A stretch of DNA of 56,867 bases, taken from the NCBI GenBank assembly GCA_964362915.1, contig CAYIGH010000002.1, forward strand, positions 16,757 through 73,623, read 5' to 3'. The notes beneath the pieces were generated by a model that saw only the letters and a program-made list of their open reading frames with translations, did no database searches and was not told the DNA's origin. The translations under genes were made by a program, and so were the position numbers. The first letter of the stretch is position 1, and each line of letters begins with the position of its first letter. This document shows positions 1 to 56,867 of the stretch, piece after piece. This DNA comes from Candidatus Woesearchaeota archaeon (GTDB lineage Archaea; Nanobdellota; Nanobdellia; Pacearchaeales; GW2011-AR1).

Positions 1-468
1 TTGTGAAGGCCCTATTCCAGGAGCACTGCAGCAAATTAAATAATTATAGTCTGTTCCACTAGCAAGCTCCAGATGAGCATTAGTTTGAGAAGACAATCTA
101 ACAACAACTCTTTCATTTGCAGCGCAAGATGTATCTAAACGGCAGTTCAAATTACCATAGCAAACTTCTTCTGCATAATTTGTTCCTTGAGGGTCTTCTG
201 CATGTGCATTAGTAACTCCAGAAAGCCGCAATACTCTATTATTGCCATTGCAAATGTTATTCCCATTGCCATTCTGTCCAAAAATATCATCATAGCATAT
301 CTTTACATTATAACTGCCTTGATTAAAAAGTTGAGCATGCGCATTCGTAGAAGAACCCAACTGCAAAATAACTTGATCAATTGCACAATGATTAGTAGCG
401 CTGGCCAAACTAGTAAAAACACCTAAAAACACCAGAATAAATAATGTTATAATAATCCTCTTTTTCAT
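1..468 (-). CDS. Secreted Cys-containing repeat protein, partial (continues past window start)
   Basis: Minus-strand frame is open from ATG at 468 to position 1. N-terminus MKKRIIITLFILVFLGVFTSLASA looks like a signal peptide. Three repeats carry TNAH(A/L)(Q/E). The track ORF 187-426(+) is the antisense shadow. Confidence 0.6.
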   Translation of the reverse strand, partial: MKKRIIITLFILVFLGVFTSLASATNHCAIDQVILQLGSSTNAHAQLFNQGSYNVKICYDDIFGQNGNGNNICNGNNRVLRLSGVTNAHAEDPQGTNYAEEVCYGNLNCRLDTSCAANERVVVRLSSQTNAHLELASGTDYNYLICCSAPGIGPSQ

Positions 469-508
469 TTTATTAAAAGTAAACAGAACTTTATAAAGAT
501 TTGCGACT

Positions 509-940
509 CTATTTTTCCCATATATAAATCCTCACTGTTTTAGGATTAAACACTGTTAAGCTTGCGCTAACTACTCTTTCAGCAGAATAAACAGACGCAG
601 TTAAATCAGAAGGATAGCCCCTTATATCATTGCATATTTTATCATTCATATCACATATAGTTGTATTATGGTTAAGATTAGCATTTGGCAATTTTTCTTT
701 TAATACAGCTATTATCAAATCTTCAGCTTCCCTGTTAGCAGAATCATCACTCAATATTTTCTCTCTTATTGTCTCATTTTTTGCTATTTCTTGAAGAATA
801 GGGAGAAGCTTTTCTCGTATATCATTTTTTTCTATTATTTCTTGTTTGTTTATCAAAAGCAATATCGCTCCTGCCAAGATTAAAATAGCAGTTACAGATT
901 CAATTACTCTCCATATCCCGCTCTTATTCATTTTCACCAT
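509..940 (-). CDS. Pilin-like protein with class III (prepilin-type) signal peptide-like N-terminus
   Basis: N-term MNKSGIWRVIESVTAILILAGAILLL: short charged leader, Gly, then a hydrophobic helix with Glu near +5/+6. Overlaps the upstream pilin-like gene by 7 nt. Confidence 0.5.
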   Translation of the reverse strand: MVKMNKSGIWRVIESVTAILILAGAILLLINKQEIIEKNDIREKLLPILQEIAKNETIREKILSDDSANREAEDLIIAVLKEKLPNANLNHNTTICDMNDKICNDIRGYPSDLTASVYSAERVVSASLTVFNPKTVRIYIWEK

Positions 941-1716
941 ACCCTCACAATAAAATCTGCAAAGACAATCTTCCCCATTTTATCAGGACTTATATTTCGC
1001 AGAACTTCAATTCTTTTACTGCTGGAAAAAACAGCAATTCCTTTAGGAATGCTTATATTAGGCTCTATTTTATCTATGTTATCAAATAATATTCCAAATC
1101 CAAAATTAACCCTATTTGGAAGATTAAAAGACTGCTTAAGTCTTTGATAATCATCGCCGCTTCTCTCATAAATGTTCTTTAATTCAACAATTCTTTTTTC
1201 AGACACAACTTTAATTTTATTGGATGTTCCTATTTCATATAGCTCTTCTCCATTTGCAGGAACCAAAACATTACCATCTAATAGAGAGGGATTAGAATAA
1301 GGATCAATATCTTCTGAAAATTTTATAAGAGCAAATCCTTCATCCCCTTCAAATCCATACAAACTATCTTCTAATTTAATTCTTATTATGTTTGGATTGT
1401 TTAATTCTCTTCTAGAAGGTACATTCTCGCCAAGATAGTTCTCAACCCGTGCATTCTTGTTAACATCCACATCTCTAACCTCAATCTCCAAAACTTTTCC
1501 TATCTCGCTTCTGGTTTGAGGATTAAGCTTTATAGAATAGCTTTCTAAATCAACACTGGCATTCTTGCTAATCTCAGTTATAGCATATGCTAAAGAGGAT
1601 TCTATCAATCTAGATCCTTCAAAAGGACTAAAAAAATAAAGTGCAAATATAACAAATCCTATAAATATCAAAAAAGATAGTATAACCTCAATATGGCTTA
1701 TTCCCTCTTTATTCAT
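934..1716 (-). CDS. Pilin-like protein with class III signal peptide
   Basis: N-term MNKEG/ISHIEVILSFLIFIGFVIF has Glu at +5 after the Gly. Operonic with 509-940. Confidence 0.55.
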   Translation of the reverse strand: MNKEGISHIEVILSFLIFIGFVIFALYFFSPFEGSRLIESSLAYAITEISKNASVDLESYSIKLNPQTRSEIGKVLEIEVRDVDVNKNARVENYLGENVPSRRELNNPNIIRIKLEDSLYGFEGDEGFALIKFSEDIDPYSNPSLLDGNVLVPANGEELYEIGTSNKIKVVSEKRIVELKNIYERSGDDYQRLKQSFNLPNRVNFGFGILFDNIDKIEPNISIPKGIAVFSSSKRIEVLRNISPDKMGKIVFADFIVRVW

Positions 1717-1766
1717 GACTCAAAATAAACTTATAGATTTATATAACTTATCCTATTATTCCTTTT

Positions 1767-2540
1767 ATGAGCAATGCTAAAACAGAGCTTATAGAAAAAA
1801 TAAAAGAGAAAAAAGAGCTTTCCGGTTTAACCAATTCATTAATATCAGATATGCTGGAATCTTATTTAGAAAAATATAAGATTAACTTGGAGAATCTAAA
1901 AAATTCAGAAGCAAAAATAATTGTTAAAGATATCCGAAGAAGTCTAAGGGACATTGTTGGAAGATTTCAGAAGTCTATAAAAAAAAGAACGAATCTTTTA
2001 GAAATAGGAGATATCGAGACACTGTTAAAATCCCATTCTTCAACCTCAGAAAGATTAAGTTTTTATCCAAAATTAAAAAAATTAATTGATAAATTAAATG
2101 TAAAATCCATCTTAGATCTAGGTTGCGGTTTAAATCCAATCGCTTTAGCAGATAAAAATTTAGTTTATTATGCTGCAGACGTAAAAGAAGACGATTTAGA
2201 ATTAGTAAAGAGATTTTTTGAAAAGAATAATTTTCAAGGAAGAGTTTTTGTCTATAATTTAAGAAAAATCTCCAATGATTTGCCAAATGCAGATTTATGT
2301 ATTATCTTCAAAGTTTTGGATGTATTAGAAAAAAAACAGCACGGATTAGCAGAAAAAATCCTGAATTCTGCCAATTGCAAATATTTTCTAATAAGCTTTG
2401 CAACTAAAACCTTGTCCAGCAAGCCAATGAAATTTCCCGGAAGAAACTGGCTGGAGTCTATTTTAAAAAAATTCAATTACAAATATAAAATATTTAGCTC
2501 AGATAACGAAATATTCTATTTAATTAAAAAATCGAAATAA
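1767..2540 (+). CDS. SAM-dependent methyltransferase resembling the 16S rRNA (guanine1405-N7) ArmA/Rmt/FmrO family
   Basis: 257 aa. SAM motif ILDLGCGLNPIAL, then FKVLDVLEKKQ and ISFATKTLSSKPMKF. As recalled from ArmA/RmtB-type enzymes, these match in motif order, spacing and overall length. Confidence 0.6.
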   Translation: MSNAKTELIEKIKEKKELSGLTNSLISDMLESYLEKYKINLENLKNSEAKIIVKDIRRSLRDIVGRFQKSIKKRTNLLEIGDIETLLKSHSSTSERLSFYPKLKKLIDKLNVKSILDLGCGLNPIALADKNLVYYAADVKEDDLELVKRFFEKNNFQGRVFVYNLRKISNDLPNADLCIIFKVLDVLEKKQHGLAEKILNSANCKYFLISFATKTLSSKPMKFPGRNWLESILKKFNYKYKIFSSDNEIFYLIKKSK

Positions 2541-2550
2541 ATTTCAGTCT

Positions 2551-2587
2551 CAATTAATAGTGAAAAATCATCTGCAAAGCTTAAATA
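2551..2587 (+). promoter_or_regulatory. 37-nt promoter-like motif, copy 1 (ends in TATA-like TTAAATA)
   Basis: caattaatagtgaaaaatcatctgcaaagcttaaata is 32/37 identical to 20859-20895. Confidence 0.4.
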
Positions 2588-2609
2588 ATTCATAGTATAT
2601 AATCTATAA

Positions 2610-2637
2610 AGGGTTAGCCTTTTTAGGTGCTAACCCT
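2610..2637. repeat. Perfect 9-bp stem / 10-nt loop hairpin upstream of the IS91-type transposase (candidate IS end structure)
   Basis: agggttagc-ctttttaggt-gctaaccct. It lies about 25 nt downstream of the TATA-like box at 2580-2587. Confidence 0.5.
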
Positions 2638-2789
2638 ATGTTGTTTTTATTCACGAAACAACACTAAGAATTAAAAAAGAGAAAGAAGATAAACCTTTTC
2701 TATCAGTAAAACAAGTCTTTGAATATCATTGGTTTAACTATAAACTGAATAATAATCCAAGAAAGATAGAAATAGAAGAAGTTGAAAAG

Positions 2790-3788
2790 ATGCTTTCATG
2801 CAAAAAGAAGGCTTTTATTTGTTATTGTAAGAAATGCAATGATTATGAAATTGTAAAGCCAGGATGCAATTCCAGGCTTTGTTCTAATTGCGGTAAGAGA
2901 TATACTGATCAGTGGGCGGATAGATTAGTAGATAAAATAGCCAGGAATATTGTTCATAGGCATTTTACCTTTAGTTTACCGATAGAACTGAGAGAACCAA
3001 TAAAGCAGAATCGATATTTGCAGAAAGTTATTTCTGATTCTGCTTATGAAACAATAAAGAAAATGTTTTCTAATTCTTTGAAGAGAGATGTTATTCCTGG
3101 AGTTATTGGAGTTGTTCATCCTTTTGGAAAATCATTGATATTCAATCCACATGTTCATTGTATTGTTACAGAAGGAGGCTATGATAATCAAGGAAAGTTT
3201 ATTTCTCTAGGAAAATACCTTTCTTATGATGCTTTTCATAAGAAATGGCAGTATGAAGTTTTAACTTCATTGAAGAAATATCTTCCTAAGGAATTTATCG
3301 ATTTTCTCTTTGATAAATATCCTAATGGATTTGCTGCTTATTTAAAGCCAGAAAGAATATTATCTTCTAAAAAGTTAGCACAGTATATTGGAAGATATGT
3401 AAGACATCCAGCGATAGCAAATTCAAGAATAACTGCTTACAATGGAGAAGCAGTAAAATTCTATTACAAGGATCATCAAGAACGAATCCACTATAAGATA
3501 ATGTTAGCTGATGATTTTATCTCAGCTATTATTCAGCATATTCCTGACAAGAATTTCAGATTGGTGAGATATTATGGAGCATACGCAAGAAGAAAAAAGA
3601 ATATTATTAAACAGTCAATTATAAGGCAGAAAATGTTGATAGAATTTGATAATAAAAGAGTATTTCATTGCTCAAAGTGCAATGAAATAATGGAAATTGT
3701 TTTGTTTTGTGATAAACCTCCCCCTAAAGATATGTCGAAGATAAGCAATTGGATAGAAATGAATATGAAGAACTATTTGGAGCTATGA
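2790..3788 (+). CDS. IS91-family (HUH Y2, rolling-circle) transposase
   Basis: Zn-binding N-term CKKCNDYEIVKPGCNSRLCSNCG. HUH-like region VHPFGKSLIFNPHVHCIVTEGG. RYVRHPAIANSRI and C-terminal RLVRYYGAYARR (Tyr motif). The frame is open and family-like back to 2634, with no ATG/GTG/TTG there. Confidence 0.85.
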   Translation: MLSCKKKAFICYCKKCNDYEIVKPGCNSRLCSNCGKRYTDQWADRLVDKIARNIVHRHFTFSLPIELREPIKQNRYLQKVISDSAYETIKKMFSNSLKRDVIPGVIGVVHPFGKSLIFNPHVHCIVTEGGYDNQGKFISLGKYLSYDAFHKKWQYEVLTSLKKYLPKEFIDFLFDKYPNGFAAYLKPERILSSKKLAQYIGRYVRHPAIANSRITAYNGEAVKFYYKDHQERIHYKIMLADDFISAIIQHIPDKNFRLVRYYGAYARRKKNIIKQSIIRQKMLIEFDNKRVFHCSKCNEIMEIVLFCDKPPPKDMSKISNWIEMNMKNYLEL

Positions 3789-4193
3789 GCGAAGCGAATT
3801 AACTTGTTCCAAATCTTCTCTTTTTGTGGATGCAACTTCCCATTCCTCCCAACCATTTTCATCAATAATAACTGGTTTAAGAAAAATTAATCGTGGATTG
3901 TATGCAATTCTAACGGCCTCAGCTCTTAGATTGGTCTTATGCTCTGAATAAACAGCTATAAAAAAATCATTGTTCCATTCCAAGTTTACTACTTTTTTAT
4001 CTTTTTTTAGGTCAAGGAAAAAATTTCTTTTTTGTTTTTCTTCTCCTTGAATTATTCCAGAAGCTATGAAATAGAGTTTGCCTTTTTCTTCATAGTGGTT
4101 TTGAGAATAGAAATATAATTTAACCTTATATTTCGCAGTACGTTCATTATAGATATTCCATTTTTCTCTAACTTTAATTTTTAATGTCCACAT
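3783..4193 (-). CDS. Hypothetical protein (136 aa)
   Basis: Intact ORF convergent with the transposase, overlapping it by 6 nt. No recognisable motifs. Its upstream region shares a repeat with the upstream region of the relE-like gene. Confidence 0.45.
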   Translation of the reverse strand: MWTLKIKVREKWNIYNERTAKYKVKLYFYSQNHYEEKGKLYFIASGIIQGEEKQKRNFFLDLKKDKKVVNLEWNNDFFIAVYSEHKTNLRAEAVRIAYNPRLIFLKPVIIDENGWEEWEVASTKREDLEQVNSLRS

Positions 4194-4223
4194 ACTAAAT
4201 ATAGGAATATTCCGATATTTAAA

Positions 4224-4280
4224 ACTTCTTCTTTTTTAGAAAAAAAGAAGCAAATCTCGCTCACCGAAAGTTATAAAAAC
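4224..4280. repeat. Imperfect direct repeat copy A, containing palindrome cttctttttt-ag-aaaaaagaag
   Basis: acttcttcttttttagaaaaaaagaagcaaatctcgctcaccgaaag aligns with 4797-4866. Confidence 0.45.
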
Positions 4281-4291
4281 TTGAAAGATAT

Positions 4292-4456
4292 ATGATCTCT
4301 ATGGAAATGATAAGCATACGAAAAGACGAATACGAAAGAATGAAAGCACAAGTAGCAATGCTCAGAGAGTTGGAAAAGATTGATTTTGACTTATTAAGGC
4401 AGTTCAAACAAAGTTTAGAAGATGTAAAGGCAGGCAGAATAAGAAGAGTTGCTTAA
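4292..4456 (+). CDS. Small antitoxin-like protein (54 aa)
   Basis: MISMEMISIRKDEYERMKAQVAMLRELEKIDFDLLRQFKQSLEDVKAGRIRRVA. The helical ...SLEDVKAGR... tail is typical of small antitoxins paired with RelE-type toxins. Too short for the ORF track. Its 3' end overlaps the toxin 3' end by 4 nt. Confidence 0.45.
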   Translation: MISMEMISIRKDEYERMKAQVAMLRELEKIDFDLLRQFKQSLEDVKAGRIRRVA

Positions 4457-4770
4457 TTATGCCCTATTAGTCTTTCTAAATATATTCTATATTCATCAAA
4501 ATAATCAATAATGTGGTTGATAGTTGCTTGTTGGTCTTTTTTGCCACTTATTGCAACAATGAGGACTGATTGTAAATCATCATAAACTAAAAAATAAACT
4601 CTCTTTTCTCTAAGTCGTTTTTCCCTTAAATTTCTATATCTCAATTGGTCACTTGTATAGGGATTATCCCTAATTTTAAGAAACATTTTTTGGATGATTT
4701 CTTGATCGTCTTTTGGTAATTTCTCAATCTCTTTGTCAAAACTTTCAGTTGTATAAACACTATAAGCCAT
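4453..4770 (-). CDS. RelE/ParE-family type II toxin
   Basis: MAYSVYTTESFDKEIEKLPKDDQEIIQKMFLKIRDNPY...REKRLREKRVYFLVYDD..VLIVAISGKKDQ follows the RelE-like pattern. Confidence 0.75.
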   Translation of the reverse strand: MAYSVYTTESFDKEIEKLPKDDQEIIQKMFLKIRDNPYTSDQLRYRNLREKRLREKRVYFLVYDDLQSVLIVAISGKKDQQATINHIIDYFDEYRIYLERLIGHN

Positions 4771-4796
4771 AATTCTAAAAAGAAAATGAACATTAA

Positions 4797-4866
4797 AAAC
4801 TCTTCTTTTAGAAAAAAAGGAACAAAAAAACGAGCGGGCAATCTCTCACGATACTGATAGAAAGCT
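4797..4866. repeat. Imperfect direct repeat copy B
   Basis: aaactcttcttttagaaaaaaaggaacaaaaaaacgagcgggcaatctctcacgat aligns with copy A, with a roughly 13-nt insertion. Confidence 0.45.
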
Positions 4867-5044
4867 GTTGCTTTCCCACCACCAAGGTTTTTGGCTACTT
4901 CTCCGATTTTTAATAAAAATCTCGACTGCTCCAAGTGTTCGCAGGGACTTAACAAGGGTTAAAAGATTCCAGCTTCGCTCTACCGCTCGCTTCCATCCAA
5001 ATTTTTCTCTTAATTTACAAAATCAAGTTTGGAGAAAAACTTCT

Positions 5045-5845
5045 TTTACCCCCAACGTTAAAGTGCTTAATTCTAGTAATGATGGTCTTATCATAGACAT
5101 TGGTGATGCAATTGATTGGTGTAGAATTAATGCTAGTGCAGATGTTATTAGCATCAGCATTGGAGATAAACAAAATCATCCAGGAGCATCTGCTTGTCCA
5201 ACATTAATAGATAATAGTATAAACGATGCTTATAATGTAAATATTCCAATTATTGTGGCATCTGGAAATGAGCAATATATCACTGGAATGAATTATCCTG
5301 CATGTTCTCCCAATGTTATTTCTGTTGGTGCGACAACAAAATCAGATGATATTGCAACATTTACGAATCGTCCAGTAGATTTAGATTTACTTGCGCCGGG
5401 ACAATCGATTATCTCAACAAGATGGAAAGCTAACCAACTAACTCAGGGTTGTACAGCATTAAATAACGAATTTATGATTTGTTCTGGAACTTCGCAAGCA
5501 GCTCCTCACGTTGCAGGTGCAGTCGCCTTGCTTTTGGAACGAGAGCCTAGTTTAACTCCCGCCCAAATTAGACAGAAGTTAAGAGATACAGCTAAAAATA
5601 TAAGTTCGTGGAAAAGAATTGATGTTTTAGAAGCAATCAATAGTTTATGCACATGCACGGCATGGAGCGCTGGAAGCTGCGGGGCAGCTGGTGGATGCTC
5701 AACTAACGAGAGGAAATATACGAGAACATGCAGTCCTTCTGCATGTGATGTTGAATCAGAATGTAGGCCTGATTTAAGTTGTTCGCCTTCTGGTAGTTCT
5801 GGAGCAGAGATTACTGTATGCGCAGCGGATGTAATTATACTGTAA
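5045..5845 (+). pseudogene. Subtilisin-like (S8) serine protease, 5'-truncated
   Basis: Has the ASGN oxyanion region and the catalytic Ser motif SGTSQAAPHVAG, but no Asp (DTG) or His (HGTH) motif and no signal peptide. Homology starts near ..TPNVKVLNSSNDG. The track ORF upstream (4868-5044) is non-homologous read-in. Confidence 0.7.
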
Positions 5846-7272
5846 TACAAACTGCTGTAAGAAATTCTAAAGCCAGTGATAAAATTATAGTAAATGATAG
5901 TGCAACTTACAATGAAAATATTGTTATGAATGCGACTACTGCTTTTTCATTAGAATGTAGAAAAGGAGCAAAAATTAGCGGTTCTACTGGCAAAGGAATT
6001 TTTCTTAATAGGGTTGATGGGCCCCATGTTTCTGGATGTCGGATAGACGGATATATTTATGGGATTTATATCAATTCGAGCTATGGAGTAATTCAAAATA
6101 ATACTCTATTTAATAATGGCGAGGGCATTTATTTGGATATGAATGTTGTTGATAATGATATATTAGAAAATATTATAAATAGTAGTAGTAATTATGGAAT
6201 TAGATTTTTTACAACTAGCTGGGCCAATAGCGGCATAGCAAATAATATTGAAGGAAACACACTAAAGAATAATTTTGAAAAAGGAATTTGGGTTGATTAT
6301 GGATTGAGAAATATCCTTAAGGGAAATAATATCTCTGGGAGCACCCATCCTGATGCTTATGGGATTCATATTCAGGGGCATAATACGAATGCCGACTTTA
6401 CAACTACTAATAGCAATACAATTTTTAATAATCCTCTTGGATTTTTTATTGACGACTCTAATAATAACAATGCTAATAATAATGTTTTTTGCCCTTCAAA
6501 CACGAATTATGATATAGATGTTTTTTCTAGTAGCGGGGTAAGCGGAGATAATAATAGATGTGAAAAACCTGGAAGTTGGAATGATGCGGGAACAATTGGA
6601 TGTAGTTTCTTTTGTGACAATCCTCCAAATGTAATTCTACTTGATCCATTGGATAATTCAGTTGATGGAAATGGAAATGTTGATTTTGTATGCTATGCAG
6701 AAGATAATTATAAATTAGTTAACATAACGTTATATCATAACATTAGTGGAACATGGCAGGCGAATCAAACGAAAAGTATTAGTGGAACTACTAATATTTC
6801 TACATTTTCCATAAATAACATTCCTGACGGAAAAGTTTTTGGCTGGAATTGCTTTGCTTCTGATAATATGTCCAGAGCAAGTTTTGCCCCTAATAATTTT
6901 AGTATTAATATAAGTATTATTCCAAACGATACTCATAAATTCTTAATAAAAAACGTTTTTGGAACAAATATAGCATGGTTTGGCAACTTAGGCAATGTTG
7001 TTTTGAAAGGGGGATGTGTCGCGCAATCTGCATGCACAGCATCTTCTAATTCATTTATTATTGCTAATAATAGTGATAGCACAGTTGCCTATATTAATTC
7101 AACTGGAGATTTATGTGTTGAGAGGGGAGATTGTACTGATTTATCTGCAAGTTGCAATCCAACAAGGAATGCATTTATTATTAAAGATTCTTCTGATAAG
7201 AATGTCAGTTATATTGACTTCAATGGAGATTTATGCTTAACAGGGAGATTATATCAAAATTCAAATCCATAA
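5818..7272 (+). CDS. Right-handed beta-helix (PbH1/NosD-like) repeat surface protein, probably once fused to the upstream S8 ORF
   Basis: GCNYTVIQTAV..SDKIIV..TYNENI start is typical of beta-helix domains. Repeated G(I/Y)(Y/F)L..S..N.I..N units follow. C-terminal triplicated F(I/L)I(K/A)..S...V(A/S)YI...GDLC motif. No signal peptide of its own. Confidence 0.65.
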   Translation: MRSGCNYTVIQTAVRNSKASDKIIVNDSATYNENIVMNATTAFSLECRKGAKISGSTGKGIFLNRVDGPHVSGCRIDGYIYGIYINSSYGVIQNNTLFNNGEGIYLDMNVVDNDILENIINSSSNYGIRFFTTSWANSGIANNIEGNTLKNNFEKGIWVDYGLRNILKGNNISGSTHPDAYGIHIQGHNTNADFTTTNSNTIFNNPLGFFIDDSNNNNANNNVFCPSNTNYDIDVFSSSGVSGDNNRCEKPGSWNDAGTIGCSFFCDNPPNVILLDPLDNSVDGNGNVDFVCYAEDNYKLVNITLYHNISGTWQANQTKSISGTTNISTFSINNIPDGKVFGWNCFASDNMSRASFAPNNFSINISIIPNDTHKFLIKNVFGTNIAWFGNLGNVVLKGGCVAQSACTASSNSFIIANNSDSTVAYINSTGDLCVERGDCTDLSASCNPTRNAFIIKDSSDKNVSYIDFNGDLCLTGRLYQNSNP

Positions 7273-7357
7273 ATTTAAAAAGATAAAATATCATATAAAT
7301 AAAGGAATAAAAAAGATAGGATCTTGGCTTTTGGAGTTACCAAAAAATAAATTCTTT

Positions 7358-7939
7358 ATGTTATCTCTTATTTTTATTGTGACTTCATTAATTGTTGTTT
7401 TTGCAGGAAATGTTATTGTTAAAGAAGGAGAACTTACAGCTGAATCTTCAGTGAATATAAAAGGTGATTTGACAGTAGAAAACAGTTCTAGCCACTCTTA
7501 TGATATTATTCTTAAGAACAATAATAGCGATTCTGGTAACATAAGATTACAACAGAATAAGAACTTTCGTTTTTTCACACCAAAATCATTTGAAATATCC
7601 TCTACCGACACGACAACTTCTTCTATAACTGGGAGCTTTTATAAGAATTCTAATACTAATAGAACAGGAGACACAAAACTAAGGGTTTATGGTGATGGTA
7701 CTGGAAACGAATACCTCGAGGTATATCATGATGGTTTTGATGGAAGAATAGAAAGTGCGAGTGGAGACCTGCAGATAAGTGCAAACTCTAGTAAAGTAGG
7801 TATTGGAGTAACAAACCCAAGCACAGAATTAGAAGTTGCAGGGAATGTTACTATAACTAATTTAGCAGGCAGTGGCAATGCTTATGTATGTGTTAATTCT
7901 AACGGAAAATTGTATAGAAGTTCTAGTGCGTGCATATAA
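7358..7939 (+). CDS. Secreted/anchored protein with tail-fibre-like C-terminal motif
   Basis: N-term MLSLIFIVTSLIVVFAG hydrophobic segment. C-term VGIGVTNPSTELEVAGNVTI motif. The track start 7331 is TTG; the ATG at 7358 is preferred. Confidence 0.55.
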   Translation: MLSLIFIVTSLIVVFAGNVIVKEGELTAESSVNIKGDLTVENSSSHSYDIILKNNNSDSGNIRLQQNKNFRFFTPKSFEISSTDTTTSSITGSFYKNSNTNRTGDTKLRVYGDGTGNEYLEVYHDGFDGRIESASGDLQISANSSKVGIGVTNPSTELEVAGNVTITNLAGSGNAYVCVNSNGKLYRSSSACI

Positions 7940-8146
7940 ATACCATATTAATTATAGCGATCTTTATTCTGAAAAAAATATCCTATGCTCTTGCCACAAG
8001 AATAAAGCTAAAACCATATTATGCTTCTTGTTAGAGAAGTCAGACTTCGCGCGTCTTACTTTTTCCCTTGGTTATGGCAGGGTAATTTTAGTTTCTGGCG
8101 AAGCCACTATGAAAGATTAAAAGAATTCTAAACCAAAGAAAATAAT

Positions 8147-9016
8147 TTAGCCCAAAAACAGATTAGCCCCAGTAGAAACTAAAAATGCCGTCACAGCAAG
8201 TATAAAAGAATGTTTAATACCTGCTTTTATATTGCCTTCAGCAAGCTTGCCGATAGTCATCCCTGCCAAAAATCCCTGCGCTATTAAAAGAAATAAGAAA
8301 GGCCTGCCTAGTTGCTGTGCATTAAAGCCATCTTCAGAAGCTGCTTCAGCAGCCGGTATAGAAGTAAGATCGTCCAAAGTAAAATCTCCTAAGCTCCCAG
8401 CGCTTCCTGCAAGAGGGAGAATATGAAATTGCATAATAAGCATAATCCCAATAAATATAAAAAATATTATATATCCTTGCACAACAAGACTATATACAGC
8501 AGCCCTTCTTTCTTTCTTTAATTTATCAGCTTCATATATAGACTTTGCAACAGATTCCAGAATATAGTCAATCTCACCCCCTGCCCTTTCAGCTTCTCTT
8601 ATTAATGCAACAGCTCTTTTAACTACACTGCTTCCCACATCTTCAGCAAAAGTCTCCAGCGCTTTCCCAACAGGAATCCCTAAAGAAATTTGATTAGCTA
8701 ATTTTTCAACATGAGGGGTTAATTCGCCATAATTCTTCTTTTTTATATTAACAATGCTCTTGCTTACAGGCGTGCCAGTAGCGACACTTTCTGCCAAATT
8801 TCGAGAGAATTCTAAAAACATCTCTGTTATTCCTTGTTCCTTTTTATTTTCTAGAACAATTCCTATAACAAAAGGAAGAAATAAAATAGTAATAGATATC
8901 CCAAACAAAAACAAAAGCAAATTTAAATCTCTTCTTATTGCATAATAAACCACGTCTATTATTAGGAATACAACTGCGGAAATTATACCAAACCAATGCA
9001 TTCTTTTAAGTCCCAT
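8147..9016 (-). CDS. Type II secretion system F-domain platform protein (FlaJ/TadC-like), second half
   Basis: Polytopic membrane protein with a cytoplasmic helical T2SS-F-like block (ITEMFLEFSRNLAESVATGTPVSKSI...). Lies adjacent to the ATPase locus. Confidence 0.7.
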   Translation of the reverse strand: MGLKRMHWFGIISAVVFLIIDVVYYAIRRDLNLLLFLFGISITILFLPFVIGIVLENKKEQGITEMFLEFSRNLAESVATGTPVSKSIVNIKKKNYGELTPHVEKLANQISLGIPVGKALETFAEDVGSSVVKRAVALIREAERAGGEIDYILESVAKSIYEADKLKKERRAAVYSLVVQGYIIFFIFIGIMLIMQFHILPLAGSAGSLGDFTLDDLTSIPAAEAASEDGFNAQQLGRPFLFLLIAQGFLAGMTIGKLAEGNIKAGIKHSFILAVTAFLVSTGANLFLG

Positions 9017-9017
9017 T

Positions 9018-10343
9018 TTAGTATGAAGGCTGATTTAAATGAACGAATATAAGAAATACAATGTTTATAGCACTTATGACAGAAATAATTAATAAAGTTA
9101 GCTGTCCTGTCGATAGCCCAATATCAAAATTTCCCAAAGTAAGCATAATCAGAAGCAGCATTAGTATCATTGGAGCCGCAATCACTACGCTGATATAAAT
9201 ATCCATAAAAGTTTCAGCAGTTTTAGAATATTTCTGTCTTTCCAGGCGATAATCTGCTAATAAAGTTTCAGACCTCTTATTAAAAAACTCACTAAGGTCT
9301 CCGCCAGAAGTTATTGTTGTAGACAAGCCAGAAAACAATTCAGCAAGTTTTATGCTAGATGTCGTAGCAGCAGCATTATTCAATGCAGTAACTAGATCAT
9401 ATCCATACAAATTAATTTGGTTTAGAACCTTCCTTATCTCCTTTCTCAGATGAGGATACTCCTTACTTAGCCCAATTATTCTAAAGATCTCACTAGGTTG
9501 AATTCCAGATCCAGAAATAGCGCTCATATGGATTACAGCAAATGCCAATTCCTGATTTATTCTTTTAGCAAGAGATTTTTTTTCACTTACAGGATAATAG
9601 TAAAGAATTGTAAAAACAAGCAATGGAATAATGAGGGGGATCCAAAATATCTGAAATAGCCTATTTAAATAATTTCCCTCATAAAGAGTAAATATCGGCC
9701 AGCTTAAGCCAATATTAAAGAAAAATAATAGAGAAGTAATAACTAAAGAGACAATTATAGAAAAAAATACAGTAGTATATATTAGTGCAACATATGACCG
9801 AGATAAAATATCTATATTTGCTTTTTGCAACTCTTTTGCAAGTTTTTTATAGTGCCCCTTATTAATTGCTTTTAGAGCCCTATTCCAGAACATTTTATTG
9901 GATAACTTTAAATAACCTCTAGCAGCCTTAAACTCAGTATATTCTTCTTTAATTTGATGTCCTCTTTTTCTCAGTCTTTTTATATACATCTCTCTAATGC
10001 TTAATTCTTTAAGTAGCAGCTTCTTTTCTTTAGAAGGAATAGTTATATGAAATTGACCTTCACTTCTCGCAAAATTTATTCTTTCTAATTTCTTTGTATA
10101 TGAAGACCCTCCAGAAGCCTGATCCTTATCAAAAGATATTTCATTTAATAGAGCAGGAATAGAATCATTTACAATTCGCATGCTTTCCCTAAGAGAACTA
10201 ATTGCATTCATCAATAATTGTCTTTCTGTCGCTCCAGCAGAATCCAATTTCTCTGTATATATAGAAATTTCTCTAAGCATGCTAATTTCACTATCTATAT
10301 TTTTCTTTATGTCCTCAATCATAGTAGCTTTTTCAGATGCCAC
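9018..10343 (-). CDS. Type II secretion system F-domain platform protein (FlaJ/TadB-like) with N-terminal coiled-coil
   Basis: T2SS-F-like block (ELAFAVIHMSAISGSGIQPSEIFRII...) and TM helices. The track start is GTG; an internal ATG (MIEDIKK) is also possible. Confidence 0.7.
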   Translation of the reverse strand: MASEKATMIEDIKKNIDSEISMLREISIYTEKLDSAGATERQLLMNAISSLRESMRIVNDSIPALLNEISFDKDQASGGSSYTKKLERINFARSEGQFHITIPSKEKKLLLKELSIREMYIKRLRKRGHQIKEEYTEFKAARGYLKLSNKMFWNRALKAINKGHYKKLAKELQKANIDILSRSYVALIYTTVFFSIIVSLVITSLLFFFNIGLSWPIFTLYEGNYLNRLFQIFWIPLIIPLLVFTILYYYPVSEKKSLAKRINQELAFAVIHMSAISGSGIQPSEIFRIIGLSKEYPHLRKEIRKVLNQINLYGYDLVTALNNAAATTSSIKLAELFSGLSTTITSGGDLSEFFNKRSETLLADYRLERQKYSKTAETFMDIYISVVIAAPMILMLLLIMLTLGNFDIGLSTGQLTLLIISVISAINIVFLIFVHLNQPSY

Positions 10344-10480
10344 TGAAATTGCAGAATCTCTTTTTTAGTAGTATTTAGCATTTCAATATCTTTTTTTTCT
10401 TCAGCTTTCTCTAATCTGGATACAGCATCTTTCATACGGCTTAAAAGTTGAACTATAAGGCTTATTTCCTCTTTCTTCAT
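10319..10480 (-). CDS. Possible small coiled-coil protein (53 aa)
   Basis: ATG at 10480. MKKEEISLIVQLLSRMKDAVSRLEKAEEKKDIEMLNTTKKEILQF... lies between the ATPase and platform genes. ORF evidence only. Confidence 0.25.
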   Translation of the reverse strand: MKKEEISLIVQLLSRMKDAVSRLEKAEEKKDIEMLNTTKKEILQFQWHLKKLL

Positions 10481-10523
10481 ATTCAATATAACTAAGAATC
10501 ATTTATATACTTTTCAATTTTAG

Positions 10524-12050
10524 TTATCCCTGAATCCCATATTTAGTAAGAACTTCTAAAGAGTTTTTATAATAGTCATTTATAATCTTGCCAACCTCAT
10601 CAAAGCCAAAGATTCTTTGTCTATAAAGCTCGTACAATAGTCTCGCCCTGATCAAAAGCTCAGCTTGCAGTTTAACCAATGGAGTTCCTTTTCTAACAGA
10701 TATTTTCTCAAGCACCTTGCTTTGTTTTTTAAAGTAAAATCTATCATCGTTAGGACTCCAAATAAAGGGTGTATTTATTAAGGCAGTGCCATCTCTATTT
10801 ACGTTTACTATCTCAACTATTTCTCTGACTCTTCTTGTATCTTGCTTTTTTACAATTGCATGAGTTGCAATAACTACACAATCCAGCGAATTTACTAAAG
10901 TTGGCGACAATTCTATAGGAGGAGTTTGCAGTCTTCTTATCAAAGTATCTACAGAATCCGCATGAATAGTACTTAAAGAAGAATGTCCAGAAGCCATCCC
11001 TTGAAACAAAACGAATGCTTCCTTGCCCCTCACTTCCCCCACAATTAAATAATCAGGATTTTGTCTGAAGGAGCTCTTAAGAAGAGAAAATAAATCTACC
11101 TCTCCAATCTTTCCTATTCCTATGGAAGTTCTGGAAACAGCAGGGAGCCAATTCTCTCGAGGAATATTTAATTCGCGCGTGTCTTCTATGCTTACGACCC
11201 TCGCTTCCGGCGGAATAAAAAACGCAATAGCATTGAGTAAAGTAGTTTTCCCGGATGCAGTTCCGCCAGTGATTAAAATATTCGCTTTATTTTCAATTAA
11301 AAGCCAGAAATAGGCAAGCATTTCAGGGCTCAATGTTCCTAGCGCAATTAATTGCGATGGTGTCCAAGGCGTACGTGTAAACTTTCTTATGCTAAATGTA
11401 GGCCCTCTAGAAGTTACATCTTTTGTGTATGTGGCATTAACTCTAGACGAGTCGGGTAAAGATCCATCAAGCAAAGGCTGGGCATAAGAAATATACCTCC
11501 CTGACCTCTGAGCAAGTTTCTCAACAAAGCTCGCCAATTTATCAATATCCTTATATATAATATTCGTTCTTAAATTTCTATAAATTCTATGGACAATGTA
11601 AACAGGCGTATTTGCACCGTTGCATTCTATATCCTCAATAAAATAATCTCTTAATAAAGGGTCTATTTCATTAAGCCCGATAAAATCTCTAAATAAATAA
11701 TAAAATATCTTATCATAAGAATCTGCCCCAATCTTTATATTTAATTCATCAATCAATAGCCTTGCAGTTTTATCAATATATTCCGCAGTCGCCTCAATAG
11801 TGTTCTCAAGAGCAACATTTACGTTAATAAGCTCAAGCATAGCATTTTCAATTTCTTGCAAAGCGGTCTTTTCAAAATCCTGCAGGAAAGGTTCCTCTAC
11901 TTCATAAAGAAGCTCGCTCAACTTATTATCCCAATATATATGTGATGATGCAAATGGAGGAATTAGCATGTATCTTATATCTAATTGCCTTTTATCCTTC
12001 ACTCTTGGCAAGGAAGGGATAGGAGGATTAAGATTAATTGTTACTACCAT
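10524..12050 (-). CDS. Type II/IV secretion ATPase (FlaI/PilB/VirB11 family)
   Basis: Walker A GGTASGKTT, Asp/His boxes, FRQNPDYLIVGEVRGKEA. Confidence 0.9.
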   Translation of the reverse strand: MVVTINLNPPIPSLPRVKDKRQLDIRYMLIPPFASSHIYWDNKLSELLYEVEEPFLQDFEKTALQEIENAMLELINVNVALENTIEATAEYIDKTARLLIDELNIKIGADSYDKIFYYLFRDFIGLNEIDPLLRDYFIEDIECNGANTPVYIVHRIYRNLRTNIIYKDIDKLASFVEKLAQRSGRYISYAQPLLDGSLPDSSRVNATYTKDVTSRGPTFSIRKFTRTPWTPSQLIALGTLSPEMLAYFWLLIENKANILITGGTASGKTTLLNAIAFFIPPEARVVSIEDTRELNIPRENWLPAVSRTSIGIGKIGEVDLFSLLKSSFRQNPDYLIVGEVRGKEAFVLFQGMASGHSSLSTIHADSVDTLIRRLQTPPIELSPTLVNSLDCVVIATHAIVKKQDTRRVREIVEIVNVNRDGTALINTPFIWSPNDDRFYFKKQSKVLEKISVRKGTPLVKLQAELLIRARLLYELYRQRIFGFDEVGKIINDYYKNSLEVLTKYGIQG

Positions 12051-12085
12051 ATTTCAAATAAAACTCCTTATTATATAAAATTATC

Positions 12086-12652
12086 TTAAAGTTGTGTGAT
12101 ATCAATTCCATAAGCTTTATCCCCCTGCGCATTTATATCTTTTATTCCTTGATTTTCAATAGCAAACTTGTAAGGAATAGTAGAAGGATTGAACTTTTTT
12201 GTATTCTGCCCGCCATCAAAAGTCAAATCAGTCCCTAAACCATATTGCAGTGTAAGATTGACGCTATTAGTTCTTCTATCTTGTTCAGTCCTAAGCACAA
12301 CTCTTCCCAATGGAATATTAATGCCTGGCTGGCTGTAGGGCTTTGTCAAATCCCGCAAAACAAAAATAATCTTATTCATTTCAGAATCTATATATAATGA
12401 ACCCCTTTGCATGCTAAATTCAATAACTCTTTTATTGTATTGTCCTGTTTCAATTACTTCCTTAATCTTGCTATCAAATAAGTTTAAAGAAATAAGCGCC
12501 TGTTCAACTATAATTCTGTCTTTCCTCTCATTTATTTTTGGAATTATAAAAGATAAAACCAGCCCAATTAGAACAAGCCCAATCAAAATATATATAACAG
12601 TTTCCAGCCATACCTGTCCTTTTCCTTTAATTTTTCCCATTTTAACAGTCAA
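12086..12652 (-). CDS. Pilin-like protein with class III signal peptide
   Basis: KGKG/QVWLETVIYILIGLVLIGLVL has Glu at +5. Confidence 0.6.
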   Translation of the reverse strand: MTVKMGKIKGKGQVWLETVIYILIGLVLIGLVLSFIIPKINERKDRIIVEQALISLNLFDSKIKEVIETGQYNKRVIEFSMQRGSLYIDSEMNKIIFVLRDLTKPYSQPGINIPLGRVVLRTEQDRRTNSVNLTLQYGLGTDLTFDGGQNTKKFNPSTIPYKFAIENQGIKDINAQGDKAYGIDITQL

Positions 12653-13160
12653 TCATTTTTATTGAATCAGAAACATCACACACTCTTCCGCCTTCTAGAA
12701 CAGGATACACTTCCACTTTTTCATAATTATAATCTGAACTATAATTATAGCTTAGTGCAGAATATCTTCCTCCAGGACTAGGAACAATTATTTTGCCATT
12801 GCCTACATTATCAAACATTGCCAAATCACCTGCAGGATCACCACTCAATCCATCAACACTAATTGCATTGCCTCCGCCTAAAAATCTAAGTTTAAAACCC
12901 AAAACCTTTTCAGAGCTTGAATTATCCGCCCTTGCCTTTATTGTCAGGAGATATATATTGTTATTATTATCATAACAGTTATAATTAAAAGATTCATCAA
13001 ATGCAAAATAATCCCTGAATTTAAAGCATTCTGTACTTTCTAGAGATTTATCTGTAAAGGGAATAATAAAATTAGCCACAATTGCAACCGCACTTATAGT
13101 CAAAAGTATAAGCAATACACTTGCAACAATCGCAGATAATCCTCTTTTTTTTATTTTCAT
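12642..13160 (-). CDS. Archaeal type IV pilin (Pilin_N type N-terminus)
   Basis: MKIKKRG/LSAIVASVLLILLTISAVAIV. Confidence 0.7.
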   Translation of the reverse strand: MKIKKRGLSAIVASVLLILLTISAVAIVANFIIPFTDKSLESTECFKFRDYFAFDESFNYNCYDNNNNIYLLTIKARADNSSSEKVLGFKLRFLGGGNAISVDGLSGDPAGDLAMFDNVGNGKIIVPSPGGRYSALSYNYSSDYNYEKVEVYPVLEGGRVCDVSDSIKMIDC

Positions 13161-13166
13161 ATTAAT

Positions 13167-13643
13167 TTAGGCGACAACTTCTGCTAATTCAGCAAACTCA
13201 TCAGCACACACATGCTGTTTTTTATAATCGCCTGTTTCTCCTAAAATTATTGGAATAACAATAAATTCATCTCCTACATTAATGCTGCCTAAATTGAAAT
13301 TAAGGCTTCCGCTAGCTCCATTAGCCAGACCCCTATCAAAAAATCCTGCGCCAATTTTTTCCTCAGAACCGCTAATTTTTCTTCTAACCTCTAGGCCATA
13401 AAGAGGAACATTTCCTAAATTATTAATGTTAATCTTGCCTGTTCTTTCAACTTCAGCAACGAATTCAATATCATCGCAAAAAGATTCTATGGCTTCAGGC
13501 CCTCCTCCAAGGTCTTTTTGAATTTTTTCCCCAACCCATGTCCTAGCCCAAAGAAATATTATTATGGCCAATACAAAAGCTATAGATATCAGCAACACTG
13601 TAGCAATAACAGGTGATAATCCTCTTTTATTTACTAAAGCCAT
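13167..13643 (-). CDS. Archaeal type IV pilin (Pilin_N type N-terminus)
   Basis: MALVNKRG/LSPVIATVLLISIAFVLAIIIF. Confidence 0.7.
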   Translation of the reverse strand: MALVNKRGLSPVIATVLLISIAFVLAIIIFLWARTWVGEKIQKDLGGGPEAIESFCDDIEFVAEVERTGKININNLGNVPLYGLEVRRKISGSEEKIGAGFFDRGLANGASGSLNFNLGSINVGDEFIVIPIILGETGDYKKQHVCADEFAELAEVVA

Positions 13644-13682
13644 ATTTCTAGTAATCTATCTTTATTTAAAAACTTAATCACA

Positions 13683-14666
13683 TTAACAAGTTTGTACGGT
13701 TTTTTTAGTTATATACTCAAATGCAGAATAAGCCGCTGTACATCCCTCAGCAACCCCTGTAATTGCCTGTTTAAATGGCTTATCAGCAACATCCCCTGCC
13801 GCATATATGCCATGAATATTAGTTTCAGAAGTTTTATGGTCAATTATAATCTCTCCATCTTCATTCAATTTCACTCTTAATTTTTTAGCTAAATCAGATA
13901 AGGGAATATGCCCTATAGCAACAAAAACACCGTCCACATCTAATTCTTTAGTCCCTCTATATTCTCTATCTAAAAGGACAGATTTGACAAATTTATCCCC
14001 TTTAACCTCAACAATATTTGTTTTATTCATAATCTCTATATTTTTTGTTGCTAAAACACGGGCCATGTTAATCGGTTCAGGATGTATTTGCTCGCCCCTA
14101 TATATAATATAAACTTTTTTTACATGTTCTGCTAATACCAACGCATCTTTAGCAGCACTATCACTTCCTCCGACTAATGCAACTGTTTTTCCCTTAAATA
14201 ATACTCCGTCGCATAAGGCGCAGTAAGCCACACCACGATTCTCAAACTCCTTGCTTCCTGGCACATCCAATTTTCTCCACTTTGTGCCTGTTGCAAATAA
14301 AATAGTCTTTCCCTCATATAAATCTTTATTAGTCTTGACAGCAAAGCAAGATTTTTTCTTTTCAATATTTTCCGCCTTCTCTTCTTTTATCGTAACAAGC
14401 CCATAAGACAAAGCGTGATCTTTTATTTTATCTGATAATTCAGTTCCAGTTAATCTAATAAATCCCGGATAATTTTCAACAATATTTGTCGTTGTAATAA
14501 CTCCCCCAACAGGCAATTCGCTTCCGTGACTAGATCCCAAACATAATGTTTTCAATCCTAATCTTGCACCATACATGGCCGCCGCCAAGCCAGTAACCCC
14601 CGCGCCTAAAATAATAAGGCCATAATGCTTATTTTCAATTTTGTCTTGGCTCTTTTTCATTTTCAT
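13683..14666 (-). CDS. trxB: Thioredoxin-disulfide reductase
   Basis: FAD motif ILGAGVTGLAAA, redox-active CALCDG, second dinucleotide fold VALVGGSDSA, GIYAAGDV. Confidence 0.9.
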   Translation of the reverse strand: MKMKKSQDKIENKHYGLIILGAGVTGLAAAMYGARLGLKTLCLGSSHGSELPVGGVITTTNIVENYPGFIRLTGTELSDKIKDHALSYGLVTIKEEKAENIEKKKSCFAVKTNKDLYEGKTILFATGTKWRKLDVPGSKEFENRGVAYCALCDGVLFKGKTVALVGGSDSAAKDALVLAEHVKKVYIIYRGEQIHPEPINMARVLATKNIEIMNKTNIVEVKGDKFVKSVLLDREYRGTKELDVDGVFVAIGHIPLSDLAKKLRVKLNEDGEIIIDHKTSETNIHGIYAAGDVADKPFKQAITGVAEGCTAAYSAFEYITKKTVQTC

Positions 14667-14667
14667 T

Positions 14668-14910
14668 TTAATCCTTTATTTTCAGAATCTCCCTCAATCT
14701 AGATTCATCAAAGCCAACAATAATCTTCCCATCGATATCAACAACAGGCACACCCTGCTGTCTTGATTTCTTTATCATTTCTTCAGCCTTCTTCACGTCT
14801 CTTCCAACATCAAATTCCTTATATTTTATCTTATGCTCTTTGAAAAACTCTTTAGTCTTCCTGCACCATGGACAAAATTCAGTACTATAAATAATTACTT
14901 TCTTAGCCAT
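14668..14910 (-). CDS. Glutaredoxin-like small redox protein
   Basis: MAKKVIIYSTEFCPWCRKTKEFF has a CPWC active site, and GVPVVDIDGKIIVGF follows. The ATG at 14910 is preferred over the track start 14925. Confidence 0.85.
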   Translation of the reverse strand: MAKKVIIYSTEFCPWCRKTKEFFKEHKIKYKEFDVGRDVKKAEEMIKKSRQQGVPVVDIDGKIIVGFDESRLREILKIKD

Positions 14911-15138
14911 TTTCGAAACACCCAAGAATAAATATTATATAAACTATTCGTATACGCTGTTTATAAAAAAATAATGTAATTTTATGGTCAAATAGTATTT
15001 CTACCCGAAGCTAACTTTACAGCTCACTTTAATAGCAATATCCTCAATAGCTCCTCCTTGAATAACTTTTTTTACATCATCAGGCAAATCCATGTTTAAT
15101 TTTAAAAACTCTGACATTTATACTTAATTAAAACAAAG

Positions 15139-15612
15139 ATGGAGCAAAATTTAAAAAATTATCTAGAAAAATATAATATTAAATATGAAATATATCCACA
15201 TGAAGCAGTATTTACAGTAGCAGAATCTAAAAAAATAAAACAAAAGATCCCAGGATTGCATACAAAATGCCTTTTCCTAAAAGATGAATATTCACACTTT
15301 TATCTAATCTGTCTCTCTGCAGAAAAAAGATTAAATACCAATCAGCTAAGAAAGAAATTCAATTTAAAAGAGCTATATTTCGCCTCCCCAGAAGAATTAA
15401 AATCAAACTTAAATTTAACTCCTGGATCTGTTTCCCTATTCGGCATGATTTATTCAAATTCTGTCTTTTTAATTATAGACAAAGATCTTTGGGATGCAGA
15501 ATCAGTCGGATTTCATCCAAACATAAATACAGCAACAATAGTCTTAAATCACGAAAATCTTGAAAAGTTTTATAATTCTTTAAAAGCGAAAAAGGAAATA
15601 ATAGAATTATAA
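15139..15612 (+). CDS. YbaK/ProX-type aminoacyl-tRNA deacylase domain protein
   Basis: HTKCLFLKD, LNLTPGSVSLFG and GFHPN motifs typical of the YbaK/EbsC/ProX fold. Confidence 0.75.
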   Translation: MEQNLKNYLEKYNIKYEIYPHEAVFTVAESKKIKQKIPGLHTKCLFLKDEYSHFYLICLSAEKRLNTNQLRKKFNLKELYFASPEELKSNLNLTPGSVSLFGMIYSNSVFLIIDKDLWDAESVGFHPNINTATIVLNHENLEKFYNSLKAKKEIIEL

Positions 15613-16352
15613 TGGAAAGAAAATTTGCGCTTTTCTTCGCCATCGCAATAACTCTTTTAATAGCCATAAATGCATCTATCTTTTCAACTCAATTCTCTCC
15701 AGAAAGAGAGGAAGTAAAAATTCAAAGAATAATAGACGGCGACACATTAGAATTAGAAGATAGTAGAAAAATTAGGCTTTCAAATATAAATACCCCGGAA
15801 AAGAACATTCCAGGTAGCGAGTTAGCAACAGCCTACCTAAAACAATACGAAGATAAAATAGTGGAAATAGAAATAACAGGTTCAGACAAATATGGTAGAG
15901 TCTTGGCAAGAATTTTCGTTCCAGATTATTTAAATCTTGAATTAGTAAAAAGAGGACTTGCTGTAAAATATTTAGTTAAAGAAGAAGAAAAAAAGCTTTT
16001 TGCAGAAGCTGAAGAGTCAGCAATTAAATCTTCATTAGGAATCTGGAAAAAATCTCCCTATTATAATTGTTTAGAATCATTTATAAGCGAGAAAGAGGAG
16101 ATTGTAACAATATCAAATAAGTGCAATAAACTTAATATAGCCTCATGGATTCTAAAAGATGAAAGTAGAAAGCTTTACGTCTTCAAGGAAATAGAATTAG
16201 GAGTAATAAAGCTTCATACAGAGCAAGGAGAGGACAATGAAACAGATATATTCTGGAATTCTAAATCAGATATCTGGAACAATGACAGAGATACATTGTA
16301 TATGTACGATAAAGACTGGCAAATTATTCACTATAATTCTTATGGCTATTAG
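15612..16352 (+). CDS. Membrane-anchored staphylococcal-nuclease (SNase) homologue fused to a lamin-tail-like domain
   Basis: N-terminal TM. VKIQRIIDGDTLEL..IRLSNINTPE..KYGRVLARIF is the SNase core. The C-terminal EEIVTISNKCNKLNIASWILKD...WNNDRDTLYMYD pattern is LTD-like. Confidence 0.75.
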   Translation: MERKFALFFAIAITLLIAINASIFSTQFSPEREEVKIQRIIDGDTLELEDSRKIRLSNINTPEKNIPGSELATAYLKQYEDKIVEIEITGSDKYGRVLARIFVPDYLNLELVKRGLAVKYLVKEEEKKLFAEAEESAIKSSLGIWKKSPYYNCLESFISEKEEIVTISNKCNKLNIASWILKDESRKLYVFKEIELGVIKLHTEQGEDNETDIFWNSKSDIWNNDRDTLYMYDKDWQIIHYNSYGY

Positions 16353-17076
16353 TCTTTTCTTTATTTCTATCAATACTTCGTTAGCTTTAGAATTTCAATT
16401 AACATCCCCAGAATCAGTAAATGCAAAAGAATCTTTTACAGTTTCTATAGAGGCTAGTACATCTGAAAAATATGATGTAAAAATAACAGTCCAGGATTCT
16501 AATAAAAAAATAATATCAGAAATCTACAATGACGGCTGGAAAAATCCATATTATTATTTAAAATCAATCTTTTCAGACCAAAAAGAATTCAAAATCAGAG
16601 TTACAGGGAATCCAGGAAAATATGATATTTGTGCAAGATTAAGAAAAACAGGAAAAACAAGTTTTACAGAGCAATGCAAGGAAATAAATGTAAATCAGGC
16701 AGTCAATCCTGATTCAGACATAGAAGAGAAATCAGAAAAGAAATCATCAAAAAAATTAGAAGAAGATTCAGATGAAGATGACGATGAAAACGACGAAAAA
16801 GATAACGAAGACGAAGAAGATGAAGACCAAAAAGAAAATAACGTAAAATCAATTAATAATTCACAAACAACCAATAAGCAATATGAATCGTTATCATTGC
16901 AAAAAAAAGAAGAGCCAATTAAAGAAGAAAAAATAATATTAAACGAAAAAAACCTAACACTACAGGAGCAAACAACTTTTAATACAAAATACCAAACACA
17001 GCAAATCTATATTCTCTACTTCTTTCTAGCAGTTTGCATTGTAATAATTATTCTATTAGTGCTGAAAAGGTTATGA
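16342..17076 (+). CDS. Secreted, C-terminally anchored protein with acidic low-complexity stalk
   Basis: MAISLFFISINTSLALE signal-like start, a D/E-rich tract (EEDSDEDDDENDEKDNEDEEDED) and a C-terminal TM. The track start 16237 overlaps the nuclease gene, so the in-frame ATG at 16342 is preferred. Confidence 0.5.
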   Translation: MAISLFFISINTSLALEFQLTSPESVNAKESFTVSIEASTSEKYDVKITVQDSNKKIISEIYNDGWKNPYYYLKSIFSDQKEFKIRVTGNPGKYDICARLRKTGKTSFTEQCKEINVNQAVNPDSDIEEKSEKKSSKKLEEDSDEDDDENDEKDNEDEEDEDQKENNVKSINNSQTTNKQYESLSLQKKEEPIKEEKIILNEKNLTLQEQTTFNTKYQTQQIYILYFFLAVCIVIIILLVLKRL

Positions 17077-17113
17077 TATTAATCTTTAAAAACACGAAAG
17101 TTTTAAATCCATT

Positions 17114-17596
17114 ATGGATAAATTACAGGCAAATTTAATTCTTGAGATATTAGGAAGACCTAAAGAGCATATTTTAGAAGCATTAAACCAATTAGTTACA
17201 AGACTGAGTAATGAACATGGCATAAAAGTAATAGAAAAGAAAATTCATAATCCTATTGAAGTAGAAAACTCAAAAGACCTATTCACAACCTTTGCTGAAA
17301 TTTTAGTTGAACTAGAATCCATAGATAATTATCTAGGCATAATGTTCGGTTATATGCCCTCTAACATAGAATTAATAAACCCGGAGAAAATAACATTAAC
17401 AAATAAAGATTTTAATGAACTGGCGCATAAATTAATTTCTCGCCTTCATGATTACGACGCAATTACAAAAAAAGCCCTGATAGAAAATGAGATATTAGCA
17501 AAAAAGATGCAGGAAGAGAATCTCAAACTATCAAATCCTATGCAAAATAAGAAAGCAGAGCAAAAAACAGGAAAAAAACCCAAGAAAAAGAAATAA
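17114..17596 (+). CDS. Hypothetical protein (160 aa) with Lys-rich tail
   Basis: Intact ORF with host-like composition and no recognised motifs. Confidence 0.45.
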   Translation: MDKLQANLILEILGRPKEHILEALNQLVTRLSNEHGIKVIEKKIHNPIEVENSKDLFTTFAEILVELESIDNYLGIMFGYMPSNIELINPEKITLTNKDFNELAHKLISRLHDYDAITKKALIENEILAKKMQEENLKLSNPMQNKKAEQKTGKKPKKKK

Positions 17597-18835
17597 TCAA
17601 GGTAATTTCTTCATCTTTGCTTCAGCATCTGCAACCCTCTTGCTAAATCCTTCTCCGCTCTTTGTTTTCCTATATCTTCTGAATATGTAAATTATAACAA
17701 TTAAAAGTAGGACAGCAATAACATAGCCGATCCAAGACCTGCTTTTATTTTTCTTCTCTACAATACATTTGCCTATACAACACACACCATCTATGCTTGC
17801 CTTTATTTCTTTATCACAACTTTCTCCAGCAGAGCAAACAATACCCTTAAGTTCAGAACAATAATATAAAAGACTGCCATTTAAATAAGGAGTATTTGCT
17901 TCACTTTTATTTTCAGTAAAACTAATAACAACAGGCAGTTCAAATATTTTCTTTTCAACAGTTATATTTATAATTTCATTTATGCCTAATTTTTTTAAAT
18001 TCTCTGTTATTGCTCCAATAAAACTCAAATTTAGCTCTATAATTCTATTAGCTTCAATTGTAATCTTTTCAGCATTAACAGAAAATATTTCTCTATTATA
18101 CCCTAATTCAATATTCTCTATTTTGCTATTTCCTAAATTAACAATTCTAAAAGGGTATATGATATTATCGCTAACATGAACCTTACTTACAATTGCATTA
18201 GGTTCTATTCTTAATTTAAATTCTTGCTCAATAAAACTATTATTTATTTTATTAGCGATTAAATAAGCAGGCAGAGAATATTTACCAATATTAATTCTAA
18301 TAAATCCATCTTTCTCTACACTATCAATAGAAAATTTAATTTCATTCTTTCCAGGTTTTAATATAACATTTTTTTCATAGGGAAAACTAACACTAATACT
18401 TTCTTCATTATCCTTATTTAATTGCACACTAATTATGAAATCCTCCCTAGTAGAAACAGCTCCTGGTTTAATAGAATAATCAGTTAAATTTCCAGAAACA
18501 GAAAAATTCTGCATGAAATCAATAGTCTGTATTCTTCCATTAACAATTGTTACAATATTTTTAATAATTAAAGTATAATTATTTTCATTTTGCGGAGTAA
18601 TTGCCCAAAGAAAATATTTATTTTCTAACTTTTTCAAATCATAATCAAAAGGAACTAACACATGCCCTCTTCTAAATTCAACATTATCCGCACTAATGCC
18701 TTGCAATATCTCCCCAGATATCTCAGCAATAATTGTCTCATCTAATTCATAATTAGACTTTAAATCGCTTGAGATTCCAGATGCAAAACTAGAAAATAAC
18801 AAAATAAAAGCTATTGTCCATATTCCTCTTTTCAT
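17597..18835 (-). CDS. Surface protein: signal peptide, beta-rich ectodomain, Cys-rich stalk, C-terminal TM
   Basis: MKRGIWTIAFILLFSSFASG, ..CSELKGIVCSAGESCDKEIKASIDGVCCIGKC.., then a TM and a basic tail. Confidence 0.6.
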   Translation of the reverse strand: MKRGIWTIAFILLFSSFASGISSDLKSNYELDETIIAEISGEILQGISADNVEFRRGHVLVPFDYDLKKLENKYFLWAITPQNENNYTLIIKNIVTIVNGRIQTIDFMQNFSVSGNLTDYSIKPGAVSTREDFIISVQLNKDNEESISVSFPYEKNVILKPGKNEIKFSIDSVEKDGFIRINIGKYSLPAYLIANKINNSFIEQEFKLRIEPNAIVSKVHVSDNIIYPFRIVNLGNSKIENIELGYNREIFSVNAEKITIEANRIIELNLSFIGAITENLKKLGINEIINITVEKKIFELPVVISFTENKSEANTPYLNGSLLYYCSELKGIVCSAGESCDKEIKASIDGVCCIGKCIVEKKNKSRSWIGYVIAVLLLIVIIYIFRRYRKTKSGEGFSKRVADAEAKMKKLP

Positions 18836-18912
18836 AAATAACTTTATTGATTTTATTATATAAATCTGCCGTAATTATGAAAAGCATTTTTAACATCTAA
18901 AACTCTTTCTAA

Positions 18913-20790
18913 TTATTTACTCATTTCCCTAAGCTTCTTCATGGTTTCTTCCATTTCCTTGTCTTCAGGAGACTTAACACCCTTAGTCTGTCTTAACATA
19001 GGTCCTGACCTCACAGGCCCTCTCTGTCCAGGAGGCCCATATCTCGGCATAGGTCTAGGCATCATCATTCCAGGAGACGCTCCAGGCGGCAATCTAGGCC
19101 CACCCCCCCTAACTAAACCAGCGCCCTTTCCACCCTTTCTGCTATATAGCCAGCTCTGAATTCTATGCCTGTAAATTATTCCTAAAATTAGTAATAGAAT
19201 TAAAACAATAAAAATAGCTATCCATATCTTAGAAATTCCTGTCTTTTGTTCAGGTTCTTCAATTATTTTTTCTATGCAACATATATCTCCAGAATCAGGG
19301 CAGTTTTCAGTGCTGGACTCTTCATTATCAGAACAGCTTGTTTTACAGATTCCGCCAGAAATAGCGCATAAATTCTCTTGCTTTATGTTTTCACAAGCCC
19401 CCTCCAAACAGCAGCTTCCGTCAGCAGAAGGCTCTAATCTTCCTGTGCATCTCTGATTAGATGCACATATCAAACCTCTTTTCTCATCGCAAGTTGCATC
19501 AGCAAATCTTTTTGTACAGCAAACATTTCTAAAATTAGTGCATTCAAGATCTCTTAATATAGTTCCTCCACTGTCTAAGCAATCATCCTGTGTTTCGCAA
19601 TAGTATCCTTCTGATTCACAAATCTTCCCTCCTCCAGTCCCTTCACCATCTCCTCCAATTACGCCTGATCTAGGCCAACCAGCATATAATACAAATGCTG
19701 TGTCTCTAATGTTATTATTATTCCAGCACCCTTCTTTCGTTTGAACACTCAATAAATAATCTTGTGCAGATTCAAATTCAGTTGCTCCTGTTCCAGATAA
19801 GGCAAGCATAGCAAGAGCACTATCATAAAATCTATTATAGGGGCCTCCTATAATATCCCAATATTTCCCAAGTTTCTGATTTTGAATAAGCTCATTATAC
19901 ATATCTTCTCCATTAGTTAGAATATATAGGAAAGCAGAAGGCAAATATCTTTGATTTTCACTTAAAAGAGCCACAAGATAAGGGATATTAGCACTTGCAT
20001 CTTCTCCGATTTTAGTTAAAGCAAGTGCTGCCCACAATGTTCCTTCATAATCACACCTCGTTCCTGTAGCAAAACATTTAGAATTCACTTTTTCTGTTGT
20101 AGTTCCTAAAGATACGCTAGAATGCGTCTCAGATGAAACAAAAACAGTCTGTCCAGAACTTTTCTGATAAACTAATGCAGTTATAAAATCTTTATCACAT
20201 GATATTTCAAATTCTTTATCAAGGCAATTATTATTTATTTTCAGCCAATATCCTCCATATCCTATATCAAAGCATGTTCCAGGATTTCCTTCTAATTTCA
20301 TATCATCTCGCACTTTAATTTTAGATTCCCTTGAGTCATATTTCAAACTGCATTCAGAAGCTTCATGATTTTGAATATCTATTTCCAAATACCATATTAA
20401 ATCCCTGGAATTTTGTGTCTTAGACAAAAGCCAGTTTTTTACTCCTTCTTTATCTCCTCCAATTCTGTCTAATGTTAATAAAACCTGTGCACTATCCTTT
20501 ATAGTGCATCCTGCCTTTGGCCAGCATGCCTCATTAGTCTTTTTTTCCTGTTCAATTTTCTCTTTTAATTTATTTTCATTTCCTAAAGCAAGAGTTCCAA
20601 AAACAGCATCCTGCAGAGAAAAAGAGGTTTTTGATTCTATCTGATTTTCAAGACATTCATAAGCTTTATCAATTTTGTCATCATCGCCAGCAATTTCAGA
20701 AGCATTTTGGCTTTGGCCTGTGACAATAAAAAATCCAAATGCCAAAATAGCAAAAACAAAGAATACTAAAATCATTCCCTTTTTCATCAT
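18913..20790 (-). CDS. Surface protein with prenyltransferase/terpenoid-cyclase-like alpha-toroid repeats, Cys-rich stalk, TM and Pro/Gly-rich cytoplasmic tail
   Basis: Signal peptide. Repeats such as DSAQVLLTLDRIG, GTLWAALALTKIG, SALAMLALSGTG and RDTAFVLYAGW. Many Cys. A TM, then the GGPRLPPGASPGMMMPRPMPRYGPPGQRGP tail. Confidence 0.6.
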   Translation of the reverse strand: MMKKGMILVFFVFAILAFGFFIVTGQSQNASEIAGDDDKIDKAYECLENQIESKTSFSLQDAVFGTLALGNENKLKEKIEQEKKTNEACWPKAGCTIKDSAQVLLTLDRIGGDKEGVKNWLLSKTQNSRDLIWYLEIDIQNHEASECSLKYDSRESKIKVRDDMKLEGNPGTCFDIGYGGYWLKINNNCLDKEFEISCDKDFITALVYQKSSGQTVFVSSETHSSVSLGTTTEKVNSKCFATGTRCDYEGTLWAALALTKIGEDASANIPYLVALLSENQRYLPSAFLYILTNGEDMYNELIQNQKLGKYWDIIGGPYNRFYDSALAMLALSGTGATEFESAQDYLLSVQTKEGCWNNNNIRDTAFVLYAGWPRSGVIGGDGEGTGGGKICESEGYYCETQDDCLDSGGTILRDLECTNFRNVCCTKRFADATCDEKRGLICASNQRCTGRLEPSADGSCCLEGACENIKQENLCAISGGICKTSCSDNEESSTENCPDSGDICCIEKIIEEPEQKTGISKIWIAIFIVLILLLILGIIYRHRIQSWLYSRKGGKGAGLVRGGGPRLPPGASPGMMMPRPMPRYGPPGQRGPVRSGPMLRQTKGVKSPEDKEMEETMKKLREMSK

Positions 20791-20858
20791 TATACTATGA
20801 ATCCTTAATTTAAAAAGTTTCTTAGATTGAAATTTCTTTAATCTTCAATATTTCTAAC

Positions 20859-20895
20859 CAATTAATAGTGAAAATTCATCTATAAACTTTAAATA
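20859..20895 (+). promoter_or_regulatory. 37-nt promoter-like motif, copy 2 (TATA-like TTTAAATA, about 25 nt before ATG 20917)
   Basis: caattaatagtgaaaattcatctataaactttaaata. The spacing fits a leaderless archaeal transcript. Confidence 0.45.
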
Positions 20896-20916
20896 CCGCA
20901 GATTATTACAAAAACA

Positions 20917-21798
20917 ATGACAGAAACAAAATTCCAAAGATTCAACTGGAATATTCCAAGAATAAAAGCAAGTCTGCCAGAAGGCGAAGATACTGAAGAA
21001 TTATACAACACATTTAATCAAGATATAAAAGATAGTTATGTAAATAATCTTAAAATAAAAGTTCTTAATTACGATTCTGAAACTAATTCAATAACAGGAA
21101 GTAATATCTTTGCCGTATCAAGACTATCTGAAATATTAAGAGAATATGGATTAAGAACAGCAATTCCTTCTGATGACAGATATGGTAATATCTCTAATTT
21201 AGTAAAAGGCAGATTTTATACAAATTTCAACGCTCTAATTTTAAGAACAGTAGGAGACAGCTACAAAATAAATGACGAAATAGCCAAAAACCTAGCTGAA
21301 AAAATAGAAAATAGAGAAGGAAAATTAAAACTTCCTTTAATGGTTGTAGCCCCTTTAATAAGATATTCTCAAGATAAAGAAAATTCATATCAGTTAGTTT
21401 TTGACTTATCTGATAAAACTCAAATCATAGAAGATGAAAGGTTAGACGGAAAGAAATATCGAACAGAAAAATTCAATGAAGTTGACGATTTAGGCCTGCC
21501 TTTATTTGATAGAAGAGGAAATAGAACTTGGTATGCAAGAGAAGATGGACTTGTGAGGCTTTACCTGGGCAGGAATCTCGATGCTAACTCCGACTTCGAG
21601 GATCTTGCTTACTCGAGTGCCGGCGGTCTGGTAGTTTTAGTTTCCAGCTTTGCTGGAACGCAGAATTTTTTAGAGGATTCGTATAAACAGAAAGAAAGCG
21701 AACTTTATGTCAATAAATTACAAGAAGAAAGAGACAAACAAATCAAAGCAATAGAAGAAAGATATCAGAAAGCCCTCAAGATTCTTAAAGGAGATTAA
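20917..21798 (+). CDS. Hypothetical protein (293 aa)
   Basis: Intact ORF behind a promoter-like motif. There is a local GC-rich patch around 21560-21660 (..LGRNLDANSDFEDLAYSSAGGLVVLV..). Confidence 0.5.
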   Translation: MTETKFQRFNWNIPRIKASLPEGEDTEELYNTFNQDIKDSYVNNLKIKVLNYDSETNSITGSNIFAVSRLSEILREYGLRTAIPSDDRYGNISNLVKGRFYTNFNALILRTVGDSYKINDEIAKNLAEKIENREGKLKLPLMVVAPLIRYSQDKENSYQLVFDLSDKTQIIEDERLDGKKYRTEKFNEVDDLGLPLFDRRGNRTWYAREDGLVRLYLGRNLDANSDFEDLAYSSAGGLVVLVSSFAGTQNFLEDSYKQKESELYVNKLQEERDKQIKAIEERYQKALKILKGD

Positions 21799-23370
21799 TT
21801 AAGACTTTCTTCTAACACTCCTCAATACATCAACAATCGGATTCTTCACTTTTGGCTTCTCGTCTAACAATCCTAAATCCTTATAGAAATTATCATTACT
21901 GTAATTAGGGGGCAATATTTGTTTTTTTTGTTTTAAATGCCATTCAATTTGCCCTTTAACATACCCTTCTTTCAAAGGAGGGTCATTTAAAGCATTCCAC
22001 TCCCTTATTTTCTGGTTAATATATTCTGGAGAGAAATTCAAGCTTTTTAAAAAAGTCAGCAAAACAAACAAACCTCTTTTCTTGCCATCTTTCAACCCCT
22101 TTAATAATTTTTTAATAGGTTTTGGAAAATCCTCCTCTCTAACATTACTTAATTCAATCTTATTTATATTGCCAGAATATTTTTTCTTCTGTATTAATCT
22201 TTCTTCTTTGGTATTTTTCATCTTCCATTCTAATGCCTTAGCTAATAATTTCTTCGCCTCTTCAATATCATTTTCAGGCAAAAAATCTCTAATTTTAATT
22301 CTTAAAGGATCAGCATCTCTAAAAGGGTCAAACCTTTCAATTTCATTTTTATCAACAACAACACTTGCCAGAGCACTTTTTTCATGCAGAGAATAAGGCA
22401 TTCTGAATAAATGTCTCGGAGCTACTAAAACCAAATCAGGCATTCCGAATAGCTCCCCGGAAACGCCCTCTTCAAACTCATCTGACTCTTTTGCCTCTTT
22501 AGTATATGTCGCTTTATATTTTCCAGAAGTTTCTCTTTTGTCTATGGAAGAAACACCCTCACAAAAATCACACTGATAGTAATCCTCATGCTCAGCAACT
22601 TCCAAAACACCTGCACAACCATTCTGGGGGCAAACAAGTTTCTTTTTCGTAACCTTTATATCTTTTCTTCTAATCTCAAAGCTACATTCAGGACATCTTA
22701 GAGTTATAACTGTTCCTTCTTTAGCAGGCCTTCCGCATCTAGGGCATACAGACATAATAAAATCTTCCTCAGAAAGATTTGTTCTTTTTTTGATAACCTC
22801 AACTCCACCCATAACTTCAGAAGCTCTTTTATTATAATCAGGTCTAATATAATGTATTAAATATTCACATATAGCTCTAGGCCATTCAGGAAACATCTCA
22901 TTCATTTTTTTTCCTTCAAATTCAGAAGGAAATGCTTTTCCAGAAACAATAATATGCCAGCCCTTGCTTCCACTGAATTTAACACGATAATTCTTTATTC
23001 CATGGTTTTCCAGAGCTTTAATTACTAACAAACACAATAATTTTGATAAATCTAAATATTTAGAATCAATATCAATTACAAGATCCCATGATTTTCTCAG
23101 CTCAGATAATTCATCTGCACGCATATCAGAATTAATCTTTAAAGGATCATGCCAAATTTCTTCAGAAGCATGGAAAGAAGTGGCTCCATTTTTAACTAAG
23201 CCCATTATATCTGAATTATACTGCAATGTATCAGGCCTCTTTCCAAAACTCTCGTAATATCTAGGCACAACCTCTCTTCCTTGAGAAAATTTCAAAATAG
23301 CTTCTTGTACCTTAGGATTTGAATAATAGATATGTGTAATCTTTTTAATCCTTGCCTCTTTTTCCTCCAT
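21799..23370 (-). CDS. priS: Archaeo-eukaryotic DNA primase catalytic subunit (PriS-like) with Zn-ribbon insert and C-terminal helical extension
   Basis: Motif I WDLVIDIDS, motif II FSGSKGWHIIV, motif III RHLFRMPYSLHEKS. CPRC...CPEC and C..C clusters lie between the motifs. About 130 extra C-terminal residues. Confidence 0.8.
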   Translation of the reverse strand: MEEKEARIKKITHIYYSNPKVQEAILKFSQGREVVPRYYESFGKRPDTLQYNSDIMGLVKNGATSFHASEEIWHDPLKINSDMRADELSELRKSWDLVIDIDSKYLDLSKLLCLLVIKALENHGIKNYRVKFSGSKGWHIIVSGKAFPSEFEGKKMNEMFPEWPRAICEYLIHYIRPDYNKRASEVMGGVEVIKKRTNLSEEDFIMSVCPRCGRPAKEGTVITLRCPECSFEIRRKDIKVTKKKLVCPQNGCAGVLEVAEHEDYYQCDFCEGVSSIDKRETSGKYKATYTKEAKESDEFEEGVSGELFGMPDLVLVAPRHLFRMPYSLHEKSALASVVVDKNEIERFDPFRDADPLRIKIRDFLPENDIEEAKKLLAKALEWKMKNTKEERLIQKKKYSGNINKIELSNVREEDFPKPIKKLLKGLKDGKKRGLFVLLTFLKSLNFSPEYINQKIREWNALNDPPLKEGYVKGQIEWHLKQKKQILPPNYSNDNFYKDLGLLDEKPKVKNPIVDVLRSVRRKS

Positions 23371-23636
23371 AGTTGAGAAAAAGAGTTATGGCTTATATTC
23401 TTTATTGTATTCTTTTATTTGTTGAATAATTATTTCCTCTTTTAAATACATGCCTAAATCTAAATAATATTGGCTTATTTTTATCTCATTAATGGAATAT
23501 TTATCTATTATCTTTTTAACATCCTATTTTTCAGCTTTCTCTCTTTTCATTTATTCAGAATAATAAACAAGATTATAACATTTGTTATACTATACACCAC
23601 AACAAACCTTAAAAACAAAATACCCTCTCTAAAAAG

Positions 23637-24365
23637 ATGCTCCTAAAATTAGAAAATCCAAGATTATTTGCCGATATAATATCAATAATTTCTGAATTAG
23701 TTATTGAAGTAAAGATAAAAGTGACAAAAGAGGGCCTGTCTTTAACTGCAGTAGACCCTGCAAATGTAGCAATGGTGCATTTCAAAATGCCTTCTGATCT
23801 ATTTTCAGAATATTTAATAGATAAAAATGAAGTTTTAGGTGTAAATCTTGAAAATCTTAAGGCAGTTCTAAGAAGATGTAAGCCAGGAAGTTCCCTGGCG
23901 ATTCAAAGACATGAAAATACTCTGAAATTAGGAATCCATGATAGAATAAAAAGGGATTTTAGTTTAGCTTTATTGGATATAGATGCAGAAGAAAAAGAAA
24001 TGCCCCAATGGGAATTCAATTCTATTATTAAGCTAAATGCAGACTCTTTAGTTGAAGTTATAGAAGATTGCGCCGTCGTATCTGATGCATGCACATTTAT
24101 AGCAGAACCATCGAAATTCATAGTTGAAGCATACGGCCTAAACTCTGCAAGAGCAGAGTTCTCTTCAGATGAAGCAGAAATCCATTCAGCAAATAGTATG
24201 GCGCGCTTCTCTTTAGAATACATGAACAAATTTATTAAAGGTGCAAAGATTTCAAGTCGCGTCCATCTAAGCTTTTCCAATAATCACCCCATGAGATTAG
24301 ACTTCCCGACAGGAAATGTAATGCTTTCTTTTGTCTTAGCTCCGAGAATTGAACAGGACGATTGA
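23637..24365 (+). CDS. pcn: DNA polymerase sliding clamp PCNA
   Basis: 242 aa. LFADIISIISELVIEVKIKVTKEGLSLTAVDPANVAMVHFKM.. is the typical PCNA N-domain, and the domain is duplicated. Confidence 0.9.
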   Translation: MLLKLENPRLFADIISIISELVIEVKIKVTKEGLSLTAVDPANVAMVHFKMPSDLFSEYLIDKNEVLGVNLENLKAVLRRCKPGSSLAIQRHENTLKLGIHDRIKRDFSLALLDIDAEEKEMPQWEFNSIIKLNADSLVEVIEDCAVVSDACTFIAEPSKFIVEAYGLNSARAEFSSDEAEIHSANSMARFSLEYMNKFIKGAKISSRVHLSFSNNHPMRLDFPTGNVMLSFVLAPRIEQDD

Positions 24366-24366
24366 A

Positions 24367-24636
24367 ATGGAAGTTAAAGAATTCATTAAAACAATCTTGA
24401 AAGATGTAACCGAAGCCCTACAAGAATCAGATAAAGAAAATCAAAAATTTCGCTTCCATTTTAATGAGAACATTAATGATTATATCGATTTTGATTTGGC
24501 TGTAGTATCTAAAAGGACAGAAGAAGGAAAATTTGGTGCGGAAATTGTAGGAATTGGTGGAAAAATTCAAGGAAGTGCTTCTAATGAAATTGTTAATCGT
24601 ATTAAATTTAGAATATGTACTTATGAGAAAAGATAA
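24367..24636 (+). CDS. Small protein resembling the Trypco2 (trypsin-co-occurring domain 2) family
   Basis: MEVKEFIKTILKDVTEALQES..KFRFHF...IDFDLAVVSKRTEEGKFGAEIVGIGGKIQGSASNEIVNRIKFRI. The pattern is helix, basic-F-x-F, beta strands, then a Gly/Ser loop. The match is judged from memory. The ATG lies 1 nt after the PCNA stop. Confidence 0.45.
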   Translation: MEVKEFIKTILKDVTEALQESDKENQKFRFHFNENINDYIDFDLAVVSKRTEEGKFGAEIVGIGGKIQGSASNEIVNRIKFRICTYEKR

Positions 24637-24670
24637 TTATCTTTAAATATATGACATATTCTAAAATAAA

Positions 24671-24856
24671 ATGGAAGAAAAGCTTCTAGTTCTTCTAATA
24701 GCTGACGGAATGTTTCTTTTAATTGGCGTTATAATGTCAACAATTCAAAATAAGTTTAAAATACCTGAAAAACATACAGATATAGTATGGGAACTAGTTA
24801 AATATCTCACTTCCGCAATAGCCGGATATCAGATTGGAGCAGGGATAATAAAATGA
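24671..24856 (+). CDS. Small membrane protein (61 aa, 2 predicted TM)
   Basis: Hydrophobic segments LLVLLIADGMFLLIGVIM and LTSAIAGYQIGAGII. Confidence 0.4.
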   Translation: MEEKLLVLLIADGMFLLIGVIMSTIQNKFKIPEKHTDIVWELVKYLTSAIAGYQIGAGIIK

Positions 24857-24969
24857 CTAATTTGTTCACAATACTTGGAATAATAATATTCGTTTTTGGA
24901 GGGATAATAAGAAATAGAATAATTTTAGGTGTAGGGGTTGCTCTTATTTTACTTGGGGCTTTTACTTAA
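24853..24969 (+). CDS. Tiny membrane protein (38 aa)
   Basis: MTNLFTILGIIIFVFGGIIRNRIILGVGVALILLGAFT. ATGA overlap with the previous ORF. Below the track length cutoff. Confidence 0.3.
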   Translation: MTNLFTILGIIIFVFGGIIRNRIILGVGVALILLGAFT

Positions 24970-25018
24970 ATAATCCGAAAGATCTATAAACTTCACATAA
25001 TTAAATATTTAACAAAAG

Positions 25019-25837
25019 ATGATAAAAACAACCCACAAAATAATTTTAGGCGACGCATTAAAAGTTTTAAAGACAATTCCAGATAATTCTATTGATCTAG
25101 TATTTGCAGATCCTCCATATAATATGTCTAAGAAAAAAGGTTTAGCATGGAAATATAGTAAACATGTAACTATGCAAGAAGATTGGGATATGTATTCTAA
25201 AGATGATTTCTTCAAATTTAATAAAGAATGGATAGCGGAATGTTTTAGGGCGCTTAAACATGGCGGCAGTCTTTGGATTTCAGGGAGTTTTCATAATATT
25301 TATCAAATGGGATTTATTATTCAGCAATTTCATCCTGAAATTAAAATAAATAATAGTATAGTTTGGTTTAAACCAAATGCCCAACCAAATATTACCTGTA
25401 GATTCTTTACAGAGAGTACAGAGCATTTAATATGGGCAACAAAGAACGGAGAAGGTAAAAAATGGAAATTCAATTATAAATGGACCAAAGATCATATTGA
25501 AGACTCATTAAATCCAAAAGGAAAACAAACAAGAAATGTTTGGAGTATTCCTTTAACACCAAAGAAAGAAAAATGGGCAGGTGAGCATCCAACACAGAAA
25601 CCATTTGAATTATTAAGAAGAATTATTTTATCTTCTACAAATGAAGGAGATACAGTTTTAGATCCGTTTGTTGGCTCTGGCACAACTTCTGCAGTTGCCA
25701 AATATTATGGTAGGAATTCAATAGGAATAGAAGTAAATAATAAATATCTTGATATAATAAAGAAAAGATTACAAAAAGAGCAAAAGACTCTTTCGGGAGA
25801 AGAACCAGAAATTATTTTTGAGGAGTTTAAGGATTAA
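25019..25837 (+). CDS. DNA methyltransferase, beta-class N6-adenine/N4-cytosine (PF01555-type)
   Basis: Motif IV VFADPPYN lies near the N-terminus and motif I DPFVGSGTTSAVA near the C-terminus. Confidence 0.9.
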   Translation: MIKTTHKIILGDALKVLKTIPDNSIDLVFADPPYNMSKKKGLAWKYSKHVTMQEDWDMYSKDDFFKFNKEWIAECFRALKHGGSLWISGSFHNIYQMGFIIQQFHPEIKINNSIVWFKPNAQPNITCRFFTESTEHLIWATKNGEGKKWKFNYKWTKDHIEDSLNPKGKQTRNVWSIPLTPKKEKWAGEHPTQKPFELLRRIILSSTNEGDTVLDPFVGSGTTSAVAKYYGRNSIGIEVNNKYLDIIKKRLQKEQKTLSGEEPEIIFEEFKD

Positions 25838-25920
25838 TTTTCTCACATAAGTAAATATTATAATAACATATTTTTTCTATATATTATATAATTAATATGT
25901 AATGATATAAAATAGAAACA

Positions 25921-25928
25921 TTTAAATA
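25921..25928 (+). promoter_or_regulatory. TATA-like box for the 25953-27776 operon
   Basis: tttaaata ends 25 nt before ATG 25953, which fits a leaderless configuration. Confidence 0.35.
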
Positions 25929-25952
25929 ATATTGAATACCTATAATATCTAG

Positions 25953-26204
25953 ATGTTCAGCAAATCAAAACCCAAAATAGATAGTAAAACATTAAAAGAA
26001 GAAAGATTTAAGAGAATTGCTAGTAGAAGAGTTCAAGAAATCTTAGATAAACTTAGACTTTTAGGAAATTGTGCAAATCGTGGAAATTATCATTATTCAG
26101 AGGAACAAGTAAGAAAAATATTTAATGCCATTGATGACGAATGGAAGAAAGTAAAGACTGAGTTTAATAAGGGGAAAAATAAAAACAAGGAGTTTAATTT
26201 ATAA
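25953..26204 (+). CDS. Hypothetical small basic protein (83 aa), operonic with the GHKL ATPase
   Basis: Its stop TAA directly abuts ATG 26205. No recognised motif. Confidence 0.5.
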   Translation: MFSKSKPKIDSKTLKEERFKRIASRRVQEILDKLRLLGNCANRGNYHYSEEQVRKIFNAIDDEWKKVKTEFNKGKNKNKEFNL

Positions 26205-27776
26205 ATGGAGCAAGCAGAAAGTATAGAATATGTAGATATAACCCCTCATAAAAGTATTCTTCCGAAGATTGGACGAGCAGGTTATTCTGTTGCACAAGCA
26301 ATTGCCGAACTAATCGATAATGCTATTGATGCAACAATAGAAAATGAAAAAGTGTCAGTCAATATTAGCTTAAAAGATAATTTGATAGAAATAAAGGATA
26401 ATGCTTCTGGAATGAATAAAGAAGAGCTAACAAAGGCTTTTAGTTTAGCGCATTCTAATAAAAAAGATAAACTTGGAGAATTTGGTCTTGGATTAAAGAC
26501 TTCTTGCCAGAGTCTAGGAGGGGAATTTAGTATTTTAACAACTAAAAAAGGAGACAAAAATTTCTATCTTCTTGAATATGATGAGGAAGAATGGCTAAAT
26601 AACGAACAACATAATTGGAACAGATACCCTATAAAAATATTAAATAAAAAAAATTCTAATGAACATGGAACAACTATAACAATTAAAAAACTTAAGGTTA
26701 GGATAAATTATGCTATTGATCAAGTGAGAAAAGATTCTGGAAATCGATTTGCTCCTTTCATAAAAAGAAAAGAAGTAGAAATTAAAGTGAATAATAAGCT
26801 TACAAAACCTTTTGAGCCAGATTTAATTGAAGGAACAAAAAATAATTTTGAGATCTCTCTAAATGGGAATAAAATAATTGGCTGGTATGGATTGATGAAA
26901 GAAAGTTCTCAGAAAGGGTTTTATGGTTTTAATGTTTTTAGAAGAGGACGTATGATAACCTGCTATGACAAAATAGGCATTCCGGAACACGCAACTGTTG
27001 CAAGAATAATCGGAGAAATTCATTTAGATCATATTCCAGTGACCCATAATAAAAGAGAGTTTATAAAAGATTCTCCGGAATATATAGAGGCAGAAGAAGC
27101 ACTTTCTAAAAAATTTAAAGATATAGTTAGAGAGGCTAGAAGAAAATCAAAAGATGATAAAGTTACGACAAATGTAAAGCAAGAAGTTGACCTATGGAAA
27201 AATAGAATAGCCGAAGCTCTAAAGACAGAAGGGCTTAAAAGTCTTGTAGAACCTAACTTAAAAGAAAAGAAATCAAACCAAGAAGGAAAGAAAAAAGATG
27301 ATATGGATATAGAGAAGAGAGCTAAATCCGAACTAAATACTACCCCTCCAGATTTAAGAGAAGAACAGAAAGTTAAACCAAGACAAAGAAATCCAAAAAA
27401 ATTACATCAAAAAAGACATACAATAAATATACGAGGAAAAAGATTTGATTTTAATATAGAGTATTTTCATTTAGGAGTAACTGCCTCTTGGAAAACATAC
27501 TCTTTGTCAGAGATAAATGGAATTTTAGAAATCGTGATTAATGTAGATTTTCCTGCTTGGTTAACTACTAAAGACACCCCATTTTATGTTGTTATGCTCG
27601 TTGGAGAAGCTATATCTGAAATATTATGCAAACAATCTGGGGATTATACGCCACAAAAAATTCAAGAAATAAAGGAAGAGATACTTAGAAAAGCCTCCGA
27701 ATTAAAAAATGAGTTTGAAGAAGAAGTTGAACAAAAAAAGGACGAATATAGAGAATCAACAAGTTTTCTTAATTAA
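26205..27776 (+). CDS. GHKL (HATPase_c_3 / MORC-like) ATPase
   Basis: Bergerat fold boxes: N box AELIDNAIDA, G1 DNASGM, G2 GEFGLGLKTS. A Lys-rich linker and a distinct C-terminal domain follow. Confidence 0.8.
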   Translation: MEQAESIEYVDITPHKSILPKIGRAGYSVAQAIAELIDNAIDATIENEKVSVNISLKDNLIEIKDNASGMNKEELTKAFSLAHSNKKDKLGEFGLGLKTSCQSLGGEFSILTTKKGDKNFYLLEYDEEEWLNNEQHNWNRYPIKILNKKNSNEHGTTITIKKLKVRINYAIDQVRKDSGNRFAPFIKRKEVEIKVNNKLTKPFEPDLIEGTKNNFEISLNGNKIIGWYGLMKESSQKGFYGFNVFRRGRMITCYDKIGIPEHATVARIIGEIHLDHIPVTHNKREFIKDSPEYIEAEEALSKKFKDIVREARRKSKDDKVTTNVKQEVDLWKNRIAEALKTEGLKSLVEPNLKEKKSNQEGKKKDDMDIEKRAKSELNTTPPDLREEQKVKPRQRNPKKLHQKRHTINIRGKRFDFNIEYFHLGVTASWKTYSLSEINGILEIVINVDFPAWLTTKDTPFYVVMLVGEAISEILCKQSGDYTPQKIQEIKEEILRKASELKNEFEEEVEQKKDEYRESTSFLN

Positions 27777-27778
27777 CC

Positions 27779-28387
27779 TTAATCAATATACCATAAAGAT
27801 TTCAGTTTAGGATTATGCTTTTTATCTTTTTTATTTTCAAATTTAACATATTTGGTTAAGGGGGGTTGCCCACTACAAACGCTCATGCATAAATTATCTA
27901 TTTCTTTCGGATTATCTATGAATTCTCTCACCCAACCTTGAAAGAATAAAGTCGGTGGTTCAAATTTGCTTTCTCTATGGTAGCCATATTCTTGCTCAAT
28001 AATAAAAAGTTGTGAAAGAATCCCTATAACTATCAAATCATTAAGGTAGTGTTCAAATTTTTCTTTTGATAGTTCTTTAAGTTCTTTCTCTGGATCAGCC
28101 CCATAAAAAATATTATCAAAAGCCAAAAGTAACTTTTTCTTTAAATCTGATCTACTTCTGACCCTTAGATTTAAGTCGATCATAACTCTAAGGTGATTAG
28201 GTCGAAAATTTCTCTCACCTTCTTTTAGCCATATTTGAAAATTCTTTTTAGGATCATAACCTTCAAATCTTTTAGATAGTTCAGAAGGTCTAAAGAGATA
28301 AATTTCTAAGTTTCCGTTCTTATAAATCATTTTATTTGTATCGAACGGCAATTCTTTAATAATCGTGAACGTAGTTTGTTTATCCAT
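27779..28387 (-). CDS. Hypothetical protein (202 aa), convergent with the GHKL ATPase
   Basis: Intact ORF whose 3' end lies 2 nt from the ATPase stop. No clear nuclease motif could be assigned by eye. Confidence 0.5.
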   Translation of the reverse strand: MDKQTTFTIIKELPFDTNKMIYKNGNLEIYLFRPSELSKRFEGYDPKKNFQIWLKEGERNFRPNHLRVMIDLNLRVRSRSDLKKKLLLAFDNIFYGADPEKELKELSKEKFEHYLNDLIVIGILSQLFIIEQEYGYHRESKFEPPTLFFQGWVREFIDNPKEIDNLCMSVCSGQPPLTKYVKFENKKDKKHNPKLKSLWYID

Positions 28388-28582
28388 GTTTTTTAAAGAA
28401 AAATCTATTATTTAAACAGATCCCTTAGACGCAACAGAACAGTATCACCGCCAAGTTTAAAAACCCTCAAATCCCTCCTTATTCAGAATCTAATTGAAAA
28501 TAAGATACAAAATCAAATGTACTTTGAAGTTCACAAATAAATTGCAGGGGGTTGCACCTCACAAATATGATAAAATTAAGAA

Positions 28583-29542
28583 ATGCCAACATTATCATCA
28601 CCAAAGCATGGAAGCTTGCAGTTTTATCCTCGCAAGCGAGCATCTAGATTCTTGCCTAGTGTAAACTGGGATACTTTAGAGACACTCAAGACAGATTCTC
28701 CTTCAATTCTTGGTTTTATTGCTTATAAAGTAGGCATGGCAACAGCCATTGTTAAAAATACAACTGATAAAGCCATGACTTTTGGCAAGAGAATAGCAAT
28801 TCCAGTAACAATTCTTGAAACCCCTAACATGAAAATCTTTTCTGTGAGATTCTACAAAAATGGAAGAGTGATAAAAGATATTGTTGTTTCAAATGATAAA
28901 GAATTAAAACATAAGTTAAAAGTCCCCAAACATCCTGCAAGTTTAGACAAATCCCCGGAAGATTATGATGAAATTAGATTAATAGCTTATTCAATCCCAA
29001 AACAAAGTTCTGTAAAAAAAACACCTGATTTAATAGAAGTTGCAATTCATGCTGATAGTAAATTAGAATATGTAAAATCTTTAATAAATAAAGAGATTAG
29101 TTTAGCGGATTTTATAAAATATCCGCTATTAGATACAAGAGGTTTGACAAAAGGAAAAGGCCTTCAAGGTCCTGTAAAAAGATTTGGAATCGGTTTAAAA
29201 GCTCATAAATCTGAAAAAGGACGAAGGCGCCCAGGAAGTCTAGGCCCATGGCATCCAGCAAGAGTTACTTTTGTGACGCCGATGGCTGGCCAATTAGGCA
29301 TGTTTACAAGAATCAACTATAATAACAAGGTAATATTTTCTGGAAATATCAAAGAAAAAGATATCAATCCAAAATCAGGGTATAAGCATTATGGAAAAAT
29401 AAAAACCTCTTATATTATTCTTAATGGCTCTGTCCAAGGTCCTCCAAAAAGGCAAATTCTTCTTACTCCATCATTCCGCCCAACAAAATCACAAGCTAAA
29501 AAGAAATACGAGTTTATAGAACTAATAGGAGATACGAAATGA
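28583..29542 (+). CDS. rpl3: 50S ribosomal protein L3 (uL3)
   Basis: HGSLQFYPRKRA..., GKGLQGPVKRFG, WHPARV; first gene of the cluster. Confidence 0.95.
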   Translation: MPTLSSPKHGSLQFYPRKRASRFLPSVNWDTLETLKTDSPSILGFIAYKVGMATAIVKNTTDKAMTFGKRIAIPVTILETPNMKIFSVRFYKNGRVIKDIVVSNDKELKHKLKVPKHPASLDKSPEDYDEIRLIAYSIPKQSSVKKTPDLIEVAIHADSKLEYVKSLINKEISLADFIKYPLLDTRGLTKGKGLQGPVKRFGIGLKAHKSEKGRRRPGSLGPWHPARVTFVTPMAGQLGMFTRINYNNKVIFSGNIKEKDINPKSGYKHYGKIKTSYIILNGSVQGPPKRQILLTPSFRPTKSQAKKKYEFIELIGDTK

Positions 29543-29913
29543 AAAGCTTAAATTTAGAAGTTAAATTATTAGAGAGTAAAGAGGAACTGGATAAATTAGA
29601 AAGAGGAGATAGAATTATAATTTATGCAGTAGACTATCAAAAGGAAAAAGAATATTTAGGAATAGCAAGCTATAATAGTCTAAAAAGAAGTAGCGAATCC
29701 AGTGTTATGCCTCTTTTTAGATTTATTGGAATCGTTTCTAAAGAAAAAGATATCTCTTTTGTAGAAATATCTGCTTATGAAAATGAGTTTCATATTAGAG
29801 ATGGAGGGATATATACTAATTGTCCAAATTCTATAAAAATATTAAGAAAGAATAATAAAAAATATTTAGAAGAATTTAAAATGTTAAAGAAAGCATTTAG
29901 GAGGAATAAATGA
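29539..29913 (+). CDS. Orphan ORF interleaved between L3 and L4 (124 aa)
   Basis: ATGA overlaps at both ends and AGGAGA upstream. Shares N- and C-terminal motifs with 32539-32877. Confidence 0.6.
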   Translation: MKSLNLEVKLLESKEELDKLERGDRIIIYAVDYQKEKEYLGIASYNSLKRSSESSVMPLFRFIGIVSKEKDISFVEISAYENEFHIRDGGIYTNCPNSIKILRKNNKKYLEEFKMLKKAFRRNK

Positions 29914-30689
29914 AAGCCGCAGTTTTTGATATAAAAGGCAACAAAAATAAAGAAATAGATCTTCCTGAGTTATTCAACTCCAGAATAAGAGAAGATATTG
30001 TGCAAAAATGTTATGAAGCATCTAAATTTATAGGTATACATCCATATGCACCATATAAAGAAGCAGGAAAGAGGCATTCAGCTTCAGGCACAATTTCTCA
30101 TAGAAGGCATGAATGGAAAGGCCATTATGGCAGAGGTATTTCAAGAATACCAAGAAAAACAATGTATCGCAGAGGAACTCAGTTCTTTTGGGTTGGCGCA
30201 GAAGTCTCCAGTACAAGAGGCGGAAGAAGAGCACATCCGCCTAAATTAAACAAGAGGTTTAGAAAAATAAATAAAAAAGAAGAAAAAATTGCAATTAATT
30301 CAGCTATAGGCGCTACAGCAAACGAGCACTATCTAAAACAAAGATATTCAACACCTATAAAAATAAATCATAAACTTCCAATAATAATTGAATTTCAAAA
30401 TAATATAAAAACAAAAGACATAATAAATCTCTTAAAAAGTCTTTTGGGCGAATTTTCCAATATTGCATTAAAGAAAAAGTCAGTAAGAGCAGGCAAAGGC
30501 AAGCTAAGGGGAAGAAAATACAAATCAAATGCAGGTCTTTTATTAGTCAAATCAAGCTCTGAAAATATAAAAATGAAAGGCATAGATATAAAATCCGCTA
30601 ATGAAATAAAAATCTCAGACCTCTACCCATTAGGCAGACTCGCAATTTATACAGAAAAGGCCTTAGAAGAATTAGGAGGCAAAAAATGA
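29910..30689 (+). CDS. rpl4: 50S ribosomal protein L4 (uL4)
   Basis: ..HPYAPYKEAGKRHSASG..GRGISRIPR..GGRRAHPPK. Confidence 0.95.
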   Translation: MKAAVFDIKGNKNKEIDLPELFNSRIREDIVQKCYEASKFIGIHPYAPYKEAGKRHSASGTISHRRHEWKGHYGRGISRIPRKTMYRRGTQFFWVGAEVSSTRGGRRAHPPKLNKRFRKINKKEEKIAINSAIGATANEHYLKQRYSTPIKINHKLPIIIEFQNNIKTKDIINLLKSLLGEFSNIALKKKSVRAGKGKLRGRKYKSNAGLLLVKSSSENIKMKGIDIKSANEIKISDLYPLGRLAIYTEKALEELGGKK

Positions 30690-31279
30690 TTGTAGTAGAT
30701 ATAGAAACATCAGGCTTATATCCAGAAAAGCATGGAATCTGGCAGATAGGTGCACTTGATTTTTATAATCCAGAAAATACTTTTTTAGAAGAAGCAAGAA
30801 TAGACAATGAAGACCAAGTAGAAGTAGGCGCATTAAAAGTTACAGGAAAAACATCAGCTTATCTAAGAAATATAGGAAAGCAATCAGAAAAACAACTCTT
30901 AAAGCATTTCTTCACATGGACAAAAACAGCTAAAATAAAAAATCCTTTATGTCAAAATCCTCAATTTGATTTAGGTTTTATTACATACAAAGCAAGAAAA
31001 TACGAATTAAATTATCCACTTCATCATAGAGCTTTTGATTTGCATTCAATAGCACAATTAAGATATAGCCAATTAAATGGAGAACTGTTGTTAAAGGAGA
31101 ATCATAGCGATATGGGCTTGTCAAAAATATTAGAATTCTGCGGCTTAGAAGACAACAGGAAAGAGCACAGCGCATTAGAAGATGCAAAACTAACAGCAGA
31201 ATGTTTTTCAAGAATAGCCAAAGGCATATCCTTATTTAGCCAATACTCACACTATAAGGTTCCGGGGTATTTAAAATGA
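30686..31279 (+). CDS. DEDDh 3'-5' exonuclease (DnaQ/RNase T-like) embedded between L4 and L23
   Basis: ExoI VVDIETSG, ExoII NPQFDLGFI, ExoIII HSALEDAKL. ATGA overlaps with both neighbours. Confidence 0.8.
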   Translation: MIVVDIETSGLYPEKHGIWQIGALDFYNPENTFLEEARIDNEDQVEVGALKVTGKTSAYLRNIGKQSEKQLLKHFFTWTKTAKIKNPLCQNPQFDLGFITYKARKYELNYPLHHRAFDLHSIAQLRYSQLNGELLLKENHSDMGLSKILEFCGLEDNRKEHSALEDAKLTAECFSRIAKGISLFSQYSHYKVPGYLK

Positions 31280-31518
31280 TATTAAAACCAATAACTTCAG
31301 AAAAAGCAGTAAAAATGATTGAAATAGATAATACTATCTTATTCGAAATAGAAAGAAAATTCAGAAAGCCAGAGATAAAAAAAGAAGTAGAAAAAGTCTT
31401 CTCTGTAAAGGTTGAAGCAGTAAGAACCCATATTCAGGGAAACAAAAAATATGCTTATGTCAAGCTAAATAAAAAAAATCCTGCAATAGATGTGGCAACT
31501 AAATTAGGAATGATATAA
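31276..31518 (+). CDS. rpl23: 50S ribosomal protein L23 (uL23)
   Basis: ILKPITSEKAVKMIE..NTILFEIERKFRKPEIKKEVEKVFSVKV. Confidence 0.9.
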   Translation: MILKPITSEKAVKMIEIDNTILFEIERKFRKPEIKKEVEKVFSVKVEAVRTHIQGNKKYAYVKLNKKNPAIDVATKLGMI

Positions 31519-31519
31519 A

Positions 31520-31840
31520 ATGGAACAAAACAAAAAAATAAAATCAGTAAATGACAGAATAGATTTAAATAACTTAAATGAAGGAGACGTAGTTATGTTT
31601 GATCACTGCCCACATAGATACAATGAAAGATATGGTACTCTGGTTGTTCTTATGAGGAGATCTAGGGATTCCATATTAGAATTAGCATTTGAAGAAGATT
31701 CTTTAGTATTTTACTCTGGTAAAAATAATAAGGGACAATTTGGCAGAGGAGGACCTGCAGATATTGCAACCGAACATAAGAAAGGTAAATCAGTTTTATA
31801 TGTCTTAGTGAATAAAAAAATGTTGGAGTCAAATTTATAA
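31520..31840 (+). CDS. Orphan ORF interleaved between L23 and L2 (106 aa)
   Basis: TAA-A-ATG junctions on both sides. Carries the N-terminal LNNLNEGDVVMF motif. Confidence 0.55.
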   Translation: MEQNKKIKSVNDRIDLNNLNEGDVVMFDHCPHRYNERYGTLVVLMRRSRDSILELAFEEDSLVFYSGKNNKGQFGRGGPADIATEHKKGKSVLYVLVNKKMLESNL

Positions 31841-31841
31841 A

Positions 31842-32537
31842 ATGGGAAAGAACATAATATCACAAGCAAGAGGGCATGGAGGCCCAGCATACAGAGTAAA
31901 GAAAAGCGCATATAAATACAAGATAGGCTATCCAATGCAAGACGGAACAGCTAAAATAATAGATCTCATACATTCCCCTGCTCATTCAGCCCCCTTAATA
32001 AAAATATTAATTAACAGAGAAATATTCTATAACCCTGCATTCAATGGAGCATGCACAGATCAGGATATTATAATAGGGAAAAATGCAGTTATTGGAAATA
32101 TCTTAATGCTAAAGCAAATTCCTCTGGGAGAAAGAATCTATAATATTGAAAGAAATCCTGGCGATGGTGGAAAAATGATAAGGACAGCAGGCTCATCAGC
32201 AATGCTCTTCAAAAAATATCCTCACAATAAAATCGCAGTTTTAATGCCTAATAAGAAAGAATTGATCTTAAGTGGAGACTGTCGAGCAACAATCGGAGAA
32301 ATAGCAGGATCAGGAAGAAATTTAAAACCATTCATAAAAGCAGGAAAAAAGTTCTATAAAATGAAGTCTAGAAATAAGTTATGGCCTAGAACATCAGCTG
32401 TAAAGATGAATGCAGTAGATCATCCATTCGGCTCTGGCAGGGGAAAGCGTATTAAGTCTAAGATTGCAAAGAGAAATGCTCCTGCAGGAAATAGAGTAGG
32501 ACATATAAGGCCAAGAAGGACAGGAAGGAGAAAATAA
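31842..32537 (+). CDS. rpl2: 50S ribosomal protein L2 (uL2)
   Basis: ..PGDGGKMIRTAGSSA.., MNAVDHPFGSGRG. Confidence 0.95.
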   Translation: MGKNIISQARGHGGPAYRVKKSAYKYKIGYPMQDGTAKIIDLIHSPAHSAPLIKILINREIFYNPAFNGACTDQDIIIGKNAVIGNILMLKQIPLGERIYNIERNPGDGGKMIRTAGSSAMLFKKYPHNKIAVLMPNKKELILSGDCRATIGEIAGSGRNLKPFIKAGKKFYKMKSRNKLWPRTSAVKMNAVDHPFGSGRGKRIKSKIAKRNAPAGNRVGHIRPRRTGRRK

Positions 32538-32538
32538 A

Positions 32539-32877
32539 ATGTTAGAAAATATACCGCAATATATATACATAGAGGATAAGAAAGAAATATCCTCACTAAA
32601 TATAGGCAGCCCTGTACAATTATGCTTTACTTCATCATTATTTGACGTTATGTGGACCGCATATGGAGGATTAGTTAATGATAAATACGCCTTTATGAGA
32701 AAAGAAGAAAATTCAGATAATATATTGTCTTTTAGATGTAACAGAGATAAAATATCTATCTGGCAAGGAGCGATACTCGCGAGTGAAGAAGAGCGCATAA
32801 AAAACTCATTTATATACAAACAATCTTCTCCAGAATATGTAGAAATGTTAAAAATGCTGGAAAGAGCAGGATTATAA
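32539..32877 (+). CDS. Orphan ORF interleaved between L2 and S19 (112 aa)
   Basis: TAA-N-ATG junctions and AGGAAGGAG upstream. Motifs ISSLNIGSPVQLCF and IWQGAIL......IK...YVEMLKMLERA. Confidence 0.6.
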   Translation: MLENIPQYIYIEDKKEISSLNIGSPVQLCFTSSLFDVMWTAYGGLVNDKYAFMRKEENSDNILSFRCNRDKISIWQGAILASEEERIKNSFIYKQSSPEYVEMLKMLERAGL

Positions 32878-32878
32878 G

Positions 32879-33289
32879 ATGGCAAAACACAAAAAACCAG
32901 AAATTGTAAAGAAAGACTTTTTATACAGAGGGAAAACTTTAGAATATTTAAAAACACTAGATGTAAGAGAATCCGCAAGATTTCTGCCGTCAAGAAGCAG
33001 GCGTTTCGTACTAAAGAATTTCAATATAATTGAAAAGTTTATAAAAAGGTGTGAGAAAAAAATAGCTCAAAACAAGAAGATAAAAACACATTATAGGAAT
33101 TTAGTAATAGTTCCTAAGTTAGTAGGATTGATTATTGGAATTCATCAAGGAAGGAATTTCCAAGAAGTCGCAATTCTTCCAGAAATGATTGGCCATCGAC
33201 TAGGGGAATTTGCATTTACGCGATCTAAAGTTTTGCATGGAGCGGCAGGAATAGGATCAACAAAAGGCTCACGCGCATTAAAGAAATAA
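32879..33289 (+). CDS. rps19: 30S ribosomal protein S19 (uS19)
   Basis: ..GLIIGIHQGRNFQEVAILPEMIGHRLGEFAFTR. Confidence 0.95.
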   Translation: MAKHKKPEIVKKDFLYRGKTLEYLKTLDVRESARFLPSRSRRFVLKNFNIIEKFIKRCEKKIAQNKKIKTHYRNLVIVPKLVGLIIGIHQGRNFQEVAILPEMIGHRLGEFAFTRSKVLHGAAGIGSTKGSRALKK

Positions 33290-33290
33290 A

Positions 33291-33920
33291 ATGACAGGAC
33301 AAACAGTACAACAAGAGAAAAAACAAGAAGATAAGACACATCAGCACCACCATGAGGAAAAAACAGAAATGAAAGAAAAACCAATAGAACAGAAACCCAC
33401 AGGGCACCAGCAAGAGCATAAAAAGGAAAACGTTCAGGAAGAAAAAAAAGAAGAAAAATCAGCTCAAATTCAAAATCAAGAAATAAAGAAGGAAGAAAAG
33501 AAGCAGACTAAAAAAATCCAAAAAAAGGAAGAAGCCATAGCAAGAGGTAGAAGCATTCCCGTCTCAAAAAGACAATGTATGTATATATCTCAATTTATAA
33601 AAAATAAAAGCATAGATAAAGCAATAACTGATTTAGAAGAAGTAATAAAATTTAAGAGAGCAGTGCCTTTTAAAGGAGAGATTCCGCATAGAAAAGGAAA
33701 ACTTATGATGTCAGGAAGATATCCAATAAAGGCATCAAAGTACTTTATAAAAATTCTAAAAGGTTTGAGAGGAAATGCACTAATAAACGGCATGGATTTG
33801 GAAAAAACAAAGATAATATCTGGTTCAGCAAATTGGGCATCTCGCCCTATGAGAAAAGAAGGCAGGAAAGCAAAACGAACCCATGTTTTGATTAAGGCAA
33901 TGGAGGCCGAACAAGAATAG
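33291..33920 (+). CDS. rpl22: 50S ribosomal protein L22 (uL22) with ~80-aa K/E/Q/H-rich N-terminal extension
   Basis: The core starts near ARGRSIPVSKRQCMYISQFIKNK. The preceding residues are low-complexity. Confidence 0.9.
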   Translation: MTGQTVQQEKKQEDKTHQHHHEEKTEMKEKPIEQKPTGHQQEHKKENVQEEKKEEKSAQIQNQEIKKEEKKQTKKIQKKEEAIARGRSIPVSKRQCMYISQFIKNKSIDKAITDLEEVIKFKRAVPFKGEIPHRKGKLMMSGRYPIKASKYFIKILKGLRGNALINGMDLEKTKIISGSANWASRPMRKEGRKAKRTHVLIKAMEAEQE

Positions 33921-33921
33921 T

Positions 33922-34281
33922 ATGGCAGAAGAAAGAAAACCAGAATTAGAAGTAGGAAAAGAATATATGGTAAATAACATGAATTTTGTATCATCAGTAA
34001 GAGGATTCACAGTGGTAAGGGCAAAATATCTCGGTTATGGAATTTTAAATAAAGAAATAAGTCACCTTTTCTCATTTGAAAGAAATGATCAAACAGACTA
34101 TTTTCTTAGACTACGGAAAGACAAAGATGAATTCATTGAATGTCACAATATGTTTATATGTCCTGATGACTCTATTTCAAACTCTCCCATTCAATTATTA
34201 AAAAATAAGCTAAAAACAATTCCAAATGAAGAAAGATCTCAATTATTAGAGATATTAAAACAATTAGGAGAACAACTATAA
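33922..34281 (+). CDS. Orphan ORF interleaved between L22 and S3 (119 aa)
   Basis: TAG-T-ATG junction. Motifs ELEVGKEYMV and C-terminal QLLEILKQLGEQL. Confidence 0.55.
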   Translation: MAEERKPELEVGKEYMVNNMNFVSSVRGFTVVRAKYLGYGILNKEISHLFSFERNDQTDYFLRLRKDKDEFIECHNMFICPDDSISNSPIQLLKNKLKTIPNEERSQLLEILKQLGEQL

Positions 34282-34283
34282 AA

Positions 34284-34988
34284 ATGGAAGCAAAAAAATT
34301 CGTAGATTTTAAAAAAGAAGAATTAGGAGTTAAAGAATATGTAAAGAAAGAATTGGGAAAAGGAAGAATTAGTAACGTATCAATTGAGTATACTCCTATA
34401 GGCGAAAAGATTGTTATAGCAACAAGCAAGCCAGGATTAGTAATCGGAAGAAGAGGAGAAAAAATAGATATCCTTACGAAGATGCTAAAGAAAAGATTCA
34501 AACTTGATAATCCACATATAGAAATAAGAGAAATACAGGATCCAAGACTAGATGCCCAGCTGGTTGCTGATGAAATAGCACTTCTTTTAGAAAGAAAAGG
34601 CTCTTTAAAATTCAAAGTAATTGCTTATAAAATGCTCCAAGAAATTATTAAAGCAGGAGCATTAGGCATAGAAATTGTTCTTTCAGGCAAATTACCTAGT
34701 GATAGAGCAAGAAGATGGAGATTTGCACAGGGCTATCTGAAAAAAACAGGAGATCCTTCTAAAGTCGTGGATAGAGCACAAGCACAGGCAAAAACAATTG
34801 CGGGAATTATTGGCATAGAAGTCAGCTTATTGCATCCAGATGCGCCGATTCATGACAGAATAATTGTAGATGATGCTATGAGATCAAAAATAAAAATATC
34901 TGCAATAAAAAGCCCTGACTTGCCCCAGGAAAACAAAACTGAAAAAATAAAAAAAGTAACTAGAAAAATTAATAAGGGAGAAAAATAA
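34284..34988 (+). CDS. rps3: 30S ribosomal protein S3 (uS3)
   Basis: KH domain ..IATSKPGLVIGRRGEKID.. and a C-terminal S3 domain. Confidence 0.95.
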   Translation: MEAKKFVDFKKEELGVKEYVKKELGKGRISNVSIEYTPIGEKIVIATSKPGLVIGRRGEKIDILTKMLKKRFKLDNPHIEIREIQDPRLDAQLVADEIALLLERKGSLKFKVIAYKMLQEIIKAGALGIEIVLSGKLPSDRARRWRFAQGYLKKTGDPSKVVDRAQAQAKTIAGIIGIEVSLLHPDAPIHDRIIVDDAMRSKIKISAIKSPDLPQENKTEKIKKVTRKINKGEK

Positions 34989-34989
34989 G

Positions 34990-35196
34990 ATGACTATTTT
35001 AAAATATAAGGATATTAAGAAAATGGACAACAAGGAAAGGGAAGCCAAGTTGAAGGAATTAAGATTTTCTCTTACAAAGTCAAATGTCACAGCAAATAAA
35101 GCAAATGCTAAAACCAAAGAAATTAAAAGGGCTATTGCCCGCCTATTGACATTCAATACCTTAAATAAGAAGGAGGTATTGAAAGCAAAGAAATAA
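34990..35196 (+). CDS. rpl29: 50S ribosomal protein L29 (uL29)
   Basis: ..EREAKLKELRFSL...KEIKRAIARLLT. Confidence 0.9.
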   Translation: MTILKYKDIKKMDNKEREAKLKELRFSLTKSNVTANKANAKTKEIKRAIARLLTFNTLNKKEVLKAKK

Positions 35197-35199
35197 ACA

Positions 35200-35499
35200 A
35201 TGGATATAAACCCAAAATTCGGTTTACCGACCGAATCAGATGTGTTCGAGGAAATCGCTAAAAGTGAGCAGCACATCAAGGTAGCAACAGAAAAACGGCG
35301 TTATGGCAAGACTATAACGCTAGTTACTGGATTAAGCAGAAACCTGGATATTAAGGGAATAGCAAAAACCCTTAAAGAGAAGCTGGCCTGTGGCGGCACT
35401 GTAAAAAATGACGTCATAGAACTGCAGGGAAACCACCGGAAGAATGTAAGGCCTATTTTGGCAAAACTAGGCTTTCCAGAAGATTCGATAAGCGATTAA
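35200..35499 (+). CDS. Translation initiation factor SUI1/aIF1
   Basis: IKVATEKRRYGKTITLVTGL....LKEKLACGGTVKNDVIELQGNHR. Confidence 0.9.
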   Translation: MDINPKFGLPTESDVFEEIAKSEQHIKVATEKRRYGKTITLVTGLSRNLDIKGIAKTLKEKLACGGTVKNDVIELQGNHRKNVRPILAKLGFPEDSISD

Positions 35500-35536
35500 T
35501 CAGCATATCTGATAAGCAATAGAGGTAGAAAGAAAT

Positions 35537-35851
35537 ATGGAGAAGGAAAAGCAGCAGAAGGAGAAGAAGAAAGACATAGTTAGAACAATGAATATCCCTA
35601 CTAGAGGCAGAATATTCAAGGGAACAATTACAAAGAAATTTCCTACACGAGTAGTAGTAGAATTCGAAAGAACAGTCTATATATCAAAATATGAACGATA
35701 TTATAAGAAAAAAACAAGATTACACGCATATCTCCCTCAAGGATTAAACGTAAATGTTGGAGATTACGTAAAACTACAAGAATGCAGGCCTTTAAGCAAG
35801 ATAATTCATTTTATAGTAATAGAAAAAATTTCTAAGGAAAAAATACAATGA
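35537..35851 (+). CDS. rps17: 30S ribosomal protein S17 (uS17)
   Basis: RGRIFKGTITKKFPTRVVVEFERTVYISKYERY..GDYVKLQECRPLSK. Confidence 0.9.
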   Translation: MEKEKQQKEKKKDIVRTMNIPTRGRIFKGTITKKFPTRVVVEFERTVYISKYERYYKKKTRLHAYLPQGLNVNVGDYVKLQECRPLSKIIHFIVIEKISKEKIQ

Positions 35852-36249
35852 AGGCAATAAACGCAAAAGTTACTCGCGGTTTGAATATAGGAAGCCACGT
35901 TTTGGCATCAGACAACAGTGGAGCAAGAATTGTAAAAATTACTTCAGTTGTCCATGGAAAATCTAAAAAAGGAAGACAGCAATATGCAAAAGTATCTGAT
36001 TGGGTCAAAGTATCTGTAAGAGCAGGCAAGCCAGATATGAAAGGCCAAGTCTTTGATGCAGTAGTAATAAGGCAAAGGAAATCTTATAGAAGAAGAACAG
36101 GAGAAAGAGTCTGTTTTGAAGATAACGCGGTTGCTCTCTTAAAAGACGACAAAGGCAATCCTAAGGGCACACAGATCAAAGGCCCAGTGGCAAGGGAGGT
36201 TCAGGAGCGATGGCAATCTGTTGCAAAAATCGCTCAATTTGTTCTTTAA
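35848..36249 (+). CDS. rpl14: 50S ribosomal protein L14 (uL14)
   Basis: ..LASDNSGARIVKI....VVIRQRK...G..V.FEDNA. Confidence 0.95.
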   Translation: MKAINAKVTRGLNIGSHVLASDNSGARIVKITSVVHGKSKKGRQQYAKVSDWVKVSVRAGKPDMKGQVFDAVVIRQRKSYRRRTGERVCFEDNAVALLKDDKGNPKGTQIKGPVAREVQERWQSVAKIAQFVL

Positions 36250-36250
36250 T

Positions 36251-36715
36251 ATGAAATCTTCATTCTCAACATCATGGCTATCTTCCGTTCAGCCAAGAAA
36301 ACAAAGAAAATACATTTATAATGCTCCTTTACATATAAAGCATAAGTTTTTAAGTGCACAATTATCAAAACAATTAAGAAAAAAGCATGGCAAGAGGAAT
36401 CTTCCCCTCAGGAAAGGGGATGAGGTGCTTATCATGCGCGGAAGTTTTAGGAAGAAAAAGGCAAAAATCACTTCTATAGAGCTTAAAGATTCTAGAGTTA
36501 TTCTGGAAGGAATCCAAAGATCAAAGAAGGATGGAACCAAAGTCAATGTATATTTCCATCCAAGCAAGCTTCAAATTCAATCTTTGAATTTAGACGACAA
36601 AAAAAGACTTTTAGCCATAGAAAGGAAATTGCCAAATAAGAATCCTAAGCAAGAGTCTAAAGAAAAATCCATGGAGAAGAAAAATGCACTTAAAGAGACA
36701 AAAGGCAGCAATTAA
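36251..36715 (+). CDS. rpl24: 50S ribosomal protein L24 (uL24)
   Basis: KOW motif LRKGDEVLIMRGSFRKKKAKI. The ATG at 36251 is preferred over the track start 36221. Confidence 0.9.
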   Translation: MKSSFSTSWLSSVQPRKQRKYIYNAPLHIKHKFLSAQLSKQLRKKHGKRNLPLRKGDEVLIMRGSFRKKKAKITSIELKDSRVILEGIQRSKKDGTKVNVYFHPSKLQIQSLNLDDKKRLLAIERKLPNKNPKQESKEKSMEKKNALKETKGSN

Positions 36716-37304
36716 GTTGCCAATTCCAAGAAAAGGGACAAAATATATAGCCAGAGCGTTGTCAAATCTTAATAATTCTGTTACAGTCGTAATAGCTGTA
36801 AGAGACATGCTGAAATTAGCTAGGACTGCCGCAGAAGTAAAAAAGATGATTCACAGAAAACTTCTTAAAATAAATGGCAAAAATGTAAAGGACTATAGGG
36901 AAAGTATAAGACTTTTTAATTTATTTGAAGCAGATAAACCCTACATTTTAACATTATTACCAACTGGAAAGTTCACTTTAGAAGAATCAAAAGAAAAGAA
37001 CATAAGACTTTGTAAAATCATAAATAAAAAATTAATAAAAAATAATTCTATACAATTAAATTTGCATGACGGTTCAAACATTATTTCCAAGGAGCCTATT
37101 TCAGTTGGAGATTCTGTTCTTCTTGATTTAGCAGGCAAAATAAAAAAGCATATTCCTCTGGAGAGAGGAAGAGAGGCAATAATAATCGAGGGCAAATATC
37201 TAGGTCTAAATGGAAAAATAGAAAATGTGAAAGATAATTTAATAACCATCAAGATAGAAGAAAAAACAACAATGCTCCCCAAAAGGCAGGTAATTGCACG
37301 ATGA
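36684..37304 (+). CDS. rps4e: 30S ribosomal protein S4e (eS4)
   Basis: MHLKRQKAAIKLPIPRKGTKYI... Confidence 0.9.
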   Translation: MHLKRQKAAIKLPIPRKGTKYIARALSNLNNSVTVVIAVRDMLKLARTAAEVKKMIHRKLLKINGKNVKDYRESIRLFNLFEADKPYILTLLPTGKFTLEESKEKNIRLCKIINKKLIKNNSIQLNLHDGSNIISKEPISVGDSVLLDLAGKIKKHIPLERGREAIIIEGKYLGLNGKIENVKDNLITIKIEEKTTMLPKRQVIAR

Positions 37305-37831
37305 ATCAAAGTTTACAGCAAGAAATAAAAATGGAAAATCCATCAAGAAAGATAAAGATAGAAAAAGTAGTTCTTAGCTGTGGCGCCACAGGAACAGATC
37401 TGGAAAAATCAAGAAAGCTTTTAGAGTTAATCTCAGGCATGAAAGCTCAAATTCTTACATCAAGAAAAAGAATACCAAATTTCGATGTTCGTCCTGGATT
37501 AGAAGTTGGCACTAGAACAACACTAAGAGGAGAAAAAGCATTAAATTTATTAAAAAGACTGCTTGGAGCAATAGGTAATACCCTCTCAGAAGAACAGATC
37601 TCAGAAAATCACTTTTCTTTTGGAATAAAGGAATATATAGAAATTCCCGGTTTGGAATATCAGAGAGATATAGGGATTCGTGGTCTTAATATTACAATAA
37701 ATTTCATTAGGCATGGAGCGAGAGTTAAAAGAAAAAAGATAAAATCAGGCAAATTACCAAAAAAGCAGCATGTGAGAAGAGAAGAAATAATTAAATTTAT
37801 GGAGGAAAACTTCCAAACGAAGTTTGTTTAA
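37301..37831 (+). CDS. rpl5: 50S ribosomal protein L5 (uL5)
   Basis: IKIEKVVLSCG.....RKRIPNFDVRPGLEVGTRTTLRG. Confidence 0.95.
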   Translation: MNQSLQQEIKMENPSRKIKIEKVVLSCGATGTDLEKSRKLLELISGMKAQILTSRKRIPNFDVRPGLEVGTRTTLRGEKALNLLKRLLGAIGNTLSEEQISENHFSFGIKEYIEIPGLEYQRDIGIRGLNITINFIRHGARVKRKKIKSGKLPKKQHVRREEIIKFMEENFQTKFV

Positions 37832-37872
37832 GATGATAGATAAATCAAAGTTAATTGAGGAAAAAATATAAT

Positions 37873-38301
37873 ATGACAGACAAACCTTTAGAAAGAAAAT
37901 TGATTTCAGGAAGAAAGTATTTAGTTGGCCCTGAAAATAAGGAAATGGTTTATTATGGAAAATCTCCTTATAATTATGAAGTATTTTGCAATTGGGAAAT
38001 CTTAGATGGAGGACCAATAGAATGTCTTCAGATAGAAGCTAATAATTTTTTATTGAATGAAAACCATGTAGAAGATAGAACTGGAAAATATTTTGAGCGA
38101 ACTATAAGATTTACAAGCCCTAAGCAATTAGGTCAAAAAGACAACAGCAACATATCATTCGCCAAAATGTTTGAAAGAACTGCAAAAATTGTTAGATGTG
38201 AATTAAGAGGAGATTCAGTAGAATATGAATTAAAAAAAATTCATGAAAGCTTACTTTATGTAAAATTGAGTGCAATATTGGAAGGAGGAGAATCAAAATG
38301 A
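37873..38301 (+). CDS. Orphan ORF interleaved between L5 and S14 (142 aa)
   Basis: ATG at 37873 with GAGGA upstream. ATGA overlap with the S14 start. N-terminal [10 protein letters not shown] motif. Confidence 0.55.
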
Positions 38302-38528
38302 CAGCAAGCGACTGGAATAAAATATTAAGGCAGTTAAAAAGCAAACCAGCAGTAATGCAGAAATTTCTAAAGCATTGCAAGCCAAAAAATCGCTCCACAG
38401 GAATAGCAAGAAAAAAATGTGAAAGATGCGGCAGATTCGGCGCCCATTTAAATCAGTATAATCTAAACCTCTGCAGGCAGTGCTTCCGTGAAATTGCGGA
38501 AGAAATCGGCTTCGAAAAATACAGCTAA
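38298..38528 (+). CDS. rps14: 30S ribosomal protein S14 (uS14, Zn type)
   Basis: [40 protein letters not shown] lies upstream of 38298. An alternative internal start at 38355 would give the usual ~57 aa. Confidence 0.9.
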
Positions 38529-38529
38529 A

Positions 38530-38904
38530 ATGTCACACGATGTAATTGCAGACGCGCTCAACAAGATAATGAATGCCAAGAGAGCAGGCAAATCAAGTTT
38601 GGAAATAAGCTTTCGCTCAAAATTTCTTATTTCAATTCTAGCCCTTGCAAAATTTAAAGGATACATTAAAGACTATAAACTAACAGGAAAAATACTAAAA
38701 ATAGAATTAGGCAGTCTTAACAAATGTAATGCAATAAAGCCGAGATTTACATTAACAGTTGAGGAAATAGAAAAATATGAGAAAAGATATCTCCCGGCAA
38801 AAGATTTCGGCATTTTAATACTAACAACCTCAAAAGGCTTAATGACAAATCAAACCGCAAAAGAAAAAAATATAGGGGGGAGCTTAATAGCTTATATGTA
38901 CTGA
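38530..38904 (+). CDS. rps8: 30S ribosomal protein S8 (uS8)
   Basis: MSHDVIADALNKIMNAKRAGK... The ATG at 38530 is preferred over the track start 38488. Confidence 0.95.
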   Translation: MSHDVIADALNKIMNAKRAGKSSLEISFRSKFLISILALAKFKGYIKDYKLTGKILKIELGSLNKCNAIKPRFTLTVEEIEKYEKRYLPAKDFGILILTTSKGLMTNQTAKEKNIGGSLIAYMY

Positions 38905-38905
38905 A

Positions 38906-39448
38906 ATGAGAAAATTAATTACAGAAGAAATAGAAATTCCTAAAGAAATAAATTGCGAATATAAAGACAAATTTTTAATCTGTAAAAAGGATTCTATAGA
39001 GTTAAAAAGGATGATAAGTCTTCCCACAATTTCGCTCTCGATTAAAGATAATAAAATATTACTAACTGCTCTAAAGGCAGGCAAGTATGAAAAAAAAACA
39101 ATATTAGCTTTCATAAATCACATAAAAAATATTTTCCTCGGCCTTAATGAAAAATTCATTTATCATCTAGAAGCATGCAACGTCCACTTTCCAATGACCT
39201 TAAAAATTGAAGGCAATAAATTAGCAATAAACAATTTTCTCGGGGAAAAAACACCCCGCTATGCAGAAATTCTCCAAAATGTCGAGGTCCAAATAAAAGG
39301 CAGCTCAATTACTGTTTTATCTCATGATAAAGAAGCCGCAGGCCAGACAGCTGCGAATTTTGAAAAAGCTACAAAAGTAAAAAATAGAGACAGAAGAATC
39401 TTTCAGGATGGAATATTTATTGTTGAAAAGCCCGGAGATAAAAAATAA
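38906..39448 (+). CDS. rpl6: 50S ribosomal protein L6 (uL6)
   Basis: Two-domain L6 pattern, ..NNFLGEKTPRYAEI... Confidence 0.9.
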   Translation: MRKLITEEIEIPKEINCEYKDKFLICKKDSIELKRMISLPTISLSIKDNKILLTALKAGKYEKKTILAFINHIKNIFLGLNEKFIYHLEACNVHFPMTLKIEGNKLAINNFLGEKTPRYAEILQNVEVQIKGSSITVLSHDKEAAGQTAANFEKATKVKNRDRRIFQDGIFIVEKPGDKK

Positions 39449-39810
39449 TGGCAAGAAATTTTTTAAGACAAGACTTCATGAGGCATATCAAACTAGGCAA
39501 GCATAGAAAGAAATTGCAGAAATGGAGGCGACCTAAAGGAAGGCATAGTAAAATGAGGAATAAAAGAAAAGGTTATCCAGTTTCTCCAGGAGCAGGATAT
39601 AAAAAATCAAGAAATGAAAGAGGCAAAATTTTAAGACTATATCCCAAATTAGTCACAAATATAAAAGATTTAACAGGCGCAGATAAGGATAATATTATAA
39701 TAATCGCAAGTAGAGTAGGCGCAAGAAAAAGAATAGAACTAATCAAAAAAGCAGAAGAGATGAAACTAAAAATTTTAAACATTAAGGAGAGAATAAAAAA
39801 TGAATCTTAA
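39448..39810 (+). CDS. rpl32e: 50S ribosomal protein L32e (eL32)
   Basis: KWRRPKGRHSKMRNKRKGYP..PGAGYKK. Confidence 0.9.
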   Translation: MARNFLRQDFMRHIKLGKHRKKLQKWRRPKGRHSKMRNKRKGYPVSPGAGYKKSRNERGKILRLYPKLVTNIKDLTGADKDNIIIIASRVGARKRIELIKKAEEMKLKILNIKERIKNES

Positions 39811-40207
39811 TAAAAAGAAGGAATTAGCAGCGCGCACAATCAATATAGGCAAAAAAAGAATAGTTTTCAATATAAACAGATTGGATGAAATAAAAGAAGC
39901 AATTACAAAACAAGACATAAAAGATCTCATTAAAACTGAAGCAATTATTATAAAAGAAATAAAAGGCAGAAAAGTAAAAGTAAAAAGGAAAACAAGAATA
40001 AGAGCGGGCAGCAGAAGGAGAATAATTATAAATAAAAAAAGAGAGTATATTAACCTTGTTAGAAAATTAAGAAATTATCTCAAAGCACTGAAGAAACAAG
40101 GAAAAATTTCCAAAGTGAATAATATAAAAATTCTGACAGAAATAAAAGCCAGGAAAATTAAGAACATATCTCAAATAAGAGATATGTTAATTAAGGAGCC
40201 AAAATGA
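39800..40207 (+). CDS. rpl19e: 50S ribosomal protein L19e (eL19)
   Basis: LNKKKELAARTINIGKKRIVFN....IKGRKVKVKRK. Confidence 0.9.
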   Translation: MNLNKKKELAARTINIGKKRIVFNINRLDEIKEAITKQDIKDLIKTEAIIIKEIKGRKVKVKRKTRIRAGSRRRIIINKKREYINLVRKLRNYLKALKKQGKISKVNNIKILTEIKARKIKNISQIRDMLIKEPK

Positions 40208-40677
40208 TAAAATTAAGAAGACGCAGATTAGAAAAAAGAACAGATTATAAGGCAAGATTAGCATTGCTTAAATTTAAGAAAGCGCGGCTAGTAGCTAGAA
40301 AAACAAATAAGCATATCATAGTCCAGATTGTTGAAACAAAACAAGCCCAGGACAGAGTTATTACAGGGCTGACTTCCCAAGTGCTTTTAGAAAAAGGCTG
40401 GCCTAAAAATGGCTCTGGGAGTTTAAAGAATAAAGCGGCAGCATATCTAGTAGGTTTTTTAATAGGAAAAATAGCTCAAGAAAAAGGAGTAAAATCAGCC
40501 ATATTCGATATAGGGATGCATAGAAACATTCATAAATCCAGACTTTATGCCATTCTGAAAGGCGCAATTGATGCAGGATTAGATATCCAGCATTCAAAAG
40601 AAGTCTTGCCTTCAAATGAAGAAATACAAAAAAACGAAAAATTCAGAAATATAATCCATAAAATAACTAAAGAATAA
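40204..40677 (+). CDS. rpl18: 50S ribosomal protein L18 (uL18)
   Basis: RRRRLEKRTDYKARLALLK..ARLVARKTNKHIIVQIV. Confidence 0.9.
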   Translation: MIKLRRRRLEKRTDYKARLALLKFKKARLVARKTNKHIIVQIVETKQAQDRVITGLTSQVLLEKGWPKNGSGSLKNKAAAYLVGFLIGKIAQEKGVKSAIFDIGMHRNIHKSRLYAILKGAIDAGLDIQHSKEVLPSNEEIQKNEKFRNIIHKITKE

Positions 40678-40678
40678 A

Positions 40679-41464
40679 ATGGCAGAGAAAGAAACAAAAA
40701 ACAATCCCAAGAGCGTTATAGAAGCTGTTCCAGAAGCAGTAGAAGAATTAGCAAAAGAGATATCTACATCTGAGGAAATCACAATAAAAGAAGAAAAATT
40801 AACAGCCAAAAAAGAAGCGATTATATCATGGATACCCAAAACAAAACTCGGAAAGCAAGTTAAAGCTGGTGAAGTAAAAAATATAGACATAATTTTAGAA
40901 GAAGGAAAAAAAATCCTAGAACCAGAGATCATAGATTCACTTCTAAACATAGAATCAGAATTGCTTTTAGTAGGACAAGCCAAAGGAAAATTCGGCGGAG
41001 GAAAAAGACGTGCATGGAGGCAAACTCAAAAAAAGACGCAAGAAGGGAATATTATTACATTCTCAACAATGGTCGTTGTCGGCGATAAAAATGGGTATGT
41101 AGGTATCGGCTATGGTAAAGCAAAAGAAACGCTTCCAGCAAGGGAGAAGGCATTAAGACAGGCAAAGCTAAACATAATAAAAATAAATAGAGGATTTGAA
41201 GATCCTGCAGACACCGCAAAAAACGACCCCCACACCATCCCATTCAAAGTAGAAGGTAAATGTGGAAGTGTAAGAATTACTTTATTTCCTGCTCCAAGAG
41301 GGACAGGTCTTGCAGTTGCTGATGAATGCAAAAAAATATTGCGATTAGCAGGCATAAAAGATATTTATAGTAGGACGATAGGACAGACAAGAACAACATT
41401 CAATTTGGCAAAAGCATGTCTAGATGCCCTAATAAAAACAAAAAAAATAATAAGACAAAAATGA
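40679..41464 (+). CDS. rps5: 30S ribosomal protein S5 (uS5) with acidic/Lys-rich N-terminal extension
   Basis: ..FSTMVVVGDKNGYVGIGYGKAKETLPAREKALRQAK.. Confidence 0.95.
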   Translation: MAEKETKNNPKSVIEAVPEAVEELAKEISTSEEITIKEEKLTAKKEAIISWIPKTKLGKQVKAGEVKNIDIILEEGKKILEPEIIDSLLNIESELLLVGQAKGKFGGGKRRAWRQTQKKTQEGNIITFSTMVVVGDKNGYVGIGYGKAKETLPAREKALRQAKLNIIKINRGFEDPADTAKNDPHTIPFKVEGKCGSVRITLFPAPRGTGLAVADECKKILRLAGIKDIYSRTIGQTRTTFNLAKACLDALIKTKKIIRQK

Positions 41465-41880
41465 TAATAGCAATAAGAATTTCAGGTTTAGTGAATATGT
41501 CTGGAGAAATGCAGGAAACGCTTTATAGATTAAGATTAAGAAAAAAATATAGTGCAGTCCTTCTAAAACCAACGAAAATAAATCTTAAAGTACTTAAAAA
41601 AATAAGAAATCACATAGCATATGGCGATATAAACAAAGAAACTCTTAAAGAATTAGTCGAAAAAAGGGGAATTTTTTTAAATAAATCAAAAAAAGCCAAT
41701 ATCGAAAAGATCGTGGAGAATTTAGAGAAAGATATATCATCTCCAGAAATAAAGCCATTTTTTAGATTGCATCCTCCAAGAGGAGGCATAGATGCTAAAA
41801 AACATTTCGGCGTTTCAAAAAAAGCAGTTTTAGGCGATAATAAAGATAAAATAAATGATCTTTTAAGGAGGATGCTATGA
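41461..41880 (+). CDS. rpl30: 50S ribosomal protein L30 (uL30)
   Basis: MIIAIRISGLVNMSGEMQETLYRLRLRKK. The ATG at 41461 is preferred over the track start 41416. Confidence 0.9.
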   Translation: MIIAIRISGLVNMSGEMQETLYRLRLRKKYSAVLLKPTKINLKVLKKIRNHIAYGDINKETLKELVEKRGIFLNKSKKANIEKIVENLEKDISSPEIKPFFRLHPPRGGIDAKKHFGVSKKAVLGDNKDKINDLLRRML

Positions 41881-42323
41881 AGCTTAAAAAACGACATAAG
41901 GCATCGCGATTTAGGGGTTCTCACACACACGGAAGAGGATTTAAGAAGAAAGCAAGAGGTTCAGGCCATCGTGGCGGAAAAGGCATGGCAGGAACAGGAA
42001 AAAGAGCAGACCAAAGAAAAACCTTAGTGCTTAACTTATATGGGAACGATTATTTTGGAAAAGATAAAGCTCTTAGAAGAAAACAAAAAAATAGGTTGAA
42101 TCAAATCAACATTCAGGAAATTATGCAAAATCTAAATTCCTATATAAAATCCGGAAAGGCCAAAGAATTAAAAGATCATATAGAACTAAATTTTAAGGGC
42201 TATAAAATTTTAGGTTTAGGAGAAGTAAGCAAAAAAATTAAAATAAATGCCTCAGCTGCATCAAAATCAGCTCTAGAAAAAATTAAAAAAGCAGGCGGAG
42301 ATATAATAATAGAAAATGCGTAA
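41877..42323 (+). CDS. rpl15: 50S ribosomal protein L15 (uL15)
   Basis: RFRGSHTHGRGFKKKARGSGHRGGKGMAGTGKRA. Confidence 0.95.
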   Translation: MKLKKRHKASRFRGSHTHGRGFKKKARGSGHRGGKGMAGTGKRADQRKTLVLNLYGNDYFGKDKALRRKQKNRLNQINIQEIMQNLNSYIKSGKAKELKDHIELNFKGYKILGLGEVSKKIKINASAASKSALEKIKKAGGDIIIENA

Positions 42324-42384
42324 AACAAATAATAAAAATGCCAATAAAGTGAATCTTTAAAAACCTCTTTTTTCTAAACACCAT

Positions 42385-43770
42385 ATGGCCCTTAAAGATA
42401 TATTTTATAATCTTCCAGAAGTAAAAAAACCAATTGAAAAAAAACTTAGCTTTAACGTAAAGCTTAAATGGACAATTATAGTCCTTCTTTCTTTCTTTGT
42501 CCTAGCAAACATCTCTTTATACGGTGTTTCAAAAGGATTTCTAGATAGATTTGAATTTTTAGAAGTAATTTTAGGAACTGATTTTGGCAGTATTATCAGC
42601 TTAGGTATTGGCCCAATTGTAATGGCTTCAATTATACTGCAGTTATTAGTTGGCTCCGGCATATTAAACATTGATACAAAAACAGAAGAAGGAAAAAAGT
42701 TTTTTCAAGGATTGCAGAAATTAGGAGTATTATTTTTTATATTATTTGAAGCATTGGTTTATGTTTTAATGGGAGGAATACAAGCATCCCCTGGTTTCAC
42801 AGGAATTGTTATAACTCAGCTTATTCTTGGCGGACTTGCAATAATGTTTCTAGATGAGGTAGCACAAAAATGGGGATTTGGATCAGGAGTTTCGTTATTT
42901 ATTGTCGCAGGTGTAGCATGGCGTTTATTTACAGGTCTCTTCCAATTTATAGGAACAAATGGCGAAATTTGTTTATTCGACTTTAAAAATACTGCCTGTG
43001 CAGGCAAAATATTAGTTATAATTCAATCTCTAATAAATGGAGCCCCTACAGAAATTTATTCCGCAGTTGCGGCAATATTATTTACAGTTGTTGTTTTTCT
43101 TGCAGTTGTTTGGGCGCAGAATCTTAAAGTAGAAATTCCTTTATCTTATGAAAGATTAAGAGGATATAGCATAAAATGGCCATTACAATTTTTCTATGCA
43201 TCAAACATTCCTGTTATTTTAGTAGCCGCTTTAGCAGCAAATATTCAGCTATTTGGAGGGCTTCTTGAGAACTGGCTGGGGCGCCCAACATTCATTGGAG
43301 GATTTTCTCAAGGCCTGCCAGTTTCAGGCCTGGCATATTGGATAGGAAACACTAATCTAGTAGAGGCGCTAATTAGAGGAAATTTCCAGAATATTATGTT
43401 CCTTCAAGCCCTAACTCATTTGTTATTTTACATAAGCCTATCAGCTTTATTCGCTGTCTTTTGGGTGAAAACATCAGGCATGGATGAATCGTCCCAAGCA
43501 AAAAATATTCTTGGATCAGGTTTACAAATTCCCGGATTTAGAAAAGATCCTCGTGTTTTAGAGGCAATTTTAAAAAGATATATTATGCCCTTAACAATTA
43601 TGGGAGGCATAACAGTCGGAGCATTATCTTCTATTGCAGATCTTCTCGGAGCATTAACTTCTGGAACAGCAATACTTTTGGCAGTTATGATAATGTACAA
43701 AATGTATGAAGACATTGCCAGACAGCATGCTGTAGATATGCATCCTGCTCTAAGAAAAATGATAGGTTAA
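42385..43770 (+). CDS. secY: Preprotein translocase subunit SecY
   Basis: 10-TM protein in the canonical position after L15. ..GIGPIVMASIILQLL.. and ..GFGSGVSLFI.. Confidence 0.95.
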   Translation: MALKDIFYNLPEVKKPIEKKLSFNVKLKWTIIVLLSFFVLANISLYGVSKGFLDRFEFLEVILGTDFGSIISLGIGPIVMASIILQLLVGSGILNIDTKTEEGKKFFQGLQKLGVLFFILFEALVYVLMGGIQASPGFTGIVITQLILGGLAIMFLDEVAQKWGFGSGVSLFIVAGVAWRLFTGLFQFIGTNGEICLFDFKNTACAGKILVIIQSLINGAPTEIYSAVAAILFTVVVFLAVVWAQNLKVEIPLSYERLRGYSIKWPLQFFYASNIPVILVAALAANIQLFGGLLENWLGRPTFIGGFSQGLPVSGLAYWIGNTNLVEALIRGNFQNIMFLQALTHLLFYISLSALFAVFWVKTSGMDESSQAKNILGSGLQIPGFRKDPRVLEAILKRYIMPLTIMGGITVGALSSIADLLGALTSGTAILLAVMIMYKMYEDIARQHAVDMHPALRKMIG

Positions 43771-43824
43771 TAATCAAATTTAAAAAGAACCTTTCTTAAT
43801 TAAATATATAAAAAAGAAAATAAA

Positions 43825-44355
43825 ATGAAAACATTAAGAATAGTATTCATTATAATGCTTGTTTCTTTACTAATAGCTTCACTTTGGAACTACATTCCAG
43901 CTATAAAGCAAGGAGCCCATTTAATTCTAGATCCTACAGCAGGCAGATTATTGAACTACAATGTAAATCTGGGAATGATATTCGTTTCAGCGATAATAAC
44001 TCTTTTTATAACAATTGTTCAAAAATATACTGTAGATAACGAAACTCTCAAGCAATTGAAAGGGGAGCAAAAAAAGATTCAGGAAGATATGAAACTACTT
44101 AAGGAACATCCAGAAAAACTAATGCAGCTTCAAAAACAAAGTATGGAAAAAGCAGGCGAAATGTTCTCCCTTTCAATGAAGTCTTTCAGTTACACAGCAA
44201 TTCCAATAATACTTTTTTTCAGATGGTTTAGCGATTATTTTGGAGCATTCAATCCTCCTCTAAAAATACTTGGCTTTCTCTCATGGTTCTGGGCATATTT
44301 AATCTTTAGCATAATTTTCTCTATCATATTTAGAAAAGCATTTAAATTGCCCTAA
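43825..44355 (+). CDS. DUF106 / EMC3-TMCO1-like membrane insertase homologue
   Basis: Three TM segments with a coiled-coil loop (KQLKGEQKKIQEDMKLLKEHPEKLMQLQKQSMEK). Sits in the usual superoperon position downstream of SecY. Confidence 0.7.
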   Translation: MKTLRIVFIIMLVSLLIASLWNYIPAIKQGAHLILDPTAGRLLNYNVNLGMIFVSAIITLFITIVQKYTVDNETLKQLKGEQKKIQEDMKLLKEHPEKLMQLQKQSMEKAGEMFSLSMKSFSYTAIPIILFFRWFSDYFGAFNPPLKILGFLSWFWAYLIFSIIFSIIFRKAFKLP

Positions 44356-44571
44356 TTAAAATTCTATTGTCAATAAAGGAGCAATATCTATATTATCTAT
44401 TTTATATTTTGTAAAATAAATATATTCTAAATCCCCATAACGTATCCCTGACTTATCCCTATCCTGCTCTTTTTCCCATCTAAGCTTAGATAATTGGTAA
44501 GAATAAGAGCAACATCCATCTAATCCAACCATGCTAATTAAAAGCATAACCAACCCCTTTTCATTTAACAT
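44356..44571 (-). CDS. Hypothetical small protein (71 aa) overlapping the 3' end of psmA
   Basis: Overlaps the psmA stop by 11 nt. ORF evidence only. Confidence 0.35.
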   Translation of the reverse strand: MLNEKGLVMLLISMVGLDGCCSYSYQLSKLRWEKEQDRDKSGIRYGDLEYIYFTKYKIDNIDIAPLLTIEF

Positions 44572-45286
44572 ACTTCTTTAAGGCATCGCCTTGTAATCTA
44601 ACAAGATTCTCTCCGTCTGTCTTTACATAAACAACTTCAAAACGCTGAATATCAAAATTTTTCTCCAAAATTTCTTTAAATATCTTAAATGAGAGTTTTA
44701 TTCCTTCTTCGATTATCATGCCTTCTTTATAATCTCTTCTCAATGTCTCTCTAATCTTCTCGTCATTTTCTCCTATAGCATTTGCTTTAAAAGCAGTATA
44801 ATTGCCTGTAACATCTGTTGTGTACAAATGTACTTGCCCCTTATTAACTCCCCCCAGCATAATAGAAACACCATATGGTCTTATACCGCCATATTGAGTT
44901 GACATCTGCTTTCTGTCAGCGATCATTCTGATAACAGTAATGGGTTCTATCGGAGAGTTGTAGGTAACTCTATTTTGTTGAGATAATATCTGCGCCTGAT
45001 CAATTAGAACTCGGGCATCTGATAATATGCCTGCAGCAGTTGCAATAATATGCTCATCAACCTCAAAGATTTTATGGGAAGATTCGCTGGCAATTAATTT
45101 ATCCCTAATTCTTTTATCAGCAATAATCATAATACCATCCTTGCATACAATTCCTATACTTGCACTTCCAAATTTAACGATTTTTTCAGCATATTCCACC
45201 TGTAATAAATGCCCGTCCGGAGAGAACATAGTCGCAGCTCGGTCATAGCCCATTGCTTGGTGTTGTAGTTCTGTTGGCATATCCAT
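44561..45286 (-). CDS. psmA: Proteasome subunit alpha
   Basis: YDRAATMFSPDGHLLQVEYAEK signature. Confidence 0.95.
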   Translation of the reverse strand: MDMPTELQHQAMGYDRAATMFSPDGHLLQVEYAEKIVKFGSASIGIVCKDGIMIIADKRIRDKLIASESSHKIFEVDEHIIATAAGILSDARVLIDQAQILSQQNRVTYNSPIEPITVIRMIADRKQMSTQYGGIRPYGVSIMLGGVNKGQVHLYTTDVTGNYTAFKANAIGENDEKIRETLRRDYKEGMIIEEGIKLSFKIFKEILEKNFDIQRFEVVYVKTDGENLVRLQGDALKKYVK

Positions 45287-45613
45287 ATTAGAAATTACCT
45301 CGATACATTCTTAGAATGTTCCATATTTAAGCTTTACTGAATAATGCCTTTTTAAAGCTTATGAATTCTCTGTCTCTATTTTTTCTCTCTAGCATTCTTT
45401 AACAAGTCATTAATAAAGGTTTTTCCTAACTTATTTAATTAAAATTACCGGGGTGATATAAATGAAACCAACCTAACAACAATGAAAAAAGAAAGAAATA
45501 ACATAACCAGTTTTCTACCTCTTTAGACACCATCTACCTCTTTTCAGTTTCTTTCTTTTTTCTCATTTTTGATTTATAATAATATTTATATAATTACCTA
45601 AGTTCTAGAAAAC

Positions 45614-46285
45614 ATGCCAAAAGTAACAGCAAGAATTAAGATAAAGAACAAACATTATGAAACCCATGTTGACTTAGATGAAGCATTAAAAATAAGAGAG
45701 GGAAAAGGCGATATAGTAACTGCATTAGACTCCCCAAATATTTATTATGATATAAAAAAAGGCACATTAGCTTCTAATACAGATCTTAAAGAGGCATTTG
45801 GAACAACAAATATTCACGAAATAGCCAAAATCATTATAATAAAAGGAGAAGTTCAAAAGACTCAAGAATTCAGAGATGCAGAAAAAGAAAATAAAATTAA
45901 GCAGATAATAGACTTATTGCTAAGGAATGCAGTGGATCAGCATGGCAGACCATTTACAGAAGAAAGACTTAAAACAGCAATACAGCAAGCACATTACAAT
46001 TTTGACAATCGCCCCGCTGAACAGCAGTTAAACCCCCTCGTCCACGAGCTTAAGAAAATAATACCTATAAAAGTATCAACAAAGAAAGTTAAATTAATAA
46101 TACCTGCTAGATTTACAGGCCAGGTTTATGGTATTCTTAAAGACCATAAAGAATCAGAAGATTGGCTTGCAAATGGAGATTTGCAAGTTATCCTTAATAT
46201 CCCTCCCGGAATCTTAATAGATTTTTATGAAAAGCTTAATTCAATTACCCATGGCGCCGCACAGAGCGAAGAAATAGCTGAATAA
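45614..46285 (+). CDS. SBDS-family ribosome maturation protein
   Basis: FYSH-like N-domain (..VTARIKIKNKHYETHVD..) and its position upstream of the exosome genes. Confidence 0.85.
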   Translation: MPKVTARIKIKNKHYETHVDLDEALKIREGKGDIVTALDSPNIYYDIKKGTLASNTDLKEAFGTTNIHEIAKIIIIKGEVQKTQEFRDAEKENKIKQIIDLLLRNAVDQHGRPFTEERLKTAIQQAHYNFDNRPAEQQLNPLVHELKKIIPIKVSTKKVKLIIPARFTGQVYGILKDHKESEDWLANGDLQVILNIPPGILIDFYEKLNSITHGAAQSEEIAE

Positions 46286-46324
46286 TAAAATAATAAATTG
46301 AGGTGATGGAGAATATAGATTAAG

Positions 46325-46798
46325 ATGGAAGTTAAAGAATTTGATGGAGATATAGATAGTAGGAAAGTCAAAACAATTATGAAGCTAACAGATAGAGTAA
46401 AACAATGGTTTGCCAAACCTAAAAATAAAGATACTCCAACTCCTCATTTTGAGGAAAGAAATGGTGTTCTTAGCGTGCATCAAGATTCTGCTGATAATAC
46501 TCGGTATCGAGTTATGTTAAATCCCTCTTTTATTGGGAGTATAGCCTTGCCTTCTGGTCAAAACTTTCTCTCTTCGGAAAATGGCATCGCCGTCCTCCCT
46601 ATGACCATAGATAATAATACCTATGTAATAAATAACTCTATCAGTGGTGCATATCTGTATTTACCTTTTTCTGGAGCTACGGTCTTAGTAGCTAAAGGTG
46701 TTTGGGGAGACTGGTTTCCTAAACAATTTTTTAATTCAAAAATAACTTTTTACACAGGAGCTACTTCTTACCAAAGCCCAAAAAACCAAAAACCTTAA
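46325..46798 (+). CDS. Orphan ORF between SBDS and Rrp4 (157 aa)
   Basis: Intact ORF with no recognisable family. Confidence 0.45.
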   Translation: MEVKEFDGDIDSRKVKTIMKLTDRVKQWFAKPKNKDTPTPHFEERNGVLSVHQDSADNTRYRVMLNPSFIGSIALPSGQNFLSSENGIAVLPMTIDNNTYVINNSISGAYLYLPFSGATVLVAKGVWGDWFPKQFFNSKITFYTGATSYQSPKNQKP

Positions 46799-46887
46799 AA
46801 ACCCCAAAATCCCTAATGTTTTTGAAAAAGTAAAGACAGACATAGAAAAATTACATTATTCTTTTGTCTGAATAAATTACTATTACA

Positions 46888-47601
46888 ATGAGAAATGAAA
46901 TTAATGAGGCACACGAAGCCGCAGATATTGATTCTGATGCTTCTGGCAAAAGAAGAATAGTTGTCCCAGGAGAAGTAATTGCCACAGGCATAGATTTTCT
47001 CCCCGGAGAAGGAACAAAAAGAGACGGCGATAATGTAGTTGCTATGAGATTTGGTCTAGCAGAAGAAGCAGGCAAAGTAATTAGAGTAATTTCTATTTTC
47101 GGCGCATTTATCCCAAGAAGAAATAATGTTGTTATAGGGCGCATAGAAGACATAACTTATAACGGCTGGATAGTTAATATAGATTCTGCCCCCCAAGCAT
47201 TTCTCCCAATAGAAGAGGTTCCGAGATTTATAAATAAAAATGAAATGGATCAGTTTCTCGCAATAGGCGATATAATAGCTGCCAAAATATGGTCTGTAAA
47301 GAATAGAGGCATAGATCTGGCTTTAAAAGGCAAAGGTCTAGGCAAGTTAGAAGGCGGATTCATCTTTAGAATTATTCCAAGCAGAGTTCCAAGAATAATA
47401 GGAAGAGAGGGCTCAATGATTAATTTAATAAAAGAAAAAACAAAATGCAATATAACAGTAGGCCAAAATGGCTGGATATGGATAAGAGGCCCAACAGTAG
47501 AAGACGAGATAAAAGCAAGAAAAGCAATAGAATTTGTTGCAGATAAAGTCTTCATCAATGGCCTAACAGAAAAAGTGGAGGAATGGTTCTCGGAGAATTA
47601 A
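46888..47601 (+). CDS. rrp4: Exosome complex RNA-binding protein Rrp4 (S1 + KH)
   Basis: VVPGEVIA.., S1 block VVIGRIEDITYNGWIVNI, KH block RIIGREGSMINLIKEKT. Confidence 0.9.
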   Translation: MRNEINEAHEAADIDSDASGKRRIVVPGEVIATGIDFLPGEGTKRDGDNVVAMRFGLAEEAGKVIRVISIFGAFIPRRNNVVIGRIEDITYNGWIVNIDSAPQAFLPIEEVPRFINKNEMDQFLAIGDIIAAKIWSVKNRGIDLALKGKGLGKLEGGFIFRIIPSRVPRIIGREGSMINLIKEKTKCNITVGQNGWIWIRGPTVEDEIKARKAIEFVADKVFINGLTEKVEEWFSEN

Positions 47602-47602
47602 A

Positions 47603-47914
47603 ATGATGGGAAAAAGATTAACGTATTACATAGAATCACAAATAGTTGAAATACCAGAATCCAGCCCTGTTAAAGTAGCATGTAGTTTGGCTGACAGATA
47701 TAGTCTAATAATGGGAGAATGGAATTTTTTAGCCAGAGACAATAATAAAGAATGTAGTATTGTAGCGGCAGGTATAGAACAAAACGGTTTGGCCATAGAA
47801 GTAAAGAAATTAGATGGAGATAGATATGATATAAGAACGAATCTCAATGCAATTAACAGTTACCATTTATCGCAATTGGCAAAATCAAAAGAATTAGTGA
47901 GGACTAAAAATTAA
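47603..47914 (+). CDS. Orphan ORF interleaved between Rrp4 and Rrp41 (103 aa)
   Basis: TAA-A-ATG junctions on both sides. ESSPVKVAC resembles GSPVQLCF of 32539-32877. Confidence 0.5.
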   Translation: MMGKRLTYYIESQIVEIPESSPVKVACSLADRYSLIMGEWNFLARDNNKECSIVAAGIEQNGLAIEVKKLDGDRYDIRTNLNAINSYHLSQLAKSKELVRTKN

Positions 47915-47915
47915 A

Positions 47916-48623
47916 ATGGCAAAAGAATTCAAACGTCCTGACGGAAGAAAATTCAATGAACTAAGAAAAATAACTGCAAAAATAGGAGTGGTGCCAAATG
48001 CAGATGGTTCAGCACTTTTTGCTTTTGGAAATACAGTAGCAATCGCAGCAGTTTATGGTCCGAGAAGGCTACATCCACAGCACATGCAGGATCCAGCAAT
48101 AGGAGTTCTAAGATGCAACTATGATTTATTGAGTTTTTCAGTAGATGATAGAAAAAAACCAGGCCCATCAAGGCGTTCTCAAGAAATATCAAAAGTTGCA
48201 GGCTGGGCATTAGAGCCAATCATAGACTTAGAGGCATTTCCTAATACAGTTATAGATGTTCAAATCTATATCTTACAAGCAGATGCAGGAACAAGGACAG
48301 CAGGAATTAATGCTGCATCGATGGCTTTAGCTCATGCAGGCATTCCTATGAAAGATCTCGTTTGTTCAGTCGCAGTAGGTAAGCAAGATAAGGAGTTTAT
48401 AGTAGATTTGACAAAAGAAGAAGAAGACTTTAAGGAAGGAGAAGGGGCCACGGATTTTGCAGTGGCAAAATTAGCTAATTCAGATGAATTCTCTTTGCTT
48501 CAATTAGACGGCAAAATCCGTCCAGAAGAGTTTAAGGAAGTTCTGAATTTAGCATCAGAATCATGTAAAAAAATATACGAGGCTCAAAAAAAGGCATTAA
48601 AGGAGACAATTTCACAAAGTTAA
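47916..48623 (+). CDS. rrp41: Exosome complex exonuclease Rrp41 (RNase PH fold)
   Basis: RPDGRKFNELRKI......ADGSALFAFGNT. Confidence 0.95.
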   Translation: MAKEFKRPDGRKFNELRKITAKIGVVPNADGSALFAFGNTVAIAAVYGPRRLHPQHMQDPAIGVLRCNYDLLSFSVDDRKKPGPSRRSQEISKVAGWALEPIIDLEAFPNTVIDVQIYILQADAGTRTAGINAASMALAHAGIPMKDLVCSVAVGKQDKEFIVDLTKEEEDFKEGEGATDFAVAKLANSDEFSLLQLDGKIRPEEFKEVLNLASESCKKIYEAQKKALKETISQS

Positions 48624-48624
48624 A

Positions 48625-49425
48625 ATGGAAATTTCAAATGTAACCCGGGAATATCTGGAAAAATTATTCAGCCAAGATAAAAGATTTGATGGTAGAAGTT
48701 TACTTGATTTTCGAGATTTAGAATTATCTTATAATGTCTCTAATAAATCAGAGGGAAGTGCAAGAGTAGTGCTTGGGAAGACAGAAGTTATAGTAGGAGT
48801 AAAATTAGCTCCAGGAGAGCCTTATCCAGATTCTCCAGAGGAAGGCAATCTAATATGTTCAGGAGAATTACTGCCTCTAGCATCTCCAAAATTTGAATCA
48901 GGTCCGCCTGGTTTTAAAGCAATAGAATTAGGCAGGCTTGTAGACAGAGCAATTAGAGAATCAGGCATGATAGATTTTTCTAAACTATCAATAGATAAGG
49001 AAAAGGTATGGACAATCTACATAGATATATATCCTATAAATGATGACGGGAATTTGATAGATGCTTCAACAATAGGTGCAGTTGCAGCATTAAAAAATGC
49101 AAAGATGCCTGCAATAGACAAAGAAGGAAAAGTGGATTATGAAATTAAAAAAGGCAGTTTGCCATTATCAAAAGAAACTTTTCCTTTATCTTTAAGTTTC
49201 TACAAGCTTGGAAATTCGATTTTACTAGATCCAACAAGGGAAGAAGAGGAAGCTTGTAATGCCAGAATAACACTTGGAATATCTAAATGGAACAAAAATT
49301 TAATGATCAATTCATGCCAGAAAGCCGGAGAATCCACTTTTAGCCAGGAAGATACGTCAAAAATAGCATCTCTTATTCCTAAAAAATTCGAGGAACTTAA
49401 CGAAAAACTTAAAAAGTTCCTTTAG
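48625..49425 (+). CDS. rrp42: Exosome complex component Rrp42 (RNase PH fold)
   Basis: ..RFDGRSLLDFRDLELS..SEGSARVVLGKTEV.. Confidence 0.9.
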   Translation: MEISNVTREYLEKLFSQDKRFDGRSLLDFRDLELSYNVSNKSEGSARVVLGKTEVIVGVKLAPGEPYPDSPEEGNLICSGELLPLASPKFESGPPGFKAIELGRLVDRAIRESGMIDFSKLSIDKEKVWTIYIDIYPINDDGNLIDASTIGAVAALKNAKMPAIDKEGKVDYEIKKGSLPLSKETFPLSLSFYKLGNSILLDPTREEEEACNARITLGISKWNKNLMINSCQKAGESTFSQEDTSKIASLIPKKFEELNEKLKKFL

Positions 49426-49433
49426 AAGTTTAT

Positions 49434-49823
49434 ATGATGAAGCCCAAAATAAAAGAACAATTTACGAAATATGAAATTGCACGTATTATAGGAGCAAGAG
49501 CATTGCAAATAGCAATGGATGCGCCACTTTTAGTGAAAATATCTAAAGATAAATTAGAAGAGATACGTTATGATGCCCTCAAGATAGCAGAATACGAATT
49601 CGAAGAAGAGGTCTTGCCTATAACTATTCATAGACCAACTCCAAAGAAAGGAAGGGATAAATTAGCAGTTATTAAGGAAGAGGTAGTTAGTGATGAAGAA
49701 TTAGCAGAAAAAGAAAAAGAACTTGAAAAGGAAATAGTTGAAAATCCAGAAGAATACAGCCTCACTCCAGAAGAAGAAGAGATAGAATTAGAGCCAGCCA
49801 ATGGAGCCGAAGAAACGCAGTAA
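49434..49823 (+). CDS. rpoK: DNA-directed RNA polymerase subunit K (Rpo6) with acidic C-terminal extension
   Basis: FTKYEIARIIGARALQIAMDAPLL core, followed by an E-rich tail of about 50 aa. Confidence 0.85.
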   Translation: MMKPKIKEQFTKYEIARIIGARALQIAMDAPLLVKISKDKLEEIRYDALKIAEYEFEEEVLPITIHRPTPKKGRDKLAVIKEEVVSDEELAEKEKELEKEIVENPEEYSLTPEEEEIELEPANGAEETQ

Positions 49824-49857
49824 AAACAATTAAAAACTTCTTTTTCATTTCTAATGA

Positions 49858-51015
49858 ATGAATATAAAAGAGATTCGTGCAAGAAAAATTAAAGACTCAA
49901 GAGACGATTACACAATAGAAGTTTCAGTAAATGGCCAGAAAGCCTCTTCTCCAAGTGGCAAATCAACAGGCAAATATGAAACATCTTGCTATCACAATTC
50001 TATAAAATGGAATATCAAAGCAATTAATTCTCTAAAAATTCCATTTAAAATTTTTACTTTTAACGATTTAAAGAAAGTTGAATTTCTAATCGAAAAAAAA
50101 TTTAATTTAAAAGATCCAAAACAATTCGGAGCAAATGCACTTTTTGCTTTAGAATCAGCAATTTTAAAGGCATTAGCTAAATCACAAAATAAAGAATTAT
50201 GGCAAATAATCAATTTAAATGCTAAAAAAATTCCAGTTCCAGTTGGAAATGCAATAGGAGGAGGCTTACATTCTCATAATAAAGAGCATCCTGAATTCCA
50301 GGAATTCTTATTAATACCGAAAGGGAAAGACATAAAAGAAAACGTAAAAATAATGAATGAAATATATAGAAAATTAAAATCAATCATAAAATCTAATTCA
50401 AAAAATGATGAAGGAGCTTGGCAAACCTCCATACCAAATGAAGAAGTTTTAGAAATATTATCCAAATTTTACAATATAAATATTGGTTTAGATGTAGCTT
50501 CTTCAAGTTTCTATAAAAATGCAGGATATCAATATAAAAATAAGCTATTAAATAGAAAAGCACAGATTCATTATATGAATTCTTTAATCAAAAGATATAA
50601 TATATTTTATTTGGAAGATCCCATTCAAGAAGAAGACTTTAATGGCTTTTCAAGAATAGCATCTAAAAATAGGAGTTCTAGAACATCAGTTCTTGTTGTT
50701 GGAGATGATTTAACTGCCACTCATATCTCTAGATTAAAAAAAGCAATGAAAAATAAATCTATAAATGCAATGATAATAAAGCCAAATCAGAATGGCTCTT
50801 TAATAGAATTGCAGGAAATATTCAATATCTGTAAAAGTAATAATATCAAAACAATTATCTCCCATAGGTCAGCCGAAACACTAGACAATGCATTAGCAGA
50901 CTATGCAGTTGGCTTCCAAGCAGATTTTATAAAATGCGGCATAGCAACAAAGTGGAGGGAAGTTAAGTTGAAGAGATTAATTGAGATAAATAATTACATA
51001 AAAGCTTATAAATAA
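49858..51015 (+). CDS. eno: Enolase (compact, 385 aa)
   Basis: SGKSTGKYE, EFQEFLLIP, YLEDP, VVGDDL, IIKPNQNGS, SHRSAETLD. Confidence 0.85.
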   Translation: MNIKEIRARKIKDSRDDYTIEVSVNGQKASSPSGKSTGKYETSCYHNSIKWNIKAINSLKIPFKIFTFNDLKKVEFLIEKKFNLKDPKQFGANALFALESAILKALAKSQNKELWQIINLNAKKIPVPVGNAIGGGLHSHNKEHPEFQEFLLIPKGKDIKENVKIMNEIYRKLKSIIKSNSKNDEGAWQTSIPNEEVLEILSKFYNINIGLDVASSSFYKNAGYQYKNKLLNRKAQIHYMNSLIKRYNIFYLEDPIQEEDFNGFSRIASKNRSSRTSVLVVGDDLTATHISRLKKAMKNKSINAMIIKPNQNGSLIELQEIFNICKSNNIKTIISHRSAETLDNALADYAVGFQADFIKCGIATKWREVKLKRLIEINNYIKAYK

Positions 51016-51047
51016 TAAAAAATGAAGAATTTTATGGATGTAGTGAT

Positions 51048-51284
51048 ATGATTCCCGGAAAAAAAGAAGAAAAGCTTAAACTATATATTGTACAATATGC
51101 GATTTTGGAAAGCGTTGTGGATTTTGATATTTCAATAGCATCAAATGAAAGAGATGCACTTAAAGAAGCAGCTGAAAATTGGAGCAAAAAATATGATTCT
51201 CACTTTATTAAACCAAGAGTTCTCTCAATTCGTGAGACCATCCATCCAGATTATAACATTAACCTAGAAAGAAAATTAAATTAA
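51048..51284 (+). CDS. Hypothetical small protein (78 aa)
   Basis: ORF only. Confidence 0.35.
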   Translation: MIPGKKEEKLKLYIVQYAILESVVDFDISIASNERDALKEAAENWSKKYDSHFIKPRVLSIRETIHPDYNINLERKLN

Positions 51285-51286
51285 CC

Positions 51287-51817
51287 TCAAATCTCAAACT
51301 CCATCATCTGGCCATTCTCAACTTTCATTTCCCATATTTCCCTATCACTTAGTTTTCTAAAATATCCAGCAGCAATTTTTACAGTCTCTTCATGCGCCAC
51401 TACAACAATAATATTATAATTCATTTTAACAAGATCTTTAATGAAAGAAAGAACTCTCTTCTTTTCATCCAAAAAAGACTCTCCGCCATTTGCTCTTTTA
51501 TGAAAGGGATCTTTTTCCATTGCTTTTTTGTATTCAAAACAAGATCTACCTTCAAATCCTGTCTTTCTCTCATTAATTCTCGCATCAACTTTTATAGGAA
51601 CTTTATGACTTTTATTAATTATGTGGGCAGTTTGTTTTGTTCTCGGCAGTTCAGAAATATAGATAACTTCAATATTTTCATTTTTTAGTCTTTCTCTCGC
51701 ATTTTCCGCCTGTTTTTTACCTAAAGCAGTCAAATAGACCCTCTTTTTCGGGTCATCATTGCACAAATTCTTTACATTATAATTGCTTTGTCCATGTCTT
51801 ATAAAATAAAACTTCAT
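51287..51817 (-). CDS. Histidine phosphatase superfamily protein (phosphoglycerate-mutase-like branch)
   Basis: MKFYFIRHGQSNYN has the catalytic RHG. ..VVAHEETV.. carries the second His. Confidence 0.8.
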   Translation of the reverse strand: MKFYFIRHGQSNYNVKNLCNDDPKKRVYLTALGKKQAENARERLKNENIEVIYISELPRTKQTAHIINKSHKVPIKVDARINERKTGFEGRSCFEYKKAMEKDPFHKRANGGESFLDEKKRVLSFIKDLVKMNYNIIVVVAHEETVKIAAGYFRKLSDREIWEMKVENGQMMEFEI

Positions 51818-51867
51818 GAAATCTTTAAGTAAGAAATCTTTTTAAACCCTTTATCTCTTCTTTTATA

Positions 51868-52866
51868 ATGCCTAAAAGAAAAGCAAAAGAAGATGAATCC
51901 TTAATAGAAAAGGCAGAGAAAGCAGTAAAAAAGACAGCTGGGGAACTATCTAAAGAATTATCAAAAGATATAGAAAAGGTTGTGGAAAAAGCAAAAGAAG
52001 AAGCTGAAGATATTGTAGAATCTGTAAAAGAAAAAGTAGAAGATGTAGTAGAAGCACTTTCTGGAGAAAAAAATAAGAAAGAGAAGAAAAAATCTAAGAA
52101 ACAATTACATAAGGGAGAAATTAAAGAAGAGCTAGAAAAAAAAGATAAAAAATCAAAGTTAGAGGCACTTAGAGAAAAAGCAAAAGAATTAGAAAAAAAA
52201 GTCTCAGAGCCAAAGATAGAATCAGCAGATATAAAACAAAAAGTTCAGGCAGAAGAGGAAAAGATTGATACTTTAGTTTCAATAGAAGATTATCTTAAGT
52301 CATCTATTCATTTAGGAACAAGAGTAATAACGCCTGATATGAGGCCTTATGTATATAAGAGAAGAGCAGACGGACTAGCAGTATTTAACACTGCCCTATT
52401 GGATAAAAAAATAAGAGAATCTTCAGATTTTTTATCAAATTATTCTCCACAAGATGTTTTAGTTGTTTGCAAAAGAGAAGCTGGCTGGAAGGCACTAGAA
52501 TTATTCTCAAAAATAACAGGCATTACTATATTTACAAAAAAATATCCTGCAGGAATACTAACAAATCCCATACTGGATAAATTCAGAGAAGCAGAGCTAG
52601 TTGTTATATGCGACCCCTGGATAGATAAAAATGCATTATATGAGGCTCAAAGAATAAAAATTCCTGTATTGGCAATTTGCGACACAAATAATTACACGCT
52701 AGGCGTCACTCAAATACTTCCAGGAAACAATAAAAGCGCAAAAAGCTTAGGCATGATTTTTTATTTATTGGCAAAATTATATACGGAAAAAAGAAAATTA
52801 GAAGCAGAAATACCTCCAATTTCAGAATGGATTGAAAATTGGGATATACTTGAGCCTCCGAAATAA
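51868..52866 (+). CDS. rps2: 30S ribosomal protein S2 (uS2) with ~135-aa K/E-rich N-terminal extension
   Basis: The core starts near LVSIEDYLKSSIHLGTRV. ..VVICDPWIDKNALYEAQRIKIPVLAICDTN.. Confidence 0.9.
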   Translation: MPKRKAKEDESLIEKAEKAVKKTAGELSKELSKDIEKVVEKAKEEAEDIVESVKEKVEDVVEALSGEKNKKEKKKSKKQLHKGEIKEELEKKDKKSKLEALREKAKELEKKVSEPKIESADIKQKVQAEEEKIDTLVSIEDYLKSSIHLGTRVITPDMRPYVYKRRADGLAVFNTALLDKKIRESSDFLSNYSPQDVLVVCKREAGWKALELFSKITGITIFTKKYPAGILTNPILDKFREAELVVICDPWIDKNALYEAQRIKIPVLAICDTNNYTLGVTQILPGNNKSAKSLGMIFYLLAKLYTEKRKLEAEIPPISEWIENWDILEPPK

Positions 52867-53132
52867 ATTAAATACAAGTCTGTCCCATTTTAAATATGCA
52901 GGATGAAGTAATTACAGTCTATAAAAAGAGAGTGAAATAAAAAAGATAGCGGACAAATTAACAAGACATTATTTTGACGATTTAATTAAAACAGAGCATT
53001 TTGAATATTCAGTCTTAGAAAAAGGAACAGATATTAATTTACTAAAGGAAAAATTCATGGAATTAAAAAGAATAAAAATGATCACAAAAAGAGAACATAA
53101 AACCTCTAGTAAAATATAGATAACTGCGCTAA

Positions 53133-53534
53133 TTATGTGACATAAGTACCAATAAAAAAAGAAGCGACTAGACCATTTGTCCTTTGTATGCTCTGCATTT
53201 TCCGCTTTACCAATTTCTTTAATTCAGCCGTATTTTTTGCTTGATGAGCCTTCAACTTGTATGCCTTTAGATATTCCCATACATGTTCATCAGGATTTAA
53301 ATCAGGGGAATAAGAAGGAAATCTGTATACTGCAATCTTATTTTTATTTGCTTCAACAAAATTATTTACTTTTTTTGACTTATGAACTGGAGAACTATCT
53401 TCTATTACTATCACCTTTCTTTTTGGATGTTGTTTTAGAATATTGGCTAAAAATTCAATATGTTTATCTCCATTTACTTTCTTCTTCTCAATTCTAAATA
53501 TAATTTTTCCTGCAGGACTGATTGCAGAAGTCAT
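53133..53534 (-). pseudogene. IS630/Tc1-mariner family transposase, C-terminal fragment only
   Basis: ..VIVIEDSSPVHKS......FPSYSPDLNPDEHVWEYLK is the second and third part of the DDE/D triad region. The HTH and the first Asp region are absent. Confidence 0.7.
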
Positions 53535-53770
53535 CCGCTATATCCCAGCTGCGACGCAGCAAATTTGCGTGACTCTCCCATCACCGTGTGGAGTAACGTA
53601 AGCCCTTCGGGAGCGCCGGCTGTAAGCCAGAGCCCTGCTGGCACGACGCTTGATTTCCTTATTGCGGTTAAGCGTACCTACTATCTTGAGGCTCTGTCTG
53701 AGGCAGTCAGGGTGCTGAATGTGATTCATCCAAGTCAGTAAAACAGTAAATTGTAGCATTTCCAGGAGAC

Positions 53771-54145
53771 TCACTTCTTCACGAATTCAACTCCAGAAAA
53801 GTCTTCGAACTCCTTGTCTCCTGTTACAAAGGGGTAGCCGTGCTTGATGGCGTAGACATATCCAACAGCATCGAAAAACGAAATGTCTGCCTTTCTATGC
53901 TCATATCGAAACTTTACTGCCTCGATTAAGATAGCTTTATCAACAGGAACTGCATAGGGCTCGAAGATCTGATACCAATACTCTGCTGTCTCCTGATTTT
54001 TATCTCGGAGCAGTACTCCGAAGAACTCTGCCAGCGTAAGGTCTGTCACGACAAAATCAAGTTTAAGGTACTTTGCAAACTTCGAATTGCCTTCTGCTAT
54101 TTCAACTAGGGCATACGTATCCATACACTTTATTATCTCAACCAT
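53771..54145 (-). CDS. vapC: PIN-domain toxin VapC
   Basis: Acidic residues in the usual order: MDTYALVE, LAEF, FFDAVGY, TGDKEF. Confidence 0.8.
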   Translation of the reverse strand: MVEIIKCMDTYALVEIAEGNSKFAKYLKLDFVVTDLTLAEFFGVLLRDKNQETAEYWYQIFEPYAVPVDKAILIEAVKFRYEHRKADISFFDAVGYVYAIKHGYPFVTGDKEFEDFSGVEFVKK

Positions 54146-54360
54146 TTACTCTCTAGTTCTCTTCGCACCTCTTTTAGAATCTGATGTCCTGGCTTGCTAA
54201 ACTTGATTGAACCAAAGAGTTCCTTAAGAGGATGGCCTTTCTTTCGGATTTCAACAACTACTTCCTGATTAGCCTTGAGTCTCATTTGCTCCACAGTCTT
54301 CTTCGGAATTACGATGCCGACAGAATGTCCCCACTGTCGGGTTTTCAGTTCGAGTGCCAT
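54133..54360 (-). CDS. vapB: AbrB/SpoVT/MazE-type antitoxin VapB
   Basis: RQWGHSVGIVIPKKTVEQMRLKANQEVVVEI swapped-hairpin motif. Overlaps vapC by 13 nt. Confidence 0.8.
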   Translation of the reverse strand: MALELKTRQWGHSVGIVIPKKTVEQMRLKANQEVVVEIRKKGHPLKELFGSIKFSKPGHQILKEVRRELESKWLR

Positions 54361-54780
54361 TTTCTAAACATTAGGTTTAATTCTTAGACCTTCAGGATAA
54401 CGCAGTATTTAAGCTTTTCGTTTCACGAACTCGCTTGTGCTATCCCTGATTACATAGACTAATCTTAAATTTATTTCATATCTCTGAAATAAATATCTTT
54501 TGGATATTTGTATTTCAAAGCTTGATCCGACGCAATGCTCTGGGACAATAGACTCGAGGGCGTGGCTCTATCGCCGCAGAGGCAAGCGTCTCAAAACCTC
54601 CAGACAGTCCTGGCAGCATGTCCCGTGCGGCTTCGGTGTCCAGTCGGTCAATCTCGCCCTCTTTGAGCCCAGGGTCTACCAATGTCGTCTACCAGCCACG
54701 CAACAGAAAATTTATCGTCCTTAATTAATAGTCACATTACCTTCAGTAAAAGTTATATAGCTTCAAAATTAAAAAATTAA

Positions 54781-56283
54781 ATGATAAAAGACAACTATCT
54801 GTCAAAAAGAGCGGTAATGTACTCTAGACATTCAGCAGAAGATAAGCAAGAATTTTCAATTCCTTTGCAGGAGGAGGAAGGAAAAAAATTTGCAGATAAA
54901 TTCAATATTAAAATCATAAAGTTTTTCAGAGACGCTGGCAAATCTGGCTTAAAAGCAGAAAATAGGCCCGATTTCTTAAAACTATATGAATATGCCAAAA
55001 CCCATAAATTTGATTATGTTCTTGTATTTGACGCAACAAGATGGGGCAGATTTCAAGATACTGATGAAGCTGCCTATTATGAGATGCTTTTTAAAAGAGA
55101 AGGAAAAAGAATAATTTACATAGAAAGGGGATTTATTGAAGATGAAAATCCATTGCTTGCATCCTTAACTAAATCTATAGATAGATATATGGCTGCAGAT
55201 TATAGTAGAAAATTAAGTGAAAAAGTTTCTCTAGGATCAAAAAAAATCGCAAGTCTTGGTTTTTCAGTAGGGGGAAAAGCACCTTATGGTCTAAAAAGAA
55301 TGCTTCTTAATTCACACAAGCAACCTGTTCGTATATTGAATGATGGTGAGCGTAAAAGCATTGATAATGAAAGAGTTACTTTCACTCCAGGAGATAAAAA
55401 AGAGATTGAAATTATAAAAAGAATATTTCATCAATTTACTGAAGAAAAATTGTTAAAAAAAGAGATTGCCCAATTATTAAACAAAGAAGGAATAAAGTCC
55501 CCGAAGGGAAAATTATGGGATACTGGTAAAGTTCATGATATCCTTAACAATGAAAATTATATAGGTACTAAAATCTATAATAAAAGAACTCAAAAATTAA
55601 AAACTCCCTCTAGAAAAAATCCTAGAGATGAATGGATAAAAGTAGAAAATGCTTTTGAGGCAATTATTTTAAAAGAATTATTTTTTAGAGTCCAAGAAAA
55701 ATTAGGACAATTAAAAGTACATTATACACAAGAAGAATTAATATCAGAATTAAAAAAAATATATAGAGAATATAAAAGAATAACCTCTCTTTTGATTAAT
55801 GAATGGAAAGAATCAAAAAATACAGCTTGTGCCAGCACATATACAAGAAGGTTTGTATCTTTATATAATGCTTACATTAAAGTTGAATATATGCCAAAGC
55901 GCGCATTTAATTTTTTTAAGAAAAGAGAAAAACAAAGACTAATTTTAGTTGGACATGTTAAGGAAAAATTAAATGTTAATGGATATAATGTTTCCTATAA
56001 AGATGAATTTCTTTATATAAATAATAAGAAAATTAATATCATTCCCTCAATTCCAAGAAAGAGGCACGGATATAAATATTGGACTTTTTATTTTGAAACA
56101 CAAAAAGTAGATTACGTTCTCTGCATAGGATTTGAAGATAAGGACGCTAAAGATATTCATAAATATTATTTATTCCCAAAAGAAATGATAAAAGAAAATA
56201 TAGTTAATATCAATGTTTCTCGCGACTCAAAATACGATGATTATATTATAGAGGATTTAAATGAAATATCTCATTTAAATTAG
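54781..56283 (+). CDS. Large serine recombinase/integrase
   Basis: Resolvase domain AVMYSRHSAEDKQ (catalytic Ser), DYVLVFDATRWGR. Recombinase domain GGKAPYGLKR, LNKEGIKSPKGKLWDTGKVHDILNNENYIG. Confidence 0.85.
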   Translation: MIKDNYLSKRAVMYSRHSAEDKQEFSIPLQEEEGKKFADKFNIKIIKFFRDAGKSGLKAENRPDFLKLYEYAKTHKFDYVLVFDATRWGRFQDTDEAAYYEMLFKREGKRIIYIERGFIEDENPLLASLTKSIDRYMAADYSRKLSEKVSLGSKKIASLGFSVGGKAPYGLKRMLLNSHKQPVRILNDGERKSIDNERVTFTPGDKKEIEIIKRIFHQFTEEKLLKKEIAQLLNKEGIKSPKGKLWDTGKVHDILNNENYIGTKIYNKRTQKLKTPSRKNPRDEWIKVENAFEAIILKELFFRVQEKLGQLKVHYTQEELISELKKIYREYKRITSLLINEWKESKNTACASTYTRRFVSLYNAYIKVEYMPKRAFNFFKKREKQRLILVGHVKEKLNVNGYNVSYKDEFLYINNKKINIIPSIPRKRHGYKYWTFYFETQKVDYVLCIGFEDKDAKDIHKYYLFPKEMIKENIVNINVSRDSKYDDYIIEDLNEISHLN

Positions 56284-56354
56284 AAAAAAATAAAGATGGC
56301 TCATCTATCTTTACAATACAAAATCGTCGCCAAATCCTCAAGTTAACAGAAACC

Positions 56355-56362
56355 TTTATAAA
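56355..56362 (+). promoter_or_regulatory. Candidate rRNA operon TATA box
   Basis: aaacctttataaatc lies about 190 nt upstream of the mature 16S 5' end. Hairpins at 56392-56422 and 56420-56445 follow in the leader. Confidence 0.35.
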
Positions 56363-56548
56363 TCAACCATTCTCCTATATCTTCGTTAAAATGGTAACTG
56401 TAATGAGTGCCTTAATGTTTACAGTCGCTTCTTTACTGAGCGACTCGCATATTAAGGTATGATGTATACGAGTTGACTTAGTTTGTAGTAACCCTAATAT
56501 TCATTTTGGAGGCAGAGTGCTAGCAGTTTTCAACTGAAATTTTTATTA

Positions 56549-56867
56549 AATCCAGTTGATCCTGCTGGGGGTTACGGCTATCTGGTTTGCACTTAGACAT
56601 GCAAGTTTCTTTGTTTCGCAAGAAGTGAAGAGCAAACTGCTCACTAACACGTAGCTAACCTGCCCTCAAGACAGCGATAACCTCGGGAAACTGAGGCTAA
56701 TAGCTGATAGGAGAAGTTTTCTGGAATGATTCTTTTCCGAAATTTATCTTGAGGATGGGGCTGCGGCTGATTAGGTTGTTGGCGGGGTAATGGCCCACCA
56801 AGCCGATGATCAGTAAGGGCTCTTAGCGGAGAGGCCCTGAGAGGGAATCTGAGACACTATTCCCAGC
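56549..56867 (+). rRNA. 16S ribosomal RNA, 5' partial (runs off window end)
   Basis: aatccagttgatcctgctggggg matches the archaeal 16S 5' terminus (ATTCCGGTTGATCCTGCCGGAGG). ..ctaacacgt.., ..gggaaactg..gctaatac-like and ..ctgagacac.. follow in conserved order. Confidence 0.9.

Follow-up and report, generated by a model that had tools for sequence, protein, structure and literature searches.

The r-protein genes in this archaeal DNA raise the question of what the small open reading frames (ORFs) lying between them are, and whether they belong to the ribosome, to their neighbors, or to neither. The window, by which we mean the whole 56,867-nucleotide stretch analyzed, contains a ribosomal protein (r-protein) super-operon with the gene order L3-L4-L23-L2-S19-L22-S3-L29-SUI1-S17-L14-L24-S4e-L5-S14-S8-L6-L32e-L19e-L18-S5-L30-L15, followed by SecY. 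The precomputed Pfam table used for the operon was that of contig L084, which is identical to the window contig. The original prediction listed five intact ORFs at operon junctions (slots), and all five were found where it placed them; a sixth inserted gene, encoding a DEDDh exonuclease, was absent from its list. The features, with the basis of each assignment, are as follows.

28583..42323, + strand: r-protein super-operon, the host frame (ORF list; Pfam matches to L3, L4, L22 and L5; L084 Pfam table; SecY)
29539..29913, + strand: oL3, 124 aa, family A, L3/L4 slot (family profile, hhalign)
30686..31279, + strand: DEDDh 3'-5' exonuclease, 197 aa, L4/L23 slot (Pfam, PHROG, PADLOC)
31520..31840, + strand: oL23, 106 aa, L23/L2 slot (family A profile, N-terminus only)
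32539..32877, + strand: oL2, 112 aa, core family A member, L2/S19 slot (profile, AlphaFold2)
33922..34281, + strand: oL22, 119 aa, family B, L22/S3 slot (six-member family)
37832..37872, + strand: 41-nt spacer separating oL5 from L5 (window aligned at DNA level with relative L092)
37873..38301, + strand: oL5, 142 aa, borderline relative of family A, L5/S14 slot (L092 ortholog, family A profile)

Independent assemblies from five samples of Hainich groundwater contain the same arrangement at ≥99.9% identity, which eliminates a chimera as its source. By our own estimate from base composition, an open frame of 100 codons would arise by chance in ∼32% GC DNA with a probability of about 4e-4, so the five ORFs are not chance products. 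Their GC content is 0.25-0.32 vs a mean of about 0.33 for the r-protein genes, which makes them slightly AT-richer. The junctions are of the type first described, ATGA overlaps or TAA/TAG-N-ATG, and oL3 has an ATGA overlap at its 5' and 3' ends alike. At oL5, orthologs in relatives L001 and L092 favor a start at ATG 37873 over TTG 37855, and the GGAGG motif preceding S14 lies within the 3' end of the ORF. The 41-nt spacer contains a GAGG motif and a degenerate second copy of the start of oL5 (ATGATAGATAAATC vs ATGACAGACAAACC at the oL5 5' end), and the L092 ortholog does not have this spacer. As originally stated, the five ORFs belong to no recognizable family: none matches Pfam, NCBIfam, PHROGs or PADLOC, and a search against PDB families gave no match. 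The exonuclease, with homologs in 10/80 relatives and in L089 and L092 as well, matches Pfam RNase_T (2e-14), the PHROG "DNA polymerase exonuclease subunit" (1.7e-22) and PADLOC DEDDh (2.6e-17). The window also has genes for a serine recombinase and an IS91-type transposase, but these lie >12 kb from the operon.

The five ORFs had been proposed to be diverged paralogs of one another, a claim that holds for three of them: oL3, oL2 and, through its N-terminus only, oL23. Pairwise BLAST among them gave nothing significant. We built a family A profile from 42 public proteins, without any window sequence, and scored it against 194 slot ORFs. It aligns to oL2 over its full length (E=7e-22) and to residues 1-119 of oL3 (E=6.5e-9; hhalign probability 89% over 105 columns), and the co-linear C-terminal block noticed earlier in these two ORFs falls in the same profile columns. 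In oL23 the family A motif (IDLNNLNEGDVVMF) lies within the ∼30 residues at the N-terminus, and the remainder has diverged past recognition; the match (E=1.5e-6) is limited to residues 1-35, with an hhalign probability of 78% over 29 columns. oL5 is borderline at E=1.7, and its L001 ortholog reaches 4.8e-6. oL22 falls outside: the family A profile does not match it, and hhalign gives a probability of only 13%. With its N-terminal L-x-x-G-x-x-Y and C-terminal ...ILKELGEQI, it belongs to family B, which has six members in slots L23/L2, L2/S19 and L22/S3 and further members in L092; its AlphaFold2 model is of moderate confidence only (pLDDT 62.7). The AlphaFold2 model of oL2 has a pLDDT of 94.9 and a pTM of 0.86, and a Foldseek search of it against PDB and BFVD returned no match at E<0.1. 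A set of 1.84 billion representatives contains 43 stand-alone, full-length proteins of family A, which, taken with the confident model, establishes it as a real protein family. It is a new family of ∼110 aa, predicted to be beta-rich, with a confidently predicted fold for which we found no structural relative.

Family A occupies six slots (L3/L4, L23/L2, L2/S19, L22/S3, L5/S14 and L6/L32e) and is also found outside r-protein operons, beside RNase HII/SMC, a PKD protein and a Lar-like gene. Nearest neighbors within the family mostly sit in other slots, and one genome (L056) has 42%-identical paralogs in L2/S19 and L18/S5. Our case for movement from slot to slot comes from this family distribution, which suggests it; we found no two nearly identical cassettes that occupy different slots. 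For families A and B, an ancient paralogy followed by differential loss is a less likely explanation.

Occupancy was compared across 80 related Pacearchaeota-like genomes, with an insert defined as ≥120 bp of extra DNA at a junction. There are 188 junctions with inserts, in 19 of 22 slots; 158 of the inserts are filled to ≥70% by a single co-directional ORF and 17 more by tandem co-directional ORFs, while just one gap is filled by an antisense ORF alone. Each window slot is filled in only 14-37% of relatives, L3/L4 in 15/76 and L23/L2, among the most frequently occupied, in 29/79. Even where r-proteins are 91% identical (L001 and L002), only 4/10 occupied slots are held in common, and at 87.5% identity (L025 and L035) the count is 1/6. 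The closest relatives, L001 and L092, have different ORFs in the window's slots. These data do not bear out the suggestion that the ORFs are long-standing operon members. A few families are faithful to their slot, namely an L30/L15 Zn-ribbon, one S17/L14 and one L14/L24 family (clusters 5 and 6) and the L4/L23 exonuclease, and these may be operon genes peculiar to the lineage and passed on vertically. Of 150 slot ORFs, only a small fraction match Pfam or PHROG (14 and 13 families, mostly one or two ORFs each). The annotated cargo, which includes NUDIX, MazG, HD, reverse transcriptase and nucleotidyltransferase proteins, is of a typical accessory or mobile type. No cassette copies were found in the viral contigs searched.

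The synonymous sites indicate that the inserts are exchanged between lineages. oL5 and its L092 ortholog (P0051) are 72% identical with a dS of 0.31, vs 0.95 to saturation in 19 flanking r-protein genes; the same-codon fraction is 0.83 vs 0.55 in the flanks (Fisher p=3e-8), and nucleotide identity is 85-90% within the ORF and 70-80% outside. A closeness at synonymous sites so far above that of the flanks points to horizontal exchange. The same signal is seen for a cassette common to L060 and L074 (same-codon fraction 0.90 vs 0.58, p=3e-12), which adjoins a mosaic tract, and in four more cases. The slot ORFs also evolve fast as proteins, with a dN of 0.47-0.81 vs 0.05-0.36 for neighboring genes in the same genome pairs.

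Taken together, these results suggest to us that the five ORFs and the L4/L23 exonuclease are probably dispensable, promoterless, horizontally exchanged accessory cassettes in the r-protein super-operon. The earlier idea of a cassette family propagating inside highly expressed operons is thus the one favored by the patchy occupancy in 80 relatives, the several slots per family and the exchange at synonymous sites. Within a clade of Pacearchaeota-like DPANN archaea, cassettes drawn from several unrelated families would have colonized the cistron junctions of the super-operon, and their gain, loss, replacement and exchange between lineages would run much faster than the operon diverges. Each consists of the ORF alone and lacks a promoter, terminator or spacer, and is presumably transcribed by operon read-through and translated by stop/start coupling (ATGA, TAAnATG), as native genes would be. 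At slot ORF junctions, distances of -4 to +2 make up about 84% on the upstream side and 78% on the downstream side, with the same modes as native junctions, and GGAG/GAGG precedes the r-protein gene at 77% of junctions after a cassette vs 48% of native junctions and 12% of random positions. The final cassette codons usually carry the Shine-Dalgarno-like motif of the downstream r-protein gene, which would keep essential downstream genes expressed. Precise deletion may be hard without uncoupling those genes, and this would help the cassettes persist. Candidate routes of insertion are recombination between conserved flanking sequences and microhomology where two cistrons meet; we found the cassettes associated with no recombinase, recombination site or hairpin, and with no clear target-site duplication. 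The products may be soluble proteins that bind rather than catalyze and whose role is accessory, perhaps in conflict or in interaction with a host. A normally invariant r-protein operon of tiny groundwater archaea thus hosts genome-specific small genes exactly between its genes, and we found no earlier description of such inserts in the literature searched.

It is unlikely, in our judgment, that the inserts are passengers with no protein function, whose frames stay open because a stop would uncouple the essential downstream gene and whose sequences drift freely. Consistent with such drift, 120/194 slot ORFs have no detectable relative, even among the 80 related genomes, nearly every gap holds exactly one open frame with native-like coupling, and oL23 retains the family motif at its N-terminus only. 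The dN of slot ORFs is 3-5 times that of neighboring genes, and the apparent omega is 0.4-0.7, although the omega estimates are saturated in dS except for the oL5/L092 pair. That one unsaturated pair, however, has a dN/dS of 0.47, well below 1. Free drift is also at odds with family A, in which motifs are conserved and covariation suffices for a pLDDT of 95 from 44 sequences at ∼20% identity, and whose members persist outside coupled r-protein slots. Drift of this kind may nevertheless describe some singletons and oL23.

Less probable still are the proposals that the ORFs encode lineage-specific ribosome-associated proteins or dedicated escorts or chaperones of the neighboring r-protein. In their favor, the ORFs would share transcripts and translational coupling with r-protein genes, oL3 and oL23 have basic products (pI 9.3 and 8.7), and the L3/L4 members oL3, L001 (33% identical to oL3) and L015 group together within family A. 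The SH3/Tudor-like barrel is a fold common in translation proteins, and sub-threshold hints of it (bacterial L19, RimP, MBT/Tudor) were seen, all non-significant. A ribosomal protein, however, is disfavored by the low occupancy of the window slots, by the 20/80 relatives with no occupied slot, and by a median pI of 6.9 for slot ORFs vs 10.2 for r-proteins. A dedicated escort of the upstream protein is disfavored because one family stands behind L3, L23, L2, L22, L5 and L6 as well as in non-ribosomal contexts and so shows no fidelity to a client. Cassettes are exchanged independently of the supposed clients, and none matches an r-protein or chaperone family.

We regard it as very improbable that the cassettes are free-standing homing-endonuclease-like selfish genes that cut the empty r-protein junction and are copied in by repair ("intronless homing"). 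The patchy distribution between the genome's most conserved genes, the exchange with similarity confined roughly to the ORF, the mosaic tract beside the L060/L074 cassette and the 8-13 nt of junction duplicated in some recent-looking inserts would fit. No LAGLIDADG, GIY-YIG, HNH or PD-(D/E)xK match was found in Pfam, PHROGs or PDB, however; the near-invariant residues of family A are G23, F52 and L107 only, with no invariant acidic, His or Cys residue; and many unrelated families behave in the same way. Scarcely credible is site-specific movement, of the integron or another type, by a recombinase acting on a structured site, a reading against which the absence of attC-like sites largely decides: small, promoterless ORFan cassettes that are hyper-diverse and would use a promoter upstream of them, and the recombinase and transposase genes of the window, would suit it, but the cassettes have no noncoding DNA, their ends show no hairpin excess (mean z about 0, less structured than r-protein gene ends), no integrase adjoins the operon, with the recombinase genes far off, and the insertions spread over 19 junctions instead of one attachment site.

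Among known systems, the only likeness of the cassettes to the eukaryotic r-protein chaperones (Rrb1-uL3, Acl4-uL4, Syo1-uL5/uL18, Sqt1, Yar1) is the idea that a non-ribosomal protein is made alongside an r-protein; they have no WD40, TPR, ARM or ankyrin homology and no fidelity to one r-protein, and are dispensable in many close relatives. With SH3-like or "Royal family" barrels (Tudor, MBT, chromo, KOW, bacterial L19) they share the N-terminal motif L-x-x-G-D-x-V-x-I ... Y-E-G ... F, and the best Foldseek and HMM matches of the family A and B models point there without significance (best Foldseek E 0.87 with the family A model and 0.03 with that of family B, whose confidence is low; TM ≤0.41); unlike those barrels, the family has additional strands and a C-terminal helix. 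Integron cassettes, also reported in Archaea, are promoterless, very diverse and strain-variable, mostly encode ORFans of ∼100-150 aa and use a resident upstream promoter, a description that would fit the present cassettes too, but they are stacked at one attI, whereas these occupy 19 junctions and have no attC site or hairpin and no adjacent integrase. The free-standing homing endonuclease genes of T4-like phages (seg/mob) likewise lie between highly conserved genes, are patchy and spread by recombination; the cassettes differ in having no nuclease motif or invariant catalytic residues and in comprising many unrelated families. Like the morons of lambdoid phages, the cassettes are single small ORFans that lie between conserved genes of the same orientation, vary in presence among close relatives, undergo horizontal exchange and are slightly AT-richer than their neighbors. 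Morons, however, carry their own promoter and terminator and reside in phage, whereas the cassettes have no noncoding DNA, would rely on read-through and stop/start coupling, and sit in an essential r-protein operon of a cellular genome.

The gene cluster from L3 to L15 is treated as the most stable gene order in prokaryotes and serves as a standard syntenic block for phylogenomics and for the binning of uncultured archaea. In the window it forms a super-operon that runs from L3 through L4, L23, L2, S19, L22, S3, L29, SUI1, S17, L14 and L24 to S4e, L5, S14, S8, L6, L32e, L19e, L18, S5, L30 and L15, after which SecY follows. As the original prediction had it, five intact ORFs lie directly after L3, L23, L2, L22 and L5 (oL3, oL23, oL2, oL22 and oL5); their predicted coordinates are correct, their junctions are ATGA overlaps or of the stop-N-ATG type, and GGAG or GAGG stands upstream of most of them. 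A sixth non-ribosomal gene, absent from that prediction, encodes an exonuclease and has an ATGA overlap at each end.

28583-42323, + strand: archaeal r-protein super-operon, GC ~32%
30686-31279, + strand: DEDDh 3'-5' exonuclease gene between L4 and L23 (Pfam RNase_T, 2e-14)

The identical arrangement was assembled independently in five replicate Hainich groundwater samples, at identities of at least 99.9%, and it is thus not an assembly artefact. None of the five orphans has a match in Pfam, NCBIfam, PHROGs or PADLOC. Homologs of the exonuclease occupy the same position in 10 of 80 relatives and also in the loci L089 and L092. We note that L22 itself starts with a low-complexity stretch of ~85 residues (33291-33545, + strand) in which Lys, Glu, Gln and His abound; this N-terminal extension precedes the Pfam L22 domain, which starts at residue 84. 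Immediately upstream of L3 lies a variable defence-like block (25019-28387), which also holds an 83-aa ORF and a 202-aa antisense ORF without family; in L089 and L090 this position holds a different methylase and a Bsp6I-type restriction enzyme.

25019-25837: N6/N4 DNA methylase of the defence-like block
26205-27776: MORC-like GHKL ATPase (PADLOC MzaB, 3.7e-10)

Pairwise BLAST among the five orphans gave nothing significant, so profiles had to be built through relatives. With each species represented by one genome, a scan yielded 80 loci from MAGs labelled Pacearchaeota or Woesearchaeota, with L2 63-81% identical, and the ORFs between their r-protein genes included an eight-member family around oL2. 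Five of these members are also in the public protein database. The profile of their alignment (A2), in an exhaustive search of 1.84 billion representatives, retrieved 43 proteins at E<=1e-3, all of them stand-alone proteins of 102-159 aa that match from end to end. We define these ~110-aa stand-alone proteins as family A, with the motifs E-L-x-x-L-x-x-G-D-x-V, Y-E-G and a C-terminal Y-x6-L-x2-A-G-L. A test profile of 42 proteins from outside the window was then scored against 194 ORFs found between r-protein genes. oL2 scores 7e-22 over its full length and oL3 6.5e-9 over residues 1-119, likewise a full-length match; oL23 scores 1.5e-6, with the first ~30 residues alone aligning and the remainder unrecognisable. 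The co-linear C-terminal blocks noted earlier in oL3 and oL2 fall in the same profile columns. oL22 has no detectable relation to family A by profile or by hhalign (13%), and oL5 is a borderline relative, since it scores E=1.7 while its ortholog in L001 scores 4.8e-6. The proposal of five paralogs therefore stands for oL2, oL3 and, by its N-terminus, oL23, is not borne out for oL22 and is borderline for oL5.

Iteration of the family A profile converges at 54 members. Further borderline matches among 6246 six-frame ORFs are every one a + strand ORF between r-protein genes, and 9.2% of such ORFs outside the family score at least 8 bits with the profile, a level reached by 0.2% of 4016 control ORFs; this excess indicates that family A extends beyond what HMMs can prove. 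Word-indexed protein searches recovered no more than 3-5 close relatives for each family, the sequences having diverged too far for the index. oL22 belongs to a separate family B, which has six local members with motifs of their own and occupies three junctions. Clearly unrelated to family A are helical families at the S17-L14 and L14-L24 junctions and a zinc-ribbon family at L30-L15. The last is 58-105 aa long and combines a CxCG...CxxC zinc-ribbon with an acidic central part and a tail rich in Lys; absent from the window, it keeps to this junction in L011 (18884-19084), L012 (19201-19413) and 15 other loci, and could be a true operon member specific to the lineage.

The AlphaFold2 model of oL2, computed from a 44-sequence alignment, is very confident (pLDDT 94.9, pTM 0.86), and in it the chain is predicted to form a short helix, seven strands, a second short helix, one strand and a C-terminal helix. 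Foldseek found no significant match to this model, the best E being 0.87 in the PDB (TM<=0.41) and 0.18 in BFVD, and the family A profile gave matches at noise level alone against PDB sequences (all at E>=0.06) and Pfam. The family B model is of moderate quality (pLDDT 62.7) and has no significant Foldseek match in the PDB; its N-terminal strands and C-terminal helices follow the general layout of family A. Sub-threshold matches of both models and of the N-terminal sequence motif point to SH3/Tudor-like barrels, which we treat as a lead only. The 44 aligned family A sequences share no invariant acidic, His or Cys residues and none of catalytic type, which argues for a binding protein and against an enzyme.

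Across the 80 relatives, at least 120 bp of extra DNA is present at 188 junctions, which fall in 19 of the 22 positions between neighbouring operon genes, hereafter slots. One co-directional ORF fills at least 70% of the gap in 158 cases, and tandem co-directional ORFs do so in 17; the remaining 13 gaps are largely filter artefacts, and an antisense ORF is the sole filling of one gap. Sequence clustering divides the 194 slot ORFs into 137 groups, and a small minority of 150 slot ORFs match Pfam or PHROGs (NUDIX, MazG, HD, reverse transcriptase, nucleotidyltransferase).

Occupancy of slots among the relatives
L14-L24: 30/75 genomes
L23-L2: 29/79 genomes
L30-L15: 24/55 genomes
S17-L14: 17/76 genomes
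L3-L4: 15/76 genomes
L4-L23: 13/78 genomes
L22-S3: 13/79 genomes
L2-S19: 11/80 genomes
L5-S14: 11/72 genomes

The L24-S4e slot, empty in the window, holds inserts of 1.8-3 kb in three close relatives, L001 (9427-10953), L002 (11087-13192) and L005 (14808-17299). All three encode a conserved ~250-aa protein without known family; a reverse transcriptase (RVT_1, PHROG 1423) is also encoded in L001 and, split over two ORFs, in L002, and L005 has in addition a nucleotidyltransferase and, beside it, a 132-aa ORF, which we would guess from its sequence to be HEPN-like, with no confirming family match. At L081 (6547-7561), S17 directly follows L22, and the genes usually found between them, S3, L29 and SUI1, are absent there. 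In the window a 157-aa ORF without Pfam match (46325-46798, + strand) separates SBDS from Rrp4 in the exosome operon; the family A profile does not match it. It may represent an insertion of this type into a second conserved operon, although spacers of 39 and 89 nt flank it.

Slot contents turn over rapidly. L001 and L002, with r-proteins 91% identical, have 4 of 10 occupied slots in common, L025 and L035 (87.5%) have 1 of 6, L057 and L080 have 0 of 6, and 20 of the 80 relatives contain no insert. Among the closest relatives of the window, L001 has in common with it only the orthologs of oL3 and oL5 and the exonuclease, and carries unrelated ORFs in L23-L2 and L2-S19; L092 has in common with it only oL5 and the exonuclease, and carries seven other slot ORFs. 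Family A is found in six slots, with no clear slot-specific clades save a small L3-L4 group, and L056 has 42%-identical paralogs in L2-S19 and L18-S5. Its database members likewise occupy the L23-L2 and L3-L4 slots of other archaea, and some have non-ribosomal neighbours, namely RNase HII and SMC on either side, a PKD protein upstream or a Lar-like gene.

The clearest case of exchange is oL5. Between the window and L092 its protein is 72% identical with a dS of 0.31, whereas the flanking r-protein genes have a dS from 0.95 to saturation. Identical residues use the same codon at 83% in oL5 and at 55% in 19 r-protein genes (range 46-67%; Fisher p=3e-8), and nucleotide identity is 85-90% within oL5 against 70-80% outside it. 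We regard these synonymous-site data as direct evidence that oL5 has been exchanged horizontally. Excess synonymous similarity in some pairs suggests that the exonuclease has been exchanged as well.

Same-codon fraction at identical residues in further pairs, with the r-protein baseline
128-aa L4-L23 cassette, L060/L074: 0.90 vs 0.58, p=3e-12
Exonuclease, L002/L060: 0.71 vs 0.48, p=1e-7
250-aa L24-S4e protein, L002/L005: 0.75 vs 0.59, p=5e-5
L14-L24 ORF, L013/L020: 0.65 vs 0.42, p=5e-4
oL5, window/L001: 0.76 vs 0.53, p=7e-4

In the same genome pairs, dN is 0.47-0.81 for slot ORFs and 0.05-0.36 for their neighbours. For most pairs dN/dS is unreliable because dS is saturated; in the sole unsaturated pair (oL5, window and L092) omega is 0.47, indicating constraint on oL5, albeit relaxed.

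How the inserted ORFs, or cassettes, enter the operon was approached from several sides. We found no recombination site for them and no attC-like hairpin at their ends (their last 90 nt have a mean MFE z-score of 0.02, whereas the ends of r-protein genes average -0.63). No recombinase adjoins the operon, whose flanking genes are the methylase, the MORC-like ATPase and SecY, and elsewhere in the window a serine recombinase and transposases, but no tyrosine recombinase, are among the best 25 of 29 Pfam families. An IS91-type Y2 (HUH) transposase lies at 2790-3788 (+ strand), a large serine recombinase at 54781-56283 (+ strand), and a DDE_3 transposase domain is present among the window ORFs. Scans of viral contigs with oL5, oL2, oL22 and oL3 found no copies, and a metagenome scan for oL5 relatives found none. 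Direct repeats of at least 12 nt flank 4 of 149 inserts (null 7 of 2000), a small excess with weak statistical support. Cassette starts tend to repeat the first bases of the downstream gene, and in some inserts that look recent, 8-13 nt of the junction, or the first codons of the gene downstream, occur twice, again with weak statistical support; an X-drop breakpoint analysis had 5 usable cases and was underpowered. ATGACAG begins both oL5 and S14, and a third, degenerate copy lies in the 41-nt spacer after L5 (37832-37872), where it starts a 12-codon mini-ORF, MIDKSKLIEEKI; the L092 ortholog of oL5 begins directly after L5, without this spacer. L060 (271-390) and L074, genomes from different studies, are 100% identical over 120 nt within L4, whose 3' ends are only ~75% identical. 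The tract adjoins a scaffold gap (a run of N) near their common 128-aa cassette, and hints either at recombination through conserved flanks or at an assembly artefact.

Cassettes stand at distances of -4, -1 or +1 from their neighbours, as at native junctions, and GGAG or GAGG precedes the next r-protein gene at 77% of cassette 3' ends, compared with 48% of native junctions and 12% of random positions. The cassettes are thus bare ORFs with native-like stop/start coupling that carry the SD-like motif of the downstream gene. Expression would come from operon read-through and translational coupling, and insertions that preserve coupling would be the ones to survive. Removal would require a precise deletion, which may favour persistence and may hold open even decaying copies such as oL23. 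The main rival explanation is that such ORFs are functionless passengers locked in by coupling, an account that could well hold for singletons and oL23 but is not plausible for family A as a whole. We judge it rather likely that the orphans are horizontally mobile accessory cassettes that encode predicted non-enzymatic binding proteins and ride on operon expression; of the explanations first put forward, a cassette family inside highly expressed operons is the best supported. A wider proposal strikes us as unlikely, if worth stating: the junctions of the most conserved operon would be landing pads for an unrecognised mobile element, a bare ORF that brings neither a recombination site nor an enzyme. 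Its seamless insertion, perhaps through microhomology at the junction or recombination via the near-universal flanks, would be followed by locking through coupling to essential downstream genes, and families A and B would have new folds and have been selected for effects on the translation machinery or a part in host/virus conflict.

In one DPANN clade, then, the r-protein operon is a hot spot of orphan-gene turnover. This bears on the tolerance of operons to insertions, on the expression of newly acquired genes in genome-reduced symbionts and on the part that conserved flanks may play in promoting horizontal transfer among diverged lineages, and it raises the possibility that passenger ORFs are held in place by their translational coupling to essential genes. 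It also defines two uncharacterised small-protein families, one with a confident predicted fold unmatched in the PDB or in viral structure predictions. Our literature search found no description of orphan cassettes in the r-protein operon, which is not proof of novelty.

Among known systems, dedicated r-protein chaperones fit poorly for want of client fidelity: family A follows L3, L23, L2, L22, L5 and L6 and also occurs in non-ribosomal contexts, and family B is in three slots. Lineage-specific r-proteins fail on conservation and charge, the slots of the window orphans being occupied in 11/80 to 29/79 relatives rather than lineage-wide. None of the five matches an r-protein family model (Pfam, NCBIfam). 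Strongly basic, r-protein-like composition was not found: the orphan pIs run from 9.3 to 5.0 (9.3, 8.7, 5.0, 5.7 and 6.8), and the median of the slot ORFs, with a proteome-like distribution, is 6.9, against 10.2 for the window r-proteins. Free-standing homing endonuclease genes behave alike, but the cassettes carry no nuclease motif, with no LAGLIDADG, GIY-YIG, HNH, His-Cys or PD-(D/E)xK match in Pfam, PHROG or PDB. Integron cassettes also behave alike, but here there is no attC site and no non-coding DNA at the junctions, and whereas integrons have an adjacent IntI and a single attI, here no integrase adjoins the operon and insertions occur at 19 junctions. Phage morons, too, behave alike; they bring their own promoter and terminator, whereas the cassettes travel without such signals, for which junction distances of mostly -4 to +2 nt on both sides leave no room.
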